Virus record (IMG/VR): IMGVR_UViG_3300000439_000015 | Location: 1 to 64,000 of that record | Reading direction: 5' to 3' (one strand) | DNA: 64,000 nt | From: a virus | Lineage: Duplodnaviria; Caudoviricetes | Shown here: positions 1 to 64,000 of the stretch, one piece after another | Position numbering within the stretch: the first letter of the stretch is position 1 | How the letters are laid out: each line of letters starts with the position of its first letter | Notes under the pieces: model-generated | The model's database searches: none | What the model was told of the DNA's origin: nothing | The model's input: the letters and a program-made list of their open reading frames with translations, nothing else | Position numbers and translations under genes: made by a program

Positions 1-424
1 GGCTTGCCCACGCCAGTACGGAGCCGTGCTTGCCCGTGGGAATCATCCACGCCTTCATCTCACGATTCCATACGGCGTTCAAGTCACCCTTGGGATAGGT
101 GCTGTCTCCCCACGGGATGAACACCACGACCTTGCCCTGACGAACGTCCACGGCTTTGATGCCACGAACTGGATTGTTGGCTACGGGCTTGGTGATGGCA
201 TCGTAGTCAATGCCTGCGAACGAGAGTTGCCACTTGTACTTCTCCAGCATCTCGTAGGCTTCTAGGGCCGTCTCAGGTGTCCATGCTTCAGCAGGCAGTT
301 GCGCTAGGGCGTTGCCGAACTTGGTGTCTCCACCGTTGTAGCCAACACCGTCAGGACGTACCGCTCCATCATCTACTGAGGCAAGCGCACGGACTGCTTT
401 TACAAGGTTTTCATCAGTTGGCAT
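1..424 (-). CDS. N-terminus of probable SNF2/DEAD-like helicase (runs off window start)
   Basis: Manual translation from ATG at 424: MPTDENLVKAVRALASVDDGAVRPDGVGYNGGDTKFGNALA...MLEKYKWQLSFAGIDY, open to base 1; resembles the N-terminal domain of actinophage SNF2 helicases. Not in the ORF track because it is truncated. Confidence 0.6.
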   Translation of the reverse strand, partial: MPTDENLVKAVRALASVDDGAVRPDGVGYNGGDTKFGNALAQLPAEAWTPETALEAYEMLEKYKWQLSFAGIDYDAITKPVANNPVRGIKAVDVRQGKVVVFIPWGDSTYPKGDLNAVWNREMKAWMIPTGKHGSVLAWAS

Positions 425-433
425 AGACTTACT

Positions 434-462
434 ATCATACTACGGTTTAGTGGTGATAGCAA
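434..462 (-). promoter_or_regulatory. sigma70/SigA-type promoter for the helicase gene
   Basis: Minus strand TTGCTA-17 nt-TATGAT, 9 nt before the ATG at 424. Confidence 0.7.
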
Positions 463-488
463 GTACCAAACTAAGAAATCCCGTGTGC

Positions 489-755
489 TTACTTCGTGTC
501 TCGGTTGTGGTGCTTGTACAAGGCTTGGTCTGTGGTGCCAGCCCATTCAGCAATCTTGCGCCACGTCACGCCTGCGTCACGGAGACGGGTGACGGTCTGA
601 CGACGCTCCTTGCCCAACTCGATAACCTTCTTCTCGTGGTCACGCATCTGAGCGCAGATGTCCTTGATGTGCTGAAGAAGTGAGGCGACCTCAGGCGAGA
701 ACGATGCCTCAGCCTCTTTGCGCTCTGGTAGTGGGGTGGTGAAATCGTTAGGCAT
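489..755 (-). CDS. Small helix-turn-helix DNA-binding protein
   Basis: RRQTVTRLRDAGVTWRKIAEWAGTTDQALYKHH HTH pattern. Confidence 0.7.
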   Translation of the reverse strand: MPNDFTTPLPERKEAEASFSPEVASLLQHIKDICAQMRDHEKKVIELGKERRQTVTRLRDAGVTWRKIAEWAGTTDQALYKHHNRDTK

Positions 756-774
756 TCTGTTCTCCTTGTGGGAT

Positions 775-1932
775 TTAGTCTAGTGGGGTTTCCAAAGTTG
801 GGTGGTCTATCTGGGGTTTAGTGGAATCCCCAATGAACTCGTGTGAGTAGGACATCCGTCGGCTGGGTTGCCAGCCAGAGAAACGCTCTACTCGCTGGTT
901 TTCAGCAACGCTGTCTTTGCGCTTGACGTGGTTCTTGGAAGTCGGCTTCCAAAGCGCAGAACCGTCTCTGTATTGGCCTAGTCGGGGGTGTGTGGTCTTG
1001 GTGAAAAAACGTCGCTCCATCAACGTCTGATTCGCACCTTGCCAGTCACTAAATCTTACACCCACTCCTAAACCTTGAAAGTCTGGCTTGACAACGAGGC
1101 GATGGCCTCGGTATGCGTTTTTCACTGTTCCACTTGGAAAAGAGAGAACTGCGTAGAAAGCGGCTGGGATTCCACCAATGACGGCGACGTAGCACTCGGA
1201 CGAACCGTTGAGTGAGCCATTGAGGTAGTGGTGTTCCACGAAATACTGCCACATGGCTGCTTCGACTTCGTATACCTCTGCCACCAAAGGTTCTCGATGA
1301 AGGCACTCCTTGGGCTGAAGGCAGTACATCCCTGCGTCGGTGTCAATAATCCAATCGGGCTGTAGCCATTCCAGCACGTCACGATGGCAAGTGGCGATGA
1401 CGATGTTGTGTACGGCGTTTGTACGGACGTACTTTTGGAACGTGTTGCTGGCGGCCTTGGCGACGGTGCGGTCTACGACTGAGGTGAACTCGTCAATGAC
1501 GGCGTTGGCGGCAATCTGACGAGCCAAGTCCACTCGGAACTTTTCACCAGTACTCAGAACGTTGTACGGCTTCGTCCACGTCGGCACGGCGTTCAATCCG
1601 ACGGCGTACATCAACGCTGCGCCTTGCTCTGCGGTGGTGAAGTGTGAGATGACTGAGCGTGTGTTGTCCCACTGCGGCTGTGCCATTTCACCAAACTCAG
1701 TTAGCAGTAACGTCTTGCCACTGCCAGAAGCGCCCACGATTACGCCGATGTTCCAATCCTCACCTACGTTGGGCTTAGCCCACGGGTAGAACCTCGTGCT
1801 GGTTGGGTCGTACTCGAACTGCTCGCACGCCTCGGTGGTGATGGGGTCTGATTCCAAATCAGATGTCAGCGGTGTGTTGGACTTTCCCAACGGCAGCCAC
1901 TCATCCGTGGTGGTGAAAAGCATTTCGTTCAT
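775..1932 (-). CDS. ABC-type ATPase fused to GNAT acetyltransferase
   Basis: Walker A GASGSGKT, signature-like LSTGEKFR, Walker B AVIDEF; C-terminal HRLVVKPDFQGLGVG acetyl-CoA motif. Confidence 0.8.
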   Translation of the reverse strand: MNEMLFTTTDEWLPLGKSNTPLTSDLESDPITTEACEQFEYDPTSTRFYPWAKPNVGEDWNIGVIVGASGSGKTLLLTEFGEMAQPQWDNTRSVISHFTTAEQGAALMYAVGLNAVPTWTKPYNVLSTGEKFRVDLARQIAANAVIDEFTSVVDRTVAKAASNTFQKYVRTNAVHNIVIATCHRDVLEWLQPDWIIDTDAGMYCLQPKECLHREPLVAEVYEVEAAMWQYFVEHHYLNGSLNGSSECYVAVIGGIPAAFYAVLSFPSGTVKNAYRGHRLVVKPDFQGLGVGVRFSDWQGANQTLMERRFFTKTTHPRLGQYRDGSALWKPTSKNHVKRKDSVAENQRVERFSGWQPSRRMSYSHEFIGDSTKPQIDHPTLETPLD

Positions 1933-2024
1933 TGCCTCTCCCCCGTCGAGGGATGGCGTGACATGCTGGCAAGACGTTCTTCTTCGTCGAACTCTTCGCC
2001 GTCGTATTCCACCAGAGTGAGCAT
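1929..2024 (-). CDS. Small acidic hypothetical protein (31 aa)
   Basis: MLTLVEYDGEEFDEEERLASMSRHPSTGERQ; stop overlaps the ABC-GNAT start (ATGA); TAGACT -10 lies 7 nt upstream. Confidence 0.45.
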   Translation of the reverse strand: MLTLVEYDGEEFDEEERLASMSRHPSTGERQ

Positions 2025-2029
2025 AAACC

Positions 2030-2407
2030 CTAGTCTAGCGGTGCGGATACCTCGGTGACGGTCATTTCCAATGCGTCCTTGCCAAACAACGGGGCTAGGA
2101 AGGTTAGTTTCACCACAATCTTGGCGTTGTCGTCAATCAGTACGCCTGCATCAACCAGTCCGTCAACCGCCGCCTTCACCTGAGGGAAGCATGCGCCCAC
2201 GTCTTGGCGGTACTTGGCGTTGAGGACGTAGGGCTGGATGGTGATTTCCACCTGCTCCATGCTTGGCATCATCGCCTCTTTTGCGAGGTCGCAAAATGCT
2301 GCTCGCCACTCCTTGACAATCTTGGCTCGCACCATGTGGTGAACCGTGCGCTCTTTGTTGAGCGTGAAGTCGGGACGTTCCTCGTAGGTGAGGACGTAAG
2401 CGTTCAT
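2030..2407 (-). CDS. rusA: RusA-like Holliday junction resolvase
   Basis: Start reassigned to ATG 2407 (ATGA-type overlap with the upstream gene); motif QDVGACFPQVKAAVDGLVDAGVLIDDNAKIV. Confidence 0.7.
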   Translation of the reverse strand: MNAYVLTYEERPDFTLNKERTVHHMVRAKIVKEWRAAFCDLAKEAMMPSMEQVEITIQPYVLNAKYRQDVGACFPQVKAAVDGLVDAGVLIDDNAKIVVKLTFLAPLFGKDALEMTVTEVSAPLD

Positions 2408-2892
2408 AGTGAAATCACTACGACGGGTGGGCGTGCGTTTGTTGTGTGTGTGACTGCGGCGTTCACTGCTGTCTCCACTCGTTCCTTGCCCGTGAGTTCC
2501 TTGCTGCGTTCCAAAGCGTACAGTGCGGCGAGGGCGGCCTGAGCGCCAGCGCCCGTAGCCCCGTATGGCTCTCGTGATTTCACCACGGCAAAATCCGAGC
2601 CAATCTCGTAAATGGCGGTCTTGTTGGCGACAAGGACGGCCCAATCGTCTGCTGGAAACCCTGCGTCGTTCGCCCGTGCCATGAGGTAGTCACGGATTTT
2701 GTACGGGTCAGAAACGGCGCTCTTTCGGAGAATGTCCATAATCCGAAACGAACCCGATACTCCGACAAGACTGGATTCGGTAACCCAAACTTTTGGTTCT
2801 GCTGAAATAATGACCGTGGAATCGTCAAATGCGCCGCTGTCCCCAGCCATCCACACTTGCTTTTTGTCTTTCCACGCTGCCAAACAGGTCAC
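2404..2892 (-). CDS. HslV/proteasome-beta-like Ntn peptidase
   Basis: N-terminal Thr after Met (MTCLAA), MAGDS motif, LVGVSGS, and GATGAG near the C-terminus. Confidence 0.65.
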   Translation of the reverse strand: MTCLAAWKDKKQVWMAGDSGAFDDSTVIISAEPKVWVTESSLVGVSGSFRIMDILRKSAVSDPYKIRDYLMARANDAGFPADDWAVLVANKTAIYEIGSDFAVVKSREPYGATGAGAQAALAALYALERSKELTGKERVETAVNAAVTHTTNARPPVVVISL

Positions 2893-2914
2893 AAGACAAG
2901 GCTACTAGCGGATT

Positions 2915-3310
2915 TCACTGCCCCTGAGTTGGGTAATGAACCTCGCCCGTTTGTGCGTATTCCGTGCGCATCTGGTTGGTCATCGCCTTTGCTCGCACCA
3001 TCTGTGCCGCCGTCTCTGCACGCTGCTGATTCACCTTGACACGGGCATCAAGTTCGTCCGCTTTGCTGCCGCCGTTGGCCTTTTCCAAATCTCTGGCGGC
3101 GGTGAAGTGCTTGACGGCCTCTTCGTGAAGTTCCTTGGCTTGTTGCCAGCGTCCGTTATGAAAGCGGTACACGCCAGTACGCTCGGCCCTTTCACCTGCG
3201 TTGACGTGTTCGGCTACCCCCTTGGAGTATTGGTTGCCGTGGAAGATGTGACCGAGTAGGTCGCCCTTTGTGAGCGGATACAACAACCCGTCGGTGGTGA
3301 AATCAGTCAT
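2915..3310 (-). CDS. GNQ-tag family protein (orphan copy) with His/Ala helical payload
   Basis: MTDFTTDGLLYPLTKGDLLGHIFHGNQY leader matches the family at 55.5-63.7 kb. Confidence 0.75.
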   Translation of the reverse strand: MTDFTTDGLLYPLTKGDLLGHIFHGNQYSKGVAEHVNAGERAERTGVYRFHNGRWQQAKELHEEAVKHFTAARDLEKANGGSKADELDARVKVNQQRAETAAQMVRAKAMTNQMRTEYAQTGEVHYPTQGQ

Positions 3311-3319
3311 GCCACAAGG

Positions 3320-3511
3320 CTAACCGACGTTTTCTAGATGCCTCTTGACTTCCGTTTCGGCTTGTACTTTCTTGAAGAACCGTGGAAGGCTCCATCCGCA
3401 GTTGCACCACGCTTCGTACAGTGTGGTGTTCAGCATTGAAGAACGGTATTCCTCGACCTGAGCGTCGTGGTCTTTAGGCGCTTCTGGTGCGGCCTTCTTC
3501 TTGGCTGCCAC
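3320..3511 (-). CDS. Hypothetical protein with CxC motif
   Basis: GTG at 3511 overlaps the upstream TAG; MAAKKKAAPEAP...EAWCNCGWS. Confidence 0.55.
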   Translation of the reverse strand: MAAKKKAAPEAPKDHDAQVEEYRSSMLNTTLYEAWCNCGWSLPRFFKKVQAETEVKRHLENVG

Positions 3512-3930
3512 TAGATGCTTCGCTTGAACAGTGTCCAGCGACGTACTTGATTTCCGTTTGGACTGCGTTCCAAAATCCACTGGTCGTGGCACGAGCGGCT
3601 GTACTTGCCCTCGGATTTCACTGCGTAGTCCGTGCACTCCCAAATGGTTCCGACGGGGAAGGAATCAACGTCGGGTTTCTTGCAGTCGTGGGGCATGTAA
3701 ATCACCATGCCGTGCTTCTTGCCGTCGTCCGTTGGTTCGCCTTGGCTTTCCAGTTGGCGCTGTACGGCAGCAATCTGGCGAGGTGAAGGCTGACCTGCTT
3801 GGGTGAGTAGCGACTGGCGCACGGGGCCGTGCTTACTCCACTCAACCGTCCACGGCAGGTGCTTGTTCTTTTCGTTCCACGATTCGATGTGCTTCTGTCG
3901 CTCGGTAGGTGGAATAAGTGGCTCGGTCAT
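3511..3930 (-). CDS. Hypothetical protein
   Basis: 139 aa ORF with RBS-like GAAAGAG, packed between genes. Confidence 0.6.
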   Translation of the reverse strand: MTEPLIPPTERQKHIESWNEKNKHLPWTVEWSKHGPVRQSLLTQAGQPSPRQIAAVQRQLESQGEPTDDGKKHGMVIYMPHDCKKPDVDSFPVGTIWECTDYAVKSEGKYSRSCHDQWILERSPNGNQVRRWTLFKRSI

Positions 3931-3989
3931 GTGTCACTCTTTCGGTAATGCGCTTCGTTCGGTACCGATAGCGTAGCACGGTGTAGTGG

Positions 3990-4532
3990 CTAGGCAACGC
4001 CCATCAAGAGTTGCAAGTTGGTTGGTGAAACCATGTACACGTCGGGCACGTCGAAGTACACGCCAGCAAAACGCATGGCCTCGTGCGCAAGGGCGGAGCA
4101 AATCCACGTTCCTTCACGGCGACACTCCAAGAACCACTGTGGTGAAATGATGTCCACTCCAATGCAGATGTCGGACAACAGGCCGTACTTTTTTCCAATC
4201 TGCTTCTCGGCAAACCACGCCGCCTTCTCAGCGTCTCCACCAAGCGAGGTGATGTCGTACATCGAGATGAGTTCGGACGAGGCAGTGAGGCTGGCGAGGG
4301 TTGATTTCACCACACCCTTCATCGTTGCTTGCACAATCCACACGTCGTCGTAAGTTGCGCCTTCGGTCACGACGGTAAAGCAGTGGTTGTAGGTGCCGTC
4401 CTTCCAGCGCAACTTTTCACCGAAGCGGATGAGTGCACCCATCGTGCCGTCGGTCTTGGCAAAGCCAGTCATGCCTCGCTTGATTTCACCAGCAGGCAGG
4501 TTCGTGATGCAGGGGGCGGCGTTCTTTGACAT
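3990..4532 (-). CDS. Permuted papain-like (YaeF/YiiX, NlpC/P60-related) amidase
   Basis: YNHCFTVV His before the catalytic Cys in WICSALAHEAM; IGKKYGLL segment. Confidence 0.7.
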   Translation of the reverse strand: MSKNAAPCITNLPAGEIKRGMTGFAKTDGTMGALIRFGEKLRWKDGTYNHCFTVVTEGATYDDVWIVQATMKGVVKSTLASLTASSELISMYDITSLGGDAEKAAWFAEKQIGKKYGLLSDICIGVDIISPQWFLECRREGTWICSALAHEAMRFAGVYFDVPDVYMVSPTNLQLLMGVA

Positions 4533-4544
4533 GGCTCTAAAGTA

Positions 4545-5030
4545 CTACGCTTCCCACGAATGCTTGGTCAGTCCCAGTTCGTGCGCCTTCTTTGGGTTGT
4601 CCTCAATCCATGAGTTGTGGTGATTGCAGACGAGGATGATACCGCTCACGTCGAGCAGGTTCGCATCGCTCTGCCCTGACCGTGCTCGGCTGAGGATTTC
4701 GTGCCCATTTATTTCACCAAAGCACGGCGTGCCAATGATGTCCTTGACGGTGCATTTCCACGTCTCACGCTTGCCGAAGTGGGCGAGCATGGCTTCCTTG
4801 CGCTGAACGTTGACCGCTCGGCGCTTGTCGCTCATCGGCTTCAGGGACGAACGCTTCAGTGCGCTGGGCTTGCGCTCCAACGGCTTGCGAGCCAGTTGCT
4901 TCTGCTTCTTTTCACCATCACGGCACTCCTTGCAGCGAGGCAGGTACTTGCCGGAACCGTCTCGACGTGCGATGAACTCGTCCGTGGATTTCACCTCACG
5001 GCACGAGCCACACTTCTTGACTTCGCTCAC
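4545..5030 (-). CDS. Zn-finger / HNH-like endonuclease
   Basis: CGSC...CKEC N-terminal finger; GHEILSRARSG...LVCNHHNSWIEDNP. Confidence 0.65.
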   Translation of the reverse strand: MSEVKKCGSCREVKSTDEFIARRDGSGKYLPRCKECRDGEKKQKQLARKPLERKPSALKRSSLKPMSDKRRAVNVQRKEAMLAHFGKRETWKCTVKDIIGTPCFGEINGHEILSRARSGQSDANLLDVSGIILVCNHHNSWIEDNPKKAHELGLTKHSWEA

Positions 5031-5569
5031 TTTTTGACGGATACGAGCGTCTCGTTCACCACGCCAAACTGCGTATCCGTAACGGCAACGTCGCTGTCAA
5101 AGGCCGTCAACGAACCGCCGCCTGCGTAAACCGCAGTGCCGTCTGATGCCAACTGCTGAAGGTCGGCTGAGAGGGTCTTGATTTCGGCATTGACCTTGGG
5201 GCTAAGAGAGTTAGCAAATGTAGCGAGAACCAACGCATCGTTGTCAAGGTTGGTGAAATCCTGCGCCGTTGCGGTATTGGAACTCAACGAGCCAACAATG
5301 ACGTTGTAGTCGGCAAGCGAAGTGCCAAACACGGGATTGAATCCCTTGTGCCAACGCTTCCAGTTTTCAGCAACCACAACAACCTTGACGGTCTTGACTT
5401 TGTTCTTGACGTTCGTCTCGTGGACGGCGATTCCGGCGGTGGTGATAATCGCCACGACCACAACTGCCGTGATGACCCACTGCCACCAGAACAGGCTCTT
5501 GAAGAACTGCTTGATTGCGCCCGTGGTGTCGTCGGCTTGGAGCGTAACGGTGGGGGTCTGGTCAACCAT
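5027..5569 (-). CDS. Membrane-anchored hypothetical protein
   Basis: Single hydrophobic helix WWQWVITAVVVVAIITTAGIAV; start uncertain (5569 or 5581). Confidence 0.6.
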   Translation of the reverse strand: MVDQTPTVTLQADDTTGAIKQFFKSLFWWQWVITAVVVVAIITTAGIAVHETNVKNKVKTVKVVVVAENWKRWHKGFNPVFGTSLADYNVIVGSLSSNTATAQDFTNLDNDALVLATFANSLSPKVNAEIKTLSADLQQLASDGTAVYAGGGSLTAFDSDVAVTDTQFGVVNETLVSVKK

Positions 5570-6122
5570 CAATGTAATCACTTTCGTCTGGTGATGCGAG
5601 TGCTTGCGTCTCAGACTTTACCACGGTTAGTGACGGGACGCTAACTGTGCCTGCGCCCAGTTGAAAACCGACGCTGGTGATTGTCTCTTTGTCGTACTTG
5701 TCCTTCAGTTCGTTGTACGCCTTCAGGAAGTGCGAACGCTCCACGCCGATGGTGTCGCTAAAGCACAGCGACGAGAACCCAACGGATTTCACTGCCCCCT
5801 CGATGAGGGGATGCGACCAACGGTTTCCATTTCGGTAGAACTCACGCCCGTGTTGACCGAGGCCGTCGTTCACCTCACGCCATGCCTCGAATGCGGTGGG
5901 GGCGAGGCTGCCGCTGACCTCTGCGCACTTTCTGCGGATGCCAGCGATGGTTGGGAACTTTTCCTCGGTCAACGCCCAGTCTTGGGCCGCACGGATGGCG
6001 ATTCCACCATCAACGTCGGCTAGGAGCATGCTCCACATCTCGATGGTGCCGTCGTTGGCCTTCCATGCTGGAAAGGCGCAGGCGAGGACGTAGCAGACGG
6101 TGGCGGTTTCTTGCTGGTTCAT
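5562..6122 (-). CDS. Helicase loader/inhibitor (SPP1 G39P-like)
   Basis: MNQQETATVCYVLACAFP...MWSMLLADVD...FPTIAGIR, directly downstream of the initiator. Confidence 0.7.
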   Translation of the reverse strand: MNQQETATVCYVLACAFPAWKANDGTIEMWSMLLADVDGGIAIRAAQDWALTEEKFPTIAGIRRKCAEVSGSLAPTAFEAWREVNDGLGQHGREFYRNGNRWSHPLIEGAVKSVGFSSLCFSDTIGVERSHFLKAYNELKDKYDKETITSVGFQLGAGTVSVPSLTVVKSETQALASPDESDYIDG

Positions 6123-6982
6123 TACAGGTGCCTCTTCATGAAGTTTTCGATGGCGGTCAGGGCGTTCCCAGCCTTGTTGGGTGCTGGGGCAACAGTCTCG
6201 CTGATTCCAGCGCCCGTGTCAAGGAAATCTTGGTAGCGGAGAGACGAGCCGAAGAACGTTGCGCCGTGGAGTGTGTACATCTCTGGTTCACCACGACGAC
6301 TGGCGGCGTAGTTCTCGGTGGCCTGTATCAAGCGCACCACGGTTTCACCAGCACGGATGCGAGCAACGAAGTTTTCCTGTGCCTTGCCTTTGTTGATTTT
6401 GCGTGGGTAGAGCCGCCAGACTTCCTCGAACTCTGCCGAGTACGGCTTCTCCTTCTTTGCCCGTTCGGATTTCACTGGCTCCAAAATGTGTCCGTCGCCC
6501 GATTTTTCGGGTGACGCAAAAGAACTATCTTCAGTACTTACTTCATTCAGTACTTGCTTTGATTCAGTACTTACTAAGTGGGGCACTTCACCGTCAACGG
6601 TGGAACCGTGCACGGTTGAGCCGTTGACGGTAAACCCGTCCACGGTTTCATCAGGGATTATGAGGATTTCACTGCCTATAGCGACCTCGTGCACCACCCG
6701 TTCGACGTGCGAGAACTGGCCTTTTTCGTCGTTGATGCGCTGTCCGTTGTTGGTGATGTAACCGAGGGATTCCAACTCGCTGAGGATGGTGAGGACTTTC
6801 TCCTTTTTAGCCTTGGGCGATTCCTTCACGAGGTGGTTCACCATGATGACCCAGTTGTCGGGCTTCGAGATGAGGTAGGCCAGCATGCCCTTGGCTTCCC
6901 ACGAAAGCCGAGCGTCGTTGAGGGTGACGTTGGGCATGATGGTGAAAGACTGGCGAGTGACGGACGGACTGCGACGTATCAC
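6122..6982 (-). CDS. Phage replication initiator (HTH N-terminus, DnaB2-like C-terminus)
   Basis: Start reassigned to GTG 6982 behind AAGGAG; FTIMPNVTLNDARLSWEAKGMLAYLISKPDNW and FEEVWRLYPRK motifs. Confidence 0.8.
   Translation of the reverse strand: MIRRSPSVTRQSFTIMPNVTLNDARLSWEAKGMLAYLISKPDNWVIMVNHLVKESPKAKKEKVLTILSELESLGYITNNGQRINDEKGQFSHVERVVHEVAIGSEILIIPDETVDGFTVNGSTVHGSTVDGEVPHLVSTESKQVLNEVSTEDSSFASPEKSGDGHILEPVKSERAKKEKPYSAEFEEVWRLYPRKINKGKAQENFVARIRAGETVVRLIQATENYAASRRGEPEMYTLHGATFFGSSLRYQDFLDTGAGISETVAPAPNKAGNALTAIENFMKRHL
6530..6650. repeat. Iteron-like repeats inside the initiator gene (candidate origin)
   Basis: TTCAGTACTT at 6530, 6546, 6563; four 15-bp units with a CCGTnnACGGT core at 6591, 6606, 6621, 6636. 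Confidence 0.6.
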
Positions 6983-7135
6983 GGCGATACTCCTTTTGCT
7001 ACGGGGTGGTGATGATACACGACCAGTGTCCAGTGCTGGTGCACGGTTTAGGGAGAAACTGTATGCGTTTTTTGCCAGACCACAAGATGTGGTGGAATGC
7101 GGTTGCGGCCCCCTACATGTTGTGTTTGCCAAGCA

Positions 7136-7151
7136 TGTGAAGTTTGTCACA
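7136..7151. promoter_or_regulatory. Perfect CRP-consensus palindrome upstream of the initiator
   Basis: TGTGA-AGTTTG-TCACA. Confidence 0.35.
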
Positions 7152-7184
7152 AGTTGGTGAACCGCTGAGCGGCCCTAGAACGCC

Positions 7185-7226
7185 AAAATCCCCTGCACCC
7201 ATGTCATCCACGGGTGCAGGGGATTC
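7185..7226 (-). terminator. Intrinsic terminator after the Sak4-like gene
   Basis: 14-bp stem AATCCCCTGCACCC/GGGTGCAGGGGATT, T-tract on the minus strand. Confidence 0.8.
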
Positions 7227-7266
7227 AGATGGCACACAGGGGCGTTTAGACCCCTCTGGCGGTCAA

Positions 7267-8181
7267 CTACTCAGGAACTACGTCCTCGGTTGGCTCTTCC
7301 TCTTCGAGGGTTGAGCACGAGGCGACCAACTCTTGGGCTTCCGACAAGCGAGCCTGCGTCAGGCTGTTCACCTTGGGCAAGCCAGCCTCGCCCCACGCCT
7401 TGGCGAGCGAACGGCGCTGGGCTGGGGTCAGGGTGCGAATGCGTCCGTCGAGAACGTCACGCTCCGTGTCGGTGATGATGGGGTCACCCGACTTCAACCA
7501 AGTGTTGAAAATCTGAGCCGCTTCGGTTCCCTTGTTCGGGGCGAACACCTTGTCTGCGAGAGCCTCGCAACGTGTCTTGCCGATGATGGTGCGGTGGTCA
7601 GTGTCCATGTCCACAACGAGGGTGAACTCGTACTCGATGCCGTCACGCTGAATGGGAGCCATGCCGACCTTGCGTGGAGCGGTGCGACCATTGTCGCCCT
7701 TCTCCAAGGTGTACTCCGTCTTGGAGCGCATCGTGCTGATGATGTGACCGTTGAAGTTGAGCAACGTGTCAACCATGCGCTGCTGAATCGGCGTGCCGGT
7801 TTTCCATCCGGCAAATCCGTTGCCGCCAGCCTTCGAGCCAGCCAAGTCCACAATCTCCAACAGGCCACCTGCGCCGTTGTAGAAGTGGGTGAGGCTGTCA
7901 ATCACAACGACTGCGTAGCCTTCGCCCTCGGCAGCCTTCAGCACTTCGACCAAGCGGTCAGGGTGGTAGGGGGCGGACATTGACAACGTGTCGAAGTCGA
8001 ATCGGTCTGCGTACAACTTGGCGCTGTCACGCTCCGTATCAATCACGGCAATCTTCCCACCGGCGGCAAGTTCCGTCGCCCACGCAAGTGCGCTGAACGT
8101 CTTACCCGAACCCGATGGGCCTGTCACTGCAATGCGAGCCTTGGCCTCAGCCTTAGTCGCCTTTGTAAATAATGAACTCAC
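7267..8181 (-). CDS. AAA_24 / Sak4-like ATPase (recombination)
   Basis: KARIAVTGPSGSGKTFSAL, VIDTERDSA, VVIDSLTH, QRDGIEYEFTLV. Confidence 0.8.
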   Translation of the reverse strand: MSSLFTKATKAEAKARIAVTGPSGSGKTFSALAWATELAAGGKIAVIDTERDSAKLYADRFDFDTLSMSAPYHPDRLVEVLKAAEGEGYAVVVIDSLTHFYNGAGGLLEIVDLAGSKAGGNGFAGWKTGTPIQQRMVDTLLNFNGHIISTMRSKTEYTLEKGDNGRTAPRKVGMAPIQRDGIEYEFTLVVDMDTDHRTIIGKTRCEALADKVFAPNKGTEAAQIFNTWLKSGDPIITDTERDVLDGRIRTLTPAQRRSLAKAWGEAGLPKVNSLTQARLSEAQELVASCSTLEEEEPTEDVVPE

Positions 8182-8230
8182 TGGTTCACCTTTCTCTCTC
8201 TATTACTACACAACACAACACAAGGCCCCT

Positions 8231-8260
8231 ATCTTATACGACGGACTACACCCATGTCCA
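8231..8260 (-). promoter_or_regulatory. Leftward promoter for the Sak4 operon
   Basis: TGGACA ... TATAAGAT on the minus strand. Confidence 0.5.
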
Positions 8261-8295
8261 GTCATCACCACAAAAAAGTTTCTGAAGTTATTGAC

Positions 8296-8324
8296 TTGCG
8301 TTTGTCACTCCCATGCTGTACCAT
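8296..8324 (+). promoter_or_regulatory. TGTCAC-box promoter 1
   Basis: TTGCGT-17-TACCAT with TGTCACT ending 9 nt before the -10. Confidence 0.7.
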
Positions 8325-8366
8325 AGTTGAGTACCGATTTACCAACTGATTAGAAAGTGAGCAGAC

Positions 8367-8756
8367 ATGGCTGATACCCAGAGCCGTTACCAGTTCGGTG
8401 TACTCAACGCCTTCCGTGGCATTGGCACCCCCAGCATCTACGGCATCAACAACAACGGCATCATTACGGTTGAGGTTGAACTGAACGAGGCGAAGGCAAG
8501 CATCAATGGCTTCACCACGAAGGTGATGGCGAACGAAGCCATTGACCTCGCCCAGCGAGCCTGCGGTGCGTACTCGTTGGTTGACGAGGACAAGCAGTTC
8601 GACTTCGTGGTGACGTTCCTCTCGATGCTCGTCTCGAAGTCCTACGTCCTTCAGGACGAGCCTCAGGACGATGGTGCTGATGCCATCGCTGAGCAGAACT
8701 ACCTCGACGCTGACATCGAGGCGTGGCAGTTCGAGAAGGCAGGGGTGTCGCTCTAA
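8367..8756 (+). CDS. Hypothetical early protein (acidic C-terminus)
   Basis: 129 aa ORF with own promoter and RBS. Confidence 0.7.
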   Translation: MADTQSRYQFGVLNAFRGIGTPSIYGINNNGIITVEVELNEAKASINGFTTKVMANEAIDLAQRACGAYSLVDEDKQFDFVVTFLSMLVSKSYVLQDEPQDDGADAIAEQNYLDADIEAWQFEKAGVSL

Positions 8757-9124
8757 TGGGTCTGTCAATCTACAACACCATCACCGACCAGTGCGTCTGG
8801 TCATCGTCCTACAGTGGCTTCGGCAACTGGCGTGACGACCTTGCGAAGGCTGCCGACGTTGGCGACTGGCGCACGACTGGCAACCCGACTGCCGATGAGG
8901 TGATGGGTTTCTGGGCGAACGCTCCCAAAGACCCACTGTCGTTCGTGTTGCAGCACAGTGACTGCGACGGCTACATCATGCCCGACGACGCTGGGCGACT
9001 GGAGCGCCGCTTGCGTGGCCTGCTCGATGACCTTGCCGAGAGCGAGTGGTTGGACGCTACCAAGGGCTTCATCAAGGCGCTCGACGAGGCGTGCAACACC
9101 AAGGCAATCTTGGTTTTCAAGTAA
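8756..9124 (+). CDS. Hypothetical early protein
   Basis: ATG 8756 in a TAATG overlap; MGLSIYN...SYSGFGNWRDDLA...HSDCDGYI. Confidence 0.7.
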   Translation: MGLSIYNTITDQCVWSSSYSGFGNWRDDLAKAADVGDWRTTGNPTADEVMGFWANAPKDPLSFVLQHSDCDGYIMPDDAGRLERRLRGLLDDLAESEWLDATKGFIKALDEACNTKAILVFK

Positions 9125-9139
9125 ACCTGAAAGAAAGAC

Positions 9140-9169
9140 TTGACATGTGTCACAGCCCTGTGGCACAAT
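9140..9169 (+). promoter_or_regulatory. TGTCAC-box promoter 2
   Basis: TTGACA-18-CACAAT with TGTCACA at 9148-9154, followed by GGTTAGGTA. Confidence 0.75.
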
Positions 9170-9208
9170 GGTTAGGTACAGATTTATCCAACTGATTAGG
9201 AGAATGAA

Positions 9209-9754
9209 ATGTCGTTTGACCGTAGCGGACGTGGATTTAGTTTTGAGAAGCGTCGTGAGTTGGAGTACGAACTCCGTCACGAGGACGAGCAGGCGGACTT
9301 CGAGTTTGGTCACCGTGCCAGCGCCAAGTCCATTGCCTACGCCAAGTCGCTCATCGAGCGTGCCAAGAAGTTCCCACAGTTGAAGGAGCAGGCGGAGCGC
9401 CACGAGGCTTCCATCGCCAAGGACGGTGGCAGAAGTCGCCACAGCGTTCCCTACAACATCGCTACCGTCTCCTACGCCATCGCTGACCTGAAGGCGAGTT
9501 TGGACGCACTGTTCAAGTCGTTTGCTGAAGCGAAGGCGAGCCGTGAGAGCGAGCCTAAGGTCGAGGCTCCTGTCGTCAACGGCGAGGCTGCGACGACGAA
9601 GCAGATTGGATTCATGAACGCCCTGCTGAAGAAGAAGGACGTGCCTGCCGACCTGTTTGCTCAGGTCGAGGCTGCCAAGGCATCGAAGGCCAAGGCATCG
9701 AAGTTGATTGACGCACTCACCAAGTGCGCCGACAAGGTGGCAGTAAGCGCCTAG
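9209..9754 (+). CDS. Hypothetical early protein
   Basis: 181 aa, RBS AGGAG; C-terminal ATTKQIGFMNALL...KASKLIDAL module common in actinophages. Confidence 0.75.
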   Translation: MSFDRSGRGFSFEKRRELEYELRHEDEQADFEFGHRASAKSIAYAKSLIERAKKFPQLKEQAERHEASIAKDGGRSRHSVPYNIATVSYAIADLKASLDALFKSFAEAKASRESEPKVEAPVVNGEAATTKQIGFMNALLKKKDVPADLFAQVEAAKASKAKASKLIDALTKCADKVAVSA

Positions 9755-9784
9755 TTGCGCCGTGTCACACCCATGCAGTACCGT
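9755..9784 (+). promoter_or_regulatory. TGTCAC-box promoter 3
   Basis: TTGCGC-18-TACCGT with TGTCACA at 9763-9769. Confidence 0.65.
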
Positions 9785-9812
9785 AGTAATGCAGTATCCC
9801 AACTAAGAGAAA

Positions 9813-10469
9813 GTGTCCACTGACATGACGGCAGAAGCCACCGCAGTATCGGCAGTACCCGAAGTATCCGTATCCAACCTTGGTGAAGGCATGTCCCTCG
9901 CTGACTGGCTCATCACCGATGGGCAGCCCGACACGCTCGTCGGTTTCGAGAGCGCCGAAGGCGAGCAGGCTCAGGCTTACGCCATCACCACTGACGACGA
10001 GGCTCTGTGGGCCATGCGTCGCCTCGCACAGGCTCAGCGTCACGTTGACAAGGTGAAGGCGCAGGCGCAGGCTGAGATTGACCGCATCAACCGCTGGGTC
10101 GAAGCGTCCACCACTGGCAACGTCCGCCTCATCGAGAAGTTTGACCGCTTGCTGGGCGACTACCTCATGGTCGTCCGTGAGGACGAGGCCGATGGTCGCA
10201 AGAAGTTGGAGTTCCCCGATGGCACGGTGTCGAGCCGTATGACCCCACCAAAGGTCGCCGTAGAGGACGTAGAAGCCTTCCTCGCTTGGGCTGAAGCCAA
10301 CGGCAAGACCGAGTGGGTTCGTGTCAAGCGTGAGGCTGACGTAGCGACCATCAAGAAGGTCGTGGACTACAACGGCAACGATGTCATTGACCCCATCACT
10401 GGTGTCACCGTCGCTGGTCTGTCGCACACCGAGGGTGGCGTGTCCATCACGGTGAAGGTGACCGACTAG
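9813..10469 (+). CDS. Mu Gam-like host-nuclease inhibitor / DNA end-binding protein
   Basis: DDEALWAMRRLAQAQ...AEIDRINRW coiled coil, then KKLEFPDGTVSSR; start could be ATG 9825. Confidence 0.65.
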   Translation: MSTDMTAEATAVSAVPEVSVSNLGEGMSLADWLITDGQPDTLVGFESAEGEQAQAYAITTDDEALWAMRRLAQAQRHVDKVKAQAQAEIDRINRWVEASTTGNVRLIEKFDRLLGDYLMVVREDEADGRKKLEFPDGTVSSRMTPPKVAVEDVEAFLAWAEANGKTEWVRVKREADVATIKKVVDYNGNDVIDPITGVTVAGLSHTEGGVSITVKVTD

Positions 10470-10589
10470 CCAAAGTCGCCACGGTGGGTGGGGCGAACTA
10501 ACCAATCGGTTCGTTATCCGCTACGTCTCACCTGCCGTGCCGTTACTCTCATCATCATCCAAACGTGAGGATTGGGTGGTGATGAGATG

Positions 10590-10640
10590 AAAGAATCCCC
10601 TAGCCATTCCAAAACGGAGTGACTAGGGGATTCTTTGTTT
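10590..10640. terminator. Bidirectional terminator between the converging early and late units
   Basis: AAAGAATCCCCTAG/CTAGGGGATTCTTT stem with A- and T-tracts on either side. Confidence 0.8.
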
Positions 10641-10654
10641 GCTGCGAAGAAGCG

Positions 10655-10975
10655 TTACGCCTTAGGCGTGGTGCCTTCCGTGGGCGCTGCAACCGTTGCT
10701 GAAGTCACGCCGATGGAAGCGACAGGCTTGGTGGCCTTCACGCCGAGCAGCCGACCAAACTCAGGAACCTTCGTCTCCAAGTAGCGGATGATGATGAAGT
10801 AGCCCGACGACACGAAGGGGAACACACGCTGGTATGCCTCTGCCGTGGTCATGTGGAAGCCAGCCTTGGCTCCGAGGGTGATGAACCAACCAACAAGGAT
10901 TGGGGTGATGTAGCGGACGATTTCCAAACCGTATTCGTCTACTACGGCGTTACCGCTTGTCTCTGGTGTTGCCAT
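10655..10975 (-). CDS. Putative holin / small membrane protein
   Basis: Two hydrophobic segments; last gene of the late operon. Confidence 0.5.
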   Translation of the reverse strand: MATPETSGNAVVDEYGLEIVRYITPILVGWFITLGAKAGFHMTTAEAYQRVFPFVSSGYFIIIRYLETKVPEFGRLLGVKATKPVASIGVTSATVAAPTEGTTPKA

Positions 10976-11282
10976 TGCCTGTCTCCTTTGAGAGCATTAG
11001 TGGTAGGTGCACCTCGGCCTCTGTACGATGCCAGTCGAGATGCCTTTCCACCTTATCCTCAATGGTGTCGAACCGCAAGTCCATACGGGCGAAGTTTGTG
11101 TCAATGCGCTCAAATCGTAGCGTCTGTTGCTCAATCAGGTTGTCTATTTTGTGGTCAATCTTGTCTGAATCTTTGTGGTTCTGCTTGCCATTCCTGTGCG
11201 CTCCGTACCATGCGGCAGCAGCGGTCAACGTCGCTGGGATGGCGCTGATGAGGGCGGCAGTGACGTAGGGATTCGATGGCAT
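10950..11282 (-). CDS. Membrane-anchored coiled-coil protein (lysis-cassette type)
   Basis: N-terminal TM ALISAIPATLTAAAAWYG, then a coiled coil ending VERHLDWH. Confidence 0.6.
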   Translation of the reverse strand: MPSNPYVTAALISAIPATLTAAAAWYGAHRNGKQNHKDSDKIDHKIDNLIEQQTLRFERIDTNFARMDLRFDTIEDKVERHLDWHRTEAEVHLPLMLSKETGNGNTRDKR

Positions 11283-11332
11283 ACCCAGATTCTAAATCAC
11301 GGTTTCCAAATCTCAGAATAATCAACCGTGCT

Positions 11333-12157
11333 TTATGCGCTTGGCCCCATGTCGTAGATGGTGAACTGCACGTTGTTGGGCGAGTTGAACTGCACGGCAG
11401 GGGCGTAGGAAGTATTGGAAGCAGTGGTGAACACGCCGAGTTTCCATGTGAACGTGTTGTTCGGATACTTCGTTGCCCACTGACCCTTGGTCAATGCCGT
11501 GGCTGGTTCGTCCGACGCAATGATGCTGCCATTCGTGGTGGTGATGCCATTCGTCGAGCCGCCGCTTCCAAAAGACATCCACCCCGTCACGGGCGCATAG
11601 ACCGCCAGTGAAACCGTAGGACTGTACGAGGCCACACCAAGGCTCACGGTGTACGTCGCCGTCACCTCGGCCTTGTACAACCGATTGGGCAGCACGGGGG
11701 CCACCAACGATGCGCCAGTTACCGTGAAGTAACCGCCAGAAGTTTTCACTGTGTTGATGCCTTGGAAGCCAAGTGGTTTCGCCGTCGTTCCAATGCTCAG
11801 CGTCTTGTGGGCGACCACTGAAATCGCCCCACCGATTTGCGTCGTAATCTGCGTTCCTGCCAGTTGCTTGATGCTGCCCGACAAGGAGCCGAGAACGTAT
11901 GCGTCATTTCCCGTTTGGGTAACAATGACCATTTCACCAAGGTTCGGTGTGTAGTGGGAAGAGAAGCGGCAGCCTGGGGTGGGGTAGTCGGAGCCTGCGA
12001 TGTAGACACTTACCGCTGGGTAAGTTCCGCCATCACCATCGTCGAACTGGGGGTCGTATCCTGCGATGGTTCCCATGCGCTGAATGTCCACAGGGGGCAG
12101 CGCCTCATGACCGTTGTTTGTAAGATGCTTTACAAGGTCGGAGTAGTCGAAGGGCAT
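11333..12157 (-). CDS. Minor tail protein with OB-fold-like N-terminus
   Basis: HYTPNLGEMVIVTQTGNDAYVLGSL motif; follows the DUF5047-type gene. Confidence 0.55.
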   Translation of the reverse strand: MPFDYSDLVKHLTNNGHEALPPVDIQRMGTIAGYDPQFDDGDGGTYPAVSVYIAGSDYPTPGCRFSSHYTPNLGEMVIVTQTGNDAYVLGSLSGSIKQLAGTQITTQIGGAISVVAHKTLSIGTTAKPLGFQGINTVKTSGGYFTVTGASLVAPVLPNRLYKAEVTATYTVSLGVASYSPTVSLAVYAPVTGWMSFGSGGSTNGITTTNGSIIASDEPATALTKGQWATKYPNNTFTWKLGVFTTASNTSYAPAVQFNSPNNVQFTIYDMGPSA

Positions 12158-12168
12158 GGTGGAATACC

Positions 12169-13830
12169 TTAGGCGTTGTTCGGGTTGACTTGGGAGTACT
12201 CGTTGAGGCGGATTGCATCCTTACGAGTACCAGTGCGGCGCTCACGGGCAGTGATGCTCAGAGCCGTCGTCAAGTCCAGTGGAATAACCAACTTGTCAAT
12301 GTAGTAGTTGACCGCACCGCCGTTGGCAATCACCTTCGGGTCGTTGATGTTCGTTGACGCAAGGAAGTCAGATGAGGGCGTAAATGGGTTCACCTGAATC
12401 AACTTGTCGCCCTTACGGGCAGGGTGTGACAGCGTAATGTTCTGCGTGATGTAGTCCGTGTAAATCACCAACTGCTCACCGCTGGTGATGTCCTTCTGCA
12501 AGGGCACCACGTTCAGGGTGGTGTACGTCTTGGAGCGGAAGATTTGCGAAGAGAGAACGGCGACGGTTGCGGCAGGGTCGAAGATGCCAAGGCGCTTGCG
12601 GCGCACGGCGATTACGTCGTTCACGTCGAGTGCTGGGTTCACCGCACCCTCGATAGTCAATGCTTCGTTACCGCCCGTGAACCACGACAGGAATGTGTCG
12701 GCGGCGTTCTGCACCTGCGCTTGGGTTTTCAGTAACTTGCGGCCTGGCTCGTAGCCGACTACTCGTCCAAATGTGCCGAGGTAGTTGGTTGGTGAAGTTG
12801 GGTCGTCGTCTACGGCGACGGCTTTCAAGGGGGTCTTGGCGCTCGTGGCTTCACCTGTTGCGATGACGTAGTTGACGGTCTTGCTGTCGGAGAGAACACG
12901 GCTGACGTTGGTGAGCAACCCACCATTGCCGTTGTTGTCGCCATCGAGGAACTCCCAAACTGGTGGAACGGCGTTGGGGTCTGGGATAGAGAGGGTCTGA
13001 AACTTTCCCTCAGCGTTGACGAACAGTTCACCACGTCCGCCGCCAAGCGACGCTGCTAGTCCTGAGATGTCAGTCCACGGCGAGTTTGAGCCTGAGTTTG
13101 AGACGTTGGTGGAACCCATGATGATGGGGTGCTTGATTGGAACGTCCTGCACGCCACTGAAATCAAACTCTGGTGGGCCAAAGACGCCTGGGTGGGTGGG
13201 CCAGCGGTCTTGGATGAGAATCTTGATGGCTTCGGTGACAGTGCCTGCGATGTAGTTGCGCTCCTTGGTGGTGTCACTCTTGGCGACAGGAACGGTGTAC
13301 GGCTTGGTGTACACGGTGGTCGGGTTCGTCCAGTGGTTCAGTCCGATGTTGTTCGACACGTCCGTGCCAGAAACCTCAATGGAAACGTCGCCGTCTTTAT
13401 CTTCGGAAATGGTGACGGAGTTGATGCGGAAAACGCCGATTGGAACTAACTCGTATGCGCCGTTGGCTGGGCGCAGCCATTGGTCGTCGAGCGGAGCAGG
13501 TGCAGTGAAAAGACGTGGGTCAATCTCGCTTAGGTTCCATACCACGCCTCGGTAGGCGTAGATGTGCTGACCATAGATGTTGAGTGGGTCGGTGTCCTTT
13601 TGGGGAATCAGGTTGACGATTGACCCGTCGGGATTCGTAATGTACGGCAGGTTGGTGGTGAAATCAATCGAGCGGCGGAACTGCGACGACGTTCGGTCTA
13701 CCGTGACTGTGCCGCTGACGACGGGAATCGTAGTCGTGGTGCCATCAATGCTCAGCGCCTTGACAATCACCATCGCTCGATTCGGCGCTTTCATAGCGTC
13801 CATGAACTTCTGCGTGGCTTTTTTGTACAT
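12169..13830 (-). CDS. Tail hub protein (DUF5047-like)
   Basis: VSGTVTVDRTSSQFRRSIDF, ELVPIGVFRI, NYVIATGE, VDDDPTSPTNYLGTFGRV motifs of actinophage minor tail proteins. Confidence 0.7.
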   Translation of the reverse strand: MYKKATQKFMDAMKAPNRAMVIVKALSIDGTTTTIPVVSGTVTVDRTSSQFRRSIDFTTNLPYITNPDGSIVNLIPQKDTDPLNIYGQHIYAYRGVVWNLSEIDPRLFTAPAPLDDQWLRPANGAYELVPIGVFRINSVTISEDKDGDVSIEVSGTDVSNNIGLNHWTNPTTVYTKPYTVPVAKSDTTKERNYIAGTVTEAIKILIQDRWPTHPGVFGPPEFDFSGVQDVPIKHPIIMGSTNVSNSGSNSPWTDISGLAASLGGGRGELFVNAEGKFQTLSIPDPNAVPPVWEFLDGDNNGNGGLLTNVSRVLSDSKTVNYVIATGEATSAKTPLKAVAVDDDPTSPTNYLGTFGRVVGYEPGRKLLKTQAQVQNAADTFLSWFTGGNEALTIEGAVNPALDVNDVIAVRRKRLGIFDPAATVAVLSSQIFRSKTYTTLNVVPLQKDITSGEQLVIYTDYITQNITLSHPARKGDKLIQVNPFTPSSDFLASTNINDPKVIANGGAVNYYIDKLVIPLDLTTALSITARERRTGTRKDAIRLNEYSQVNPNNA

Positions 13831-13832
13831 AG

Positions 13833-16800
13833 TTACGAACCGTAAGTGTATCCGTAGCCGTTGGGCGGTGGGGCCTCAACGTAGGTGATTGCGACATCAC
13901 GGTATGGCGAAGCCGCAGCGTTGTGTGTGACCGTAACGTCGTCGCTGATTTGGATGTACTTCTTTGTGCCCTCGACTGGGTTAGTGAGGACAAGCGTTTC
14001 ACCAAGGTTGAGTAGGGAGACGAAGTTCTCCCAGTTGGCATTATCCGTCCACTTGACGGTGATTTGTGCATCTCGGCCCTGAACCACACCTGGGACGATG
14101 ATGGGGCGTGAGGAACCAAGTGGGTAGAACACGCCGACAGGGTGCTTTTGCGTCTCTTGAAAGGCGTTCTGCACAAGGATGGGGAAGCGGCGGTCTGGGT
14201 CGGACGAACTGGCAATCCACCACGAGTTGATTGTCAACGTCGTCGCAACAACGTTTGCCGACACGCCCTTGACGAGGTTGTTGTGTTCGTCGGAGAACGA
14301 TGGTGTAATGCGGTAGCCCGTGGCGACGTTAGGCACGACTTCCACGTCGTAGAAGATTCCAGTGCCGTTCACAGAGCCAACGCCCCGTCCATCTGCCACC
14401 ACGACATCACCACCAAATGCAGTGTTGTAGGTTGTGCCGTCGTCACTGCGCTCAATCTTGTAGCGGTACGAGGTGTTCGGCGTGTTGACGTAGCCGTCGT
14501 TGTTCCAGTTGAAAACTGCGACCAACGTACCCTTGGGCTGATTGTTGATGAAGTGACCAGCGATGCGTGTGGTCTGCGCCGTGATTGGCGTGTTTGCTGC
14601 TTGGTTGAAGCCGATGGGGTCGGTCAGTGAAATCTGCGGCGAACCGTCCCAACCAGCCGTGATGATGGCGGTTTCGTAGGTAGCGTCAGTGCTGTTTCCA
14701 ATGTAGAGCGTCGTACCTGCACCGAAGCCCACGGGATTGTGGACGGTGATGGACGTGTCGCCTGCTTTCGCTGGCTTTTGCAGGTATGTAACCCGACCCG
14801 TTTCACCAGCGCCAAAGTGGATTTCCCGACTGCCGTTATCTGCGGTGGGGTCGAACAGGTAGATGCTGTTAGCGCCAGCCGTGGGCGTGGTGCTGGGGAT
14901 GGAGAAGGAACTGTCGGCGTTGACCGCAGTTGTGGTGGAAACGTATGCCGATGCAGAAAGGGCAGGCATCTGTGTGTTGAGCGCTTTGTACGAACTTGTT
15001 GGCAAGTATGGAGTGAGCGCCTTGAACTGCAAGCCACAAAAGGTGATGGTGTCTCTGTAGGTGAGGTTGCTTACGTTGATGCGAGGTGCGGCTCGGCTTG
15101 CTGAAATCTGAACGGTCACGCCCGTCGTGCCGCTGGCAGGAGCGCCGCCAAATGGAAACTTCAGCGAAAGGACATTGGCGTTGTATGGAGACTGCGAGGT
15201 GAGAATCGCAACGGCGTTGTTTACCGACAAGTAAGTGCCCACACTGAGCGCAGGGGCAGGCGTTCCACCAGTCCATGCCAAGGTTCCCGTCAATGTGTCG
15301 TTTGCGAGGTACGTTGCGTTGGTGGTGAAAACAATCGTCGGAGCGATGGCAGCGATGGCGTTGGGCGACCAACCAGCATTTGTGGTGTTCTCCACGCCGA
15401 TTGGAACGGCAAGGTTCGCCAAGGTCTGGGTGACGGTAATCGAGCCAGAAGAAGTGGCCTTGCGTGACATGGTGACGGTCTGGGCGGTGTACGAGAAGGC
15501 CGTGATGTAGGTGTACGAAGGAATGCCCGTACCCGAAATCTTTGCGCCGACGACAAGGTTCTGGGTTGCTGAAACGCCCGTGAGCGTGGCGCTGCCAGAA
15601 GTTTTGGTCGCTGTCCATGTTTGGGTGTTTGACGCACCAGAGTTGATGACGCTGAGCGAGCCATCGTGGGTCGAGATAAGGTTGCCCAACTCGTCGTACC
15701 AGTCAATGAGCAGTGAAAACCACGCCGTTGTGTTGCCGCAGGCCAGCGCCTTTCCAATAGCCGAGAACCCGTAGGTCACGCCAGCGTTGACGGGGATGGA
15801 GTTTTGGTTTGTGTAAGGCGGTGGGGTGAAGATGGTCACATCCGACAGGCTGTCGCCAACGGCTGCCGTGTTTGAGCACGAGAGGCTAAGTGAGGCATCA
15901 CCATTCAAGGGGTTGTTGTACAACTTCACGGACGTGTGTCGCAGGTAGTCGTACTTGGGGGTGAACGGAACCACGGGAATGCTCTGAACAGGAGTGGGAA
16001 CCGTGCCCGTACCCAAATAAGTTGCTGAAATGAGCGTGGCGGCAGGCGGATAGAAAATCACGCCGTCGTTGATGAAGTAGGTCGTGGTGGTGTTGTTCGG
16101 CTGTGCACCTTGCGTACTGCTACCAAAGAAGATTGCCGTGTAGCCGTTGTACGTTCCTGAGGTGATGGCAACCGTACTTGTGACAGTTGTACCGAGAGGC
16201 AGGCCATTCATCAGAACGGTGTAGCCAGCAGTCACGCCGCCAAGAGAGGAAGTTGGCACGGCGACGGCGTTGAAGATTCCACCATTGGTTGCGCCGTCTA
16301 CTGTGAGGGGCGTAAACGTTGTCGTTCCAAAACCCAGCACGGCAGCCTTGAACCCGACTGGCTTTGCTGAAGTGTTGTAGTCAACCAAGAAGTCTTGGAA
16401 GTCGTCAACCGTTTTCAGCGCAGAGTGCTTCGTGTATGCCGTAGATGAGGCTACCGTGGCGTAGGTTGGGCTGATTGCTGGGACGTAGTGAACGTTTGAT
16501 ACACGGACTGTCTGACCAACTGCAAGGTTCAGGCCCTTGATGCTGTTGAGCGATTCGTTGAGCGTGACGGTAAGTGGCTGCACGGAAGGCAGTGTCTGCG
16601 CAGGGATTTTCACTGAGATGGTTGCGGTATTTGGAATGTAAAAGAACCCAGGGGCATTCTTCAAGTTGAACGTTCCAGCACTATTGGCTGGTTTGATTGA
16701 CAAGGCTGGCATTCCTGCGCAACTGTTTCCTAGTCCCGTCTGCGCCAAGGTGAACGTGCACGAGTAACTGCCGCTACGGTTCCAGTTGGTTTGGCCTGGG

Positions 16801-18686
16801 ATGGAGTAGCCAGCGTTGGCTTCGACGTAGAGGGTGGTACCAGAGGGCAGACGATTGAGTGCCGCCAACGTGTTCAGGCTGAGGTTGTTGGCCTGAACAA
16901 AGCCGAGAAGTGTCAATGGATTTGACGAACTCCGCAGGTAGCCGCCGTTTTGGGTGAGCGAGGCGCTTGACCAGTTGTTGACGTAGCCAATGACGACGGT
17001 GGTCGCTGGGACGCTTACGCCTGCAACATTCTCTACAGTGAAATAAGTGCTTGGCGAGGGAAAGACGAACTGGTTTTCCGCAGGGGTGGTGGACTTCAAC
17101 TTGTTGTTGACTGCCGTGTACGCCGCTGTTTCGGTGTAGTAAGAGATTTGTATCTGCGAACCCTTTTGGATTATTCCAGTGGGGTCGTTGACGTAAATGG
17201 TCTTACCATCGTTGGCGCTGAGTTTGCCGCTGCTTGAAGCGATGAAAGCAACGCCGTAGTTCAGGGGAATAGTGGTCGCCGCCACGCCCGAAGTCTCACG
17301 AACGGTGGTGTAATAGGTGTGCGAGGTTGTCTTTTCGGCTTGTGAGTAGGTGTACATCATGGCAAGTTGACCGCTGTACCCCGTGTAGATGTCCTTCTGA
17401 AGCCCGTAATACACGGTTGCGCCAGCACTGTGCGATGCCGCCGTCGTGCCCTGATAGCCACGTTGGATGACGTAGAAGGTGTCGCCACTGTTGTTGCCGT
17501 TCACCTTGTTCGTTACGAGGATTCGCTCTTGACCAATCTGAATCCAAAACTGACCACTGCGTGGGAAACCCACTGCGTCTGCGGCGCTGTAGTAGTTGCC
17601 CACCAAGTTTGCGCCGCTGTATGTTGAGGTCGCTTTTGCTGAAATGGTGACCGTCGTGCCGCCACTCACGTTTGTAATAGTTGCCCCAGCAGGAATGCCC
17701 ACGCCAAAGATAACCATGCCGATAATCAGTCCCGTGACGCTCGATACGCCCGTAATGCTGGTGGAACCGTTGGTCACCTTTCCCGTAAATGCAACGTGGC
17801 TTGCCGCCGTGCCGCTGGTGGAACCCGTTACCTTGAACGAAGTTGCAGATGCGTTGATGTCCTCGGCAAGGCCACCCTGCGCACCAACCGAGAGGCTGCT
17901 GATGGTGTTCTTGTGCGAAAGGGGGTCGGAGAGAGAAATGGAAGTGACTTGAACGCCGATTGAGGTGGCAGCGGTGTCCACGCCGTTTTGGGTGGTTGTC
18001 CATCCGCCCGAAGTTTTATTGAACGAGCCATTGTCTGCTGAAAAGAGGTTGTCGGAAGTCTGCACGGAGATGGCGTTGCGAGCATTTGTTCCGTCTGCGT
18101 AAACGGCAACGAGCGGCGGTTGCGGCTGCACGATGGTGGTGGTGAAACCAATCGTGGCCCAATCGCTGTACCAGTTCTTACCAGACTTCTTTGCCCAGAC
18201 CTTGACACATGCCCAATACTGCGCACCGTTGATGTAGCCGTCATTGGGGTCGAGGTTGTAGGTGTTTGCATCGGTGTTGCCGATAAACGTTTTCTTGATG
18301 GTGGGCGTTTGGTCGGGTGTCCAGTTTGGATTTGAGAACTCTTGGTCAGTGAAAAGACTGACCTGATACCCAACCTGCGCCGTCTTGTCGGGGTCGTAGA
18401 AAACCCAGTTGAGCGAGTAGTTGCCGTCGGCAACCTTCTTGGTGAAATCAAACTGGATGTTGTTGGTCGGACTGACCGAAAGGTTGGTGACCTGCGGCTT
18501 GGCAACAGTTTGCGGCGTGGCGATAATGCTCTTGTGGCTCGCTTTTCCACCAGCAGGAACCACGGAAGTAATCTTGATTCCAAGGTCTTTTAGAACCTTA
18601 GAATCCCAGTTCACACCCTTGGGGCTATTCCCCTTCTTTCCACCAGTGTGGACTGAGTGAGTGTTTTTCTTCTTCTTAGTCGTCAC
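13833..18686 (-). CDS. Large minor tail protein (1617 aa) with Fn3-like segments and a distal-tail-like C-terminus
   Basis: S/T/G-rich beta repeats; C-terminal VGVFYPLGSSRPIIVPGVVQGRDAQITV. Confidence 0.7.
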   Translation of the reverse strand: MTTKKKKNTHSVHTGGKKGNSPKGVNWDSKVLKDLGIKITSVVPAGGKASHKSIIATPQTVAKPQVTNLSVSPTNNIQFDFTKKVADGNYSLNWVFYDPDKTAQVGYQVSLFTDQEFSNPNWTPDQTPTIKKTFIGNTDANTYNLDPNDGYINGAQYWACVKVWAKKSGKNWYSDWATIGFTTTIVQPQPPLVAVYADGTNARNAISVQTSDNLFSADNGSFNKTSGGWTTTQNGVDTAATSIGVQVTSISLSDPLSHKNTISSLSVGAQGGLAEDINASATSFKVTGSTSGTAASHVAFTGKVTNGSTSITGVSSVTGLIIGMVIFGVGIPAGATITNVSGGTTVTISAKATSTYSGANLVGNYYSAADAVGFPRSGQFWIQIGQERILVTNKVNGNNSGDTFYVIQRGYQGTTAASHSAGATVYYGLQKDIYTGYSGQLAMMYTYSQAEKTTSHTYYTTVRETSGVAATTIPLNYGVAFIASSSGKLSANDGKTIYVNDPTGIIQKGSQIQISYYTETAAYTAVNNKLKSTTPAENQFVFPSPSTYFTVENVAGVSVPATTVVIGYVNNWSSASLTQNGGYLRSSSNPLTLLGFVQANNLSLNTLAALNRLPSGTTLYVEANAGYSIPGQTNWNRSGSYSCTFTLAQTGLGNSCAGMPALSIKPANSAGTFNLKNAPGFFYIPNTATISVKIPAQTLPSVQPLTVTLNESLNSIKGLNLAVGQTVRVSNVHYVPAISPTYATVASSTAYTKHSALKTVDDFQDFLVDYNTSAKPVGFKAAVLGFGTTTFTPLTVDGATNGGIFNAVAVPTSSLGGVTAGYTVLMNGLPLGTTVTSTVAITSGTYNGYTAIFFGSSTQGAQPNNTTTTYFINDGVIFYPPAATLISATYLGTGTVPTPVQSIPVVPFTPKYDYLRHTSVKLYNNPLNGDASLSLSCSNTAAVGDSLSDVTIFTPPPYTNQNSIPVNAGVTYGFSAIGKALACGNTTAWFSLLIDWYDELGNLISTHDGSLSVINSGASNTQTWTATKTSGSATLTGVSATQNLVVGAKISGTGIPSYTYITAFSYTAQTVTMSRKATSSGSITVTQTLANLAVPIGVENTTNAGWSPNAIAAIAPTIVFTTNATYLANDTLTGTLAWTGGTPAPALSVGTYLSVNNAVAILTSQSPYNANVLSLKFPFGGAPASGTTGVTVQISASRAAPRINVSNLTYRDTITFCGLQFKALTPYLPTSSYKALNTQMPALSASAYVSTTTAVNADSSFSIPSTTPTAGANSIYLFDPTADNGSREIHFGAGETGRVTYLQKPAKAGDTSITVHNPVGFGAGTTLYIGNSTDATYETAIITAGWDGSPQISLTDPIGFNQAANTPITAQTTRIAGHFINNQPKGTLVAVFNWNNDGYVNTPNTSYRYKIERSDDGTTYNTAFGGDVVVADGRGVGSVNGTGIFYDVEVVPNVATGYRITPSFSDEHNNLVKGVSANVVATTLTINSWWIASSSDPDRRFPILVQNAFQETQKHPVGVFYPLGSSRPIIVPGVVQGRDAQITVKWTDNANWENFVSLLNLGETLVLTNPVEGTKKYIQISDDVTVTHNAAASPYRDVAITYVEAPPPNGYGYTYGS

Positions 18687-18736
18687 GGCTCTCCAACGGG
18701 GTGTCTTGGACTAAATCCTACCCCACTAAAGCGATT

Positions 18737-21700
18737 TTAGGAAGATGCGGCTGGGTTGGTGGCGTTTTGGTAGGTGTCCGCTGGGGCCACGTCACCAGTG
18801 GTTAGGTCGGTCAGGGCGTAGGTGTGCTTGTCACCGCCGTTCTCCGCACCCTGAAGGGCAACCGAAATCTGCACCGAGGCAACTTCTGCGTCATTCCACC
18901 TCGTGCCGTCGTACTTCTGAATGGTTTGGGTGTCTGGCTTCCAACGAACATCGCCTGACACGGCGGTGGGCTGGGCGTAGAACGAAACGTTTGTGCCTGT
19001 GTCGTAGGAGTTGCTCAGCGGCGCAGCAATCTGCATCTGGTACGTTCCATTTGTCTGACGCACAGGAATCGTGTAGGGGTAGACGATTTCACTGAGCGTC
19101 TCGTTGCCGACGACGAGTTCAATCGGGGCAGTCAAGGTGGTCGGGTTGACCCGCAACGTCGTTCCTGAGAACGTGGCGCACGCTGGGATGTTTGTGGTGA
19201 CCGTAGGGCCAGAGACAGACGTAACGAACGCTGGCGACGAGAACGCCGTGGTCGTGAATGAAATCGTTTCACCAGTAGCCGAGAGGGTGGCGACCAAGTT
19301 GAGAATGGCGGAAGAGCCGCTAATCGAGGTGATAACCGTGTCGTAGGGGATTCCTGCGCCCGTGATTTGGGTTCCTACAACCAAGTTGGCGGTGCTGGAA
19401 ACGCCAGCGATGGTCGTGCTTCCTGCCGTGAGGTTCGCCGTAAACGTTCCCGTCACTGAGGTGGAAATCAACTGCTGCCCAACCTGCGGAGCGGCGTTGA
19501 TTGTTCCATTTGACGTAGTAGCACTGGCATTCTGGGACATGGTGATAAACGTTCCCGAAGCCGATGCGGTCATTGAAACGATGTACGAGTTGAGCGGAAT
19601 GCCCGTTCCCGAAAGACCCTCACCCGTGTACAAGCCAGCAATGCTGGAAACACCTGTAATGGTTGCGCTGCCCGATGTCAAGTAGCCGCTAAACGAGTAG
19701 GTGGAAAGGGTAATCGTGTTTGTAGCAACCGTGGTCGCCGCCGTAAAGGAACCAGAAGCAACCAACGTGTTGTCGTAGTTGTACAACGGGATGAAAGGCT
19801 GCACTGAAATCTTGTCAGAGAAGAAAGGTTCAGGCTCCGTCACAACCAACTCTTGGGGCGTGGTGCCAGAGCCAAGGACGATTGTCTGGTCGGCGCTCAG
19901 TTCATTGATGAGGCCGTATGAGACGAGCGTGGCAGTATTGGAACCGTTGTAGAAGTTGGTGACTGCGCCATTTGCTACGTTGGCGGCAATGTAGTCAAAC
20001 ACTGGGATGAACGGCGACACCGAGATGCTTGTATCGCCCGTGTTCACTGAAGCAGAGGTGGTGACTATTTGCGTGTACAGTCCCGACTTCAAGTAGATGG
20101 TCGAACCAGAAGGCAAATAGCACGGCGCTGGTGAAATGTACAACGTTGAGACGTACTGTCCACTGGAGTAGAGCGATGCGTCAATGTTCATGGTCACCTG
20201 TGAGGTGGTGGTTACCGTTGGGTAAGCAGGCTGACCAGAGGCATAGGTGAGAGTCACCGTTCCCGTGCCGCTAGTGAACGTTCCGCTGGTGCCCGCAATG
20301 TAGGCAAGAGATGGAATGTTTGCGCCCTGAACGGCGTAGGCGAACGTGAGGGCATTTGTAGAGGTAATAGCGCCCATAAGGGGCTTACTCAGCGTCACCG
20401 TGGTCGTCGTGGGGGCGACGGCAACAACAATCGTGTTGGCGGAGATGACCGTATCACCAAAAACCGACATGCCGACTGAAGGAGCCGTACCCGAGTAAAC
20501 GAGCGTCGTCTGTCCAGCCACCGTCGCTGTTGATGGAACCGTGCTGGTGACCGAGGCTGAGAGTGGTGTGGCACAGTAGACGCTGGTGATGACATTGCTG
20601 CCAACCGAAGCCGAGCCAGAGAAAGAACGGTTGAGGTACGAGTGTGGCACGTTCAGGCTGTTGTGCGTCGTGTTCGTGTCGAGCATCTTCAAGGTGATTG
20701 GCGTGCCGTCAACGTAGGTAGCACTTGTGGTGGCGACGAGGTTGAGGTAGTAGCCCGTTGGTGAAATGGCACCCGTAGCGTCAATCGCTACGTTCAAGAC
20801 TTGAACAACGTCGTAACCGATTTGCACGAAGAACAAAGGCATGGATGGGATGGTGGAACCATTGGGCAGGAATGGAACCGCAGTGGCCCCCGAAGCGATA
20901 AGACCTGCAACTCGACCAATCTCTGGTGGTAGAAAGAGGCCGCTGTTGATGACATTGTTGTAGTTCGACGTTGGGAACAAGTCGTTCGTGGTGATTGTCA
21001 GCGTGGTCGCACTTGCGCTTGCTGGCACGGCAAGGGTGGTGGCGATTGATGGGCTGTCGTTGTCGCCCGAAGTCAACCAGTTGGGTGACAGTGAAATCAT
21101 CGTGTCGAACGTCGCAGCCTGCGCACCTGACGTGTTGTCTGCCAAGAGGTTTTGCTGCCCCTGCGCCGACGCAGCGTTTTCAGCACCGGCACTAATCAAC
21201 GCACCAGCGGCGTGTTGGTTTTGGAAGCCGTCGAGGGTGTAGATGTTGGGGACAACAACTGGCTCACCAGCAAAGTGGTTGTATTGAAACTTCTGACCAG
21301 CGGCAAGGGCAATCGAAATAGGTGAAATGGTATTGCCCGTGGCAGCGCCTGACAAGAAGTTGTAGGTGCCGTTGAACACCACGGTTTCCTGCGTGTCGCC
21401 TTCGCCCACGACCATAACGCCCCATACCTGTGGAGTGAAAAGATACGAGGCGGAAGAAGCACTAACACTGATGGGGTTGGACAGATAGATGTTTCCGCTG
21501 TCAATGTAGGTGACGACGGTGCCCGTAGGAATGCCGTTACCTCGAACCGTCCAGCCCACCGAGATGTTGGGACTAGCAATAGTTGGCAGGGTCATGTAGT
21601 AGTTGCCTGCAACGGTGGTCACACCCGTGATGGTTGTGCCAGTGGTTGGTGAAATGCCTTGCGAAGCGATGTTGCCGTACTGGTCGTAGTAGGTGCCGCC

Positions 21701-24700
21701 GATGGAGACGCTTGTACTGTTGAGTGGTGAAACAACAATGTAGTTCTGGTCTGACGTGGCAGTGGCGTAGACGGTGGTGCCGAAGAGCGAGCCAATGGTG
21801 GTGGGGGTAAGAACCTCTTGGTCGCCCACGGTGTCTGAACCGAAGTAGCGGTCACCTACGTCGTAAGAGCCGACAAGCGTTCCTGCGGCGTGGTTGAATG
21901 ACGTGTTGCCGCTCATCATCACAACGCCTGCATTCTGGATTCCCGATGCGTCAAGGGCAGGTGAAGTGTAGGCAGAGTAGATGGTTGCCGTGTTCTCCAG
22001 TGGCAAGATGGCGGTCTGGCTGTCGCCATTTGGATACGTCGTAAAGGCGCTCGTCAAGAAGTTTTCACCGTCCACTGCCCACACGATTGCGGAGTTGGAG
22101 TATGCGTCCACTTCCAATACGGCAAGTCGGCTTTGGTAGAAAACGTAGTTTGGCGTGTACGTCGTGAACGTGGTGTTTGTTGAGCCAACCGTAAGCATGA
22201 ACGGATTGCTTTGGTTGTCCACCAAGTACACGGTGTAGGTAGAGCCGTTCAGCACAATCGCTGAGACGAAACAGATGTTGTAGGCGAACTGGGTGGCTGA
22301 CGTTGATGCAGGAGAGAAAATAACGTTCTGAGGTGAAATGACAACCGCATCTCCGATGTGGATGTACGGCGTGGCGGAAGGCGATACGCCAGTAATGCCG
22401 TTGTAGTTGCCGTTGGCGTATCCCGTCCATGAGTACGAAGGTGAAGCCTCTAGGTTCGCAACCGTGTCAAGGTAGAGCGTATAGGTGGTTCCACCAACCT
22501 GACCTGCCGATACGTTTGTCACGCCAGACTGCAACACGCCAGCGACCAGCAGTGCGTTGCTTTGCGTGCCGCCGATTGGGTACATTCCTGAGAATCCCGT
22601 GAACGGCGTTCCACCAGTGACAGAGCCTGGGTTGACCCATTCGCAGAGGGTGGCGTTGTAGTAGTTGAAATCAATGGTGTCTTGGAGAACCGTGGCGATG
22701 GCAGGATTGGAAACCGTGACCTGCGTGGCGCTGTCCACTGAAATAATGACGGTGCCGCTTGGGAAGCCCGTGTACGAAACCGTTTGCCCGACAAGAAGGC
22801 CATTCGTGCCGTTCAACCCAGCCGCCGTGTTTGCGGTGCTGGAAATGTTGAGGATGGTAGACGTTCCGTAGGCCACGTCGCCCAAGTACGCCGTCACCTG
22901 TGCGGTCTGGTTGATGTTGTAGATGAACGGGCCGCTTATGCCCTTAGCGCTGGCAAGGGCGTTGTAGTTGCTGGAGTAGGGAACGATGTCGCCCGAAACG
23001 TACTGCCCAGACGAAAGACCCGTGATGTCTGATACCTGCAATGGTGCTGAAAAGACCATTTGCGTGGGGCTTACAATGGTGGGGCCAACCAAGTTTGTCG
23101 TTGTGTGAAGCGTCGTGTACGGAACGGTAATCGTTTCACCACCAAACGTTGCCGTTGGGTTTGCGCTGAGGACTACCGTCGAGGCCGTAGTATTCACTGA
23201 AGAGATTGTTGTATTCGCAGGTATGTTCGCCCCTGAGATGCTCATGCCAGCAAACAAAGAACTGATGTTGGTGACGCTCGTCAGGGTCGCAGATGCGGTT
23301 GAAGTTGCGCTTGCGGTAAACGTAGTGCCAGCAGGTGTAATGACATCAACCGAGTAGGCAGGCGTGTAGTCGTATGCGTGCCCACGGGGGCCGTAGAGTA
23401 GCCAGTTGGTTGGTGAAGTCGGGAACGTGCCACTTTGGTCGGTAACCGTTATTGAAGTCCCAGAACCAGTGTATGTACCTTGGAACACCACGGACTGGGT
23501 GACGTTGGCGTAGACGCCCACGCCTTCGACGGTGGTTGAGGCGTTTGGTGAATGGCTCGCCACAGACAGTGCGTTGGCGACAGGATTCGACTTGATGCTC
23601 GTTGGGGTGACGGGCATAATCAAGAACTGCCCGTGGTTTGGATTGTTGTACCCGTCAATGCTCAGGTAGGGGGCAGTGAAAAACGTTTCGTCAAACTTGT
23701 TGCCGCTGTCTGTGTTGAGGCGTGTGACAGTTGAATCAATGGTCGCCCCAAAGATGCCCGTATTGGATTGTGGGACGGCGTAGGAGACGGTGTAGGTGTC
23801 TCGCTGAGTGGTGTTAGCAGAAGCGGCGTTAGAGAGGCTCACGAAGCCATTGCTGACGTTGAACTGGATGCCGCTGGAGTTGCTTGAACCGCCGTTGATG
23901 TCATTGCTCAGGTAGATGTTTCCACCACTGATGTTGATAATGGTTGCCACATTGGTTGTGGCGGTGGTTGATGCGCTGACAATCATGCCGAGCATAAAAC
24001 CCGTGATTTGCGAAATCAAGTTGGTGGTGAAATAGTACGACGTTCCGCTTACCGTGTACGGGGCGCTGACCGTAAACGTCTGTGCGGCAAAGAGAGCGGT
24101 GGTGAAGGTTCCCGTGAACGCCGAACTTGGTTGGTGCGACAGAGTGATGTACTTGTTCACGGTGTCAATGTTTGTAATGACCGTGCTTGCTGGGATGCCC
24201 GTTCCGCTTACGACCTGACCGACGCATAGGTTCTGCAACGTCGTTGAGGTGAAACCACTGCCTGTCACAACGTTCGATACGCTCAAGGTGTATGCCGTCG
24301 CACCAATGCTGGCGGTGACCGTAACTGGCTTGCCACTGACGAACTCGTCCTGCAAGAAGGTTTGTGAAATAGTGGTGCCAGCAGGAAGGTTGTTGCCCTG
24401 AATCGCCATGCCCGAAAGGAAACTTCCGTCGGCTTGGTTGGTGGTGTAATACGAGTTGGAGCCGTTTGTCAAAAACCCGTTAGTGGTATACGAGGACTGG
24501 TAGCCGCCCGTCTGCGAGAAGTTGTACTGAGCCGAGGTGATTGACAAAGGCGTGATTGCCGTGCCTGCGGCAGTTGTCGTGCTGCTGATGGTGATGGTGC
24601 CAGAGCCAACCGATGAAACCGTGGTTCCAAATGGGATGCCAGCACCCAACACAGACATCCCTGCGTACACGCCAGCGGTGCTTGACAGTGAAATCGTGGT

Positions 24701-27652
24701 GGCACCCGACGACCATGTAGCGTTTGGTGCGGTACCGACGTTGTAGCCAAGAGCGTTGCCGACTGCGTACAGTTCGTCAATGTTGAAACTTGCTGAACCC
24801 GTGATACTTGTGCCGTAAGTCTGGTAGCCACCAGAGGCAAGGCTGTTACCCGTGGTGATTGTGGAGCCAGAAACGCTATAGACCGTTGTGTTGCCCAGAA
24901 GCGTTGCACCGTTGTACACGAGGATGCTGTCACCAGCGCCCAGCGGTGGCGTGGCGACGACGTTGTTTAGCGTATTGGAATAGATAGTTCCCGTGAAGGT
25001 GTTGGCGACAACTGCCGAAGTTGTGCTCCATGAAACTGTATTGGCGGTTGCGGAAAGGAGCATCTCCACGGGGCCAGCACCGAGTTGTGTACTGCTGGCA
25101 AAAGTCGTCCCTGCTGGCAAATAAGTGCTGGAAACACTTGACCCACCTGTCAAGATGTTGTCCTGCGTCGTACCTGCCTTGGTTACAAAAACTGCTTCAC
25201 CAGTTGTGCCCGTAAACGTGTTGGTTGAAACGCCTGAAACGCCTGAGGCAACGGTAGTAACCGTCCCAGGCCCAAGCGTCACCCCGTTACCAGAAACGGT
25301 TGTAACGGTTCGACCAAGTGGGATGGCTGTGCCCCCATTGAATGGCGCACCCACGCCAAACAAAGTGCTGATGTTGTACGCCGTGGCACCAACGGTAAAG
25401 GTGCCGCTGGTAGTGACAGTGTACGCCGTGGTTCCAATGTTGACAGAGGTGATTGTGGGCGTGACGTTTGTGCCTGCGGTGGCTGCAACGTTGGAGTTGA
25501 ACACGAACGAGAAGGTTGAGGTGAAAGTTGTATTGGAAAAGTTGTTTGACGGGGCGGCGTTCAGTGCAACACGTTGTGCGCTAGTGCCGTATCCCGTAGC
25601 GTCGTAACCAGCGACGCTGTACGTCGTTCCCCATAGAGAGGTTGCCGTTCCGTTAGCCGTAGGGGTCTTACTGAAAGTGACTGTTCCCGTGCCGATTGAA
25701 ACGATTGTGGTTCCGTTGGGGATGCCTGTTCCGAAAACGGTGGCTCCAACCTGATAGGTGGCGGTGCTGGCAACCGTGGCGGTGACCGATGCCGTTGTCC
25801 AAGTACCAGTGGAGTATTCACCTACACCATTGGCGTAGATGTGCGCCCAGCCCGTGGGTGTGGGGCTGAGGTACGGAAGCGATGCTGCGTTGCCCGAAAG
25901 GAATGAAGAGGAAATAACCATTTTTTGATTGGCAGCAACCGTGTATGTAGCCGAGTTGGTGAAACTAGCGCCCGACAGAAGAGTGCCGGAAGTTTGATTG
26001 ACGTACACCGCCGTTCCCACGGTGGCGGAAGTGACCAGTGCGCCCGAAAAACTAGCCGTTGAGTTGTCAACGGCTTGGTTTAGACCAACAGTCGTGTTTG
26101 TAGTAGCGATGTAACTGCCACCGCCAAGGGTCGCTGTGTATGAAACGGAATCCGGTTGAGACGATGAGCCTGCGGCTGCATTCGACATGGTGATGGTGCC
26201 CGACGTGGAGTTGACGGCTGTGACGTATGTCGTCGCTGGGATGTTCGTGGAAGTCGTGCTGTCGGTGACGACCATTCCCACTTGGATGCCCCGTGTTGCT
26301 GAAACTCCCTGAATGGTGGTGCTGGCATTTGTTACCACGCCAGAGAAGCCTGCGTTGGGCAACTGCATGACGAAAGTCGAGGGGTTGAGCGTCAGGTTCG
26401 TGGTGTTCCCTGAGCCTGCGATAACGGTCTGGCGCTGAGTGTTCGTGTTGAGGTCGGTGACAATCCAACCATTGGAAATCGAGATAATCTTCCCTGCATT
26501 CCACCCCATTGAGGCAGGCGTAAGCGTGGTCTGCGGCTTGGTCGCAATGGTGACGGTCTGGCCTACTGCGAAGTAAGCGGTGCTTGACACGTTGATGGCG
26601 GTGCTGAAATAACCAATCGAAATCGAGAGAACCGTGGGCGGCGTGGCGGCTGCGTAGTTTGCCACCGTAGCGTCAGGCAAGATGCTGGTCAGATTGGAAA
26701 GCGCCTGCGCATCACCACTTGTGGCGACGTACCAAGGCGAGGCCGAGCCGTTGCCGACTGCGTAGGGGGTTGGCGCTTGACCGAGGACGTAGGCCGTGCT
26801 CTGGGCTGCTGAAAGGAACTGCCCCATGTACTTGTTCGCTGGCGGCTTGTAGAACTGCACGTTGGGCGACATCACCGTCGAGATGTTCTGGTACCCCTGA
26901 GGAAGCATCAGCGACGACGTTGGGTAGTCCACGGGGTCTACAGACTGCTTGTACGGGACATTTGGAATCACGCCTGTTGCAGTGAAATCTAACCACTCGC
27001 TGTAGTAAGCGTCAGTCGAGGTGGCGTTTGGCGAGTAGGGGGTCTGCCCCTGTTGCAAGCCTTCCAAGATGGCAACGATTTGACCAGCACGGAATCGAGT
27101 GATGTCGTTGACGTAGAGGAAGAAGTCGCCACCCGTCTGGGCAAACGCCTGTGTTACCGTACCCGTTGCTGAAACGGTGCCAGCCGAGGCCGTGCTCGCC
27201 ACCGTGAATGACGTAGATGAAGCAGCCGTAATCAGGGCTTTGGTGATGTTATACGCCGTTGCGGTGCTCGTCATGGAGACGGAGATGTACGCACTCGTGT
27301 TGGGGATTGCGCCCGATGCTGATTGCGTGTACGAGTATGTGGCGGCGGTTCCCGAAGCCGTCACGCCTGTCACCGAGTAGGTGACTGCCGTACCATCGTT
27401 GGGGTTGAAGGTGTTGGCGGCATTGGCGCTGCGTGTGCCGACATTTGGCTGTTGGAGCGTTGTACTGGTGGTGAAAAACTGGTACAGGTCTTGCGCTTGA
27501 CCGTAGTAAGTGTTGCCCGAAAGGTCGGGAATCGTGGCTACTGAAAAGTGCGTTACGTCGTCTACGGCATCGGCGTGGTCTGATGAGTTGACGACTGTCC
27601 AGTTACCCTGCGAAGCAACCGTAGATTTAGGGCGTAACGTAAGGACTTTCAT
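18737..27652 (-). CDS. Giant tail/adhesin protein (2971 aa) with repeated GxxVxGxGIPxxTxI modules
   Basis: Uninterrupted 8.9 kb ORF right after the tape measure gene; at least 11 copies of the module. Confidence 0.75.
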   Translation of the reverse strand: MKVLTLRPKSTVASQGNWTVVNSSDHADAVDDVTHFSVATIPDLSGNTYYGQAQDLYQFFTTSTTLQQPNVGTRSANAANTFNPNDGTAVTYSVTGVTASGTAATYSYTQSASGAIPNTSAYISVSMTSTATAYNITKALITAASSTSFTVASTASAGTVSATGTVTQAFAQTGGDFFLYVNDITRFRAGQIVAILEGLQQGQTPYSPNATSTDAYYSEWLDFTATGVIPNVPYKQSVDPVDYPTSSLMLPQGYQNISTVMSPNVQFYKPPANKYMGQFLSAAQSTAYVLGQAPTPYAVGNGSASPWYVATSGDAQALSNLTSILPDATVANYAAATPPTVLSISIGYFSTAINVSSTAYFAVGQTVTIATKPQTTLTPASMGWNAGKIISISNGWIVTDLNTNTQRQTVIAGSGNTTNLTLNPSTFVMQLPNAGFSGVVTNASTTIQGVSATRGIQVGMVVTDSTTSTNIPATTYVTAVNSTSGTITMSNAAAGSSSQPDSVSYTATLGGGSYIATTNTTVGLNQAVDNSTASFSGALVTSATVGTAVYVNQTSGTLLSGASFTNSATYTVAANQKMVISSSFLSGNAASLPYLSPTPTGWAHIYANGVGEYSTGTWTTASVTATVASTATYQVGATVFGTGIPNGTTIVSIGTGTVTFSKTPTANGTATSLWGTTYSVAGYDATGYGTSAQRVALNAAPSNNFSNTTFTSTFSFVFNSNVAATAGTNVTPTITSVNIGTTAYTVTTSGTFTVGATAYNISTLFGVGAPFNGGTAIPLGRTVTTVSGNGVTLGPGTVTTVASGVSGVSTNTFTGTTGEAVFVTKAGTTQDNILTGGSSVSSTYLPAGTTFASSTQLGAGPVEMLLSATANTVSWSTTSAVVANTFTGTIYSNTLNNVVATPPLGAGDSILVYNGATLLGNTTVYSVSGSTITTGNSLASGGYQTYGTSITGSASFNIDELYAVGNALGYNVGTAPNATWSSGATTISLSSTAGVYAGMSVLGAGIPFGTTVSSVGSGTITISSTTTAAGTAITPLSITSAQYNFSQTGGYQSSYTTNGFLTNGSNSYYTTNQADGSFLSGMAIQGNNLPAGTTISQTFLQDEFVSGKPVTVTASIGATAYTLSVSNVVTGSGFTSTTLQNLCVGQVVSGTGIPASTVITNIDTVNKYITLSHQPSSAFTGTFTTALFAAQTFTVSAPYTVSGTSYYFTTNLISQITGFMLGMIVSASTTATTNVATIINISGGNIYLSNDINGGSSNSSGIQFNVSNGFVSLSNAASANTTQRDTYTVSYAVPQSNTGIFGATIDSTVTRLNTDSGNKFDETFFTAPYLSIDGYNNPNHGQFLIMPVTPTSIKSNPVANALSVASHSPNASTTVEGVGVYANVTQSVVFQGTYTGSGTSITVTDQSGTFPTSPTNWLLYGPRGHAYDYTPAYSVDVITPAGTTFTASATSTASATLTSVTNISSLFAGMSISGANIPANTTISSVNTTASTVVLSANPTATFGGETITVPYTTLHTTTNLVGPTIVSPTQMVFSAPLQVSDITGLSSGQYVSGDIVPYSSNYNALASAKGISGPFIYNINQTAQVTAYLGDVAYGTSTILNISSTANTAAGLNGTNGLLVGQTVSYTGFPSGTVIISVDSATQVTVSNPAIATVLQDTIDFNYYNATLCEWVNPGSVTGGTPFTGFSGMYPIGGTQSNALLVAGVLQSGVTNVSAGQVGGTTYTLYLDTVANLEASPSYSWTGYANGNYNGITGVSPSATPYIHIGDAVVISPQNVIFSPASTSATQFAYNICFVSAIVLNGSTYTVYLVDNQSNPFMLTVGSTNTTFTTYTPNYVFYQSRLAVLEVDAYSNSAIVWAVDGENFLTSAFTTYPNGDSQTAILPLENTATIYSAYTSPALDASGIQNAGVVMMSGNTSFNHAAGTLVGSYDVGDRYFGSDTVGDQEVLTPTTIGSLFGTTVYATATSDQNYIVVSPLNSTSVSIGGTYYDQYGNIASQGISPTTGTTITGVTTVAGNYYMTLPTIASPNISVGWTVRGNGIPTGTVVTYIDSGNIYLSNPISVSASSASYLFTPQVWGVMVVGEGDTQETVVFNGTYNFLSGAATGNTISPISIALAAGQKFQYNHFAGEPVVVPNIYTLDGFQNQHAAGALISAGAENAASAQGQQNLLADNTSGAQAATFDTMISLSPNWLTSGDNDSPSIATTLAVPASASATTLTITTNDLFPTSNYNNVINSGLFLPPEIGRVAGLIASGATAVPFLPNGSTIPSMPLFFVQIGYDVVQVLNVAIDATGAISPTGYYLNLVATTSATYVDGTPITLKMLDTNTTHNSLNVPHSYLNRSFSGSASVGSNVITSVYCATPLSASVTSTVPSTATVAGQTTLVYSGTAPSVGMSVFGDTVISANTIVVAVAPTTTTVTLSKPLMGAITSTNALTFAYAVQGANIPSLAYIAGTSGTFTSGTGTVTLTYASGQPAYPTVTTTSQVTMNIDASLYSSGQYVSTLYISPAPCYLPSGSTIYLKSGLYTQIVTTSASVNTGDTSISVSPFIPVFDYIAANVANGAVTNFYNGSNTATLVSYGLINELSADQTIVLGSGTTPQELVVTEPEPFFSDKISVQPFIPLYNYDNTLVASGSFTAATTVATNTITLSTYSFSGYLTSGSATITGVSSIAGLYTGEGLSGTGIPLNSYIVSMTASASGTFITMSQNASATTSNGTINAAPQVGQQLISTSVTGTFTANLTAGSTTIAGVSSTANLVVGTQITGAGIPYDTVITSISGSSAILNLVATLSATGETISFTTTAFSSPAFVTSVSGPTVTTNIPACATFSGTTLRVNPTTLTAPIELVVGNETLSEIVYPYTIPVRQTNGTYQMQIAAPLSNSYDTGTNVSFYAQPTAVSGDVRWKPDTQTIQKYDGTRWNDAEVASVQISVALQGAENGGDKHTYALTDLTTGDVAPADTYQNATNPAASS

Positions 27653-27685
27653 GGGCTGACCCCCACTTTACTACTGTTCCAGCGT

Positions 27686-30600
27686 TTAGCGTCCTTGCGC
27701 TCGCACTGCGTATTTCAGTTGCTTGAACTGTTCGTTGACGTGATTCTTCACGTCCGACATGGATGCGCTGTCCAGTGAACCCTGTACGTTGACTTGGAAG
27801 GCCCCTTGGTGGACGTTTACGGTGGTGTGGGGCACGTTGGAACCCTTTGTACCCGTGAGTGCCTTTCCAGCCGCAGCAGAGGCGCTGAGGATGTGTACGT
27901 TCATCGCCCCAGCCGTCGTCGGGGCTGTCTTTCCACCAGATGCACTTGGGCCACCGATTGTCTTTAGGTAGCCAAACTTGGCTCCGCCACCCAAACCAAG
28001 CCACCCAAGGACGTTTCCAATCGTGGCGTTGTACGCCTTGATAATCATGTTGGCAACACGAACGAAGCCGTTGTACAAGCCGTCCCAGATGGTCTTGCCA
28101 ATGCTCTCCACATAACCGAATGCGCCAGTAAGCCAACTCCACACTTTTTTACCAGCGCCCAAAATGTCGTGCCATACGCCGACTGCTGCGTTGCGAACAG
28201 CATCCCACGCACTGACGAACCAGCCCATGACGACCTTGCCAGCGTCCATGATTCCACCCCAAGCGCCTTGAATCCAACCAAATACGGTCTTTGCTGCGTC
28301 CTCAATGCCGTGCCAAGCGTCAACGGCCCAGTGCTTGACATCCTTCCAATACTTGATGATGAGGTACACCGCAGTGCCGACAAGGGCTACTGCGCCCGTA
28401 ATCAGCAAGAGTTCAGGCAAGATTGGAAGCAGGGCAGTCCACAGTGCCGCACCCATTTCCACGATGGCAGGGATGATGGTTTCGGTGATAGCCGCCCATG
28501 CACCAAGCGCCAACTCCTTCATTCCTGCAAGTGCGCTCAGGACGAACCCCTTGAACGCCCCAGCCATTTCACCAATCGCAGGGATAATCGTTTCGGTAAT
28601 CATGGTGCTTGCGGCAATGGCAAACTTCTTTATGGCTCCCAAGGCGGAGAGGGCAAATGCTTTTGCCTTCCCTGCCATAAGAACAAATGCGTCACCAACC
28701 GTGGTCGCAAGGTTTCTCATCCAAGCCCCAGCGGACAAGGCAAAGTCCTTCATCCACCCCAAGGCGGTGAGAGCAAACGCCTTTGCCTGTGAAGCCATGG
28801 ACGCAAGCGCCGTTCCAGCATTAGAAGCAAGGTTTTTCATCCACGACAAACCGTTGGTGATGAACGTCTTTAGGGCCTTACCCATCTTGCCAAACACGCC
28901 AACAGAGGTGCCTTCCGTGGCGGTCATTTCTGCTTCAATGGTTCCTGTGGCCCCAGTGAAATCGGTAACCATCTGTGCGCCCGTGGCATCGGCAACGGCC
29001 CCGATGGTTGCGAAGTTCCCTTCAACACTGGCAGACATTGCCGCTGCTTCACCAGAAATGGTCGTCATTGACGTACCGATTGCGGTTTCGGTTCCCGTTC
29101 CTGCGGTGACTGCATCGAGCACCTCAGAGCCAAACATCTTCTTGATGATTTTACCAGCGCCACCAAACATGTTTCCAAGGCCGTGAACGAGCGGAGCCAT
29201 CGAGCCGAGTTCACCACTCAACTGCATGGCACCCATCATCATGCCGTTCCAGTCAACCTTCTTGCCGTTGAACAGGTCTGAGATTCCCTTGCCGAACTGC
29301 GACAACTGACCCATTCCACCACCGAGGGCGAACGACGTTGCGGCACCGAACGCACCAGTCGCCGCCATACCAACGCCCGATGCGAACTGGCGACCACCAC
29401 CCGTGCCGCCAAGACGACCACCGAGGCGGCTGAAGAACGAGGGCTTCGAGATTCCTTCCAGTGCCTTCGCAGACTTTTCAGCGGCCTCTCGTGCTTTGGC
29501 GTTATCGTCCCCCATCCGCTTCATCATCTGGTAGGTCTTGGCGCTCCAAGCATCCTTTTCTTCCTGCGTCGTCCCCCCAGGCTTAGCACTAGCAATCATC
29601 ATCGCTTGGTAGTATGGACTGTTCTTGTATGATTCAGCGCCCGTGTGGACGGTTGAACTCATGCCCGTCTTGAACATGTCGGCGGACGCTTGCAGCGCCT
29701 TGGTGTTCTCGTTCAGAGCCGAGATGTTGCCCTCTTCGTCCTCGCTGGGCAACTGCGACTGCTTCATGAACTCTTGAACGCTGAGGTTTGAGCCGAGCAG
29801 GTAGTTTTTCACCCCTCGTGCTTTCTTCAGTTCCGCTTGACGGGCCTCGTAAGCGGCATCGCTTTCACCAGCCTTCTGTCGGGCGGCGAAGTACTTACCG
29901 AACAATGGCATGGTCTGCAAGCGAGCGTTCTTGTAAACTTCTTCGGCTTCGGGGCCTTGCACGTCGAGCATGCGCTGAAGTCGAGTAGCGGAGCGTGGGT
30001 TGACCTGCTTGGTCAGAACCATCATGTTCAACTGGCGCTGGCGAATGTCTTTTTCAGCAGCAGCCATGCCCTTGCGCCAACCCATGCCCATTCCTGCAAA
30101 GGCGCTATCACCCTCTTCACGAATACCTGAGAAGGCACCCTTGAACCCAGCCTTCATGCGGATGGTCTGGCGCAAGACGCTGCCCACCATCTTTTCAGTA
30201 CCCTGCACAAGGGCCATCATCGGGGTTTGGAACAACTTTTTCGAGAACCAAACGGCGGCAAACGCCAACATGATTCCACCAAGTACCGCAAACAACGGCT
30301 TGAACTTGGTAATGACCCTTACGAAACCATCGAAGCCGCTAACCAAGGCATTGATTGTCTTGGCTGAAATCTTCGCCAGAATGGTAACAAGTTCCGCAAA
30401 GTACGGGATAATGGGCATGACGGCTTGGAGCATCTGAGCAAATGCCGTAACCAAAGTTGGGAGCACGGGAAGGATTGCGGTGAGAACGCCGAGAAAGGCG
30501 TTGAGCAACTGCGTGAGTTGTCCGCTCTGCTCCAACTTCTTGAAAATCCCAGCCAGTTCATTCAGGGCAGGTAAAATGGCACCAGCGACGGCGGTACCCA

Positions 30601-31735
30601 ACTTGATGAAGAGGTTGACGAAGATGCCAATCTCCTTGCTGCTGAACACCTTTGACAAGATTTGTCCAACTGCCGAGAAGAAACCGATGATTGGCTTCAG
30701 TACCGCCAGCAATGCAGGAAGAAATCCTGAGGTGAAAATCTTTATCATCGGCATGAAACTGGTAACCAAGGCACCAAGCGCATTACCAATCGTGGACGAC
30801 ACCAGCGTCATGGACTGTGCGATGGCGTTGAAGAGTGGCATGGCTGCTTGGAGCGCCGCACCCAACAACTGCGCCATGTTGTCAATGACGGGCATCAGCC
30901 CTCGGCCCAGCGTTTGACCGAGGTTGTTGAAGTCGTTTTGCAAGCGTTCAACTGGTGTAATGGCGGCCTCTGCGGTGCCACCCAACTGTGAGTTGATGTC
31001 CTTGATGGTCAACTGCTGAGCGGCAAGAAGGCCGTTGCGCTTCTCCGTCAACTTGATTTGTTCCTGCATGGGCTTCGAGAGGTGGAATCCCATGCGAGAC
31101 ATGGAACCCATTGCCTTGGCAGGGTCGGCAAGCACTCGTCCCAGCGCCTTGGCACCCGTGACGACGCTTCCTCGTGAACCCATCTGTGCTGAAAGGTTGG
31201 CGGCAGCAATCAATGACTGGTTTAGGTAGTCGCCGCTCTTCTTCGTTTCAGCATTCTGCGAGTTGTACAGTTTTGTCAGGTCTTGGTTTGGAATAAGAAG
31301 ATTCTGGGCCTGAATGATGCTGTTCTTCGAGATACCAGTTTGGAACGACATCTTGGTCGCCTGTTGGTCGAGCAGCGCCGAGTACTGTTCACCAGCCTTG
31401 TTGATGGCTGTCTGCGTACCGAGAACGGTTGACAAGCCGCCAACGAACGACATACTTGCGGAGCCTTGGTTTTTCACCAAGACTGCCTGTTGTGCCTGCA
31501 AACTGGTCTGCTGCGAGGCGAGGTCTACACCCTTGCTAAGCAGTGCGTATGCACCACCGAAAGCAATGGCTGAGCCAACGATTCCACCAACGTTGCTAAA
31601 CAAGTTGGTCATGCGACCAGCGACGTTAGAGGCGTGTGCCGATACAGCGTCTAGTGATTCTTGAAGGTTGGTGGGGTCACCAATAATCTGTACCCGAAGT
31701 TGGGCAGCAGATTCCATTCCACCTGACATAGACAT
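27686..31735 (-). CDS. Tape measure protein
   Basis: 1349 aa Ala/Gly-rich; N-terminal LRVQIIGDPTNLQESL; C-terminal W-spaced repeats; follows the tail chaperones. Confidence 0.9.
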   Translation of the reverse strand: MSMSGGMESAAQLRVQIIGDPTNLQESLDAVSAHASNVAGRMTNLFSNVGGIVGSAIAFGGAYALLSKGVDLASQQTSLQAQQAVLVKNQGSASMSFVGGLSTVLGTQTAINKAGEQYSALLDQQATKMSFQTGISKNSIIQAQNLLIPNQDLTKLYNSQNAETKKSGDYLNQSLIAAANLSAQMGSRGSVVTGAKALGRVLADPAKAMGSMSRMGFHLSKPMQEQIKLTEKRNGLLAAQQLTIKDINSQLGGTAEAAITPVERLQNDFNNLGQTLGRGLMPVIDNMAQLLGAALQAAMPLFNAIAQSMTLVSSTIGNALGALVTSFMPMIKIFTSGFLPALLAVLKPIIGFFSAVGQILSKVFSSKEIGIFVNLFIKLGTAVAGAILPALNELAGIFKKLEQSGQLTQLLNAFLGVLTAILPVLPTLVTAFAQMLQAVMPIIPYFAELVTILAKISAKTINALVSGFDGFVRVITKFKPLFAVLGGIMLAFAAVWFSKKLFQTPMMALVQGTEKMVGSVLRQTIRMKAGFKGAFSGIREEGDSAFAGMGMGWRKGMAAAEKDIRQRQLNMMVLTKQVNPRSATRLQRMLDVQGPEAEEVYKNARLQTMPLFGKYFAARQKAGESDAAYEARQAELKKARGVKNYLLGSNLSVQEFMKQSQLPSEDEEGNISALNENTKALQASADMFKTGMSSTVHTGAESYKNSPYYQAMMIASAKPGGTTQEEKDAWSAKTYQMMKRMGDDNAKAREAAEKSAKALEGISKPSFFSRLGGRLGGTGGGRQFASGVGMAATGAFGAATSFALGGGMGQLSQFGKGISDLFNGKKVDWNGMMMGAMQLSGELGSMAPLVHGLGNMFGGAGKIIKKMFGSEVLDAVTAGTGTETAIGTSMTTISGEAAAMSASVEGNFATIGAVADATGAQMVTDFTGATGTIEAEMTATEGTSVGVFGKMGKALKTFITNGLSWMKNLASNAGTALASMASQAKAFALTALGWMKDFALSAGAWMRNLATTVGDAFVLMAGKAKAFALSALGAIKKFAIAASTMITETIIPAIGEMAGAFKGFVLSALAGMKELALGAWAAITETIIPAIVEMGAALWTALLPILPELLLITGAVALVGTAVYLIIKYWKDVKHWAVDAWHGIEDAAKTVFGWIQGAWGGIMDAGKVVMGWFVSAWDAVRNAAVGVWHDILGAGKKVWSWLTGAFGYVESIGKTIWDGLYNGFVRVANMIIKAYNATIGNVLGWLGLGGGAKFGYLKTIGGPSASGGKTAPTTAGAMNVHILSASAAAGKALTGTKGSNVPHTTVNVHQGAFQVNVQGSLDSASMSDVKNHVNEQFKQLKYAVRAQGR

Positions 31736-31775
31736 AACGGCACGCTCCTAGACCTGAAGTCTATTTCACCTTTGA

Positions 31776-32320
31776 CTAATAGCCGTTTTTGGCCTTCGCC
31801 ATTTCCTGCTCTTGGTCATAAGCACGAAGTTTGTAGAAGGCCAACCATTCCACCAACTCAGGGGATGAGAGCGGACGGTGTGAGGGCGAACCCTCTAAGA
31901 GTTCCTCAACCGTCCGCCCCAACGTTTCCGCTAGGACAAAGAGGAATCGTCGCTCTGGGTTGGCGAGAAGTCTTTTCCCGATTCGTCCACCGCATCTTCA
32001 CCCATGCCCGAAAGACGAAGGGCGACGGCAGCGATGCCTTCGATTGCGGCAGCCGACTTCGCCATGAGAGCATCACGGTCAGTAGGAAGGAATACACGCT
32101 CGCCCGATACGGGGTCGAAGGTGCAGTGAATCACCAAGTCGGGAAGAACATCCTCTAGGGCAAAGATGCCGTTGTTCTCGTTCTGAGCCTTGCCAATCAT
32201 CCGAGCACGGTCTTTGGCGGTCATAGCCTTGACCAGAACCTCTACGCCCCATGCTGGGACGTTGTAAAGTTCCGACTGGATGTCGTCGGCAGCGAAAATC
32301 TTTTCACTAAGGGTTGACAT
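31776..32320 (-). CDS. Tail assembly chaperone, frameshifted long form (G-T)
   Basis: -1 shift at GGGAAAA gives ...GKRLLANPERRFLFVLAETLGRTVEELL...LSSPELVEWLAFYKLRAYDQEQEMAKAKNGY*. Confidence 0.8.
31931..32320 (-). CDS. Tail assembly chaperone (G)
   Basis: ATG 32320 behind CAGGAG; VPAWGVEVLVKAMTAKDR motif. Confidence 0.85.
   Translation of the reverse strand: MSTLSEKIFAADDIQSELYNVPAWGVEVLVKAMTAKDRARMIGKAQNENNGIFALEDVLPDLVIHCTFDPVSGERVFLPTDRDALMAKSAAAIEGIAAVALRLSGMGEDAVDESGKDFSPTQSDDSSLS
31973..31979 (-). other. -1 programmed ribosomal frameshift slippery site
   Basis: TCG GGA AAA GAC contains G GGA AAA; the -1 frame is open to TAG at 31776. Confidence 0.8.
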
Positions 32321-32375
32321 TATTCTCCTGTTCGTTGTGGGCAAAACCCACCTACAGGATAGCCTACTCTATGGA

Positions 32376-33137
32376 TTAGATAAGCGAGCGAGAGACGACA
32401 CCCGTGACCTGAAGTTCAGCGTCAAAGGTGACTACGCCCGAAACCGTTGACTTCAGGTCGTACTTCGTCAAGATGCCCTGACCGTAGTATTTCACTGAGG
32501 CAGCGCCACCAGCAAAGGCACCTGGGTCGGTGGGGCCGTAGACGAAGGAGATGAACTGACCAGCGGTGTTCTGGTAGTTCAGAGCCGACTGCATTGCAGC
32601 GTCAAGACCAGTAAGGCCGAAGATGGTCGAAGCCGAATCGTAGTGACCAGAGAAGGTGACCGTGTAGTCCTTCAGACCGACGATGAACGACTTGACACCA
32701 GAGGCGTTGAACGAGGTCGTCTCTTCGGCAGCAATGGCAGTTGGGAAGTCCACGTCGTTGATGTATGGTGAAATGTTCCACATTGGAAGCAAGTAGCCCG
32801 TACCCGAAGTCGCACCTGCGGCGATGGTAGCGACGGAGAAGATGCTCGTGCTCGACGTGGTGGGCTGGGTCGCCGTAAGCAGCGGAACGGTCAACGAAGG
32901 CAGGGGTGAAAGGTTCTGGCTGTTGGCGGCGTTGGCGAAGAAACCGTAGTACGACGTACCCGACGAGTTGGTGTACAGAACGTTGTCTGAGGCAAGGAGC
33001 GAACCAGTCGTAACCAACGTACCAGCAGTACCCGTGAACGTCGTGGTGCTCATGGACGTGTAGGTGTTGATGGGCGTGGTTGCGTTCTCGAATCCGAGGG
33101 CGAGAAAGGCATTCTTACCGTGCTGGAAAGTTGGCAT
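32376..33137 (-). CDS. Tail tube protein paralogue B
   Basis: MPTFQHGKNAFL...ISPYINDVDFPTAIAAEETTSF...KSFIVGLKDYTVTFSG...TFDAELQVTGVV. Confidence 0.75.
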   Translation of the reverse strand: MPTFQHGKNAFLALGFENATTPINTYTSMSTTTFTGTAGTLVTTGSLLASDNVLYTNSSGTSYYGFFANAANSQNLSPLPSLTVPLLTATQPTTSSTSIFSVATIAAGATSGTGYLLPMWNISPYINDVDFPTAIAAEETTSFNASGVKSFIVGLKDYTVTFSGHYDSASTIFGLTGLDAAMQSALNYQNTAGQFISFVYGPTDPGAFAGGAASVKYYGQGILTKYDLKSTVSGVVTFDAELQVTGVVSRSLI

Positions 33138-33146
33138 TGTTACTCC

Positions 33147-34166
33147 TTAGTAACGGGCGAACCCGTAATAGACCACCGCTGAGGGGCTTGTGCCGCCCAG
33201 CGTTACTGCGAGCCGTGTGTACGAATAAATCGTACCAGTCAAAATCTGAATGCTTGAACCTAGCGAGGTCAAGGCGACACCCTCAGGGCCACCAGTGGCA
33301 GGAACCCATGAACTACCCGTTTGTGAGTGCTGCAACTGCACTGAAATCGTTGGCGACGTGCCGTTCAGGGTCAAAACGCCTAAGTGCAACTGACCACCGT
33401 TCGAGGAACCCGTGCCTGAAGAGGTGAGTGAGGCAGCCGTGTAGAACGTACCTGCGCCGTTCAGCACGGTGGCAGGAAGGTACTGACCCACGCCGTTCCA
33501 CACACCGCCGTCGGCGGTGGCTTCCATGTCAATGGCGACAACGCCAGCGACAGGCGACTTGATGTCGTACTTGGTTTCCACCACCTGAGCCAAGTGGCAG
33601 CGGAAGTCAGGGCCACCAGTGGCGGTAGCCGTTCCACCATCGGGGAAGATGAGGAATCCGTCGTCATTGTTGCCTTGGAAGGCGGCACCAAAGGCGTTCT
33701 CAACACCGCCAAGCGACTGCTCGAACATGCCCGACATGCTTAGGGAGCCTTCACGCAGGCCCTGAATGAACGACTTGACACCGTTGGTTTGGAACGCAGT
33801 CGTCTCCGTGGCTTCGATGCCTCGTGAGATTGATACGTCGTTGAAGTACTGGGAGAGGTCTGCACCGTAGCCAGCAGGAGCGGTGACGGCGATGGGAACC
33901 GTACCGCTGATGTCGGTTCTTGTGGTCGTACCGCTGATGGTGATGGTCTGGCTCGTGAGCGAGTTTGAGACTGCCGTGATGGTGCTCGAAGGAACTCCAG
34001 CAGCCGTTGCAGCCACGGTCATGCCGACGTAGAGGGGGGCGTTCGTCGCTTCGATGATGGTGATGGTGCTCGACGACGTGGCCCAAGTGCCGTTGACGGT
34101 AGCCGAGGTGAACGTGGGGTTCGAGAAGAGTACTCGTGTGTTCTTACCAATCATGAAAGTAGCCAT
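33147..34166 (-). CDS. Tail tube protein paralogue A with inserted and C-terminal domains
   Basis: MATFMIGKNTRV...LSQYFNDVSISRGIEATETTAF...KSFIQGLREGSLSMSG...AIDMEATADGG. Confidence 0.75.
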   Translation of the reverse strand: MATFMIGKNTRVLFSNPTFTSATVNGTWATSSSTITIIEATNAPLYVGMTVAATAAGVPSSTITAVSNSLTSQTITISGTTTRTDISGTVPIAVTAPAGYGADLSQYFNDVSISRGIEATETTAFQTNGVKSFIQGLREGSLSMSGMFEQSLGGVENAFGAAFQGNNDDGFLIFPDGGTATATGGPDFRCHLAQVVETKYDIKSPVAGVVAIDMEATADGGVWNGVGQYLPATVLNGAGTFYTAASLTSSGTGSSNGGQLHLGVLTLNGTSPTISVQLQHSQTGSSWVPATGGPEGVALTSLGSSIQILTGTIYSYTRLAVTLGGTSPSAVVYYGFARY

Positions 34167-34408
34167 TAGTTGCTCTCTTCAGTCGTGTTTTCGGCAGGTA
34201 CCGAGGTATCGGCAACAGGCTCAGGAGCCGTCACAGGGGCTTCTGGCGTGGCTGCTGATGCGCTTACGGCGACAATCCAGCCATCGGCAAGCAACCAAGC
34301 GATGTCCTCGCCTGGGAAATCGGAGATGATGGAACCAACCGTGGCAACCTTGCCGTTGTAAGCAATGTCGGCGTTGGTGACTTGATACGACTGGGTAGCC
34401 TTAGCCAT
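34166..34408 (-). CDS. Small structural-region protein
   Basis: Start reassigned to ATG 34408; IAWLLADGWIVAV, Pro/Glu-rich tail. Confidence 0.65.
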   Translation of the reverse strand: MAKATQSYQVTNADIAYNGKVATVGSIISDFPGEDIAWLLADGWIVAVSASAATPEAPVTAPEPVADTSVPAENTTEESN

Positions 34409-34461
34409 GAGTGCCTTTCGGGACGTTCCTACGGAAAATCGTACCACTCGTATTGGAAATG

Positions 34462-34740
34462 TCAGTCTGCTTCAGACTTCCGTCGCTTCTTGGCGTGTGG
34501 CTTGCTGACCCTGTTGGGATAGAAGGCTCGCATAGTGACGTGCCCGTAGACACCGCCGTGGACGATGATGCTGATGGCCTCACCGTCAATGACGTGGGCC
34601 GAGATGAACTTGAAGTCCCCTCGTTCACCACTGATGACGATGGGGTCGTCCTTCACAAACCCGTTCCATTCCTCGACGGCGACCCACTTGTGGGCAATCG
34701 TCGTGGGCGCTGATGCTGATGTGATGGTTCTTTTAGCCAT
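34462..34740 (-). CDS. Hypothetical protein (SH3-like beta)
   Basis: 92 aa; follows the 44-aa ORF. Confidence 0.6.
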   Translation of the reverse strand: MAKRTITSASAPTTIAHKWVAVEEWNGFVKDDPIVISGERGDFKFISAHVIDGEAISIIVHGGVYGHVTMRAFYPNRVSKPHAKKRRKSEAD

Positions 34741-34742
34741 AG

Positions 34743-34877
34743 TTAGAATCCCCCCAGCAGACGGACGAGGGCAGGTGGAGCAGGAGTGTTGCTGGTCTTG
34801 GGTCGAGCAACCCTTGCGGCTGGCTTTACCGACTTCTTAGCGGCACCCTTGTTGTTCTTGGTCTTGTCGTTATTCAT
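34743..34877 (-). CDS. Small basic protein (44 aa)
   Basis: MNNDKTKNNKGAAKKSVKPAARVARPKTSNTPAPPALVRLLGGF; RBS ATAGGAG; own promoter. Confidence 0.55.
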   Translation of the reverse strand: MNNDKTKNNKGAAKKSVKPAARVARPKTSNTPAPPALVRLLGGF

Positions 34878-34925
34878 AGTTGCTCCTATCAGTGGGAAAA
34901 TCGCAGCGGCTAACTGCGTCTACTT

Positions 34926-34954
34926 ATTGTACAGTATGGCTGTGACAAAAGCAA
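34926..34954 (-). promoter_or_regulatory. TGTCAC-box promoter 4 (internal to the neck module)
   Basis: TTGCTT-17-TACAAT with TGTCACA ending 9 nt before the -10. Confidence 0.7.
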
Positions 34955-34961
34955 GAATCTA

Positions 34962-35228
34962 TTATTCTTCTATCTGTTCACCACACTCGCACACTTTGTA
35001 CGAACCCGACATCGTGGAAACCAACATAGCATTCTCATGAGCGCAGCCGACTGGTACCACTTCCTGCACAGATTCCTGCACGGGTTCAGGTGATTCCAAA
35101 ACAGGCTCGTCCTCAATCATGATGAGCAACTGCTCGGCGGCACGGATGGCGTGCAGGGCTGCTTCGTTCGCCAGCCGTGCTGAACGTAGGGCGAGCATTA
35201 TGGGATTTGGCACATACTCACTAGACAT
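34962..35228 (-). CDS. Hypothetical protein with C-terminal CxH...CxC
   Basis: 88 aa; VGCAHENAMLV...YKVCECG. Confidence 0.6.
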   Translation of the reverse strand: MSSEYVPNPIMLALRSARLANEAALHAIRAAEQLLIMIEDEPVLESPEPVQESVQEVVPVGCAHENAMLVSTMSGSYKVCECGEQIEE

Positions 35229-35676
35229 TTGGAACTCCGTTTGTTGCGTTGGTTGTCATGATGAAGTTCATGGTGAACTTGGGGCGCTCGACCTCATCAG
35301 GGCCGAGGTAGTTCGGGATGCCTTCGGTGGCGATGCGGACGCAGTAGGGGAAGTAGGTGGAATCGGGGACGACGTGGCCTGCAAAGACGTTGCGAATGGC
35401 GACTGCCCATGCGTAGGTGTTCGGGTAGTCCTCAGGGATGCCACGGACGGAGATTTGGATTCGAGGAAACTCCAACGCCGAGATGTTCGGCCCCATGGTG
35501 AAGTTCGGCTCCTGACCGAGGTACTCGTAGACGGCGACGGTCTGGTTCGGCGCTTCAGCAGGGATGCGGCCCAGAAAGAGGTTCACGCCAAGGGTGAGGT
35601 TGCCGTATGAGGTGGAAAGGTTCTGGCTGCTAAGGAACCGTCCGATGTCATCAAGTATTGCCATTAGTGCTTCCAT
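35221..35676 (-). CDS. Tail terminator / minor capsid-type protein
   Basis: GVNLFLGRIPAEAPNQTVAVYEYLG...PRIQISVRG...RPKFTMNF. Confidence 0.75.
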   Translation of the reverse strand: MEALMAILDDIGRFLSSQNLSTSYGNLTLGVNLFLGRIPAEAPNQTVAVYEYLGQEPNFTMGPNISALEFPRIQISVRGIPEDYPNTYAWAVAIRNVFAGHVVPDSTYFPYCVRIATEGIPNYLGPDEVERPKFTMNFIMTTNATNGVPNV

Positions 35677-36083
35677 CCCATGAGTGCGCCCTTTATCGTA
35701 GCCTTCTTTATGGCTTCCATCAACTTCGCCTCAGACTGCGCCAGTGGTGTTTCTAGGAACTTCGCCTGCGTCGGGGCTTCGTGACGTGCTTCGAGGTTTT
35801 CGTGGACGTAGAGGGCGTAGTCAACGTCGGCGTTGCCGTAGTTGATGTACGCCTGCGGCTTCTCGTAGTTTGCCATTACCGACTTTGCTGGAATGAACAC
35901 GCCAGATGCTTTCAGAGCGCCCGTGTCCACGGGGACAAGTTCTTGGCTCTTGGCGAACACGCCGCTCATCACCTCGTTGATTGCGAGGGCCACATGCTTG
36001 TTGATGCTGCGTCGGATGATTGCCGGAACGGGAAGGGTGCTGGGGTCAATCTTGAAACGGGCGAACGGGCGACTGCGAGGCAT
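35664..36083 (-). CDS. HK97 gp10-like neck/tail completion protein
   Basis: SQELVPVDTGALKAS, YALYVHE, AKFLETP; start reassigned to ATG 36083. Confidence 0.8.
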   Translation of the reverse strand: MPRSRPFARFKIDPSTLPVPAIIRRSINKHVALAINEVMSGVFAKSQELVPVDTGALKASGVFIPAKSVMANYEKPQAYINYGNADVDYALYVHENLEARHEAPTQAKFLETPLAQSEAKLMEAIKKATIKGALMGWKH

Positions 36084-36090
36084 TATTTCA

Positions 36091-36561
36091 CTACTCGAAG
36101 TGCAGGACAGTGTTGTAGCCAATCAAGCCGTTCTCGTCGTAGTTGTTCTCAACGAACATGATGATGGGGTGCTGCTGCGCAGGATTAGTGACATTTGGAA
36201 GGGTCACACGGCTTTCGGTGCTGATGCCCAAGTAGAACCCGTTGAGGTACGCACGGCCCGAACTAACGAGGTCACGTCCATTGATGGTCGCCAACACTTT
36301 GGTCTGGTACTCCAAGCGACAGAGGTACTGCGTCGCCGCTCCGTATTCCACCGTCGAACTAGAGTTGCCCGATGAGTTCACAAAGTGCCGCCCGTAACCG
36401 TCCAGCGTTGCCGTCGGATTTGACGGGTTGTAGTTCGGGTTGGCGATGACATTCTCGATAAGAATAGGCTGGTTCATCAGGGCTAATAGGTCAGCGTCAA
36501 TGCCCGTGGCGGCTATTCCACCAAGTCCATTGGGTTCTTCATAGCCGTAGTAAATCGTCAT
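36091..36561 (-). CDS. Head closure / head-tail adaptor
   Basis: Position in the neck module; LDGYG...YLCRLE pattern. Confidence 0.6.
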   Translation of the reverse strand: MTIYYGYEEPNGLGGIAATGIDADLLALMNQPILIENVIANPNYNPSNPTATLDGYGRHFVNSSGNSSSTVEYGAATQYLCRLEYQTKVLATINGRDLVSSGRAYLNGFYLGISTESRVTLPNVTNPAQQHPIIMFVENNYDENGLIGYNTVLHFE

Positions 36562-37073
36562 TACGGAACTTCCTCAACGATTTGACCAGTCTCAGCCGAG
36601 TACTCTCCTGCGTAGTCGGGCGAGTAGCCCGTGCCATACGTCGTGGTGGTACCAAGGACGGAGCCAGAAGGCCACGCATTTGGAACGGCGTAGTAGGGGT
36701 CGAACTCGCCAACCTTCAGTTCCGCACCCAGTGCGTTGGGGTCTGCTGAAACCGATGGTGGGTTGACACGACGACCACGGAGCAACAAGTCCTTGGCGAG
36801 ACGTTCGTAGCGTTGCGCACGGTCACCGTAGGACTTGCTGATGTCCAGTCCGCCGACGCTCTTGCTCTCGCTCTGAGCGAGGCCCGTGAACTGCGCTGCG
36901 AGGTTGTAGCAGACGTTTGAGGCGGCTCGGTAGAGGTTCTGGTTCACCTCTGCCAAGCAGAAGTAGATTTCCTCGTCCTGAATCAAGGGATTCGCCTCGA
37001 CGGTATCACCAATCATGAAGCGAACTTGGTCTTTGAGGGAACTGTTCGGATTGCCTGAGTAAGTCCATCCCAT
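36561..37073 (-). CDS. Head-tail connector protein
   Basis: WTYSG...DQVRFMIGDT...LIQDEEI...YRAAS...SVGGLDISKSY. Confidence 0.75.
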   Translation of the reverse strand: MGWTYSGNPNSSLKDQVRFMIGDTVEANPLIQDEEIYFCLAEVNQNLYRAASNVCYNLAAQFTGLAQSESKSVGGLDISKSYGDRAQRYERLAKDLLLRGRRVNPPSVSADPNALGAELKVGEFDPYYAVPNAWPSGSVLGTTTTYGTGYSPDYAGEYSAETGQIVEEVP

Positions 37074-37426
37074 TATTGGAGCACGCTTTCATCAATGACG
37101 AGCGTGCCCGTGAGTACACGAGATGCGCCGTTCGAGGTTTGTGTTGCGGTGATTTGGAAGCGCCAACGCCCTGCCGACAAGGACGAGAGTTCGCCAACGG
37201 CCCAGTTGACAGTCAAGTTTGGCTGCCCCACAGTAGGTGGAACAGTCGAGTTGGTCACGAAGTAGGTCTGGTTGGTCTTGGTAATCGTGGCACCGTTGGG
37301 TGGCTGACCAATCGTCATTTTGAACGTCCATCCGCTACTGAAATCCAGTAGTGCACCGCTTGCGTCGAACCATTGGAATGCTGCGGCTGGCAGGCTTGCG
37401 GCAGGGGTGGGGTAATGAATGGTCAT
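37073..37426 (-). CDS. BppU-N-like Ig-fold structural protein
   Basis: DASGALLDFSSGWTFKMTI...GRWRFQITAT. Confidence 0.55.
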   Translation of the reverse strand: MTIHYPTPAASLPAAAFQWFDASGALLDFSSGWTFKMTIGQPPNGATITKTNQTYFVTNSTVPPTVGQPNLTVNWAVGELSSLSAGRWRFQITATQTSNGASRVLTGTLVIDESVLQ

Positions 37427-37456
37427 TGCTTTCCTTTGGCGACTAAAGAGGTGAAA

Positions 37457-39112
37457 CTACTGTCCGTCCTCATACGATGATACCCCGTCCTCTCGGAATC
37501 CCTCTGCCGTGTTTTGGGTGGTGAACGACTGCTGGTTGGGGTTGACGAACGTCTCGGCGGTGTTCTCGGTGTAGAACGGATTTGGGTTCTTGAAACCGAA
37601 CAGGCTGGTGATTGCTGCCGAGTACTTGAAGTACGTCGCTATGGCCTTGGTCGCTTGGCGAAGCGCAGCGGAGCCAGTTCGGACGGCACTTACCGCACGG
37701 TAACCAACGGTTGATTCCACCAGAGCGGAGTAAGCAGCGCCGAAGAACGAGGTAGACTTGACAACCTCAGTCTTTTGTGTGAGCGTGGTTTCGCTCGTTT
37801 TGGAAGTGCCGTATGACTTGGTTGCCACTGTCTTTTCCACCTCGGCGGCTTGTGCGGCGGCGAAGTATTGAGCGGACTTGGCTGCTTCGGTTGATTCCAC
37901 CAACGCCGTTTCGTTTGTTTTGGTTACGCCACGAGATTTGGAACCGACAGTACTTTCGGTCAATGGTGTTTCACTTGTTTCAGATACGGTGCGTGACTTG
38001 GTGGCGTTAGTTGCCTGCGTCTCCGACGTGGCCCCATTCTTTACCGACGAGTAAGCCTTGCCATTCTCCTGCGACAGGATTTCACTGGCCTCAGAAGTGC
38101 GTGGGAAGTTTGCAGCACGGGCAACTTCTTGGCCTTCGACGAGGTACGGTTCAGCATCAACTGCGCTGTAGCCGTGGGCTTGTGCGCCAGCCGTTGCCTC
38201 TGTGCTGATGCCCCTGTACAAGACGACACTGTTGTCCTTGTAGTCGCCGTAGAAACCCGCCAAAGTCCACGTTGACTGTCCATTGACGGTTGGAACGGGG
38301 GAAGCAAGGTAGTAGGTGGTGAACGGGTCGCCTGTGTGAATGAGTGTTGAAGATGTAACTTTCACAACGGGGATGTCAACGTATGCGTTGCCGTTTGAGA
38401 ATCGAATGACCTTCCCGTAGTAATCACCTATAACGAAAGAGGCGTAAGCGTCAAACTGCGTTGCGCCACTAGTAACAACCCCACTAAGGGCAGTCCCACC
38501 AACGGCGCTTGAATAAATGGCTTCTAGGTCTACCGAGCGGTTGTTGTCTGTCACGACGTAGCCGTGCTGATTAGCAGTCTCGACATTTGGAAGTTCGCTA
38601 CTTTGCGAACTCTTGACACTGGCGTAGATGCGACCAGAAGTTGATTTTTCCACCAAAGCGGAAATAGCAGAACGGATAATGCCAACAACTTTGACGGCGT
38701 TTGTTGACTGCCCCCCAAGCGTTTGCGATGTCTTGTTGTACGCACGCTGGTTGGCAACCTCTGTGGTGAAAACCGTGGCATTGGCGTTGGTTTTTGCGGA
38801 CGACACCGCACGCTCGGCGTTGGTGTTGCTCGCCTCTGCACCCCGACCAATCTTTGATGACGAAACAGACTTTTCACCATTGGTCGCCTCTAGCAGTACC
38901 GTTGTCAATCCAGTCTCATTACGGGTCTGTGACTTGGTAGTGACGGTGTATTGGCGTTCAGCGGCGACGGATGCCTTGTTGCTCTCTGAAGCCTTTTCAG
39001 CGTTGGTCTTTTGCGATTGGTTATTCTCGCTCGCACCGCTCAGGAAGCGCCCTGCGAAATCGTACTGTCCGCCGTTGAAGAAGGCTTGGCTGTACTTGAC
39101 ACCCCTTGACAT
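37457..39112 (-). CDS. S/T/A-rich repetitive structural protein
   Basis: 551 aa; repeated ALVE/STE units; located among virion genes. Confidence 0.6.
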   Translation of the reverse strand: MSRGVKYSQAFFNGGQYDFAGRFLSGASENNQSQKTNAEKASESNKASVAAERQYTVTTKSQTRNETGLTTVLLEATNGEKSVSSSKIGRGAEASNTNAERAVSSAKTNANATVFTTEVANQRAYNKTSQTLGGQSTNAVKVVGIIRSAISALVEKSTSGRIYASVKSSQSSELPNVETANQHGYVVTDNNRSVDLEAIYSSAVGGTALSGVVTSGATQFDAYASFVIGDYYGKVIRFSNGNAYVDIPVVKVTSSTLIHTGDPFTTYYLASPVPTVNGQSTWTLAGFYGDYKDNSVVLYRGISTEATAGAQAHGYSAVDAEPYLVEGQEVARAANFPRTSEASEILSQENGKAYSSVKNGATSETQATNATKSRTVSETSETPLTESTVGSKSRGVTKTNETALVESTEAAKSAQYFAAAQAAEVEKTVATKSYGTSKTSETTLTQKTEVVKSTSFFGAAYSALVESTVGYRAVSAVRTGSAALRQATKAIATYFKYSAAITSLFGFKNPNPFYTENTAETFVNPNQQSFTTQNTAEGFREDGVSSYEDGQ

Positions 39113-39132
39113 TTCACCTTCTACATGGTCGC

Positions 39133-40380
39133 TCAGATACTAAGAATACCACCGAAGCGTTCGCTGTCCTCTTTGAGGGCAATGAGGTTGGCTTGGACGT
39201 AACTGATGTTCTGCTGCTGATGCCACTCGCTGGGGAAGTAGGTGCGCAAGCGAGAGACTTGGAACTTGGCGGTGATGGATGGGACGAAGCGGCGGTAGTT
39301 GGCATCTGTCCAATACCAATGGCTCTGCTCAACGTAGTACGAGATGTGCGTCGGGTCTTGAAACGCTCCTACGCCAGTGGCGCTAGGGGTCAGGCTAAGC
39401 ACCATTCCACCACTTGCCAGTACACGGTGCATTTCGTTCCAAATCTCAACCTTGCGCATTGGGTCGAGGTGTTCGAGGAAGTCGCTGGCACGGAGTACGC
39501 CTACCGAGTTGTCGGGGCAAGCGCCGAGGATGTCAAACACATCACCAACGTGGTCGGCAGGCTCATTGATGTCTACTGTCTGGTAGCCGCTGGCTGGGTT
39601 GTGTGCACCGCCGAGGTCGAAGGCAAACAGGTTGTTGTCCTTGGCCCATTTCACCATCATGTCCGAGATGAACCGTTCGTATAACTGCTGTGTTCCGTCT
39701 TGGATTGCTGGGTTGATGTCGGCTTGCGCCTGCGTCTGTCCAGCGTGCACCCGTTGCAGGTAGAGGTTCTTGGGTATGTGGTGAAATGACGTGATTTGGT
39801 ACATGCGGCACATCAGGTCTTGGTCATCGAGCACGACGAAGGTGTCGTTGTAGCCGCCCACCGCTTCGTAAACGCTCTTGCGCCACGCCCTGAGGTGATT
39901 TGGTGCGTACCAGATGTATGCGACGTGATGGGGGTGTGGGGACTTTGATTGCACCACTTGGTAGTTGCGGTCTGCGTAGTACGACCACCCGTAGTTGTCA
40001 TCAAACCGAGAGTAGTTCGGTGTTCCGTCCTCGTTGATTTGCGAGAAGTCGGAGTAGACGAAGCCAACGTCGGGCATTTCACCAAATGCCTTGACCACCT
40101 CGTCAAGCGCCGACGGCAGAAGAAGGTCGTCGTGGTCGAGTTCCAAGATGATGTCGCCGTTGCACAACTCCACCGCACGTTTTTTCAGTGCGCCCACGCC
40201 CTTGACATTTGGATTTGCGTGTGAAACTCTGACACGGCTGTCGTCGGGCATGTCCCACTCTGCGCCATTGTTCAGCAACACCACCCATTCCCAGTCGGGA
40301 TTCGTCTGCGCTTTGAGGCTGTCGTACACTTCATCTAGCCACTTTGGATTGTGGCTGGGCGTGAACACTGAAATCGTCAT
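39133..40380 (-). CDS. GT2 glycosyltransferase fused to a SAM-methyltransferase-like domain
   Basis: MTISVFTPSHN, LELDHDD (DxD-type), LDDQDL; C-terminal FDLGGA...RASDFLEHL...FQDPTH; start ATG 40380. Confidence 0.85.
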   Translation of the reverse strand: MTISVFTPSHNPKWLDEVYDSLKAQTNPDWEWVVLLNNGAEWDMPDDSRVRVSHANPNVKGVGALKKRAVELCNGDIILELDHDDLLLPSALDEVVKAFGEMPDVGFVYSDFSQINEDGTPNYSRFDDNYGWSYYADRNYQVVQSKSPHPHHVAYIWYAPNHLRAWRKSVYEAVGGYNDTFVVLDDQDLMCRMYQITSFHHIPKNLYLQRVHAGQTQAQADINPAIQDGTQQLYERFISDMMVKWAKDNNLFAFDLGGAHNPASGYQTVDINEPADHVGDVFDILGACPDNSVGVLRASDFLEHLDPMRKVEIWNEMHRVLASGGMVLSLTPSATGVGAFQDPTHISYYVEQSHWYWTDANYRRFVPSITAKFQVSRLRTYFPSEWHQQQNISYVQANLIALKEDSERFGGILSI

Positions 40381-40388
40381 GGAGACGA

Positions 40389-42014
40389 CTATACCCCGTT
40401 TGTGTGGACGACTTCCTGATAACCACTGAGGTAGGGGTTCAACGCACCAGCGATGCCTGTGTACGGATAGGCCGCTCCGCTCGCCCAACAGATGCGCACA
40501 ACGCCGTTTCCACCTTGAGGCCACCAGCCGATTGGTGGCGTGAAGGATTGGTTGTTGTAACTGGGGTTGTTGTTTATTCCACCGTAGCCGACAGTAATCG
40601 TGTAAGTGTTTCCCTGCACGAGACTGATGTTGTTGGCATAAAGCAACGCTCCACCGCCACCAGCGCCTGAACCTGTACTAGCGTCGGGGGTTGTGTTCGC
40701 ACCGTTTCCACCAAGGCCACCGCCTGGGAAGCCGCCGTTGCAATACAGATACGCCTGCGGAGTATTGGTTGAGGTGAAGCCAGCAAACGTACCGCTAAGA
40801 AAGTTGTAGTAGTTGATGAGGCCACTGCCAGCAGTTCCCGTGTTGCCCCAAGTGGAACCACCGAAGCCACCGTAAGTGTTGTATGAAGCGTTACCAATCC
40901 CGTGAGCAGAGCAAGGGTTTGCAACCTGTCCGTTGTTTTGACTTGGAGTGACATACCAAGCCGTGTACGTCGTTGCTGGGCCGCTAGACACACTCAACGT
41001 GCAGACAAGCGCACCCGTGGCAGAGTTGTACGAAGTTACCTGTTGGATTGAGTAATAGTAATACGACTGTCCACCAGCGTCAGTTTGGGGCGTGAACGTA
41101 AGGTACATACCCGTGGTGATTGGAAGTCCTGTTCCAATAGTTCCTGACCATGAGGCTGATAACGCACGGGCAGTTGACGTTCCCGAAGTTCCCCAGCCAC
41201 CGTAAATGCCCGTGCCACCGCCACCGCCACCGAAGTACGTTTCGCCGTTGGTGTTTCCACCACCGCCACCGCCACCGCCACCGCCAGCGGCACCAGTAGT
41301 TCCTGCGGCATTGTTAGCGCCACCCGTTCCACCAGCAGCGTTGTAGCCAGCGCACCCACCGCCCCCAGCAGCACGAGCAGCACTCCCCGTTCCACCAGCG
41401 CCACCTGCGTAGCCCGTGTACGTCACGGTTCCCAATGTTCCCGACGTTGAAACTCCACCGCCAGAACCGCCCGTAGGGTTTAGACCCGTTGTTCCACCAT
41501 TAGCGGTAAGCGTGTACGTTCCATTGGAGAATGATGATGAGCCACCATTGCCGTAGTTGGAACTAGCAAAAGGCTGACCGCCAGAACCAGAACCGCCGCC
41601 GCCGCCGATGAGAAGTATTGTGGCTGTTGCGGTCACGGGGCTTACCCATGAGTAAGTGGTGGAACGCCCCGTGGTCGAGTTGGTGGGGACGTTTCCGTAA
41701 CCAACGTACAACGTGACACTTGTGGTGATACCCGTGGCGCTTGACACCGTGAACGTCGTGGCGCTCACAACTGAAGCAACCGTCGTGACGTTCCTGCACA
41801 CCGAGGTAGCGGTAGCCGTAAACACGTTCATTCCAGCAGAGATGTTGCCCGTGCTGGCGACGGTTACCGTTGTTCCTGAAACGTTCGACACAGCAAACTG
41901 GTTGTAGTTGTTTGAGGCTGGTAGAAAAAGGTGCGAGTTGACTGTGCGTGTGTCGGTAGTCTCAAACCCTGCACCACGAGCCGTTCCTTCAGCAAAAGTA
42001 TTTGGAAAGGGCAT
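40389..42014 (-). CDS. Glycine-rich fibre-associated protein 1
   Basis: ILLIGGGGGSG...GGGGALLYANNISLVQGNTYTITVG...GGNGVVRICW; start ATG 42014 (TAATG overlap). Confidence 0.7.
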   Translation of the reverse strand: MPFPNTFAEGTARGAGFETTDTRTVNSHLFLPASNNYNQFAVSNVSGTTVTVASTGNISAGMNVFTATATSVCRNVTTVASVVSATTFTVSSATGITTSVTLYVGYGNVPTNSTTGRSTTYSWVSPVTATATILLIGGGGGSGSGGQPFASSNYGNGGSSSFSNGTYTLTANGGTTGLNPTGGSGGGVSTSGTLGTVTYTGYAGGAGGTGSAARAAGGGGCAGYNAAGGTGGANNAAGTTGAAGGGGGGGGGGNTNGETYFGGGGGGTGIYGGWGTSGTSTARALSASWSGTIGTGLPITTGMYLTFTPQTDAGGQSYYYYSIQQVTSYNSATGALVCTLSVSSGPATTYTAWYVTPSQNNGQVANPCSAHGIGNASYNTYGGFGGSTWGNTGTAGSGLINYYNFLSGTFAGFTSTNTPQAYLYCNGGFPGGGLGGNGANTTPDASTGSGAGGGGALLYANNISLVQGNTYTITVGYGGINNNPSYNNQSFTPPIGWWPQGGNGVVRICWASGAAYPYTGIAGALNPYLSGYQEVVHTNGV

Positions 42015-43009
42015 TAGTACTTGACCTGTGAGGCAAAGACCGTCCAAGTACTTGTACCCGTTGACATGATGGTGAACGTGTACACGTCAACGGTTGATGG
42101 GTTGGCGCTCGATGGTGCGGTACCGCCCTGCCAGAACGTTGTGATGCCGTTAGTTGTGTTGCCACTTGGTGGGAACTGGGTCGTACTTGAGTACGAGTTG
42201 GTTCCGTTCAACGTGTAGGTATACGGGGCATACGCCGTCGAACCGTTTAGCACTGAAAAGACTACGGTGGCGGACTGACCAGAAGTTGTTGGCGCACCCG
42301 TGATTGCAATGGTGTACTGACCGCCGACACCACCGTTGTAATAGGCGAAGGCAGGGTTAGTGGCAAGTGCAATGGTGACCGTGCTGGAAGATGCGATTGA
42401 ACTACCACCGAGAGTGAATGCCTCGTAGGGAGCATTGAACACGGCGTTCTGAGAGACGGCTGAGTTTCCTTGACTGCCCTGATTTCCTTGGTTTCCCTGA
42501 GGCCCTTGAGGAAGGGTGAAGTTGAATACCGCTTGACCTGCGGTTGCAGAGACGTTTGTGACGATTGCAGAGTTGGGGTACGCCGTTGTGGTGACCGTAC
42601 CGACGGCAATGGAAGATTGATTTCCTTGGAACCCTTGGTTACCTTGGTTTCCCTGATAACCCTGAGGCCCAATCAAGGTTGACTGGGCACCTTGGATACC
42701 CTGTACGCCCTGAACTCCTTGCACCCCTTGGATACCCTGATTGCCCTGAAGTCCCTGTGAGCCGACGACGGCGGTAACCCACGAGCCGATAACGAGCGGA
42801 GTTGATGTGGTGATACCCGTGCCGAGGGCAACCGTAACGGTGCCTGTTCCAATCGAGGAAATGGTCGTGTTGACACCAGCCGAAGCGTTCTCGACAAACA
42901 TACCGACGGCAACGTTGGCTGTGCTGGAAATGCCAACGACTGTGCCCGCCACCGAAGTCGGCGTGAACGGAGAACCCGTCGCAGGCACAAAATACTTCAA
43001 CTGGGACAT
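42014..43009 (-). CDS. Collagen-like fibre protein
   Basis: G-X-Q triplets, NAVFNFTLPQGPQG, C-terminal WQGGTAPS...VDVYTF. Confidence 0.75.
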   Translation of the reverse strand: MSQLKYFVPATGSPFTPTSVAGTVVGISSTANVAVGMFVENASAGVNTTISSIGTGTVTVALGTGITTSTPLVIGSWVTAVVGSQGLQGNQGIQGVQGVQGVQGIQGAQSTLIGPQGYQGNQGNQGFQGNQSSIAVGTVTTTAYPNSAIVTNVSATAGQAVFNFTLPQGPQGNQGNQGSQGNSAVSQNAVFNAPYEAFTLGGSSIASSSTVTIALATNPAFAYYNGGVGGQYTIAITGAPTTSGQSATVVFSVLNGSTAYAPYTYTLNGTNSYSSTTQFPPSGNTTNGITTFWQGGTAPSSANPSTVDVYTFTIMSTGTSTWTVFASQVKY

Positions 43010-43010
43010 T

Positions 43011-43430
43011 TCACTGCGCCTTTCGGATTAGTTCCAAAACCATCTGAAGTTCTTGCTCAACGGTCAAACCGTCTTTGATTACGAGGTCTGCGTCAGGCGT
43101 TTCCCACATGGTGTTGGTGTCGGGGTATGGACTTGACCCTATTCTATCTACCCAAATCAAGAAGTCTGGCTTGCCAAATGCTTCACGGGTGTCTACCGTC
43201 GGGCATACGAAGTCAACGACGACAGTGAACTCTTGCTCCTGAAACAGGCGAGCCATTCCACCAAGACGACGGGCTTGCTCGATGCGGTCTGTGTGGGAGA
43301 ACCCGAGGTCGGCGTTGACGTGGTTTCGCACTGCGTCTGCGTTGAGGTGAATGGCACCGAGCCATTCCGACAAAGCCTCTGCAAGAACCGTTTTGCCAGC
43401 CGTCGGCAACCCGATTATCTGGATAATCAT
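43011..43430 (-). CDS. Adenylylsulfate (APS) kinase-like protein
   Basis: IIGLPTAGKT P-loop, HLNADAVR, DLGFSHTDRIEQARR, VVVDFVCP; start ATG 43430. Confidence 0.75.
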   Translation of the reverse strand: MIIQIIGLPTAGKTVLAEALSEWLGAIHLNADAVRNHVNADLGFSHTDRIEQARRLGGMARLFQEQEFTVVVDFVCPTVDTREAFGKPDFLIWVDRIGSSPYPDTNTMWETPDADLVIKDGLTVEQELQMVLELIRKAQ

Positions 43431-44089
43431 TGCCCCTGCTTCCAAAACAACGAGTTGTCCATGTAGATTTCACTGTCCGCTTCCGTCATCTTCTGAAGGC
43501 GCTTGACTTGCGAGTACGACAGGTTGTTGAAGGTCAACTGGCTCTGCGTGTTGGCGTTGTAGTTCGGCATGGTGTACTTGGCGTTGATGAGGTCGGGCAA
43601 GTCGAACCGTGTGCAGATTGCTTTGCGCACTTCCTCTAGCGTTTCACCATTGAGTTGGTTGTCACGGAGAAGCACGTCCACTCGCTTGACGTTCTTTAGA
43701 ACCGCCTCGTTTTCCACCTCAATGGGCATTGCGTTGAGTTTCGTCAACAGCGCACCGCCCTGAACATCGAACGAGTAGGCGAACATCTTGCTCTGGTAGT
43801 TAGTCAGCGCAACTTCGTTTGTGTCGAGCCACTCGTCAAAGGCCAACCACTCTTCCGCCATCTGCACCCGTCGGTACTCGTATTGGCTCACAAGGCGACG
43901 CATTGGCTCTCGGACTGAACTGATGACGAACGTCTCATCGTCCACGTCCTTCCACCCGTAATGCTCTTGACTGCCTGAGGTGGAAAGTTGTTGACCCTCA
44001 ATGCCGTGGGCGTAGACCAACGGGTCGAGCAATGTGGACTTGATGTACGTTCCGCCTGCTTTTGGAATGTGGTGATGGAAGATTTCCAT
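43427..44089 (-). CDS. Sulfotransferase family protein
   Basis: 5'-PSB HHHIPKAGGTYI and 3'-PB VREPMRRLVSQY motifs. Confidence 0.8.
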   Translation of the reverse strand: MEIFHHHIPKAGGTYIKSTLLDPLVYAHGIEGQQLSTSGSQEHYGWKDVDDETFVISSVREPMRRLVSQYEYRRVQMAEEWLAFDEWLDTNEVALTNYQSKMFAYSFDVQGGALLTKLNAMPIEVENEAVLKNVKRVDVLLRDNQLNGETLEEVRKAICTRFDLPDLINAKYTMPNYNANTQSQLTFNNLSYSQVKRLQKMTEADSEIYMDNSLFWKQGQ

Positions 44090-44316
44090 TAGGCGATTGG
44101 GTTGGGGTTGGGCGCTACGGGAACGGCGCTAATGGTTGCTGGTGGAATGAAGTCTGTTCCGTCGTATGTCCAACCGACGTTTGGAACCATGTCATTGTTC
44201 GTCACGTCAATGATGTTCGCCGAAGAGGTGAACGACGTAGCGAGAGTATCGTCCGTGTTGAGGACAAGTGTGACGTTTCCACCAGCGTCTACGAATGCGA
44301 TTACTACGTTTGCCAT
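44089..44316 (-). CDS. Small fibre-assembly-type protein
   Basis: PNVGWTYDGTDFIPP motif typical of small genes next to glycine-rich fibre genes. Confidence 0.65.
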   Translation of the reverse strand: MANVVIAFVDAGGNVTLVLNTDDTLATSFTSSANIIDVTNNDMVPNVGWTYDGTDFIPPATISAVPVAPNPNPIA

Positions 44317-45626
44317 TAGTTGACCACCTCATTGGTTGTTGAACTGACATTAGTTGAAGGGAATGCTCGCTGGGTTCCTGCAATGCCCCAGACAATGCGC
44401 ACGGCTCCGCCACCTGCCCCTGCCTGAACGTTTGCTGGGATTGCCGCTACTCCACCAGTGTTTGTGCCAACGTACCCCGAGGCAACGGTAAAAGAAGATG
44501 AGTTGGCGCTGGTGATTATGTAAGTTCCATTGAGTGTTAGAGAGAAGTTGTTTAGAAAAACAATCTGCCCAGCCTTGTAAGTGTTGGCTACGGTTATTGT
44601 CGTCGTTGTGCCATTTCCACTTGATGAAGCGCCAGTGTATGTTGCTTGAACTGGCCCAGCACTTGCGGTGCCCACTTGGACGGTGTAAGTCTGGTTTGGG
44701 ATAACCAAGTAGTTGTTGATGTATGCCAATGCTCCACCACCGCCAGAAAAAACACTGCTGAAGGGTGTGGTTAGTGGGGTTGAGTATGGGGGTGAAGGGG
44801 CACTAAAACCCGCACCGCCACCGAAGGCACCGCCACCGCCAGAACCGCCGTAGTTTGCCGTAGGCGAGTAACTGCTCCAAGCGCCGCCAAGACCGCCTGC
44901 CAGACCACTGGTACTGAAATCTGTAGTGCCAGCCGTACCATTTGTGTCTATTTGATTGCTGCTGTTGTCGCCTTGACCGCCTGAACCGCCAGCGGAACTT
45001 CCACTTCCGCCCCCAGTGCCACCTAAGGCGTAACCGCTCGATAGTGTCCCCTTAGCGCCACCTGTTCCTGAGTATTGGTAGTTAGCGCCGTACACGCCTG
45101 TTCCACCACCGCCTGCACCACCGCCTACGGTGTACTGGTTCTGGTAGTAGCCAGAGCCACCACCACCACCACCGTCGGTTGATGATGCGCCAGCACTTGA
45201 CCGAGCGCCCGTATTTAGGGTTGTTCCACCTGCTCCGCCATTGGAAGAGTATCCACCAGCACCACCGCCGCCACCGCCGTCATAAGAGTTTCCAGCACCG
45301 CCAGAGCCACCAGTACCTGCCAGTACGACACCGCCTGTTCCATTGGCTTGACCACCAGAAGAAGCCACAATGCTTGCGCTTCCAAAGTACGAGGTTCCGC
45401 CAGAAAAGTATCCGCCACCTGCGCCTACGCAGACGACGCTGATGTTGTATACCCCTGCTGGACACGTCCATGTGTACATCTGGGCGTTGCTTGCCGTAAC
45501 CGAAGAAGTTGCGTACACCGTTGAGGTGAAAAGGTGCGACCCAGTTGATTGGTTGACTAGGACGGTTTGGAACTCCCCGTATCCGTCCACCGACATCTCT
45601 GCTCGTGCTGAAATAATGGGCGACAT
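44316..45626 (-). CDS. Glycine-rich fibre-associated protein 2
   Basis: YTWTCPAGVYNISVVCVGAGGG...GGGGALAYINNYLVIPNQTYTVQVG...GGGAVRIVWG. Confidence 0.75.
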   Translation of the reverse strand: MSPIISARAEMSVDGYGEFQTVLVNQSTGSHLFTSTVYATSSVTASNAQMYTWTCPAGVYNISVVCVGAGGGYFSGGTSYFGSASIVASSGGQANGTGGVVLAGTGGSGGAGNSYDGGGGGGAGGYSSNGGAGGTTLNTGARSSAGASSTDGGGGGGSGYYQNQYTVGGGAGGGGTGVYGANYQYSGTGGAKGTLSSGYALGGTGGGSGSSAGGSGGQGDNSSNQIDTNGTAGTTDFSTSGLAGGLGGAWSSYSPTANYGGSGGGGAFGGGAGFSAPSPPYSTPLTTPFSSVFSGGGGALAYINNYLVIPNQTYTVQVGTASAGPVQATYTGASSSGNGTTTTITVANTYKAGQIVFLNNFSLTLNGTYIITSANSSSFTVASGYVGTNTGGVAAIPANVQAGAGGGAVRIVWGIAGTQRAFPSTNVSSTTNEVVN

Positions 45627-48600
45627 TAGTACTTATTGAGGTTGAGAAGTAGCGTCCAAGTATTGGTGCCCGTACAGATTGCGTTTATGACGTACACATC
45701 GAGGGTAGAAGCGTCCGCAGTAGACCACGCTACTCCACTTTGGTAGTACGACGTGATGCCGTTGTTCGTAGCGCCTTGCGCTGGGAGAGTGGTGAACGAT
45801 GCGGTTGATGTTGCACCCGTGGCTGGATTGGTTACCGAGAAGGACGAAGAAGTGGCGCTAAGGACAACCCACGAACCGTTGAAGTTGCTGTTTCCTGTCG
45901 CACCCGTAATGTACACTTCCTGCCCTGCTACCAGAGAGTTGCTGGCAGTGTAGGTAACAACGCCACCCGTGTACGAGATGGCGGAAATGGCAGTCGAAGC
46001 GCCCGCTTGGTAGCCGTTCACTGAAATGTTGCTGGGCAAGTACGCAGTTGCCGAGTTGTTGACCATGAGGGCAACTGTGATTGACTGACCAGCAGTAGTT
46101 GGGGCATTTGTCAAGTTCAACTGCCACGGAGCGGTTGGTGAGTACGAGTTGTAGTAGTACACCGACTGGGTGTTGAGAGGGATTGATGCTGGGACGGCGT
46201 TGCTCAACTGCGCCGTCGAGAGGTTTACGCTTTCGATTGGTGAAGCGATGATGGGGAAGTTGATGATGGGCGAAGTCAGGGTCTTGTTGGTTAGCGTCTG
46301 AGAAGCCGTCGTGCCCACAACCTGCTGGGCAATACTGGCTGGGTCGTAGGTGGACGTACTCATGTTTCCACCACCCTGAGGGCCTTGAGTACCGTTTCCT
46401 GAAGCGGTTGTGTCTAGCCAGAGAAGCGTCGTGTCGTATGGGGGCAATCCGTTGCTAGAGGTGTAAATGCCCTGCGCACCTTGGTTGCCTTGGTTGCCTT
46501 GATAGCCTTGATTGCCTTGTGTACCCTGAGCGCCAGTAACCGAGGCTCCCTGATTACCTTGGTTCCCCTGAAATCCCTGTGTTCCGGTAGAACCCGTCGA
46601 ACCCTGACTACCCGTAGACCCCTGATTACCCTGATTTCCTTGGTTGCCCTGTGCTCCGGTTGAGCCTTGGGCACCAGTGGCACCAGTTGCGCCCTGAGCG
46701 CCGGTGGAGCCTTGCGCTCCGGTGTTGCCTTGGTTGCCTTGAAATCCTTGGTTACCTTGATAGCCCTGACTACCTTGTGCACCTGTTGTACCCTGTGCGC
46801 CAGTTGAGCCTTGGTTGCCCTGTGAACCCTGTGAACCCGTCGCCCCTTGTGCACCTGTTGTACCCTGAAAGCCCTGCGTCCCTTGGAATCCCTGTGTACC
46901 TTGGTAGCCTTGGTTTCCCTGCGCCCCTTGGTATGTCACTTGCTGAGCAGTGAAAATGACGCTTGGGGTGGCTGGGACGGTGGGGCCGGTCTGGGAGCCA
47001 GTGGCGGCGATGGAGATAGTCGTGTTCGACGGTGCCCACGCCAACTGAACGTAGTCGTTGGCATTGACGTTGATGACGTAGTTGACGGCAGCAATCAGCG
47101 CACCAGAGCCACCATGCGAAGTCCCAGGCACGTTATACGTCGAGTTGCTGTCAATGACATCCGTACCGTTTTGACGAAGCCAAACATCCACGTTGTCAGA
47201 GTTGCTGTCAGAGTTAGCAAACTGAATCGAGTATTGGATGTTGTACGTTCCAGCGTGGGCGAACGTGACTTGGTTTCCACTGGCGATGGTAATCCCGTAG
47301 TTGGCGCTCACCGTGTTGATGTTTACGACGTTGGAAACCGTTGTGGATGAGGCCGTCTGGGTCGTCGTGTCGTATGCCGAGATGTAGTTGGCGATTACAC
47401 CACCGGCACCCTGCACGCCTTGATACCCTTGTGCGCCCTGACCAGAAACTTGCGTCCAGTTGATGTTGTCGGTGCCGATAAGGATTACACCATCAGTACC
47501 AGTACCAGTCGAAATCATCTCGTAGGTCTTGCCAACGTTGCTTGTTCCGGCGATGGTGAGCGTGTAGTCGCCAGCGGCAACCTCGCCAGCGGTGGAATCG
47601 TTGTAGTCGGTGGCACGGGTGAGTGTCCACGGCGTTGATACTGAGCCGGTTGCCGTTACGGTGTAGATACCGTTGTACTTGGCGTTGGTGTTTGCGGTAA
47701 CGAGAACACGTTGGTTGGCGGTCAGGGTCACGCCGTCAATCACCAAAGCACCGTTTGCAGAAGCGGTAAGTTTTGCGCCGATGCCGTAACCGCCACTAGC
47801 GTCAATCGTGCCAGCCGTGTAGGTGGAAGAGTTCGTCGTTCCGGCGGTGTCGGCAACCTGAACGGATGAGTGGGCGTTGAGTGCTGAAGGCGCTCCCTGC
47901 ACGCCTTGATTTCCCTGATACCCTTGATTTCCTTGGAATCCTTGCGTACCCTGCGTCCCTTGGAACCCTTGAACGCCTTGCGTACCCTGATTTCCTTGGT
48001 TACCCTGAGAACCAGTCGAGCCGGTTGAACCCTGATTGCCCTGAGAACCCTGTACACCCTGCGTACCTTGGAATCCCTGACTGCCCTGAACACCTTGGCT
48101 GCCGGTTACTCCTTGGTAACCTTGGTTTCCTTGGCTACCAGTCGCCCCCGTCGAACCTTGCGAGCCAGTAGAACCTTGACTACCCGTTGCTCCTTGGTTT
48201 CCTTGATTTCCCTGTGAACCAGTATTTCCTTGGACACCCTGTGTACCCTGTGTACCAGTGGTACCAGTGGTACCAACGTTGCCTTGGTTGCCTTGGAATC
48301 CCTGATTCCCCTGTACGCCCTGTACTCCTTGCGTACCTTGGTTTCCCTGCACGCCGTTTATTCCAGCATTCCCTTGGTTTCCTTGAACCCCTTGTACCCC
48401 TTGTACGCCAATAGAGCCTTGGTTGCCCTGATTGCCTTGTGTACCGTTTGCGCCGTTGTTTCCTTGGTTGCCCTGAACACCTTGGGTACCTTGGGTACCT
48501 TGGGTACCCTGCGTGCCCGTAGAACCCCACTGAAGCCCTGATGCACCAACAGTAAGCACTTGGCCCGTAGAGCCTTGTGGCAGTCGAGCCAAAGAGTTTG

Positions 48601-49018
48601 CCCCCGAGCCGACAAGAAGGTCGCCAGATGCGACGATTTGCCCAACGGTTTCAGCAACGGCGTAGTTTGCCTCTGAGATGTCCGTCGAGGTCATGATTGG
48701 AACAACGGAAGCACCCGAAGCGTGCGACATTCCAGTACCCGACGTAGCGGTATCAAATGCACGAACTACGCCCGTCAAGGTGACATTAGAGCCTGACCAG
48801 TTGTAGACGTTGGCTGGAACGTAGATGTGCTCTTCGAGTGACGTTCCGTAGTCAAGGGCGAGGTAGAAACCGCCGTTGATGCCAAGTCCTGCCCACGAGC
48901 CGATGCCTGCCGAGAAGGTCAGGTAGATGGTGGTATCCGTGGCCCCGATGGGCGACGTTAGAAGCGCAGCGTATGGTTCGCCCGTGTAACTGTTGAGCGA
49001 ATAGGGAGTTCTTGCCAT
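45626..49018 (-). CDS. Long collagen-like fibre protein (1130 aa)
   Basis: Two long G-X-Q blocks flanking a GVTLTANQRVLV...YNGIY...LTRATD tail-fibre domain; C-terminus paralogous to the 42014 gene. Confidence 0.8.
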   Translation of the reverse strand: MARTPYSLNSYTGEPYAALLTSPIGATDTTIYLTFSAGIGSWAGLGINGGFYLALDYGTSLEEHIYVPANVYNWSGSNVTLTGVVRAFDTATSGTGMSHASGASVVPIMTSTDISEANYAVAETVGQIVASGDLLVGSGANSLARLPQGSTGQVLTVGASGLQWGSTGTQGTQGTQGTQGVQGNQGNNGANGTQGNQGNQGSIGVQGVQGVQGNQGNAGINGVQGNQGTQGVQGVQGNQGFQGNQGNVGTTGTTGTQGTQGVQGNTGSQGNQGNQGATGSQGSTGSQGSTGATGSQGNQGYQGVTGSQGVQGSQGFQGTQGVQGSQGNQGSTGSTGSQGNQGNQGTQGVQGFQGTQGTQGFQGNQGYQGNQGVQGAPSALNAHSSVQVADTAGTTNSSTYTAGTIDASGGYGIGAKLTASANGALVIDGVTLTANQRVLVTANTNAKYNGIYTVTATGSVSTPWTLTRATDYNDSTAGEVAAGDYTLTIAGTSNVGKTYEMISTGTGTDGVILIGTDNINWTQVSGQGAQGYQGVQGAGGVIANYISAYDTTTQTASSTTVSNVVNINTVSANYGITIASGNQVTFAHAGTYNIQYSIQFANSDSNSDNVDVWLRQNGTDVIDSNSTYNVPGTSHGGSGALIAAVNYVINVNANDYVQLAWAPSNTTISIAATGSQTGPTVPATPSVIFTAQQVTYQGAQGNQGYQGTQGFQGTQGFQGTTGAQGATGSQGSQGNQGSTGAQGTTGAQGSQGYQGNQGFQGNQGNTGAQGSTGAQGATGATGAQGSTGAQGNQGNQGNQGSTGSQGSTGSTGTQGFQGNQGNQGASVTGAQGTQGNQGYQGNQGNQGAQGIYTSSNGLPPYDTTLLWLDTTASGNGTQGPQGGGNMSTSTYDPASIAQQVVGTTASQTLTNKTLTSPIINFPIIASPIESVNLSTAQLSNAVPASIPLNTQSVYYYNSYSPTAPWQLNLTNAPTTAGQSITVALMVNNSATAYLPSNISVNGYQAGASTAISAISYTGGVVTYTASNSLVAGQEVYITGATGNSNFNGSWVVLSATSSSFSVTNPATGATSTASFTTLPAQGATNNGITSYYQSGVAWSTADASTLDVYVINAICTGTNTWTLLLNLNKY

Positions 49019-49041
49019 TTCAGCCCCTAAGGGTTATCCCC

Positions 49042-49764
49042 TTAGTTGCTCAGCAACCAAGTAGGCGTGACCTTCAGGGTGTCGTTCGCTCCAAGGGTTG
49101 GGCCTGCATTGGTTGCTGAACCATCTGCGAAGTTGGCGGCGTAGTAAATGTTTCCTGTCGTGGTGCTGGAAACGGCATCCGTAATGAAGTAACCGTTTGC
49201 CTGAGGCCACGAACCAGTCGCCGTGAACGTAACCTGACCGCCCGTTGACTTTTCACCATTCACGGTGTCACCGATGAGAACGGTTGCGCTAGTCGTGTGC
49301 GATGAGGTGAAGGCGGAAGAAACCGTTACCGTCGAGCCAGAGATACCCGTAATGACTTTGAGTTCCGAGGTACCAGTGCTGTCGAAGTTGGCGGTCATAC
49401 CAATGGCGACACCCGTGGTCGAAGAAAGCGAAGCAGTCCACGAGCCAGAAGCGATTGAGGCGCTAGGCGTGGTGGAAAGAACTGGCGAACCAGCGTTGTA
49501 TGCAGTAGCGGTTGCAATGGCAGCAAAGTTGACAGACTGGCGGCTGTAACCCGATGCGGCGGTGCCAGAAGCGCCCCAGATTTCGTAACCCGAAGAGTTC
49601 AACGTGGCAAGGGTGACGGTGGCGGCAGGAACCGTGGTACCAGAGAAGTTAGTGAAAAGACCAAGGTAGTAGGTCGGGGCGGTACCAGAAGGCGTGGTGC
49701 CAGTAGGCACGGCAAGTTGGTTGAAAATCTTTGTCAAGCCTTGGTTGAAGAATACCTGAGCCAT
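49042..49764 (-). CDS. Virion structural protein (fibre-base type)
   Basis: YYLGLFT...GYSRQSV...TFTATGSW...GYFITDA pattern. Confidence 0.6.
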   Translation of the reverse strand: MAQVFFNQGLTKIFNQLAVPTGTTPSGTAPTYYLGLFTNFSGTTVPAATVTLATLNSSGYEIWGASGTAASGYSRQSVNFAAIATATAYNAGSPVLSTTPSASIASGSWTASLSSTTGVAIGMTANFDSTGTSELKVITGISGSTVTVSSAFTSSHTTSATVLIGDTVNGEKSTGGQVTFTATGSWPQANGYFITDAVSSTTTGNIYYAANFADGSATNAGPTLGANDTLKVTPTWLLSN

Positions 49765-49825
49765 GTCTACTCCTAGGGGTTTGCGCTGTGTCTATTCTGC
49801 CACAGGATTGGTGAAATGAAGCCCT

Positions 49826-50290
49826 TTACTGCTGGGCATCGCCCATGAACGTGCGCAGTTCATGGCTCAACTTCTTGACTTCATGCAGTTCAACTTCGAG
49901 GCGATGGAGTATTTCAGCACTCTCCTTGGAGATTTGCAGGTGCGACAAGGCTTGCTCGGCGGAAACGGCATCGGCTCGCTTGGCGGCAATCAGCAGAATC
50001 GCTCCTTGCAAGCCAGCCAACATTGAGAGGAAGAGGTTTAGCAAGATGAACGGATACGGGTCGAACCCCTTGTTGTTCAGCCAAAAGACATTGACCGCTG
50101 CCCAGATTGCCATGAACACCAAGAATGTGCCCACGAATCCCCACGAACCCATCTTGTTGCGCACTGCATCCGCAGCCTTTTCACCACGGGTTAGTTCGCC
50201 ACCCGTGCGAACGTATGGGTGGTCGTTCCACGGGTTGTTCTCGTCGTACCAGATTTCGTTTTCTACGCCGTCAGTCCACTCACTTGACAT
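49826..50290 (-). CDS. DUF1003-like membrane protein
   Basis: GEKAADAVRNKMGSWGF...FDPYPFILLNLFLSMLAGLQGAILLIAAKR. Confidence 0.8.
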   Translation of the reverse strand: MSSEWTDGVENEIWYDENNPWNDHPYVRTGGELTRGEKAADAVRNKMGSWGFVGTFLVFMAIWAAVNVFWLNNKGFDPYPFILLNLFLSMLAGLQGAILLIAAKRADAVSAEQALSHLQISKESAEILHRLEVELHEVKKLSHELRTFMGDAQQ

Positions 50291-50654
50291 GGATAACCTC
50301 GGCTCTGGTGATGATGTTGACGTTGGGCAGTCTCTCCAGCATTTGCGCAGGGGGGCGGTTTGGGTAGATGGCGTAGGTTTCCAATCCTGCCGCCACAGCC
50401 GCAGCCATTTCCACCTTCGCACCCTCACTGGTTGACCAACCCATGAGAACGGCGATTGCGTCACACTCTAGGAGTTCCTTCAGGTGCGCCCTAAACGCCT
50501 CTGTGAGGCCCACAGTCTCGTCTGGGGTATCTCTGCCCCCAGTTGGGTTGTAAACGTCGTATCCGGCCCTCTGAAGGGCATCTGACGCTTTGTTGAAGGC
50601 TGGGAAGTTGCCCTGAGGTAGGCCACGCATTACGCCACTGATGTAAAACTTCAT
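50280..50654 (-). CDS. DUF4406 / nucleoside deoxyribosyltransferase-like protein
   Basis: FYISGVMRGLPQGNFPAF...VYNP...ECDAIAVLMGWSTSEGAKVE. Confidence 0.8.
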   Translation of the reverse strand: MKFYISGVMRGLPQGNFPAFNKASDALQRAGYDVYNPTGGRDTPDETVGLTEAFRAHLKELLECDAIAVLMGWSTSEGAKVEMAAAVAAGLETYAIYPNRPPAQMLERLPNVNIITRAEVIHVK

Positions 50655-50676
50655 AGGCGACCTGCGTTACGGCTTT

Positions 50677-50937
50677 CTACCTAGTGGTTTTCTTAGCGAC
50701 GGGCTTCTTGGCAGGAGCGGCCTTCTTGACGGGAGCCTTTTTCACCACGGGGGCCTCTTCTGGCTCAACCGTTGCGGTGAGTTCGGAAATCTCGTCGCTG
50801 CTCAACTTGACAAGGTAGTCAGTGCTGATAAGCGACTGCACGTTTGCCCAGTTGGAAGCGTCAACAAGGTCATTGACTTTGTAGTCAAAATCACCTGCGG
50901 ACAGCAACTTTGTAACACGGTGTGTTGGAGTACTCAT
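50677..50937 (-). CDS. Small capsid-adjacent protein with Lys/Pro/Ala tail
   Basis: Start ATG 50937, leaderless TACGCT. Confidence 0.6.
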   Translation of the reverse strand: MSTPTHRVTKLLSAGDFDYKVNDLVDASNWANVQSLISTDYLVKLSSDEISELTATVEPEEAPVVKKAPVKKAAPAKKPVAKKTTR

Positions 50938-50962
50938 AGGATTTAGCGTACCACAGTAAAGC

Positions 50963-50998
50963 AAAATCCCCCCCGAACCCGAAGGCCGAGGGGGATTT
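50963..50998 (-). terminator. Intrinsic terminator after the major capsid gene
   Basis: AAATCCCC...GGGGATTT stem with T-tract on the minus strand. Confidence 0.75.
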
Positions 50999-51016
50999 CA
51001 CTGAACTGCTTTGGAA

Positions 51017-52003
51017 CTAGATAATCGAGTTCCAGAAGAAGCCGAGGTCGGCGGCAACAACCTTGTCGTCGAAGGCGATTTCACCTTCAACACGGTCAGC
51101 CTTCAACTCTTCCATGCGGAAGCGTGAAACACCAACCGTGGTGCCGAGGCCACCCGAAACGCCAGTCCACATAAACGTGTAACCAGCCGAAGGGGTCATC
51201 AGACCAGGGTTAGGAGCCGAGTAGCACAACAGAGCGTTGTTGTTGGCGGTGAAGTTGTACGAGCCGGTCAAGCCTTCGTCAGCGTTGTTGACGACTGCCT
51301 TGGCGACGAGCACACGGTCAAGACCGAAGAGTTGAGCAATCAAGTCCTCGGTGATGATGGCACCAGCCTGCGTGTACTTGTAGCGGTCAACCAGCGTGGG
51401 GTGAGCCTTCAACTTCTGAAACACGGGGTACGAGAGCACGAGCGTGTTGGGTTCGTAACCAGTGTTCTGAAGAACCTGATACTTGGCCCACTCGATGTCC
51501 ACGATGGGCAGACCGTTGGTGTAGTCAGACCACTTGATGGTGGTCGCCGTACCAGCGGTACCTGCACCAGCGGTTACACCGATAGCGTCGGTGCCCCACA
51601 CGCCACCCTGAAAGAAGTCCTGCGCCCACTGCACTTCACGGCGCAGCAAGAGACGCTGGGTGACGAACTGCGTCGCTTCCATGTCGGGGTTGAGGGGGTT
51701 GTCGGCGTTAGCACGGGTCTGGTCGCCAATGTCCTTGTGGAAGGCGAACACGTCGGCCTGATAGGTGTCCGTGGTGAGGCCGTAACCTGAACCAGCGGAA
51801 GCCGTACCGTCGGCACGACGCTGAGCCTCGTCACGGAACCAGTCGTCCTTGGTGTACTTGAAGTAGAGGTTCGACTTCTTGTCCACTGGAACGACAGGGA
51901 AAACCTTGTCCGCAATGAAGTTGTTGGTGTTCTGCAAGTACGCAACCGAGATGTTCGTCAGGATTGCGTCAATGTGAACGTTGTTTACTGATGGCTGTGG
52001 CAT
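51017..52003 (-). CDS. Major capsid protein
   Basis: HIDAILTNISVAYLQ...IADKVFPVVPV...ITEDLIAQLFGL...VVAADLGFFW. Confidence 0.9.
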   Translation of the reverse strand: MPQPSVNNVHIDAILTNISVAYLQNTNNFIADKVFPVVPVDKKSNLYFKYTKDDWFRDEAQRRADGTASAGSGYGLTTDTYQADVFAFHKDIGDQTRANADNPLNPDMEATQFVTQRLLLRREVQWAQDFFQGGVWGTDAIGVTAGAGTAGTATTIKWSDYTNGLPIVDIEWAKYQVLQNTGYEPNTLVLSYPVFQKLKAHPTLVDRYKYTQAGAIITEDLIAQLFGLDRVLVAKAVVNNADEGLTGSYNFTANNNALLCYSAPNPGLMTPSAGYTFMWTGVSGGLGTTVGVSRFRMEELKADRVEGEIAFDDKVVAADLGFFWNSII

Positions 52004-52021
52004 GTTATTTCACAGTCCTTT

Positions 52022-52759
52022 CTAGATAGCACGCACGGCGGCGGCAGCCGACAGAGCGAGGGTGATAACGTCACCAGCAGCCGAGGCTGGGGTGAGCGCA
52101 GTACCAACGACAAACGGAATCGTCGTTGACGTGACGTTCGTACCCGACAGGTAGAACGTGGTCGAAACCGCACGACCTGAACTGTCAACCGTGATGGGAG
52201 CGCCAGCGGTAACGGCAGCGCCAGCAATCACCTTCGTGATGCCCGAAATCGTGATTTCGGCCTCAGAGTTGCCCTCAACACCAGAGTTGGAGTTCAACTT
52301 GGTGATGGGCTGGTTCTGAAGAACACCGACGGGACGGTCAGAAGCAGCCGTGACGAGGGTGGCAACAGGGCCGCTCTGGTAGGGCTGCGACGAAGGGGTC
52401 ACGTTGGCGGTGACGGTAGCCGAGGTCAGCGCCAGAACCGAGAGGTTCACGGCGGTGATGTTGGTACCACTGTAGGTAATGCCCGTGATGAAGGCACCAG
52501 CAGGAATCTGCGAGGTACCAGCAGCAGCGGTGACGGGAGCGCCAAGGACGATTCCAGCACTCGACGCAACAGTGATGCCAGTAATCTGGCTGCTGTTGGT
52601 GGTCGTGGTACCAGTGAAAGCGGCGGACGACAAGCCTGCAACCTTCACGAACTTGAACTGTGGCGAGGACGACACGATTCCGTTGGTGATGGTTGAGTTC
52701 AGGGTGTTGTCAGCCGTCATCGTAATCTTGACGGCGTAGGGATTCTGCTCGAAAGCCAT
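52022..52759 (-). CDS. Capsid cement/decoration protein (DUF2190-like) with an inserted beta module
   Basis: RPVGVLQNQP...ISGITKVIAGAAVTAGAPITVDSSGRA...AAGDVI. Confidence 0.75.
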   Translation of the reverse strand: MAFEQNPYAVKITMTADNTLNSTITNGIVSSSPQFKFVKVAGLSSAAFTGTTTTNSSQITGITVASSAGIVLGAPVTAAAGTSQIPAGAFITGITYSGTNITAVNLSVLALTSATVTANVTPSSQPYQSGPVATLVTAASDRPVGVLQNQPITKLNSNSGVEGNSEAEITISGITKVIAGAAVTAGAPITVDSSGRAVSTTFYLSGTNVTSTTIPFVVGTALTPASAAGDVITLALSAAAAVRAI

Positions 52760-52762
52760 GGC

Positions 52763-53578
52763 TTAGCGACCTTTCTCGTTGAGGTAAGACGTGTACAGGT
52801 CGGGGTTGCTCTGGGCGACAGACATCAGCGCAGCCTCGAACGAAGGAGCGGTACCGGCAGAAACAGCAGCCTTGGCAAGCGATTCCATCTTCGAGTAAGC
52901 GTCGTCGGTCATGACGGGAGCGTCCGAACCAACCTCAGTGAAAACAACGTTGGTTTCCACGAGGGCGTTAGCACTGTCGAGGGCCTTGACGATTTCGCCA
53001 GCGAGAACGCCGTCGGATTCGGAAAGGCGACGAAGGGCAGGGCCAACAATCGTAGGGTCAATGTTGAGGTGCGACCAGCCAGCAGCCTTGATGACAGCAG
53101 CCTCATCAGCACGAGCCTCACGCTCGGCAATAAGGGCAGCCTCAGAAGCAGCAGCCTTGCGAAGGGCAGCCTCGGCGTTAGCCGAAGCCTCGTCCAGCAT
53201 CTTGCGAATAGCCTGTGGCATCGCCTTGATGATGTCAGCCTCGCTCGCAGCCTCAGGAACGATGACAACTTCGGTCATCTCTGAAACTTCAGACATAGTT
53301 TTCTCCTTGAAAACTTTGAGGGTTTCCAAAACAGCGTTCGCTGCCTTGGCGGTGTCCAGTAAAATCTCGTCTGCTTCGATTTCCTCAGCAGGCAACTCGG
53401 TTACCTCTTCAACAGGGGCAACTTCGTCCGAGACTTCAGTGGGACGGAGTTCGTCAAGCACCGCTTCAGCATCCGCAGGGCTTGCCGACTTCATTACTAC
53501 CCAACCATCGTGCAGGTGCGCAGGGTGGTCAACACCCGACGTTTCCTTGATGCTCAGTTTCACAAGTTTGCGAGCCAT
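52763..53578 (-). CDS. Scaffold protein (XkdF-associated type)
   Basis: ARKLVKLSIKETSGVDHPAH N-terminus, acidic linker, coiled coil, NPDLYTSYL C-terminus; directly upstream of cement and capsid. Confidence 0.7.
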   Translation of the reverse strand: MARKLVKLSIKETSGVDHPAHLHDGWVVMKSASPADAEAVLDELRPTEVSDEVAPVEEVTELPAEEIEADEILLDTAKAANAVLETLKVFKEKTMSEVSEMTEVVIVPEAASEADIIKAMPQAIRKMLDEASANAEAALRKAAASEAALIAEREARADEAAVIKAAGWSHLNIDPTIVGPALRRLSESDGVLAGEIVKALDSANALVETNVVFTEVGSDAPVMTDDAYSKMESLAKAAVSAGTAPSFEAALMSVAQSNPDLYTSYLNEKGR

Positions 53579-53623
53579 TCGCTTCTGCTTTCTACGACTT
53601 GACCAAACGGGAACCCGTAGGTC

Positions 53624-53680
53624 TTGACATAGTGAACAGTAGAGGCAGTTTTGGAAATGTCAAGTGTCAAATACTTGACA
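53624..53680. promoter_or_regulatory. Cluster of TTGACA/TGTCAA boxes upstream of the capsid operon
   Basis: TTGACA 53624, TGTCAA 53658 and 53665, TTGACA 53675; minus-strand TTGACA-16-TACTGT promoter candidate. Confidence 0.5.
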
Positions 53681-53693
53681 CGACGAAAGACGA

Positions 53694-54509
53694 CTAAAAG
53701 GGGTCGTCGGAGATGGTGGAATAGAGGGGGCAAATGTCCTTGAACGAGCACCACTTATCGCACAGATTGTTGGCGATTGGTGGGAAGTAGCCAGCGTTGT
53801 ACCAGCCCTCAATCTTCGCCCACGCCTCTCGCACACGGCGCTCTGCGTATAGGACATCTTCGTCGGTGACATCAATCACCAGCGTCTTGCCGAACTGAAC
53901 GTAGAGCAGTCGAATCTGCTTGGGGCGCTCTCCAAGAACTTGCTCACACAGGTAGGCGTAAATCTTGGCAGGTAGAATGGCTGCCGCTTTGTACTTGTCG
54001 GTAGGGACTTTGCCAGTCTTGTAGTCCACAATCACCAACGAGCCGTCAGGGTCACGGTCTAAGCGGTCTAGGATGCCACGGAGCGTCCATCCGCCCATGT
54101 CTACGTCCATCTTGATTTCGATGCCCTCTGAGGTGATTTCCTCTGGGTTCTCCATCGTGAAGTAGGTGCGGATGTACTTGGCGAGGTCACGGGCGAACGT
54201 TTGCACGCCGACCTCATCGAGTTCCATTTCACCAGCAATCTCGTCGCTCACGAGCGTGGGGAATAACTCACGCATCACTTCGAGGGTGTAGTCGAGGGTG
54301 CGGAGTTCGGGTGTCTCGGTGGTTCGCAGGAACACGGTTTCCAGCACTTCGTGGAACACGGTGCCACGGTAAGTCGCCATCTTCTTCGCCTCTGGGAGAC
54401 GCTCGATGGTGGAATACTGATACTGACGTGGGCACGTCTCGATTTGGTTCACTCGGCTAGGTGATACGCCATAGGGCTTTTCGCCTAGATACACAGGAGC
54501 GCTCGACAC
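53694..54509 (-). CDS. RecB/Cas4-like PD-(D/E)XK exonuclease with Fe-S cysteines
   Basis: VSPSRV...CPRQY, RGTVFHEVLE, LRGILDRLD...IVDYKTG, LCDKWCSFKDICP. Confidence 0.85.
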   Translation of the reverse strand: MSSAPVYLGEKPYGVSPSRVNQIETCPRQYQYSTIERLPEAKKMATYRGTVFHEVLETVFLRTTETPELRTLDYTLEVMRELFPTLVSDEIAGEMELDEVGVQTFARDLAKYIRTYFTMENPEEITSEGIEIKMDVDMGGWTLRGILDRLDRDPDGSLVIVDYKTGKVPTDKYKAAAILPAKIYAYLCEQVLGERPKQIRLLYVQFGKTLVIDVTDEDVLYAERRVREAWAKIEGWYNAGYFPPIANNLCDKWCSFKDICPLYSTISDDPF

Positions 54510-54536
54510 GATGTCAACCTTATCAGTTGGGTGATG

Positions 54537-54818
54537 CTAGATGGTGGACTGCGTAATGGGGCTGATGAACGTGTTGTATTCGATTGACGACTTCAACACC
54601 CGTGCCATCTTTTCACCAGTGCGCAACGCTTCTTTGCGGTTCTTGCAGTAAATGGAGAAATCGGAGACGGGGGTGATTACACCAGTGAACGCTTCGTTAC
54701 GGATGAGACGCAGTTCGCCGTACTCTTTGTTCTGCCAAGCGACCAAACGGTAAGGGCCTAACTTGGCTTCCTGTTGACCAAAGTCATCAGGCTCAGTCCA
54801 TTTCAGCAACTTACGCAA
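54537..54818 (-). CDS. Hypothetical protein
   Basis: Probable TTG start overlapping the upstream TAA; the track ORF begins at 54878. Confidence 0.5.
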   Translation of the reverse strand: MRKLLKWTEPDDFGQQEAKLGPYRLVAWQNKEYGELRLIRNEAFTGVITPVSDFSIYCKNRKEALRTGEKMARVLKSSIEYNTFISPITQSTI

Positions 54819-55098
54819 CTTCAACGGCAGAACCCGTGGTTTCCTCGGCGTACTGGACAAGGTGGCTGGCGGTAGCAAGAGTGCTCAGACTGTCAATCTG
54901 GCCTTCCAACTTGGTGATGTGGTCGCCTGCCTCGATGACGGCCTTGGTGAGGCGCTCGTTGTCGGCTGCCAACTGCGTAAGCGTGGCGCTCTGCTTGTGG
55001 GCGAGGTTGATAAGGGCGGTGATGTCATTGTCGTCAGGGGTGCCCTGCACGACGGCCTTCATGATGCGTTCGGTCAGTTCGTCTAGGTTGCTGCTCAT
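54811..55098 (-). CDS. Coiled-coil hypothetical protein
   Basis: ATG 55098 behind AAGGAG; heptad pattern. Confidence 0.65.
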   Translation of the reverse strand: MSSNLDELTERIMKAVVQGTPDDNDITALINLAHKQSATLTQLAADNERLTKAVIEAGDHITKLEGQIDSLSTLATASHLVQYAEETTGSAVEVA

Positions 55099-55156
55099 AA
55101 CACTCTCCTTGGTAGGGGGGTTGCCTAACTCTAGTGTATCACCACTATTTATGAAA

Positions 55157-55519
55157 TCAGACATTCCCAACGTATCGGAGCACGGCGGCGTTCTCGAAGG
55201 TTGTTTTGGCGGTGTATTCCACCTCAGTTGTTTTGCCGCAGTCGTTGCACTGAAGGGGCATGGGGTTAGCGATTTTGCGAACTCGCCAGTCGTGAGAGCA
55301 GTAGCGAACATCACCATTGTTGACAAGACGGATGTTGCGTCCGTTTGCGCCAACCTTGATTAGCCCTTGTTGCTCTAGTGCTTTGAGGTGAACCGAGATG
55401 GTAGAGGTCGAAGAGATGCCCACACCAGCACCTATGGTGCGATACGTCGGGGCGTAGCCGAGATTATCCCAGTGCCAGCCGATGTATTTGAGTATCTTGT
55501 CCCGTGTACCTGTAGCCAT
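55157..55519 (-). CDS. LexA-type winged-HTH regulator with a C-terminal Zn ribbon (no peptidase domain)
   Basis: KILKYI...GYAPTYRTIGAGVGISSTSTISVHLKALEQQGLI; CSHDW...CNDCG. Confidence 0.75.
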   Translation of the reverse strand: MATGTRDKILKYIGWHWDNLGYAPTYRTIGAGVGISSTSTISVHLKALEQQGLIKVGANGRNIRLVNNGDVRYCSHDWRVRKIANPMPLQCNDCGKTTEVEYTAKTTFENAAVLRYVGNV

Positions 55520-55543
55520 TCACCACAGCGTAGCAGGGTTTAG

Positions 55544-56023
55544 TTATTCGGCGTGAGTGTTGGCAAGCATGCCAGTGGCGGTATCAGCATTGAAGGAAGC
55601 GATTGCCGCCCTCTGAGCCAAAGCCTGAGCCGCTGGGTCTTTCTCGTATGACGCTTGTCCGCCCAATGGGGCGATGTGGTCGAGAATGGCCTCGTGAGCC
55701 TGCGCTGCATCGAGGTGGGCCTGAATCGCACGGGTCGCACGCATGCGGTCACCGTTAGACATTTCACTGCTGTGCTTCAGAACCATGTTCTTGATTCCTT
55801 CGGCGGTGGTGCGGTGAATCTGGGCGAGGGGCTTGGTCAGGCCATTGGAGATGCCGATGCCACGAGCGAAGTTCTGGGCGTTGGTGGAAAGGAAGTGCGA
55901 ACTGCTCACGGCCTTTTCCATGTCTGCACCCGACTGCCACTGGTTGCCGTGGAAAGCGTGGCCCTTGACATCACCCTTAGCCAACTGTACCCACGCAATG
56001 ATTTCGTTGTTCAGATTGTCCAT
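55544..56023 (-). CDS. GNQ-tag family protein
   Basis: QLAKGDVKGHAFHGNQW, then His/Ala helices. Confidence 0.75.
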   Translation of the reverse strand: MDNLNNEIIAWVQLAKGDVKGHAFHGNQWQSGADMEKAVSSSHFLSTNAQNFARGIGISNGLTKPLAQIHRTTAEGIKNMVLKHSSEMSNGDRMRATRAIQAHLDAAQAHEAILDHIAPLGGQASYEKDPAAQALAQRAAIASFNADTATGMLANTHAE

Positions 56024-56559
56024 TAGATACCTTCCGAGAAACTTCCAACGCCAGCGGCTTGCTCGGCGCTACGGACGTTGTTTTCAGCAGCATCAACCTT
56101 ATCTTGTGCGTCACTCATACGTTGTCCCGTGGCGTGGGCTGGGTCGGCGTTGGTGATTGTGTCACGGTTCGCCTCAAAGTTTTTGGTGTCACGGGCTGCA
56201 CTTGCCAAACCAGCGTGGGCGTTGGCTGCGCTTTCGTGGGCGGTGGCAACATCACGGAGTTTTCCAGCCATTGAGCCAGTCGCCTTGTCTGCCATTGCGT
56301 GGTACATCTGGGCTTGCTGATTGTGCGAAGCGCTTTGCTGCGTTGAGGTGGCTTCAGCGTTGCGACCTGCGTTCATCATGTCGTTTGCACCCCAGCGGCC
56401 TGGGTCTACACGACGGGCTGGCTGTGCTGAAGCGCCAGTCGGGATGCCGCCAGTGTGCTGGTTCCCATTGAAGGCATGGCCTGCGGTTTCGTACTTCAAG
56501 ATTTCACCAACCTTGGCCCAGTTTGGGGCAAGTGCGTCTGTTGAGAAAGGGTTTGTCAT
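56023..56559 (-). CDS. GNQ-tag family protein
   Basis: MTNPFSTDAL...EILKYETAGHAFNGNQH; start ATG 56559. Confidence 0.75.
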   Translation of the reverse strand: MTNPFSTDALAPNWAKVGEILKYETAGHAFNGNQHTGGIPTGASAQPARRVDPGRWGANDMMNAGRNAEATSTQQSASHNQQAQMYHAMADKATGSMAGKLRDVATAHESAANAHAGLASAARDTKNFEANRDTITNADPAHATGQRMSDAQDKVDAAENNVRSAEQAAGVGSFSEGI

Positions 56560-56563
56560 TTGA

Positions 56564-57499
56564 TTACATTCCTTCGTCTGCGCCCGTGGCACTACCTAGG
56601 CGTTCGGCAACCATGCTGGCACCTCGTGCAAGCATGGTGTTGTCACGGAGAATAGGACTTGTTGAGCCGCTTGCGTGTTGTTCGGCAACCCAGTTGTGAA
56701 GTTCTGCGGCGTGGTCGTGGGCGGCGATTGCCGACTTCAGAGCGCCCTGCTTCTCAGGGTTAGTCTCCTTGGCAAGGGCGTTTTTCAGCACTTGGCTGGC
56801 AATGCCGTGCTCGAAGGCTGCTGCACGGTGGGCGTTGGCGATTTGTGCGCCAGTACCACCGTGCTGAACAAGGTCACGAGCGTGCGAGGCAGCCATGAGA
56901 GCAGACCAGCCAGCGCCGTCCCGTCGTACATGGTCAAAGCCCTTGTCGAAGGGGTTTGAGGCGTACTGATTGCCGTGAAACTCGTGGCCCTTTACGTCGC
57001 CCTTCGTCACAAAAGACTTTTCAGCACCAGAGAGGATGACGTTGCCGTCGGTCACGCCTGCATTGCGACCAGACGTTGCCTTCATGGTTGCATCGGCGGC
57101 TTTCAGGGTGTTTTCAGCACTGGGGTTGTCGGCAGCGGCGTAGTGTGCGGCTGCTGCGGCTTCGTGCAACTTGGCGGCACCCTCTTCCATTGCGTATGAA
57201 CGCCCGTTGGGGTTGTGGTAACTGGCGACAAGTTGACGCAAGCGCCCTGCCTCTTCGAGGTGCATACGAGCCATGCGGTCATGGGCCATGGTAGAAACGG
57301 TTGGCGACTTTTTGCCTGCGCTCGCTGCCATCTGCGACGCTCGGTCACGAAGTGAGTTCAGAGCATCCCGTGTTTCACCAGTGGAACGAGCCGTGTATTG
57401 GTTCCCGTTGAAAGCATGGCCTGCCAACTCGTACTTCAGGATTTCACTGGCGGACTTCCAAACTGGAACCAGTGCGTCAGTAGAGAAGGGGTTTGTCAT
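56564..57499 (-). CDS. GNQ-tag family protein with two tagged modules
   Basis: MTNPFSTDAL...EILKYELAGHAFNGNQY and internal FVTKGDVKGHEFHGNQY. Confidence 0.8.
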   Translation of the reverse strand: MTNPFSTDALVPVWKSASEILKYELAGHAFNGNQYTARSTGETRDALNSLRDRASQMAASAGKKSPTVSTMAHDRMARMHLEEAGRLRQLVASYHNPNGRSYAMEEGAAKLHEAAAAAHYAAADNPSAENTLKAADATMKATSGRNAGVTDGNVILSGAEKSFVTKGDVKGHEFHGNQYASNPFDKGFDHVRRDGAGWSALMAASHARDLVQHGGTGAQIANAHRAAAFEHGIASQVLKNALAKETNPEKQGALKSAIAAHDHAAELHNWVAEQHASGSTSPILRDNTMLARGASMVAERLGSATGADEGM

Positions 57500-57509
57500 T
57501 ATGTTTTCC

Positions 57510-57941
57510 TCACTTTGGCAGGTCAGCGTTGCCGTAGTGGTTTACCGCAGCCATTGTCTGGTTTACTGCCTTGGAAGCGTCTGTCGCTACGTTCTTGTTG
57601 CTGTAGTCCGCAACCTTGGCCCACGTCTTTTGAGCAGCGAGGTGCGCTTGGGCGAGGGCGTTCAGGTTGCCAGCAACGTCTTTGTAGCCAGTTTCGTTTC
57701 GTGCTGCCATTGCTTTGGCTGCTTCACCACGGTGGTACTCCGCCATGCCCAAAGCGTCTGCACGGTTTGGTGCACCGCCAATACGGTCACTGCCAACTTT
57801 GGCTGCTCGTCGCACAATGTTGTCCGTTCTGCCCGAAGTGAACTGGTTGCCGTGAAAGGGGTGACCATCAACGTCGCCTTTAGCCACGGGGTAGCGAGAG
57901 AGTGACTTGAGTAGTTCGTCGGTGTGGAAGCCAGATGACAC
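57510..57941 (-). CDS. GNQ-tag family protein
   Basis: MSSGFHTDELL...YPVAKGDVDGHPFHGNQF; RBS AAGGAG. Confidence 0.75.
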   Translation of the reverse strand: MSSGFHTDELLKSLSRYPVAKGDVDGHPFHGNQFTSGRTDNIVRRAAKVGSDRIGGAPNRADALGMAEYHRGEAAKAMAARNETGYKDVAGNLNALAQAHLAAQKTWAKVADYSNKNVATDASKAVNQTMAAVNHYGNADLPK

Positions 57942-58014
57942 GAGGTTCTCCTTGTAGGGATTTCTACCTCAGATACTACGCCACGATTTCCTAAACCGAT
58001 GTTCCAAAACCCCA

Positions 58015-58043
58015 TTGACGGTGGTGATAAACGGTGCTAGACT
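58015..58043 (+). promoter_or_regulatory. Promoter of the small antisense RNA
   Basis: TTGACG-17-TAGACT with extended TG. Confidence 0.75.
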
Positions 58044-58049
58044 TCGCCC

Positions 58050-58128
58050 GACTGACTTGGGGGCGCTGGACACAACGCCAAGTACATTCACACCGACCCC
58101 TGCCGAAAGGTGGGGGATTCGGTTTATT
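58050..58128 (+). ncRNA. Putative ~79 nt trans-acting antisense sRNA
   Basis: Own promoter; 5' hairpin ACTTGG/CCAAGT with loop CTGGACACAA; 3' GAAA-loop terminator (G.U pairs favour the plus strand) plus TTTATT; 14-nt identity to 59987-60000. Confidence 0.65.
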
Positions 58129-58621
58129 GGGGCCTGTTTGCGTCCCAAAGTGAGGTGAAATGGCCTCGCTCCGCTTCGCCAATGTGCTCCAAGAGCAGGT
58201 ATCCATCGAGATGGTCTGTCTCGTGCTGAAAGATGCGAGCGAGCAATCCTTCCCCGTCAATCCTGTACTGGTTCCCGTCAAGGTCAAGGGCCGTCAAGGT
58301 CGCTTTGTACGAGCGGCTGATTTGCCACCCGAACTTGGGCACCGACAAGCATCCTTCGGGCGTGACCTCGATGTCAAGGGGGTCAGTGAAAACCTCTGGG
58401 TTGATGGCGACGTGAGCGCCCGTGCCGTCGCCGCTGTCCCAAACGAACATGCGGTGCGAGTAGCCGATTTGGTTGGCGGCAAGCCCAACACCGAGGTGAA
58501 AGTACATGGCCTCAACCATCTCGGCGGCAATCATCTTGATGTTGTCTGTGATTTCACTGACCGAGGTCGTGGGGGCTTCCAAAATGGGGTCGCCATAGAA
58601 ACGCAGGGCTGGGATGTTCAT
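58124..58621 (-). CDS. def: Peptide deformylase
   Basis: GVGLAANQIG, EGCLSV and QHETDHLDG motifs; start ATG 58621. Confidence 0.92.
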   Translation of the reverse strand: MNIPALRFYGDPILEAPTTSVSEITDNIKMIAAEMVEAMYFHLGVGLAANQIGYSHRMFVWDSGDGTGAHVAINPEVFTDPLDIEVTPEGCLSVPKFGWQISRSYKATLTALDLDGNQYRIDGEGLLARIFQHETDHLDGYLLLEHIGEAERGHFTSLWDANRPQ

Positions 58622-58884
58622 CGTGCGCCCATCTCTCTCTTTGCCTCTTCGAGCAGTTCGGCGGTGAAGTCCTCTGGCGACAGTTCGGTCTTGGCGTGGG
58701 CCATCAACTTGCCGCAAGCGATGCTGAACGCCCATGTGTACAGGCTGAGTTCCTCGTCGAGGTGCGTCAACTCCTTGCGGTAGCCGAGAACCATCTGGTC
58801 GTGCTTGGCAATCAGCCCTGCCGTCCCAGTGCGCATGGTAGCCAACTTCTCTTCGAGGTCGGCAATCTGCTCCGACTTACGCAC
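58618..58884 (-). CDS. Coiled-coil hypothetical protein
   Basis: 88 aa, overlaps both neighbours. Confidence 0.6.
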   Translation of the reverse strand: MRKSEQIADLEEKLATMRTGTAGLIAKHDQMVLGYRKELTHLDEELSLYTWAFSIACGKLMAHAKTELSPEDFTAELLEEAKREMGAR

Positions 58885-59029
58885 GGTACTTCTCTGGCAC
58901 TGGGCCTGTGTACGGAGCGCCGTTCAGGTCTGAGGTGAACGGGAAACGTGTCGAGCACTGCTGGCACATGACGTAGGTCTTAGCGCCTGCGTTCATCAGA
59001 ATCCACTTGTGGAAGGCGCAACTAGCCAT
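58877..59029 (-). CDS. Small Zn-ribbon protein (50 aa)
   Basis: MASCAFHKW...VMCQQCSTRF; manual translation; overlaps both neighbours. Confidence 0.55.
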   Translation of the reverse strand: MASCAFHKWILMNAGAKTYVMCQQCSTRFPFTSDLNGAPYTGPVPEKYRA

Positions 59030-59195
59030 GCTGAACCGTCATGACGTATTTGCTGGCGTTGGCGGTGAACGCCTGCGCCTCTTCCTTCGTGGCGAAGTCG
59101 GGCGATGTCATGACGGTGTAGTAGTAGCCATCACCACCTTGGTAGGTCTTGAAGAAGAACCCGTTGCCATTCCAAATCTCGACGACTTTACTCAT
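59022..59195 (-). CDS. Small hypothetical protein
   Basis: MSKVVEIWNGNGFFFKTY...FATKEEAQAF. Confidence 0.55.
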   Translation of the reverse strand: MSKVVEIWNGNGFFFKTYQGGDGYYYTVMTSPDFATKEEAQAFTANASKYVMTVQHG

Positions 59196-59398
59196 CAAAT
59201 AAACGCCTTCATGTCTTGCGCTTCTGCTTCCCATTGCTCTGGTGAACCGAGACGAACGACGTGCAAGCACACGTCCGTGCCGTTCTCCATGAGTTCTGAT
59301 TCGGTGTCGGTCAACTCCACGCCTGCGTGGGTTTCGCACACCTGCTGGGTGCAGAACTTGTTGTCAATGCCGTACTGAAGCCACTCATCAAAGGTCAT
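59195..59398 (-). CDS. Small hypothetical protein with Cys/His motif
   Basis: MTFDEWLQYGIDNKFC...VCETHAG...DVCLHVVRL. Confidence 0.65.
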   Translation of the reverse strand: MTFDEWLQYGIDNKFCTQQVCETHAGVELTDTESELMENGTDVCLHVVRLGSPEQWEAEAQDMKAFI

Positions 59399-59408
59399 GG
59401 CGTTCACC

Positions 59409-59942
59409 TTAGCAGCCGTCGGCGTTCCATTCTGGGTGGATTCCGCCATTACGGTTCCAATAGAAGGCGGCGACACGGAACTGGTCTGCGATGCTCGCAT
59501 CTTGGGCGTACTGGGCGGTGATGCCAAGGGCGTGAGCGCCGAACTGCCACGTTGGGGGCATGAACTGGAAGATGCCTGCTGCGCCTTCTGGGTTCACCTC
59601 ACGGTAGTTGTGGAAGTCCGTGGGGGTCGAGCGAGATTCACGCCACATGACGCAGGTGAAGGCCGCTCGGCTCGGTGGTGGGAGCAAGTCCGTGTAGCCA
59701 CCAGAGGGGGCTGTGTGGCTCGCTACGGGCTTTGGCTTGGCTTTGTGGTGAACCACAGGCTTGGCGACGTGAGCGTGCACCACGGGGCGGCTGTTGCCGT
59801 ACCAGAAGATGGTAATCATCTTGGGCGTAGTCGTCCGAGCGGCGAGGTGATAGGCCACCTTGGGCGCAGCGTGGAACGTTCCTACGACAAGGGAGACTAC
59901 GACTGTCAGTGCGAGGAAGCCACCTCGCACCGTGCCTAGCAC
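59409..59942 (-). CDS. Secreted/anchored Rpf-like lytic transglycosylase
   Basis: N-terminal hydrophobic helix, Pro/His/Lys linker, CVMWRES...AAGIFQFMPPTW...QDASIADQ...W...C lysozyme-like domain; start GTG 59942 inferred. Confidence 0.75.
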   Translation of the reverse strand: MLGTVRGGFLALTVVVSLVVGTFHAAPKVAYHLAARTTTPKMITIFWYGNSRPVVHAHVAKPVVHHKAKPKPVASHTAPSGGYTDLLPPPSRAAFTCVMWRESRSTPTDFHNYREVNPEGAAGIFQFMPPTWQFGAHALGITAQYAQDASIADQFRVAAFYWNRNGGIHPEWNADGC

Positions 59943-59995
59943 GAGCCTGCCTTGGTAGAGGGATAGAACGGTACCGCTATTGGGTTGCTGGACAC
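59936..59995 (-). CDS. Leader uORF (19 aa) overlapping the Rpf-like start
   Basis: AAGGAG-6 nt-GTG; MSSNPIAVPFYPSTKAGSC*; ends in GTGCTAG overlapping the Rpf GTG. Confidence 0.5.
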   Translation of the reverse strand: MSSNPIAVPFYPSTKAGSC

Positions 59996-60031
59996 AACGC
60001 ACTCCTTTGGTTGCCCATTGGGGGATGCACC

Positions 60032-60060
60032 AGTTTACCCGAATGTGACGGATAAGGCAA
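60032..60060 (-). promoter_or_regulatory. Promoter of the uORF-Rpf-def operon
   Basis: TTGCCT-17-TAAACT. Confidence 0.65.
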
Positions 60061-60137
60061 GTACTAAGCGATTTCCTTGCAAATAAAGGGTTTTGCCCAC
60101 ACCGTCGAGGTGATAGAAAAAAAACATGCAAAAAGAC

Positions 60138-60167
60138 TTGACAGATGTCACACGGGGGTGCCATACT
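60138..60167 (+). promoter_or_regulatory. TGTCAC-box promoter 5 (drives the large ncRNA)
   Basis: TTGACA-18-CATACT with TGTCACA at 60146-60152, then GGTTAGGTA as at 9169. Confidence 0.8.
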
Positions 60168-60173
60168 GGTTAG

Positions 60174-60504
60174 GTAAGAAAGCAGCAGTGCCGAGGTGCG
60201 CTTGTAAAGTCCCCACGAGAAAGTGGTCGAGCAAGCCGAAGGCCAGCCTGTGAGCCGTACCACCTGTTTGCGACACGGGCGCATTCAGTAAGGCCGTAGG
60301 GAGTTCGGAGCGAACTACGGCGAGGTGGGTACGGAACTCCTAGTGGGGGTGAGTGTTAGGCGTGAGGAAAAGCGCAAACCACCGAACCGCAAGGGGTAGG
60401 GTCGGGCGCTCGTTGGGAAACGGGTAGTCCGCCAGTGACATCAGTACGGAAAACCAAGGCTACCGAGTTAGAAGTCCCCTCAGCAAAGGCTGGGGGGATT
60501 TTCT
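60174..60504 (+). ncRNA. Putative large structured ncRNA (~330 nt), family unassigned
   Basis: Promoter plus terminator, no plausible ORF; nested long-range stems and GNRA loops (see findings). Confidence 0.7.
60472..60504 (+). terminator. Terminator of the large ncRNA (abuts the polyprotein stop)
   Basis: AAGTCCCCTCAGC-AAAG-GCTGGGGGGATT-TTCT. Confidence 0.7.
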
Positions 60505-62092
60505 ATTTGTAGACCTCGTTCAGCACTTGATAGTGGATTTGGCTTGCCTTGTCGTCGTCGCCTGCCTCGTGCGCCTCTTGCTCTTGGGCGAGCAGTTTGG
60601 CAGCCTTGTCGCTGAGGTGTTCTTCCTTGGGCTTCGTTGCCTTTTGGAACGGGAGCAGGGCGTACTTGGCCCAGATTTCGCCAGCGGTTTTGGAAACGTC
60701 GCCTTTTTGGACTGGGCTTTCCCAAACAACTGCGTCGGGGTTCCAGATTGAGTAGTTCGTGTGGTCTTTGGGCTGCGAAATGTCTTGTTGTGAAACTAGG
60801 GTCATCTTGCCATCTACGTTTGCGGTCTTTCCATCCTCTTCGTTGGTTAGGCCGCTTGTAAATAACTTCGCTCCATCTCTAAGTTTCCCACGGAGTACGG
60901 TTCCGCCCTCACCAGCGTAGGCACGAGCGACTTCTTCGCTATCGGTTGCGTAAACTGCTTTTCCGTCTAGACCGATTTCTTTCTTGCCGCTTAGGGTATC
61001 CGAGACTGCTTGCGAACTTCTTACGCCTCGATAAACGGTTACTCCACTTGCGTCAGTCGTTTCCCACTGATTTCCGTGAAAGACGTGGCCCTGAACGTCG
61101 CCCTTTTGGACGTGCCGCTCTACCATGGACTTCGCCCACGAGTAGCCAGCATCACCACCCCACGCATCCCACGCCACACGTCCGTGCGACGGGTATCCGT
61201 GTTCACCCTGACGGAAGCCTTCTGCCTTCTTGTCGGGCTGGTGACGGTCAAAATACGCCTTCATCCGCTTCAGAGTGTCCAGTGAAATCTGGTGCCCGTT
61301 ACCGAGGTCTGACGCACGCTTGCGCCCGACGTTGGTGAACCCTGAGCCAGCCTTGCCGTCGGCAATCCATTCCAATGCTCGCTTAGCGGCCTCTTGTACC
61401 CCCTGCGGCGGAGTGAACGTATCCTTCTTCACCGCAAAGTGGGCAGCGAGGGTTTGGAACACGTCAATAAGGCGGTTCAAGTTGTCAATCATCTGGGCGT
61501 ACTTGTCGTCCATGCCGAGTTGGTGAAACTCATCCTGTAGCGCCTCTAGACGGGGCCGTAAGCCTGCCAGCGTCTCCAAGGTCAGTCCTGCGTTCCAAAG
61601 GGCTGTGGCGACCTCTGGGGTGGCTTCACGGACACGAAAGTTGCAGAGAGCGTGGTCAATGCCGACTATTCCACCTTGGGCAAACATCAGGTTCTTGGGA
61701 CGACGGTCTGCGTTGGCGGTGATGTAGTCGAACAGGCGTAGGTTTCTGCCTTGGTTATCGTTTGGGTAGCAGTCCTCGCTGCCGAGTTCCAATCCTGACT
61801 TGCCGTCAATGTACGGCATAATCACCATCTTGGCATCGGTTCCCACAAAGCGGCAGTCACGGACGGGGGCGTTCATCGCCTCTCCGACACGGGCGGCGAG
61901 ATACTCCTGAGCGGCGAGTATTTCAGCACGGTACAAACGACCCGTCTTGTTGCCGTGCCAGTCCTTCATGTGCTTCTCGACCCCTTCGGAGCCATCAGCA
62001 AAGCGAACACGGAACATTCCGTCGTTCTGGTTGCCCTTCACAAACATGGGTTCACGAGACACGATGTCCGTGCTGGTGAACGGCACGAACAT
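60503..62092 (-). CDS. Multidomain GNQ-tag protein: HipA/PI3K-like kinase, conserved phage head domain, ART-like domain
   Basis: QEYLAARVG...FDYITANADRRPKN...GIDH; TPPQGVQEAAKRAL...GRVAWDAWGGDAG; VQKGDVQGHVFHGNQW then VYRG...GKAVYATDS...ARAYA...YSIWNPDAV. Confidence 0.75.
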   Translation of the reverse strand: MFVPFTSTDIVSREPMFVKGNQNDGMFRVRFADGSEGVEKHMKDWHGNKTGRLYRAEILAAQEYLAARVGEAMNAPVRDCRFVGTDAKMVIMPYIDGKSGLELGSEDCYPNDNQGRNLRLFDYITANADRRPKNLMFAQGGIVGIDHALCNFRVREATPEVATALWNAGLTLETLAGLRPRLEALQDEFHQLGMDDKYAQMIDNLNRLIDVFQTLAAHFAVKKDTFTPPQGVQEAAKRALEWIADGKAGSGFTNVGRKRASDLGNGHQISLDTLKRMKAYFDRHQPDKKAEGFRQGEHGYPSHGRVAWDAWGGDAGYSWAKSMVERHVQKGDVQGHVFHGNQWETTDASGVTVYRGVRSSQAVSDTLSGKKEIGLDGKAVYATDSEEVARAYAGEGGTVLRGKLRDGAKLFTSGLTNEEDGKTANVDGKMTLVSQQDISQPKDHTNYSIWNPDAVVWESPVQKGDVSKTAGEIWAKYALLPFQKATKPKEEHLSDKAAKLLAQEQEAHEAGDDDKASQIHYQVLNEVYK

Positions 62093-63073
62093 TTAGAAAC
62101 TCATTCCGTGACTTTGCCCGTAAGTAACTGCGCCCATTTGGAAACGGCTCATCATGTCGTTGTAATCGCTCGCACGACCCATCGAGGCGAATGTGTCTCT
62201 CAAACCAGACAGCGTGTTTGCCATGCCCATGATGTCGTTTCTGCTGGGGTTGCCAAGCAGTGAAAAGTTTGGCATGCCTGTCAAGCGACCCAACCTCGTG
62301 CCCACCGTGGCACCGTCGAAAGCCATGGCGTGGTCAATGCCGAGAATCGAACCGTCCTTTTGCACCCAGACGTTGCCTGGGTTCATGGCGTTTCGACCAC
62401 CAAACACGCCGTCGCCGTTGCCGATGAGTTCACCAAAGAAGCGCAACTGGTTCAAGCGATTGGCGTTGTCGGGGTTCAGACTGTGCAGGGCGCTGGGATT
62501 GTTTCCGCCATTCACACCGGCAATGTCGGCGGCAGGCTTGCCTTCAAGCCATGGTTGGACAATCTGGTTTTTGTTTCCAGCAACACCCTCGCAACAGCGG
62601 ATGGGCATGCCGAGGGCTTCGCCAACCTTAGATGACAAGATTTCGTTCTGCGCTTGGCGTGAGGCGGTCAAACCCTGAGCAGGGAACGGCTTGAAGTTCT
62701 TGATGGCTCCGACAGAACCGTCCTTCATCTCGACCTTTTGAAAGCCTTTGTTCATTGCTCCGCCCATGCGCATTACACCACCTAACGGCTTGTTGATTTC
62801 CGAAGTGTTCAACCCTACCGCTTTGCCCGTTGTCTTTAGGGGCGGCGCTGGCTTAGATGGTGCGGCGGCTGGTGCGGCGGCACGCCCAGCGGTTGGTCGG
62901 GGCGCACGGCCCACCCGTGGAATGGCTGGCTGAACAACACGAACTGCACGTCCACCGCCGTTTCCACCTGCACCGCCTCGGAAGTTGCCGTTCTCGTCAA
63001 GCCATTGGTTACCGTTGAACTTGTGGCCTGGCAACTCGTATTTCAGTACACGGAGAATCTGACGGAAGTCCAT
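62093..63073 (-). CDS. GNQ-tag protein with HipA/PI3K-like kinase domain
   Basis: VLKYELPGHKFNGNQW, Pro/Ala/Arg linker, QNEILSSKVGEALG...LIGNGD...PGNVW...GIDHAMAF. Confidence 0.75.
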   Translation of the reverse strand: MDFRQILRVLKYELPGHKFNGNQWLDENGNFRGGAGGNGGGRAVRVVQPAIPRVGRAPRPTAGRAAAPAAAPSKPAPPLKTTGKAVGLNTSEINKPLGGVMRMGGAMNKGFQKVEMKDGSVGAIKNFKPFPAQGLTASRQAQNEILSSKVGEALGMPIRCCEGVAGNKNQIVQPWLEGKPAADIAGVNGGNNPSALHSLNPDNANRLNQLRFFGELIGNGDGVFGGRNAMNPGNVWVQKDGSILGIDHAMAFDGATVGTRLGRLTGMPNFSLLGNPSRNDIMGMANTLSGLRDTFASMGRASDYNDMMSRFQMGAVTYGQSHGMSF

Positions 63074-63075
63074 GG

Positions 63076-63291
63076 TTACCCCTCTAGGAACGAAACGTAG
63101 GCACCGTTTGTCCAGTCCTTGCCGAGGTACGCAATGGTCTGCGCATCATCGGCACCCATCATCTTGCATGTGTCAACGAGGTTTTGGGCAACGCCCGTCA
63201 CCGAGGTGATTGAATCGCCATCGAACACGATTGTTCCGCTTGGAGCAGCATCGGGATTGTTGACGGGAACGAAGATGATTGTCTGTGCCAT
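63076..63291 (-). CDS. Small hypothetical protein (71 aa)
   Basis: ATG 63291 with TAAAGT 7 nt upstream; ends WTNGAYVSFLEG 2 nt before the kinase start. Confidence 0.65.
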   Translation of the reverse strand: MAQTIIFVPVNNPDAAPSGTIVFDGDSITSVTGVAQNLVDTCKMMGADDAQTIAYLGKDWTNGAYVSFLEG

Positions 63292-63320
63292 ACGACACAC
63301 TTTACTATGGGTTTGGTGAT

Positions 63321-63719
63321 TTAGACAGTTGGAGTTGAGGCAGTCTGAACGTAGTTCTGCCCACCTACGCCCCACTGCTGATACTGCGAAGGCTTGTCGC
63401 TACTGGGATTTGGAAGAACCTTCTGTCCAGCAACGAGTGACCAACGGTTGTCAATCGGGCGAGAGCAGGTGGAACAGGTGCGTGACTGCGAAGAGGCAGC
63501 GAACTGACCCGTGATGGAGCCGTCGGCGTTGCGCTCAATCCAAGTGTCGGGAACCTTGATGGTATTGGAATGCCCCGACGCACACGTTGCAGTGAAAAGC
63601 AGGTTCTTAGCGTCAAAGGCGTTCAGTCCGCCCGTTGAGTGCTGGTTGCCACGAAAGACGTGGCCCTTCAAGTCGCCCTTTGTAATGGGGTACAAGAGTG
63701 CGTCGGTGCTGAAGTCCAT
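63321..63719 (-). CDS. GNQ-tag protein with Zn-ribbon payload
   Basis: MDFSTDALLYPITKGDLKGHVFRGNQH; CASGH...CSTC. Confidence 0.75.
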   Translation of the reverse strand: MDFSTDALLYPITKGDLKGHVFRGNQHSTGGLNAFDAKNLLFTATCASGHSNTIKVPDTWIERNADGSITGQFAASSQSRTCSTCSRPIDNRWSLVAGQKVLPNPSSDKPSQYQQWGVGGQNYVQTASTPTV

Positions 63720-63720
63720 G

Positions 63721-64000
63721 CTACGAGTTTACCGTAGGGTTTGCGAGTATCCCGATTTCGCACATGCAGTCGGGGTGAAATGGCGGCAGGTCTGCGTCGC
63801 TTGTGACGGGCAGTCCGTCTTGAGCCTGACACTCTGGGCAAGCGCCATCAGCAGCGATGATTTGCATCTGAGCGCCGTTGGCTTGGAGTGTGTTCCTTAC
63901 GCCGAGGTTGAATCCACGGTTCGCCTCTGTGTTGGCAATCATCATGGCTCGATGTTCGGCGGCTATTTCAGCAACCACTGCCGCCATAATCGCCGCTTTG
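63721..64000 (-). CDS. C-terminus of MuF / SPP1 gp7-like head morphogenesis protein (runs off window end)
   Basis: RAMMIANTEANRGFNLG...DGACPECQAQDG...PPFHPDCMC. Confidence 0.85.
   Translation of the reverse strand, partial: KAAIMAAVVAEIAAEHRAMMIANTEANRGFNLGVRNTLQANGAQMQIIAADGACPECQAQDGLPVTSDADLPPFHPDCMCEIGILANPTVNS

Follow-up and report, generated by a model that had tools for sequence, protein, structure and literature searches.

In an uncultured actinobacterial phage, about 20 protein modules encoded among the head genes are headed by the same 13-residue peptide, GDxxGHxFxGNQ[WY]. This tag core stays constant within a junction of two parts, whose other part, the three preceding residues, varies with the family of the head-maturation protease or with the phage lineage. 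The reading that we favour, on computational evidence throughout and with roughly even confidence, is that the junction combines a lineage-specific protease site with a universal handle on polyvalent effector modules packed in the capsid. Its unit would comprise the lineage-specific triplet (here [VIL]-x-K), the peptide G-D-x-x-G-H-x-F-[HR]-G-N-Q-[WY], a flexible Gly-rich linker and a module of at least 100 residues. The modules would enter the procapsid fused to, or accompanying, MuF, portal and protease, the phage's own head-maturation protease would cut right before G-D by reading the upstream residues, and each released module would carry the constant peptide as its new N-terminus, possibly as a handle for a conserved step, e.g., keeping the module in the head or letting it leave with the DNA.

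Copies of the tag and their constraint

The window analysed here is a stretch of 64,000 nucleotides, in which a pattern search for GH.F.GNQ gives nine matches, all on the minus strand and in the ORFs listed by the initial annotation (coordinates are given with each gene below), compared with 0.0008 matches per window expected from composition and none in 200 shuffles. The 85,207-bp genome holds 16 strict copies and one degenerate copy (GHPFRGNGN), where about 0.001 would be expected by chance, and 15 of the 16 strict copies lie within a single block (55544-71245) that flanks MuF on both sides. The window boundary happens to split this block.

The two co-varying subtypes described in the initial annotation recur well beyond the window: across the whole genome YE goes with FN (5/5) and GD with FH or FR (9/9), and in unrelated metagenomic proteins GD is paired with H or R in 552 of 553 cases, and all 11 YE copies have N. 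Six tag residues are invariant in all copies found, across lineages with diverged flanks; His, Asn and Gln are among the invariant positions, and the acidic residue is nearly so. The codons of the invariant residues nevertheless vary between copies, and the first 38 codons of the two genes opening with MTNPFSTDAL show 10 synonymous and 10 non-synonymous differences. Since synonymous codons vary where the residues do not, it is the peptide that is constrained, not the DNA, as had been proposed. No Pfam model covering the tag and no publication describing it were found, in agreement with the earlier impression that it is undescribed as a system.

The tagged block and its neighbours

The block is situated between the portal and the XkdF-type protease on one side and the scaffold, cement and major capsid proteins on the other, a context that points to the tagged proteins being head-associated cargo modules. 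All genes given here are on the minus strand. The MuF-like minor head protein, whose C-terminal part occupies 63721-63999 and whose ORF extends to genome position 64440 (239 aa), opens with an EILEWIEFAK-G leader and has no GHxFxGNQ core; its matches to Phage_Mu_F (E 0.001) and TIGR01641 (E 3e-4) are both below the curated cut-offs, and tblastn ties it to MuF domains scoring above the Pfam cut-off. A Cys-rich (Zn-ribbon-like) module of 132 aa (63321-63719) carries an F-S-T-D-A-L-L leader and an ITK-GD tag (63642-63665); in one relative (L041) this module is fused within a 791-aa protein, where an internal leader-like stretch is followed by FFK-GD. The kinase-like protein of 326 aa (62093-63073) consists of a VLK-YE subtype tag (63005-63028), a Gly/Pro/Ala-rich linker and a PI3/PI4-kinase or HipA-like domain, with a HipA_2 match below cut-off (E 0.014) and precomputed PF00454 matches among its homologues. 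Its kinase-like module is paralogous (E 4e-13) to the N-terminal part of a three-module protein of 529 aa (60503-62092). In that protein, aa 222-337 form a head-associated domain of the phrog_2859 type; the internal VQK-GD tag (61067-61090) and a module with the ADP-ribosyltransferase (ART) fold follow, and a bare VQK-GDV site is present at aa 461. In the AlphaFold2 model the core reaches a pLDDT of 70-80 and the tag stays below 50; the top Foldseek matches (diphtheria toxin catalytic domain, RES, KptA/Tpt1 and PARP) all have the ART fold but are weak (E 2e-3, TM 0.45), and the protein atlas adds ART leads at 0.80-0.81.

The remaining tagged genes of the block encode an Ala/His-rich helical module of 143 aa (57510-57941) with an F-H-T-D-E-L-L leader and a VAK-GD tag (57843-57866); a protein of 311 aa (56564-57499) with two Ala/His-rich helical modules and two tags, ILK-YE at the N-terminus (57398-57421) and VTK-GD internally (56966-56989); an Ala-rich helical module (56023-56559; 178 aa from its MTNPFSTDAL start) with an ILK-YE tag (56458-56481); and an Ala/His-rich helical module of 159 aa (55544-56023) with the helix-type leader NNEIIAWVQLAK and a GD tag (55940-55963). 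For residues 1-48 of the last protein, AlphaFold2 with a 142-row alignment predicts a leader helix at 2-15 (pLDDT ~78) and a coil over the tag (pLDDT 60-68). Both models leave the tag unfolded, as a linear motif. The payloads, initially called unrelated, are related in part: the two kinase-like modules are paralogues, and an Ala/His-rich helical type with weak similarity among its members accounts for about half of all modules. A further tagged helical module of 131 aa (2915-3310; LTK-GD tag at 3230-3253) is encoded about 52 kb away from the head block, with no head-gene families found among its neighbours, and in other phages its leader and tag are found ahead of unrelated modules, pentapeptide-repeat and ART-like ones among them. 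The location of the tags directly downstream of MuF, as first described, thus has to be widened: the block extends to both sides of MuF, which is one member of the array and is itself tagged elsewhere, and one tagged gene is remote from it.

The F-x-T-D-x-L leader of the initial annotation is one of two types in this genome, F-[ST]-T-[DE]-x-L-L and [DN]-x-E-I-x-x-W-[VIL]-x-x-A-K, the second of which also opens MuF and one further ORF, both without the tag. Leaders vary between lineages, some being only 5-6 residues long, the leader-like stretch of the fused relative L041 is internal, and internal tags have none; the view of the leader as a general packaging signal is therefore not supported.

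In this genome neither MuF and the portal nor the capsid protein, the scaffold and the protease fusion have the tag, which counts against the favoured reading, and the cement/decoration protein (52022-52759) lacks it as well. The number of [VILM]-x-K-[GSA] sites is six in the scaffold-like protein (52763-53578; 271 aa), where 1.2 are expected, and seven in the protease fusion, where 1.7 are, the expectation being a shuffle null that is weak for amphipathic helical proteins. The major capsid protein (51017-52003) and the cement protein together have a single site, and no enrichment was found in either of them or in the portal. Such sites are thus enriched in proteins usually digested by the head protease, which counts for reading the triplet as a cut site.

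Distribution in other phages

The search with a tag profile, as suggested in the initial annotation, retrieved 1,639 protein clusters at E<=1e-3, with up to nine tags per protein, from phages of many bacterial phyla, and a head context was seen in every tagged lineage inspected. The tag nearly always stands ahead of a module that is 100 residues long or more, and hardly ever behind one: it lies within the first 50 residues in 128 of 239 proteins and within the last 50 in only three. The median tag-to-tag spacing is 211 aa, the stretch after the tag is enriched in Gly, and no proteins starting directly at G-D were found. The partner domains are those of polyvalent proteins, i.e., ART-PolyVal, ADPrib_exo_Tox, DRAT, PARP, GNAT and PI3/PI4-kinase, together with ParB_N, MuF, InPase, DarA_N and PBECR1. 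Relatives fuse the same modules as are found here, with kinase, MuF and ART modules joined in one protein of 1,803 aa and tagged proteins reaching 2-3.5 thousand residues, whereas most of the array is split up here, into genes for single modules that each have a short leader and tag. Of the earlier proposal that the modules are packed into the head and ejected, the association with the head is supported by context: by the position of the block, by the MuF fusions in relatives and by tags inside portal, MuF, head-protease and DarA_N proteins of other phages.

The upstream triplet and the head protease

The triplet is [VILF]-x-K in phages with an XkdF/S78_2 protease, including this one, and [RK]-x-[LA] in DUF2213 phages. 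Xanthomonas phage Rb1, which is cultured, and the DarA-type prophages of proteobacteria have an upstream sequence ending in L-D, and verrucomicrobial portal extensions one ending in x-N; in lineages other than the S78_2 and DUF2213 ones, the residue right before G-D is D, N or A. The K type was found in 21/21 S78_2 loci and the [RK]-x-[LA] type in 17/17 DUF2213 loci, and among unique tags K precedes G-D in 69/81 and 0/62, respectively, a correlation based on few deep lineages that shared descent of tag and protease could yield without a functional link. No profile similarity was found between the two families; both match PHROG 'head maturation protease' families, DUF2213 being a protease by annotation only. 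Because the triplet switches with protease family or lineage, the Lys is a lineage-specific choice and no part of the tag, so that the candidate cut site first read as [hydrophobic]-x-K gains support in its position but is narrowed in its Lys. Tag-plus-module cassettes are inserted exactly after the last triplet residue, as seen in EIAK|GD..module..PISK|ADDEPDY of this phage versus EISK|ADDDTDY in L041, and in MRLL|GD..insert of L076 versus IKLL|AEF in L005. The sites of T4 gp21 ([LI]-x-E) and herpesvirus assemblin ([VL]-x-A|S) likewise have a hydrophobic residue at the third position ahead of the cut.

Thirteen conserved residues downstream of a cut are unusual for a protease site, an observation that counts against cleavage.

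Alternative explanations

Docking without cleavage, in which the 16-residue peptide would be a short linear motif binding one conserved head component (MuF, portal, the capsid inner surface or DNA) and the intact polypeptide would tether its modules, seems unlikely to us, although it would suit a long, invariant motif with internal co-variation (D-H, E-R, YE-N) whose isolated form is modelled as unfolded, the retention of the tag by single-module proteins and the occurrence of MuF in each of the eight actinophage-type lineages examined. One tag per polypeptide would suffice for loading, yet every module has its own, and the triplet varies with the protease family around a constant core. Moreover, portal and capsid-protein families differ among tagged phages, MuF is itself tagged in some, and no Pfam MuF was found in phage Rb1. 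We regard as improbable a function after injection, with the tag as a host-factor binding site, activation switch or stabilising N-terminus and the head context reflecting only the delivery route, since the host factor required would have to be shared by Actinobacteria, Verrucomicrobia and Proteobacteria and since non-effector parts (MuF, portal extensions and head-protease proteins) are tagged too; the constancy of the core across phages with very different hosts and head-gene families, and the one tagged gene outside the head block, are in its favour.

The cassette insertions, fusions and fissions at tags and the header shared by unrelated modules could also be expected of a neutral linker, inherited with cassettes and marking safe points of recombination or fusion with no role in targeting or processing. 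This is less probable still, given six residues invariant between diverged flanks, the peptide-level constraint evident from synonymous variation and the position of the tag as header and almost never as trailer. Least probable is a self-acting element that would cleave itself, or form an isopeptide-type link to a head protein, with no recognition by a protease. Asn- and His-dependent maturation cleavages and Lys-Asn crosslinks do occur in virus capsids, and the invariant His, Asn and Gln with the nearly invariant acidic residue might provide the acting groups, but catalysis by 13 residues alone, in a peptide modelled as unfolded, is unlikely, no solved structure resembling it was found, and the match of triplet to protease family would be left unexplained.

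Comparison with known systems

The combination of protease site and handle that we favour resembles the capsid-targeting sequence (CTS) of T4, likewise a short shared peptide at the start of unrelated head-borne proteins (IPI-III, Alt), which is removed by the prohead protease gp21. Both are coupled to a site whose third residue ahead of the cut, presumed in the case of the tag, is hydrophobic. The two share no sequence similarity, and the conserved part of the tag lies downstream of the presumed cut, so that it would remain on the product; the tag is also internal, before every module of multi-module proteins, and the proteases are S78_2 or DUF2213 compared with S77 in T4. Targeting and cleavage are experimentally proven in T4, whereas for the tag both are predicted. 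Encapsulin cargo-loading peptides offer an analogy only, in that a short peptide with a flexible Gly-rich linker addresses cargo inside an HK97-fold shell; they differ in sequence, are usually C-terminal and involve no protease, and the ferritin-like (Dps) gene within this phage's block is untagged.

In the MuF polymorphic toxins of temperate phages, a family defined by MuF at the N-terminus, a single toxin at the C-terminus and an immunity gene, variable effectors thought to be delivered by the virion are linked to MuF (Jamet et al., 2017; PMC5576092). MuF of the present phage differs in standing alone as one of about 20 modules, with no immunity gene identified, and no conserved motif, linker or cleavage was found in the text of that study. 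Polyvalent proteins share with tagged proteins the location among head genes and a repertoire of MuF, ART-PolyVal, DarA_N, InPase, PBECR1, ddrB-ParB, kinases and GNAT; their processing has been proposed to depend mainly on zincin-like metallopeptidases, and neither GNQ nor GHxF was found in the text (Iyer, Burroughs, Anand, de Souza and Aravind, 2017; PMC5512222). They differ from the split array of this genome in their fused organization. A precedent for cleavage is provided by phage P1, whose antirestriction proteins DarA and Hdf are bound to the capsid inner surface and whose prohead protease Pro removes ~70-90 N-terminal residues from DarA, at a site not reported as a conserved motif (PMC12810830). 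Tblastn matches to P1-type phages lie on their Hdf genes and stop short of the tag, spanning the DarA_N domain alone. DarA_N domains are present in the tagged polyvalent proteins that Xanthomonas phage Rb1 and proteobacterial prophages encode.

Tag copies and gene order in the head region

A six-frame scan of the first 64 kb of the single-contig 85,207-bp virus record (the window) with the strict pattern GH.F.GNQ retrieved nine copies of the tag, all on the minus strand and all in the ORFs listed in the initial annotation, while composition predicts 0.0008 chance matches in the window and none appeared in 200 window shuffles. The whole genome holds 16 strict copies and one degenerate copy (GHPFRGNGN). 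Fifteen of the strict copies are clustered in one block (55544-71245), and the tagged gene at 2915-3310 lies about 52 kb away among neighbours without a head signature. In 13 ORFs the tag occupies residues 16-38 and is preceded by one of two leader types, five further tags are internal, and MuF and one other ORF have a helix-type leader ending in A-K or T-K without the tag. The invariant residues are encoded by synonymous codons that vary from copy to copy, and the first 38 codons of the two MTNPFSTDAL genes show 10 synonymous and 10 non-synonymous differences; it is therefore the peptide rather than the DNA that is constrained, as had been proposed, and the varying codons rule out a DNA-level repeat as the origin of the tag. 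With close relatives reaching 121 kb and bearing direct terminal repeats (G007), this 85,207-bp genome may be incomplete.

The head region is encoded entirely on the minus strand. At its high-coordinate end stand a WhiB gene, a Mu-type portal (73375-75009) and the protease fusion (71550-73208), a protein of 552 aa with a C-terminal XkdF-type S78_2 peptidase domain at about residues 400-552 (L001:8553-9026). The tagged block comes next, followed by genes for a LexA-like DNA-binding protein (55157-55519) and a PD-(D/E)XK nuclease (53694-54509); the low-coordinate end is occupied by the scaffold-like protein (52763-53578), the cement protein and, last, the major capsid protein (51017-52003). The block also contains an untagged Dps/ferritin-like gene (68139-68600, or 5139-5600 of L001, the stretch running past the window end; Ferritin E 2e-15), a stand-alone MuF-like protein of 239 aa (63721-64440), a transglycosylase-like gene whose product has a hydrophobic stretch at the N-terminus (59409-60284) and a peptide deformylase (58124-58735). 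The latter two, together with the LexA-like and nuclease genes, are non-structural genes ahead of the scaffold gene (53694-60284). The Dps/ferritin-like gene is kept at the same place in relatives of 120-126 kb and recalls encapsulins, in which ferritin-like cargo sits inside an HK97-fold shell. The MuF-like protein scores below the cut-off of both PF04233 (20.3 against 29.6 bits) and TIGR01641 (21.2 against 39.65 bits); its homology to MuF is supported indirectly, by tblastn matches to MuF domains that pass the cut-off and by the presence of the invariant Cys/His motif.

Distribution of the tag and its position as a header

As suggested in the initial annotation, the tag was sought in a wider set of proteins: 1.84 billion representative proteins were scored with a 30-residue profile of the tag region, and 1,639 of them matched at E<=1e-3, with 373 passing E<=1e-10. 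Tagged proteins reach 3,461 residues and nine tag copies. In 240 fetched matches the median distance between successive tags is 211 residues and the consensus is [VIL]-x-K-G-D-[VL]-x-G-H-[PEA]-F-[HR]-G-N-Q-[WY]-T-x-G-x-G. The tag lies within the first 50 residues in 128 of the 239 proteins used for position counts and within the last 50 in only 3, and at least about 100 residues follow it in 95% of proteins; from this N-terminal bias, the length behind the tag and the rarity of C-terminal copies, we infer that the tag is the header of the module behind it. None of the fetched proteins begins right at G-D, 5-6 residues always standing ahead of it.

The same leader and tag front clearly unrelated modules in different phages. 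The partner domains, which are the ones known from polyvalent proteins (PMC5512222), include ART-PolyVal, ADPrib_exo_Tox, DRAT, PARP, GNAT, PI3/PI4-kinase, ParB_N, pentapeptide repeats and MuF. Relatives of 120-126 kb have the gene order found here, but with the kinase, MuF and ART modules fused in one protein, as in the 1,803-aa protein P0040 (P0001, of 2,588 aa, has 9 tags); by this comparison, the present genome is a split version of that array. Only five of its ORFs have more than one module, and the remaining ones are split. In the contigs inspected, tagged proteins always lie between portal and capsid genes, and in other lineages the tag is found in MuF proteins (residues 27-38), in a C-terminal extension of the portal and in DUF2213 "head maturation protease" proteins.

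When 185,579 prokaryote genomes were searched with a degenerate DNA pattern, 59 matches came up, of which about 27 are true tags and roughly half are due to chance. The true tags occur in MAGs labelled Verrucomicrobiota, Acidobacteriota, Bifidobacteriaceae, Dehalococcoidia, Bacteroidales, Saccharibacteria and Beta- or Gammaproteobacteria, labels that are tentative for phage-like contigs, and in the genomes of two isolates, Ideonella livida TBM-1 and Hydromonas duriensis DSM 102852. They reside in InPase-DarA_N-ddrB-ParB polyvalent proteins, in proteins with DarA_C and PBECR1, and in Mu-type portals with a tagged C-terminal extension. One cultured phage with the tag was found, Xanthomonas phage Rb1 (PQ569993): its "internal head protein" (XPA09464), which is 1,221 aa long and contains InPase and DarA_N domains, has the tag near residue 739. 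The phage collection gave no match by tblastn with a typed 22-residue consensus and none for the block by megablast, PDB sequences contained no match and hence no solved structure with the motif, and no model in Pfam, PHROGs or NCBIfam covers the tag.

A constant core behind a protease-linked triplet

The core from G-D to Q-[WY] is constant everywhere, whereas the three residues upstream of it vary, and they vary with the protease family. In loci with an S78_2 protease the triplet is [VILF]-x-K (K-type in 21/21), and in loci with a DUF2213 protease it is [RK]-x-[LA] (L/A-type in 17/17); among unique tags, K precedes G-D in 69/81 at the former loci and in 0/62 at the latter. The putative cut-site triplet [hydrophobic]-x-K of the initial annotation holds for the S78_2 loci. 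It does not hold for other lineages, where the residue before G-D can be L or A, D (..[VA]-[AL]-L-D in proteobacterial DarA-type proteins and phage Rb1), N ([VIL]-x-N in verrucomicrobial portal extensions) or, in Bifidobacteriaceae contigs, A (x-x-A). Both proteases match PHROG families annotated as head maturation protease; a common fold is not borne out by hhalign, which detects no profile similarity between them (probability 0.1). Searches of several tagged contigs for S77, S78, ClpP and Mu-type protease families were negative, but two of them, including the S77 search of phage Rb1, gave no signal in control genomes either and are therefore uninformative.

Two independent cassette insertions, each with the site bare in a relative, fall exactly after the last residue of the triplet (slashes mark the junctions). 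This genome reads ..EIAK/GD-tag-130 residues-PISK/ADDEPDY where the related locus L041 reads ..EISK/ADDDTDY, and in another pair ..MRLL/GD-tag-about 165 residues (L076) corresponds to ..IKLL/AEF (L005). The scaffold-like protein of this genome has 6 sites of the form [VILM]-x-K-[GSA] where 1.2 are expected, and the protease fusion has 7 where 1.7 are expected, one of them just ahead of the protease domain, whereas its capsid, portal and cement proteins show no enrichment; because the shuffle null is weak for helical proteins, this lends minor support only.

In an AlphaFold2 model of the 48-residue header, built on a 142-row alignment, the helix-type leader is predicted as a helix (pLDDT about 78) and the tag as a coil that contains a single tight turn (pLDDT 60-68); in a 208-residue model the tag drops below 50. 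Positions within the tag co-vary: besides the pairings of G-D with H/R and of Y-E with N that had been noticed earlier, G-E is accompanied by R. The two sides of the motif are therefore read together, most likely by a partner.

Interpretation and alternative explanations

The reading to which we give about even credence is that of a lineage-specific protease site followed by a constant handle on head cargo. The phage's own head protease would cut immediately ahead of G-D, for example after Lys16 of ORF 55544-56023, and the constant core would remain on each product as a handle for a conserved step of assembly or ejection. A cut at this place fits the tag's position as a header and its recurrence ahead of each module, and it agrees with the requirement for a few upstream residues, with the link between triplet and protease family, with the boundaries of the cassettes and with a peptide modelled as unfolded. 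The cleavage sites of T4 gp21 ([LI]-x-E) and herpesvirus assemblin ([VL]-x-A/S), with a hydrophobic residue three positions ahead of the cut, provide one precedent. The trimming of P1 DarA is a second: this protein is located on the inner surface of the capsid, and the protease Pro removes about 70-90 residues from its N-terminus (PMC12810830). The leaders, which the initial annotation took for the packaging signal, are not a general signal: they vary between lineages, are sometimes only 5-6 residues long and are internal in the fused relative (L041).

The proposed cut is weakened by the small number of independent lineages, by the 13 conserved residues that would follow it, which is unusual, and by the fact that this phage's own protease, scaffold and capsid proteins are without the tag. 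Docking without cleavage leaves aside the link between triplet and protease family, and we regard it as unlikely. Action of the tag after injection appears quite improbable, a neutral junction less probable still, and a self-acting element the least probable of these. A 2A-like ribosome-skipping peptide, which has G-D-V in common with the tag, was rejected, as N-terminal copies behind leaders of 5-25 residues would be purposeless and 2A skipping is a eukaryotic mechanism. MuF as the universal partner of the tag is weakened by loci L005 and L076, where MuF is itself tagged, and by phage Rb1, in which the tag is present and no Pfam MuF was found.

In a wider version of the preferred reading, phages from six or more bacterial phyla would share the core as a universal, transferable handle, read in a single conserved step when the head is assembled or the DNA ejected, and the triplet would be a swappable site for the protease of each phage, the two making up a general cargo code; this version is rather doubtful at present. 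If true, the code could serve to recognise injected effectors from their sequence and to fill phage heads with proteins of choice, and it would explain how multi-thousand-residue polyvalent proteins become separate enzymes; the pairing of a constant core with a protease-specific triplet makes the idea directly testable.

Comparison with known systems

Phages carry proteins in their heads that are injected together with the DNA, and outside T4, P1, P22 and the giant phages we know of no sequence rule for which proteins travel in this way. A header shared by over 1,600 protein clusters, fronting ADP-ribosyltransferase-, kinase-, nuclease- and antirestriction-type modules in phages with assigned hosts from Actinobacteria to Verrucomicrobia and Proteobacteria, would supply such a rule. 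Proteins that travel in the capsid, have a signal in common and are processed by a protease are of a known kind; the present signal, its breadth and its two-part design have not been described. Literature text searches for the motif strings returned no relevant paper, and the tag is not mentioned in the papers on polyvalent proteins (PMC5512222) and MuF toxins (PMC5576092).

The capsid-targeting sequence of T4 is likewise a short peptide shared by the N-termini of unrelated head-internal proteins, comparable to the N-terminal tag of the 13 ORFs. The T4 peptide ends in the prohead-protease cleavage site and is removed, whereas here the core lies after the presumed cut; the triplet ahead of it co-varies with the protease family. 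The T4 protease gp21 belongs to S77, and Pfam scans of the head-block proteins found no S77 member but an S78_2 (XkdF-type) domain. Polyvalent proteins combine 2-15 effector or structural domains of a phage or conjugative element in one polypeptide, and their processing by an associated zincin-like metallopeptidase has been proposed (PMC5512222). Their architecture is matched by P0040 and P0001 of the relatives, while this genome has only its five multi-module ORFs, and their hallmark domains MuF, ART-PolyVal, DarA_N, InPase, PBECR and ParB-like are found among tagged proteins; the metallopeptidase has no counterpart in any ORF of the block, where S78_2 is the only peptidase found by Pfam. MuF polymorphic toxins join an N-terminal MuF to a variable C-terminal toxin, with an adjacent immunity gene, in temperate phages (PMC5576092). 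Here MuF stands alone and is not fused to a toxin, in contrast to the MuF fusions of relatives. A LexA-like repressor gene is present in this genome.

Payload modules

The payloads had been described as unrelated, and modules of different kinds are indeed present, but the two kinase-like modules are paralogous and about ten Ala/His-rich helical modules show weak mutual similarity. The kinase-like modules have weak PI3/PI4-kinase or HipA matches below cut-off and no sequence match among solved structures, one module has a weak but consistent match to the ADP-ribosyltransferase fold, and others are Cys-rich. The helical modules (e.g., 55544-57941) make up about half of the tagged modules and contain 16-21% Ala and up to 6% His.

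Directly N-terminal to an internal tag of ORF 60503-62092 lies a phrog_2859 domain of about 115 residues (E 3e-46; aa 222-337, window 61081-61429). Domains of this type occur in cyanophages S-CBS1/3, in phages of Roseobacter and Vibrio and in haloarchaeal tailed viruses, where the genes that encode them have portal, capsid-protein or prohead-protease annotations. Two phages that share the domain, Actinomycetia phage DSL-LC01 and Vibrio phage 1.214.O, were found by a local scan to be without the tag. The C-terminal end of ORF 64443-65276 (L001:1443-2276) aligns with the beginning of DUF5872 (E 2e-8), and its N-terminal approximately 80 residues form a Cys-containing domain that also opens the fused 791-aa protein of L041; only in this genome do a tag and its helical module separate these two parts. 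Long poly-Ser runs, of some 25-35 residues, are present in the protease fusion protein (L001:8550-10208) and in ORF 67124-68128 (L001:4124-5128), and minus-strand ORFs at 42617-48298 contain collagen-like G-x-Q triplet repeats (e.g., GFQGNQGNQG) and probably encode tail-fibre-like proteins.

What the first reader, a model, noticed from the sequence alone, without database searches (positions are those of the whole stretch)
58015..60007. Trans-acting antisense sRNA whose loop matches, over 14 nt, the start codon of a leader ORF upstream of the Rpf-like gene
Seen: a plus-strand unit with promoter TTGACG-17-TAGACT (58015-58043), a ~79 nt transcript, and a GAAA-loop terminator at 58092-58128. Its 5' hairpin presents GCTGGACACAACGC (58065-58078), which recurs exactly at 59987-60000. 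On the minus-strand mRNA that site reads GCGUUGUGUCCAGC, covering the spacer, the GUG and two codons right after AAGGAG. A further 5 bp (TTGGG) can form across a small internal loop. Under a uniform base model a 14-mer match anywhere in the window has probability of only about 0.01-0.02, and it falls on a ribosome-loading site. The sRNA sits at the far end of the very operon it would silence. Established analogue: the P1/P7 C4 antisense RNA controlling icd-ant through a small coupled ORF. Inference: a timing switch for a cell-wall hydrolase/deformylase operon.
Basis: partly seen in the sequence, partly recalled or inferred. Interest (0 to 1): 0.85.

Follow-up and report, generated by a model that had tools for sequence, protein, structure and literature searches.

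The report
Phage sRNA silencing its own operon
An uncultivated actinophage-like virus carries, at the tail end of a small gene cassette, a roughly 79-base RNA gene on the opposite strand. Its loop is the mirror image of the ribosome-loading site at the head of that cassette, and three diverged phage lineages keep the match, so it is probably a built-in RNA brake, although no experiment has yet shown the RNA.

Summary

The repeat alone is weak evidence: the window holds 112 direct repeats of 14 nt or more, and random sequence gives about 9. Comparative data carry the case. Relatives fall into three lineages.
- A is the window type.
- B has about 58% protein identity in the adjacent gene.
- C has an sRNA that is barely alignable outside the core.

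All keep these features:
- a plus-strand sigma70-like promoter, with conserved hexamers and diverged spacers;
- a 5' hairpin with two compensatory pairs;
- a GNRA-loop terminator whose G.U pairs work only on the plus strand;
- 13 to 18 contiguous complementary bases to the SD-GUG of a 19-25 codon leader ORF.

The leader's stop always overlaps the GTG of a transglycosylase-like gene. The duplex edges shift through changes on either partner, including one G:C to A:U swap. The genes between the two sites vary (deformylase, methyltransferase).

Best reading (0.6): a convergent antisense sRNA blocks leader translation and, by coupling, the downstream gene. The architecture is closest to pAD1 par RNA I/II and the logic to P1 c4-icd-ant. 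It is a member of neither family: a new variant of a known kind.

No expression data could be obtained. The scan has noted comparable, non-homologous self-targeting phage sRNAs elsewhere.

The parts
58015..58043 (+). sRNA promoter: TTGACG, 17 nt, TGc-TAGACT (extended -10)
   Evidence: Scanner; among only 13 sites scoring 10 or more in the 85-kb genome. Hexamers and TGn are kept while spacer and flanks diverge in L083, lineage B and lineage C.
58050..58128 (+). Predicted ~79-nt sRNA (start inferred 7 nt after the -10; end inferred at the U-rich tail)
   Evidence: Fold -32.7 kcal/mol, z -3.6. Covariance model R1 finds homologues in all lineages. A 1-nt indel in the loop between lineages excludes coding on either strand.
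58050..58089 (+). Hairpin 1: interrupted 10-bp stem that presents a 17-19 nt loop
   Evidence: Two pairs change on both sides between lineages A and B (U-A to A-U, A-U to U-A). Lineage C has a different stem (GUUCU/AGAAC) around the same loop core.
58065..58078 (+). Loop core GCUGGACACAACGC, complementary to the leader start region; contains a CUGG (YUNR-type) turn
   Evidence: The YUNR reading is from my own knowledge and was not tested.
58057..58061 (+). UUGGG, second short helix with CCCAA of the mRNA across a 2x2 loop
   Evidence: 4-6 bp in lineages A and B, absent in C.
58093..58128 (+). Terminator: CCGA-CCCCUGCC-GAAA-GGUGGGGG-AU-UCGG, then UUUAUU; overlaps the deformylase stop codon (58124-58126)
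   Evidence: It has an invariant U.G pair and G.U/A-U/G-C variation that would be C.A mismatches on the minus strand. The loop is GAAA, GCAA or GGAA across lineages.
60032..60060 (-). Operon promoter: TTGCCT (60060-60055), 17 nt, TAAACT (60037-60032)
   Evidence: Read. It scores 8 of 12, below the scanner's threshold. TTGNNN/TAAACT is kept while the spacer diverges in L147, L148 and L152.
60002..60007 (-). Shine-Dalgarno AAGGAG of the leader ORF
   Evidence: invariant in all relatives.
59987..60000 (-). Target GCGUUGUGUCCAGC: spacer, GUG start (59995-59993), codons 2-3
   Evidence: It is the best accessibility-corrected trans site in the genome (-17.1 against -12.8 kcal/mol for the next).
59980..59984 (-). 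CCCAA, partner of the sRNA's UUGGG
59936..59995 (-). Leader ORF, 19 codons (MSSNPIAVPFYPSTKAGSC); its stop lies inside GTGCTAG
   Evidence: The ORF is kept in seven variants of 19-25 codons. It always overlaps the GTG of the next gene (GTGCTAG or GTGA).
59409..59942 (-). Transglycosylase-like (Rpf/SLT-like) protein, 177 aa, with an N-terminal membrane anchor
   Evidence: Pfam SLT E 0.025 and PF06737 E 0.034, both below cut-off, in all 3 aligned members. Relative P0010 carries PF06737.
58618..59398 (-). Four small genes (67, 57, 50 and 88 aa) of unknown function
   Evidence: no PHROG or Pfam match; homologues are present in lineage C.
58124..58621 (-). Peptide deformylase, the last gene of the operon
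   Evidence: PF01327, E 1e-40.

Best explanation
A convergent, self-targeting antisense sRNA brakes a portable gene cassette.

The minus-strand cassette is: own promoter, 19-codon leader ORF, transglycosylase-like gene, four small genes, peptide deformylase. At its 3' end sits a plus-strand sRNA gene of about 79 nt, with its own sigma70-type promoter and a terminator that overlaps the deformylase stop codon.

Proposed mechanism:
1. The apical loop of the sRNA's 5' hairpin pairs with the cassette mRNA about 1.9 kb upstream. A 14-bp helix covers the spacer after AAGGAG, the GUG and codons 2-3, and a 5-bp helix follows.
2. This occludes 30S binding, so the leader is not translated.
3. The leader's stop overlaps the GUG of the transglycosylase-like gene, which has only a weak SD of its own. 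Blocking the leader therefore lowers translation of that gene by loss of coupling, and possibly of the genes behind it through polarity or decay.

Shown: the sequence anatomy, and its conservation and co-variation in relatives. Inferred: that the RNA is made, that pairing represses, and when in infection this matters.
For: 1. The sRNA gene is under selection on the plus strand.
- The -35 and TGn/-10 elements are conserved while the spacer and flanks diverge (WIN against L083, lineage B and lineage C). The scanner calls the promoter independently in lineage C.
- 97.7% of the structure's cells pair across six distinct sequences, against 33-55% when partners are slid.
- Two hairpin-1 pairs change on both sides.
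- Thirteen terminator cells are G.U, which would be C.A on the minus strand.
- The tetraloop stays GNRA: GAAA, GCAA or GGAA.
- The plus strand folds better than the minus strand: -32.7 against -28.0 kcal/mol.
- A covariance model built from lineages A and B finds the lineage C gene at E 0.0026.

2. Complementarity is the conserved feature.
- The longest word shared between the sRNA hairpin and the rest of each locus is always the leader start: 14 nt in A, 14 in B, 13 in G001 and 18 in C. The next best word elsewhere is 8-11 nt.
- The duplex edges move through changes on either partner. The mRNA changes G to A while the sRNA changes C to U (G:C to A:U). One pair towards the SD is gained by a 1-nt deletion in the mRNA. 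Two more pairs are gained in C by sRNA changes.
- Each sRNA binds its own lineage's target better than the other lineage's.

3. The target is a real start.
- AAGGAG is invariant.
- The leader ORF is kept across 3n indels in seven variants, and its stop always overlaps the next GTG.
- The region is less structured than shuffled controls (z +2.1).
- It is the top accessibility-corrected trans site in the 85-kb genome.

4. The genes between the two sites vary (deformylase present or absent, a methyltransferase inserted), while both ends are kept.
Against:
- The invariant 12-nt core TGGACACAACGC never varies, so covariation rests on a few flanking positions and few independent events. One genome (G001) has an A.A mismatch at the covarying position.
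- Identity of two DNA copies is predicted equally by gene conversion or by a shared protein-binding site.
- The 5' UTR is conserved as a whole block, not only the paired stretch.
- Cross-lineage duplexes are only slightly weaker for the A-type sRNA.
- The operon promoter is a modest match (8 of 12).
- The U-tract of the lineage B terminator is poor.
Confidence: 0.6

Rival explanations
1. The sRNA is real but acts only in cis. It is fully antisense to the 3' end of the operon mRNA and to any read-through into the downstream cargo genes. It would serve as a convergent-transcription or RNase III-type insulator and bidirectional terminator. On this view the match to the leader is a relic of the duplication that created the element.
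For: The sRNA terminator overlaps the deformylase stop codon, so the two transcripts must overlap. The similarity to the leader region extends, with gaps, over about 30 nt, as a diverged duplicate would.
Against: A relic should decay. Instead the contiguous match is kept at 13-18 nt in three lineages, while the rest of the sRNA diverges to near-unalignable, and its edges are re-made by new substitutions. The core sits in the apical loop of a covarying hairpin.
Confidence: 0.17
2. The two copies are DNA-level sites: binding sites for one phage or host protein, or recombination or boundary sequences of an exchangeable cassette. Their identity would be maintained by that function or by gene conversion.
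For: They are direct repeats that flank a segment of variable gene content. Both copies change in parallel between lineages, as gene conversion would also produce.
Against: - The motif is not palindromic and has no third copy in 85 kb.
- The conserved module extends beyond the repeats on both sides, since both promoters lie outside them. The repeats are therefore not the cassette boundaries.
- This model does not explain the plus-strand promoter, the G.U-dependent terminator or the covarying hairpin around copy 1.
- Outside the core, one A-lineage position is U.G-compatible rather than identical.
Confidence: 0.08
3. Nothing is transcribed from the plus strand. The hairpin is simply the terminator of the minus-strand operon, the promoter-like hexamers are chance, and the 14-mer is one of the many chance repeats in the window.
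For: 14-mer repeats are common in the window. Promoter-like sites at 9 of 12 occur by chance about 1.6 times per 5 kb.
Against: - On the minus strand the hairpin carries C.A mismatches and UUUC or UUGC loops.
- The hexamers are conserved through complete spacer turnover in four variants.
- The repeat persists in lineage C as an 18-mer.
Confidence: 0.06

Closest known systems
par locus of Enterococcus faecalis plasmid pAD1 (RNA I / RNA II, type I toxin-antitoxin; review PMC4147584)
   Same: An mRNA and a small antisense RNA are transcribed convergently. [quoted passage not shown] Direct repeats in the DNA make the sRNA complementary to the 5' translation-initiation region of the mRNA, where it blocks ribosome binding.
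   Different: - In par the mRNA is about 200 nt and encodes one hydrophobic toxin, Fst. Here it is a 1.9-3.1 kb polycistronic operon.
- Here the blocked ORF is a non-hydrophobic 19-25 codon leader coupled to a transglycosylase-like gene.
- There is one long repeat (plus a short one) rather than DRa and DRb.
- There is no sequence similarity and no evidence of a toxin.
c4 antisense RNA of phages P1 and P7 controlling icd-ant (Citron and Schuster 1990, as cited in PMC8198154)
   Same: A phage-encoded antisense RNA with short, non-contiguous complementarity blocks the start of a small upstream ORF. Translation of that ORF is needed for expression of the gene behind it.
   Different: c4 lies upstream in the same transcript as its target and is processed out of it. 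Here the sRNA has its own promoter, lies on the opposite strand and sits at the far end of the operon. Rfam, which holds the C4 family, gives no match.
sar RNA of phage P22 and OOP RNA of lambda (cis-encoded phage antisense RNAs; from my own knowledge)
   Same: Short phage RNAs with their own promoter and terminator, read against a phage operon.
   Different: Those act only on the sequence they overlap. Here the proposed regulatory pairing is with a site about 1.9 kb away through a repeated word.

Membership tests
C4 antisense RNA family (P1/P7/P4-type; Rfam) | Sequence and structure match to the Rfam covariance model | tested here: not met
   No Rfam family matches 55000-64000 at E up to 1.
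C4 antisense RNA family (P1/P7/P4-type; Rfam) | The RNA is co-transcribed upstream of its target on the same strand and processed out | tested here: not met
   The unit has its own promoter and terminator, on the strand opposite the target, at the 3' end of the operon.
C4 antisense RNA family (P1/P7/P4-type; Rfam) | The target is the start of a small ORF coupled to the regulated gene | tested here: met
   The leader ORF's stop overlaps the next GTG in seven variants.
par/Fst-type type I toxin-antitoxin | Convergent mRNA and sRNA that share a terminator | tested here: met
   The terminator at 58093-58128 overlaps the stop codon of the last operon gene. The same holds in lineage C. This is anatomy only; the transcripts were not observed.
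par/Fst-type type I toxin-antitoxin | Direct repeats make the sRNA complementary to the mRNA's translation start | tested here: met
par/Fst-type type I toxin-antitoxin | The regulated ORF is a small hydrophobic membrane toxin | tested here: not met
   The leader peptides (for example MSSNPIAVPFYPSTKAGSC and MSSNVSIKSSTSYPSLKDGQ) are polar and have no membrane-spanning stretch.
Free-standing bacterial-type sRNA gene | Promoter, no coding potential, conserved secondary structure, intrinsic terminator | tested here: met
   A frameshifting indel in the loop excludes an ORF on either strand.
Free-standing bacterial-type sRNA gene | A detectable transcript | not testable with these tools
Peptide deformylase (PF01327) | Pfam match above the gathering score | tested here: met
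   E 1e-40, 139 bits against a cut-off of 22.8.
Rpf / transglycosylase-like domain (PF06737) or SLT (PF01464) | Pfam match above the gathering score | tested here: inconclusive
   - The scores are 15.3 and 14.6 bits, below the cut-offs of 27 and 21.3, but are seen in all three aligned members.
- A relative with the same N-terminus carries PF06737.
- There is no PDB sequence match.
- The AlphaFold model is unusable, with pLDDT 39.6.

The most novel reading that the evidence does not exclude
The two conserved ends form a portable, RNA-gated expression cassette. An sRNA gene at the 3' end and its target at the 5' end bracket exchangeable cargo: a transglycosylase, a deformylase, a methyltransferase and small genes.

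The sRNA gene lies in the path of the phage's long minus-strand transcripts. Late read-through would collide with its promoter and also produce a perfect antisense sponge for the sRNA. The brake on the leader would therefore be released only when upstream late transcription arrives. The arrangement would work as a transcription-sensing temporal gate that moves between phages as a unit.
Probability: 0.2. Interest if true: 0.75.

Novelty: new variant of a known kind. Interest (0 to 1): 0.6.

Why it matters
Very few phage-encoded base-pairing RNAs that regulate the phage's own genes are understood. Almost all come from enterobacterial phages. None that I know of comes from actinophage-like viruses or from uncultivated freshwater phages.

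- **Architecture.** This case links the regulator and its target at opposite ends of a cassette with exchangeable contents. That combines the par-type layout (direct repeats, shared terminator) with c4-type logic (a coupled leader ORF).
- **What it would show.** If confirmed, it shows how an accessory module that carries a potentially harmful cell-wall enzyme can bring its own post-transcriptional brake.
- **Testability.** It offers a compact, testable sRNA-target pair with natural seed variants of 13, 14 and 18 nt.

Tried and rejected
- **Cultured relatives:** megablast of 57400-60400 against cultured phages found nothing.
- **RNA databases:** Rfam found nothing in 55000-64000 at E up to 1. 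There are no tRNA or tmRNA genes in the window.
- **Exact 14-mer across IMG/VR:** the scan gave over 100 single chance hits and was uninformative. Anchoring on the flanking sRNA or UTR sequence instead worked.
- **Is site 1 the start of a small gene (MSSAPK...)?** Rejected. It has no SD, and a 1-nt indel shifts the frame between lineages.
- **Is there a plus-strand ORF inside the sRNA?** Rejected for the same reason.
- **Are the repeats target-site duplications or att-like cassette ends?** Rejected. Both promoters lie outside the repeats, yet they move with the module into different genomic contexts.
- **Does the sRNA pair with the neighbouring long non-coding RNA?** No contiguous complementarity was found.
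- **Full-length RNAduplex scan:** uninformative because energies are inflated without accessibility terms. It was replaced by an accessibility-corrected scan.
- **Structure of the transglycosylase-like protein:** the model has pLDDT 39.6 and was not used. PDB sequence searches were empty.
- **Close relatives (93-95% DNA identity):** these proved uninformative for covariation, because the intergenic regions are about 99% identical.
Full report
**Setting.** The window is the first 64 kb of an 85,207-bp IMG/VR virus record. GC content is about 55%, and essentially all long ORFs lie on the minus strand. Its major capsid protein (51017-52003) is about 50% identical to those of Arthrobacter and Microbacterium phages. 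I therefore treat it as an uncultivated actinophage-like virus.

**Observation.** The 14-mer GCTGGACACAACGC occurs exactly twice, both on the + strand, at 58065-78 and 59987-60000.

The plus-strand unit:
- The promoter is TTGACG-17-TGcTAGACT at 58015-43.
- The predicted RNA starts near 58050. It folds into a 5' hairpin with a 17-19 nt loop that carries the 14-mer.
- The terminator is CCGA-CCCCUGCC-GAAA-GGUGGGGG-AU-UCGG followed by UUUAUU.

On the minus strand the second copy reads GCGUUGUGUCCAGC. It sits directly after AAGGAG (60007-60002) and contains the GUG at 59995.

That GUG opens a 19-codon ORF whose TAG lies inside GTGCTAG. The GTG of that motif (59942) starts a 177-aa protein with an N-terminal membrane anchor.

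Four small genes and a peptide deformylase follow (PF01327, E 1e-40). The deformylase stop (58124-26) lies inside the tail of the plus-strand terminator, so the two transcription units converge and overlap.

**Is the repeat more than chance?** Not by itself. The window holds 112 direct repeats of 14 nt or more, many of them in collagen-like genes. First-order Markov sequences of the same length give about 9. The case has to rest on context and on relatives.

**Relatives.** Protein- and DNA-anchored scans produced three lineages.
- **Lineage A.** This is the window type: G002, G005, L141, L146, L147, L148/L153, and L083, which covers the sRNA only.
- **Lineage B.** Members are L137, L145, L150, L136, L152 and G001. 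The adjacent protein is about 58-60% identical to the window's.
- **Lineage C.** This is G006, a 95-kb contig. Its operon is 3.1 kb long, and its sRNA shares little with A and B apart from the loop core.

The very close relatives (93-95% DNA identity) are uninformative for covariation. Their intergenic regions are about 99% identical, which is more conserved than the genes.

**Evidence that a plus-strand RNA gene is under selection.**

1. Promoter.
   - In L083 the spacer and the upstream flank are completely different, but TTGACG and TGcTAGACT are kept.
   - In lineage B the promoter reads TTGATT-17-TGaTAGA(C/A)T, with a diverged spacer.
   - In lineage C it reads TTGACA-17-TAGACT. The scanner calls this one independently.
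   - In the whole 85-kb genome only 13 sites reach this promoter quality. Several others lie upstream of minus-strand genes at 76-84 kb, which suggests this is the phage's ordinary host-polymerase promoter type.

2. Structure.
   - On six distinct sequences, 97.7% of cells pair in the two-hairpin model. When partners are slid, 33-55% pair.
   - Two hairpin-1 pairs change on both sides between A and B (U-A to A-U, A-U to U-A).
   - RNAalifold recovers the same structure.

3. Strand.
   - The terminator has an invariant U.G pair.
   - Another of its pairs is G.U, A-U or G-C in different genomes, and there are further single G.U pairs. In all, 13 cells would be C.A mismatches on the minus strand.
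   - The tetraloop stays GNRA on the plus strand: GAAA, GCAA, and GGAA in lineage C.
   - The plus strand folds better than the minus strand: -32.7 against -28.0 kcal/mol.

4. Coding potential. A 1-nt indel in the loop (GCG-C against GCGAA or GCGAU) shifts every frame. The unit therefore does not code on either strand.

5. Homology search. A covariance model built from A and B finds the lineage C gene at E 0.0026, at the expected place and strand.

**Evidence that the pairing is the conserved feature.** For every genome where both sites are visible, I took the sRNA hairpin and looked for the longest word it shares with the rest of the locus. The longest word is always the leader start.

| Lineage | Shared word | Length |
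|---|---|---|
| A | GCTGGACACAACGC | 14 |
| B | TTGGACACAACGCC | 14 |
| G001 | TGGACACAACGCC | 13 |
| C | TTGCTGGACACAACGCCT | 18 |

The next best word elsewhere is 8-11 nt long. The distance between the two sites varies (1917-1934, 2465 and 3119 nt).

The 12-nt core TGGACACAACGC is invariant, but the duplex edges are re-made.
- Between A and B the mRNA changes G to A and the sRNA changes C to U, so a G:C pair becomes A:U. G001 has A at that position and loses the pair.
- A 1-nt deletion in the mRNA of B and C brings a G opposite the sRNA's C and extends the helix towards the SD.
- In C, sRNA changes add U:A pairs at both ends.
- A second helix, UUGGG(G):(C)CCCAA, is kept at 4-6 bp in A and B.
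- A third short helix shows U.G in A and A-U in B.
- Cognate duplexes are more stable than cross-lineage ones. The difference is about 13 kcal/mol for the B sRNA and about 1 kcal/mol for the A sRNA.

In the window's genome, a crude accessibility-corrected scan ranks the leader site as the best trans target on either strand: -17.1 kcal/mol against -12.8 for the next. This result is expected from how the finding was selected, so it is not independent evidence.

**The target is a genuine, coupled start.** AAGGAG is invariant. The leader ORF is open in seven sequence variants of 19, 20, 24 and 25 codons. Its stop always overlaps the GTG of the next gene, as GTGCTAG or as GTGA. The start region is less structured than shuffled controls.

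The operon promoter keeps TTGNNN-17-TAAACT while its spacer diverges in L147, L148 and L152.

The downstream gene is only weakly recognisable as a transglycosylase. Pfam SLT and PF06737 score below their cut-offs in all three aligned members. A relative with the same N-terminus carries a bona fide PF06737 domain.

**The cassette idea.** Between the conserved ends the gene content varies.
- The deformylase is absent in G001.
- A DNA methyltransferase is inserted in L148, L150 and C.
- The module sits in different genomic neighbourhoods.

Both promoters lie outside the repeats and travel with the module. The repeats are therefore not transposon-type or att-type ends.

**Mechanism proposed.** The sRNA loop contains a CUGG or UUGG turn; the YUNR reading is from my own knowledge. 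The loop nucleates on the leader start, and the helix spreads into the 5' arm of hairpin 1. This occludes the ribosome, so the leader is not translated and coupled initiation at the overlapping GTG falls.

Whether this acts early, late or in lysogeny is not known. The sRNA gene lies in the path of minus-strand read-through. A plausible but untested extension is that late transcription silences and sponges the sRNA and so releases the cassette.

**Comparison with known systems.**
- The anatomy matches the pAD1 par locus: convergent RNAs, a shared terminator, and direct repeats that give complementarity to the translation start (PMC4147584).
- The logic matches P1/P7 c4-icd-ant, in which a small coupled ORF is blocked (PMC8198154, citing Citron and Schuster 1990).
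- It is a member of neither. There is no Rfam match, it lies on the opposite strand with its own promoter, and the leader is not a hydrophobic toxin.

**Weaknesses.**
- There are no transcript data.
- The core never varies.
- The covariation rests on few positions and few events.
- Gene conversion, or a shared DNA-binding protein, would also keep two copies identical.

I put the full chain (RNA made, pairs, represses through the leader) at about 0.6.

**Other notes from the scan.** Earlier scan notes describe comparable, non-homologous self-targeting phage sRNA candidates in other genomes. I did not test them, and they did not change this reading.

Noticed in passing
window 60138-60504 (+): There is a second plus-strand non-coding unit. 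Its promoter is TTGACA-18-TGcCATACT and it has a clean terminator at 60471-60502, about 330 nt apart, with no ORF and no Rfam match. It is divergent from the leader promoter in lineage A. In lineage B a homologue of about 600 nt with the same 5' and 3' ends lies in tandem just upstream of the sRNA promoter (L133 about 850-1483). In G002 the middle is replaced. It is absent from the lineage C module.
   Followed up: partly
window 60035-60055: An inverted repeat, TTATCCG-N7-CGGGTAA, fills the spacer of the operon promoter and is unique in the window. It could be an operator, but it is only partly kept in L147, L148 and L152.
   Followed up: partly
window 58124-59942 compared with L131/L133, L147, L148, L150, L159: The genes between the leader and the sRNA are exchangeable. 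The deformylase is present in A and C but absent in G001. An N6/N4 DNA methyltransferase is inserted in L148, L150 and lineage C. Three small genes (a 57-aa WNGNG...Y protein, a 50-aa zinc-ribbon-like protein and an 88-aa protein) recur.
   Followed up: partly
L009/L138-L142 (G005-type relatives), protein P0010: In these close relatives the first 80 residues of the transglycosylase-like protein are kept, but the C-terminal domain is swapped for one that Pfam recognises as PF06737 (Rpf-type). This is a domain replacement behind an identical leader and anchor.
   Followed up: no
window 50952-51043 (-): There is a weak covariance-model hit (18.5 bits, E 0.035): a hairpin plus terminator just after the major capsid gene on the minus strand. 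It is probably only terminator likeness. A similar hit lies in L083 at 6028-6125.
   Followed up: no
window 51017-52003 (-): This major capsid protein is about 50% identical to those of Arthrobacter and Microbacterium phages. That is the only clue obtained to the host group.
   Followed up: partly
window 55544-64000 (-): The cassette interrupts a run of genes that share a KGDxxGHxFxGNQ motif (for example P0002, P0003 and P0004), which other readers also noted. The module's flanks differ between relatives, so it behaves like an inserted moron-type unit.
   Followed up: no
window 60011-60019 and 59980-59986 (-): CCCAAU occurs on both sides of the SD-GUG. In lineage B both copies read ACCCCAAUG. 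Each is complementary to UUGGG(G) in the sRNA and to AUUGGGG just after its terminator. The meaning is unknown.
   Followed up: no

Follow-up and report, generated by a model that had tools for sequence, protein, structure and literature searches.

An RNA gene set antisense into a head-gene operon

The window, a 64,000-nt stretch of DNA analysed here as a whole, comes from an 85-kb IMG/VR contig (~68% complete) of a siphophage with an HK97-type capsid protein. Judged by that protein, its closest relatives in culture are phages of Arthrobacter and Microbacterium (48-52% identity); no tyrosine integrase was found in the 85-kb record. A gap in the minus-strand head-gene operon of this phage holds, at 60138-60504, a transcription unit in antisense orientation whose neighbouring genes all lie on the minus strand. 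At the 3’ end of the unit, gene 60503..62092, encoding a 529-aa protein, is convergent to it. At the 5’ end, a 291-aa minus-strand ORF (59409..60284) overlaps the unit solely through a spurious N-terminal extension: its homologues in two related loci, L041 and L043, align from residue 115, which places the start at ~59942, and its frame is split in a third, L033.

Several smaller features surround these genes. Homologues support a GTG start near 59942 for the 291-aa ORF, and this start is preceded by a 19-codon upstream ORF that begins at 59995 behind a strong AAAGGAG ribosome-binding site. Back to back with the promoter of the RNA lies a weak candidate for a promoter on the minus strand (TTGCCT-17-TAAACT, ~60062-60034). 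For the 529-aa protein, the tblastn match in three loci (L007, L012 and L013) spans ~2.2 kb within which table 11 yields short ORFs only, a pattern that frameshifts, a different gene organisation or assembly errors might explain.

An earlier note on this DNA had described a strong promoter and a strong terminator with no coding potential between them, and each of these elements was recovered. The promoter, of the sigma-70 type (TTGACA-18-CATACT with a TG before the -10), occupies 60138-60167 on the + strand, and no other promoter-like site was found beside it in 59000-61500. It belongs to a larger block (60132..60176, + strand) that comprises the -35 TTGACA at 60138-43, a TGTCAC just downstream, the extended -10 TG-c-CATACT at 60159-67 and, at or after the start site, a conserved GGTTAGGTA at 60168-76. 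The terminator is intrinsic (60471..60502, + strand), with a 14-bp stem, an AAAG loop and a U run, and it is unidirectional, the U run being present on the + strand alone. Between the two, ATG is absent from the sense strand, and no ORF there exceeds 24 aa, the longest opening with GTG. What lies at 60138-60504 is a non-coding RNA gene, complete in itself and equipped with a promoter and a terminator of its own; its RNA of ~330 nt (60168..60504, + strand) is predicted to start near 60173-60175 and to end in the T run after the terminator.

The promoter represents a phage-specific class, ACTTGACA followed by TGTCAC just downstream, an extended -10, and GGTTAGGTA opening the transcript, and the same class precedes every homologue of the window RNA. 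The resemblance to the promoter of gene 9209 that had been pointed out previously is genuine, with 78% identity over 45 nt and a common block that includes GGTTAGGTA after the -10. That second promoter (9134..9178, +) lies upstream of gene 9209..9754, and a third (8294..8330, +) lies upstream of ORF 8367..8756. Together they head the sole + strand protein-coding cluster of the window (8294-11248), which includes a Mu Gam-like end-protection gene (9813..10469); end protection of this kind is a typical early function. It is reasonable to call the promoter early-type because its class drives a cluster with a Gam-like gene, and the proposal that the RNA would be transcribed early gains some support from this arrangement. 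A strict version of the promoter pattern gave no matches in viral contigs, the pattern being too specific.

The 8294 and 9134 promoters also have a 5’ UTR word, GATTTAnCCAACTGATTAG, in common, and their cluster adjoins minus-strand genes for a Sak4/RecA-like ATPase (7267..8181) and a replication initiator (6122..7150). Gene 9209 itself shares a ~55-aa C-terminal domain (51% identity) with a family of 180-224-aa proteins (window 9209-9754 (+); L066:6745-7416; L124:4075-4626; L116:1862-2395) that had no Pfam or PDB match. In three other contexts a member lies less than 3 kb from the RNA; in L066/L118 a back-to-back promoter of the same class transcribes the gene divergently. As the family is also found in a complete genome that lacks the RNA, we claim no link between the two as co-occurring partners.

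The predicted fold is a chain of local domains

Measured against shuffled sequence, the whole RNA has a fold z-score of -2.46 on the + strand versus -0.97 on the minus strand; only the + strand folds better than the shuffles. The first domain of the MFE fold is the F domain, a long irregular hairpin at 60182..60251 with pair probabilities of 0.82-0.99. Its outer stems pair 60182-86/60246-51, 60190-92/60241-44, 60195-97/60235-37 and 60200-04/60228-32; it contains an asymmetric loop, UAAAGUCC, and is tipped by CCAC-GAGAAA-GUGG at 60213-26. The H2/H5 domain follows at 60255..60334 (pair probability 0.83-0.93), where H2 pairs CCGUAC at 60255-60 with GUACGG at 60329-34 and H5 pairs CACCU at 60261-65 with AGGUG at 60323-27, together enclosing a three-way junction with a hairpin at 60293-99/60315-21. 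The D3 domain (60336..60397), present only in the window and in the related locus L151, is predicted from the MFE fold to pair 60336-41/60392-97, 60343-46/60387-90, 60348-54/60378-83 and 60360-63/60372-75. Next comes an H4-like hairpin, H4’ (60400..60433), which carries the family’s most conserved word, GGAAACGGGnAnUCCG, and combines a stem at 60408-14/60419-25 (GGGA loop, probability 0.99) with a base at 60400-07/60427-33. The 3’ tail, CAGUACGGAAAACCAAGGCUACCGAGUUAGAAG (60434..60470), is shared with L033 alone; L151 has a complete T-core in its place.

This picture departs in part from the nested long-range architecture that the earlier note had drawn. All of the complementary words from which that architecture was assembled do occur at the positions given for them, and two of the five helices hold: both 60255-65/60323-34, which is equivalent to the covarying family helices H2 and H5, and 60294-99/60315-20, the hairpin inside the H2/H5 domain, are in the MFE fold with pair probabilities of 0.83-0.93. 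The three long-range helices are unsupported. Each has a pair probability of 0, and forcing them costs +8.8 kcal/mol (60197-203/60370-376), +10.4 kcal/mol (60211-216/60343-348) and +7.1 kcal/mol (60423-429/60458-464). The relatives agree: L033 keeps the 5’ strands at 60197 and 60211 unchanged though their 3’ partners are replaced, the pair A60215-U60344 of the second helix becomes A-C in L151, and the partner strand of the third is absent from L151. Two GNRA-capped hairpins had also been proposed. One, CGTT-GGGA-AACG, stands as the tip of a 6-7 bp stem (60408-14/60419-25), whereas the other, CC-GCAA-GG, is ambiguous: its loop becomes GUAA in L151, a change that also fits the alternative pairing 60343-46/60387-90. 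On this modelling, a chain of local domains describes the window RNA better than a set of nested long-range helices does.

Homologues share a covarying core

A search of eighty loci around capsid-gene relatives, complemented by scans for conserved words, identified ~15 distinct variants of the RNA in roughly 8 lineages, all on IMG/VR or JGI freshwater metagenome contigs. Each variant has the same promoter class and a terminator, save for an L059 copy without an obvious terminator. Their lengths range over 157 (L058 and L065), 271 (L066), 303 (L033), 337 (window), 347, 385, 428, 452 (L151) and 603 nt (L041). The most conserved word, CCTARGAAACGGGAANTCC, was found at 9 viral loci and at 12 metagenome loci, three of the latter by chance. 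A scan of 185,579 prokaryote genomes with the core word gave 4 matches, none of which scores with the covariance model described below beyond an 18-nt fragment at 13 bits (L135); we read these four as chance, and that word revealed no cellular homologue or prophage copy.

Most members have a common core consisting of H1, a GCAAGCC linker, H2 topped by H5, and an H3-H4 arm. H1 is a hairpin that follows UAAAG and is mostly GNRA-looped, and H2 closes a domain capped by H5 (CACCn/nGGUG). The H3-H4 arm is long, follows AAG and ends in the loop UAGGAAAC; it includes two invariant internal loops, AGCGA opposite AAGUAG and UUAG opposite AAGU.

We built a covariance model of this core, R1, from 8 sequences and then used it to align 11. 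Within that alignment 93.1% of cells pair, and both sides change in 16 of 35 pairs, compared with 7.3 +/- 1.5 in shuffles, none of 500 of which reached the observed value; the alignment is fitted to R1 and its sequences are related, which inflates shuffle tests of this type. When the partners were slid by 1-3 columns, pairing fell to 29-45%, with 2-6 two-sided pairs. H2 and H5 (helices 2 and 3 of the alignment) covary across the family, H2 occurring as CUUGAC/GUCGGG, CCUGAA/UUCAGG, CCCAAG/CUUGGG and CCUAGA/UCUAGG in relatives and as CCGUAC/GUACGG in the window. The pairing is strand-specific: the opposite strand would pair only 76.3% of cells because G-U pairs make up 18.5% of the paired cells, in agreement with the strand on which promoter and terminator place the RNA. 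The helices are under selection on the + strand.

Some members contain further modules. Module M, ~200 nt closed by UCCGAU/AUCGGG, is inserted, in part of the family, between F and the core (L041:5280-5620 (-), L116:5050-5250 (+) and L059:6880-7100 (-)) and has no Rfam match; in L041 it stands beside another module that is shared with L124. The L059 copy (L059:6745-7112 (-)) has H1 and H2/H5 and lacks the H3/H4 arm as well as an obvious terminator, and it may be truncated or decaying.

One locus occurs in three domain combinations

With R1 the window RNA reaches only 4 bits, and its relationship to the family appears through two mosaic relatives at the same genomic site, L033 (54.6 bits, E 1.6e-10) and L151 (141.5 bits), each of which has 220-270 nt in common with the window at 93-99% identity. 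The L033 phage is a close relative whose flanking proteins are 94-99% identical to those of the window. Its RNA is identical to the window RNA over the first ~220 nt and the last ~90 nt and has a canonical H3/H4 arm where the window has 60336-60444. The L151 RNA, which occupies the window’s genomic site and is followed by the same downstream sequence, carries the first ~270 nt of the window RNA at ~95% identity and then a complete T-core that replaces the window’s tail. The resulting domain orders are F-H2/H5-D3-H4’-tail in the window, F-H2/H5-H3/H4-tail in L033 and F-H2/H5-D3-H4’-T-core in L151. One locus thus occurs in three domain combinations, and whole domains have been swapped, at helix borders, between close relatives.

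The F domain provides a second connection. A 27-nt block within it is nearly identical in the group formed by L066, L041 and L043, and its outer stem differs from that of the L066 group by compensatory changes (GCUUG/CGAGC against CCUGAUG/CGUCGGG). The L033 and L151 mosaics and the F domain together suggest that the window RNA, itself unscored by R1, belongs to the mosaic family.

The window and L151 are similar enough for individual substitutions to be followed. All eight substitutions that fall in MFE helices keep pairing: G60182>A in the F domain, C60295>U in the H2/H5 domain, U60425>C in the H4-like hairpin, and five in D3. Four of the five other substitutions and both one-base indels are at unpaired positions; one of these indels is A60342, a single D3 base of the window that is deleted in L151 and predicted to be unpaired. 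The fifth of these other substitutions, at 60173, has its MFE partner at 60464, in the tail that L151 lacks.

These comparisons bear on whether the unit has a function at all. GC-rich DNA folds well by chance, and the fold z-score of the RNA is only modestly negative, as might be expected of a decaying remnant, of chance structure between promoter-like and terminator-like sites, or of a missed small protein gene. We consider any such functionless or coding origin very unlikely. The unit has been kept with promoter and terminator in ~15 variants, its covariation is well above controls and the helix substitutions relative to L151 all preserve pairing; as for a small protein, no ORF is conserved and the window sense strand offers no ATG.

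The RNA is an optional cassette found at several genomic sites

R1 matches 8 of 43 related records, and only one of the six records that are at least 90% complete. The distribution is clearest at the junction of two head-region genes, A (90 aa) and B (272 aa), which lie 20-64 nt apart in ~40 loci that have no RNA; where an RNA is present at the junction, the gap is 265-1137 nt. Elsewhere in the family the position differs. In the window, L033 and L151 the RNA lies ~6 kb away from the A-B junction, L041 and L043 have it at a third site, and in L143 it lies 50 kb or more from the capsid gene. The RNA cassette is optional and occupies three or more genomic sites. With its own promoter and terminator, its position between operon genes and its presence or absence among close relatives, the unit has the attributes of a phage moron, and this optional, multi-site behaviour argues that the RNA works independently of its neighbours.

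Across ~60 loci the A-B junction is an insertion hot spot for antisense-oriented morons, and the RNA is found there in five lineages. Loci L085-L087 have a small protein gene, ~100 aa, at the junction.

At every site the RNA is antisense to the structural genes. Such a constant orientation would be expected of a cis-antisense or transcriptional-interference element that controls the minus-strand late operon reading through the gap, for instance if RNase III cut the duplex lying between the upstream gene for the 529-aa protein and the downstream gene starting at ~59942. The one-strand terminator is also in keeping with this, as it implies that late transcripts probably read through the gap and are fully complementary to the RNA. 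We nevertheless regard cis-antisense control as unlikely: the RNA stops before the convergent gene and overlaps no coding sequence, the same RNA core lies beside different genes at three or more sites, and its helices show covariation and rely on G-U pairs, features that would not arise if antisense pairing were all that was selected for.

The family lies outside known RNA classes

We compared the RNA with Rfam 15, whose 4227 models include GOLLD, ROOL, pRNA, 6S, RNase P, tmRNA, SRP, riboswitches and ribozymes. At the gathering score the whole window had no matches, and at E<=10 the interval 59900-60700 returned sub-threshold terminator noise only. Neither L041 nor six homologous loci matched any family. 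The earlier note had been unable to place the RNA in a family, and that holds; the mosaic family is not in Rfam 15. Its core reading, a free-standing, independently transcribed structured non-coding RNA outside known families, is likewise borne out by homologues that keep the promoter and terminator and covary.

Searches aimed at particular classes were also negative. ARAGORN identified no tRNA or tmRNA genes in the window. Tandem repeats of the kind that mark a ToxI-like type III toxin-antitoxin RNA were absent from 59900-60700, and the genes adjoining the RNA differ between loci, where a ToxI-like RNA would be expected to have a toxin neighbour. RVT_1, sought as the sign of a retron, had no match in the 85-kb record, which is ~68% complete. 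RNase P had been considered on a likeness seen by eye, with AAAGUCC towards the 5’ end and GGCUAC towards the 3’ end; this candidate was dropped, as even at E<=10 none of the RNase P models gives a score and GGCUAC is missing in L151 and in all T-type members. We also discarded a CsrA-type sponge, as GGA words are not enriched (by hand count ~7 seen versus ~9 expected). Among cultured phages, blastn found no similar DNA, and R1 did not find the RNA in Arthrobacter phages Ottawa and Kovu or in Microbacterium phage ValentiniPuff.

A structured RNA that ends in a terminator might be a cis-regulatory leader or riboswitch with the terminator as its expression platform, and in L124 a same-strand gene does follow the RNA. 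A riboswitch would precede a same-strand gene without its own promoter, and the arrangement at these loci makes one exceedingly improbable: the next gene is convergent in the window and likewise in most relatives, a separate promoter stands between the RNA and the following gene in L124, and no Rfam riboswitch matched.

The closest general parallels are GOLLD and ROOL, stand-alone structured phage-associated RNAs without an assigned function that were first seen in lake or other metagenome data and that combine a conserved core with variable peripheral domains. A tRNA gene nearby is part of the context in which GOLLD is found, and the L124 relative has one on the same strand (L124:874-946 (-), 75 bits) ~0.8 kb downstream of the RNA; a small ORF with another promoter of the RNA’s class lies between the two. 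Neither the GOLLD nor the ROOL model matches, however, and the freshwater phage family is smaller (157-603 nt) and confined to one clade.

Phage morons provide a second comparison. Like them, the RNA unit is an optional promoter-gene-terminator cassette between late genes, and in L086 a small protein-coding moron with a similar promoter fills the same A-B slot (L086:7068-7501 (-)). Morons are known to include prophage-encoded small RNAs such as DicF and IsrK, and the known moron RNAs are mostly short base-pairing sRNAs; the window RNA differs from these in being long, multi-domain and under selection for structure. The pRNA of phi29 is also a phage-encoded structured RNA from an early-type promoter, and the window RNA lies inside the head gene region. 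However, the Rfam pRNA model does not match, and the window phage group consists of siphophages with an HK97-type capsid protein, not of phi29-like podophages. Most close relatives, among them 5 of 6 near-complete genomes, lack the RNA, which rules it out as an indispensable component of packaging. 6S RNA and the actinobacterial Ms1, both of which bind RNA polymerase, a central host enzyme, are structured RNAs of similar size that are abundant and act in trans; carried by a phage, an RNA of that sort could plausibly serve takeover. Again Rfam gave no 6S match, and the window RNA is modelled as a chain of local domains, not as a rod with a central bubble.

Orphan structured RNAs on phages are known as a general kind; what is new is a mosaic anatomy that swaps domains, and the behaviour of a moron. 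To our knowledge few large structured phage RNAs have been recognised, and almost none has a function. A survey of the same data source for the same kind of object predicted 10,006 unnamed candidate structured RNAs from IMG/VR, and the present family may be among them; as far as its description of the candidates goes, the survey assigns neither anatomy nor function to single families of this type (Fremin, Bhatt and Kyrpides 2023, PMC10690425).

A possible trans-acting role early in infection

We lean, by a modest degree beyond even, towards the view that the unit is an autonomous RNA moron of a new mosaic family that acts early and in trans on a host or phage partner, for takeover or counter-defence. 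A cassette made up of a host-type promoter, a structured RNA and an intrinsic terminator would have been set antisense into the late structural operon in a clade of uncultured freshwater siphophages, the nearest cultured relatives of which infect Arthrobacter and Microbacterium. Host RNA polymerase would transcribe the RNA early, together with the Gam-like cluster, whose promoters belong to the same class. Through invariant loops and internal loops (the GGAAACGGGnAnUCCG hairpin, AAGUAG/AGCGA and UAAAG) the RNA might then bind a host or phage protein or RNA and so act in trans; we infer such binding from the invariance of the loops and the mobility of the cassette. Because most relatives do without the RNA, its role would lie in host takeover or counter-defence and not in virion building.

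The same domains could instead serve RNA-RNA architecture or catalysis, making the unit a self-assembling ornate RNA or a ribozyme. Modular peripheral domains, GNRA loops on several hairpins and the association with phages are shared with such RNAs, and GOLLD, ROOL and OLE are described as forming RNA-only multimers (bioRxiv 10.1101/2024.12.08.627333). We think it quite unlikely that the domains serve architecture or catalysis in place of protein binding, as no likeness to any Rfam ribozyme or large RNA was found, the smallest members measure only 157 nt and no cleavage-site signature was seen. An extension of the trans-acting reading incorporates assembly in another way: a mosaic phage RNA class of exchangeable modules might form, early in infection, a ribonucleoprotein or higher-order RNA assembly that disables or redirects a host function. 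On this view some copies would be tandem core-like units (L151). We put this forward tentatively, as a possibility we would not expect to prevail; if true, the family would be an RNA counterpart of protein anti-defence and takeover morons, one that evolves by domain shuffling.

Although the family is rare and its hosts are uncultured, it constitutes a natural dissection series that runs from a 157-nt minimal core through forms of 271-452 nt to one of 603 nt, set apart from one another by entire domains. The three domain combinations at one locus in nearly identical phages are suited to structure probing, cryo-EM and partner pull-downs, and the family as a whole is useful for studying RNA evolution by module exchange. 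In the late operons of phages a moron slot can be taken by an RNA gene and not solely by a protein gene, and protein-centred annotation would overlook such RNA genes.

Accessory units in related phages

Other small units accompany the RNA or occupy comparable positions in related phages. In L143, a 108-kb phage, two further small units, each with a terminator and a promoter of the RNA’s class, flank the RNA on its own strand (1340-1470 (-) and 1960-2130 (-)); one has a ~40-codon ORF, and the other, ~100 nt with a 12-codon ORF only, may be a second small RNA. In the Arthrobacter phages Ottawa (L152) and Kovu (L154), the closest relatives in culture, accessory genes interrupt the stretch upstream of the capsid gene. 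Those annotated there in both phages are RNA ligase and VRR-Nuc, to which Kovu adds nuclease, ribonuclease and endonuclease VII genes, with a capsid maturation protease gene before them. These genes parallel the accessory-gene region that holds the RNA in the window phage.
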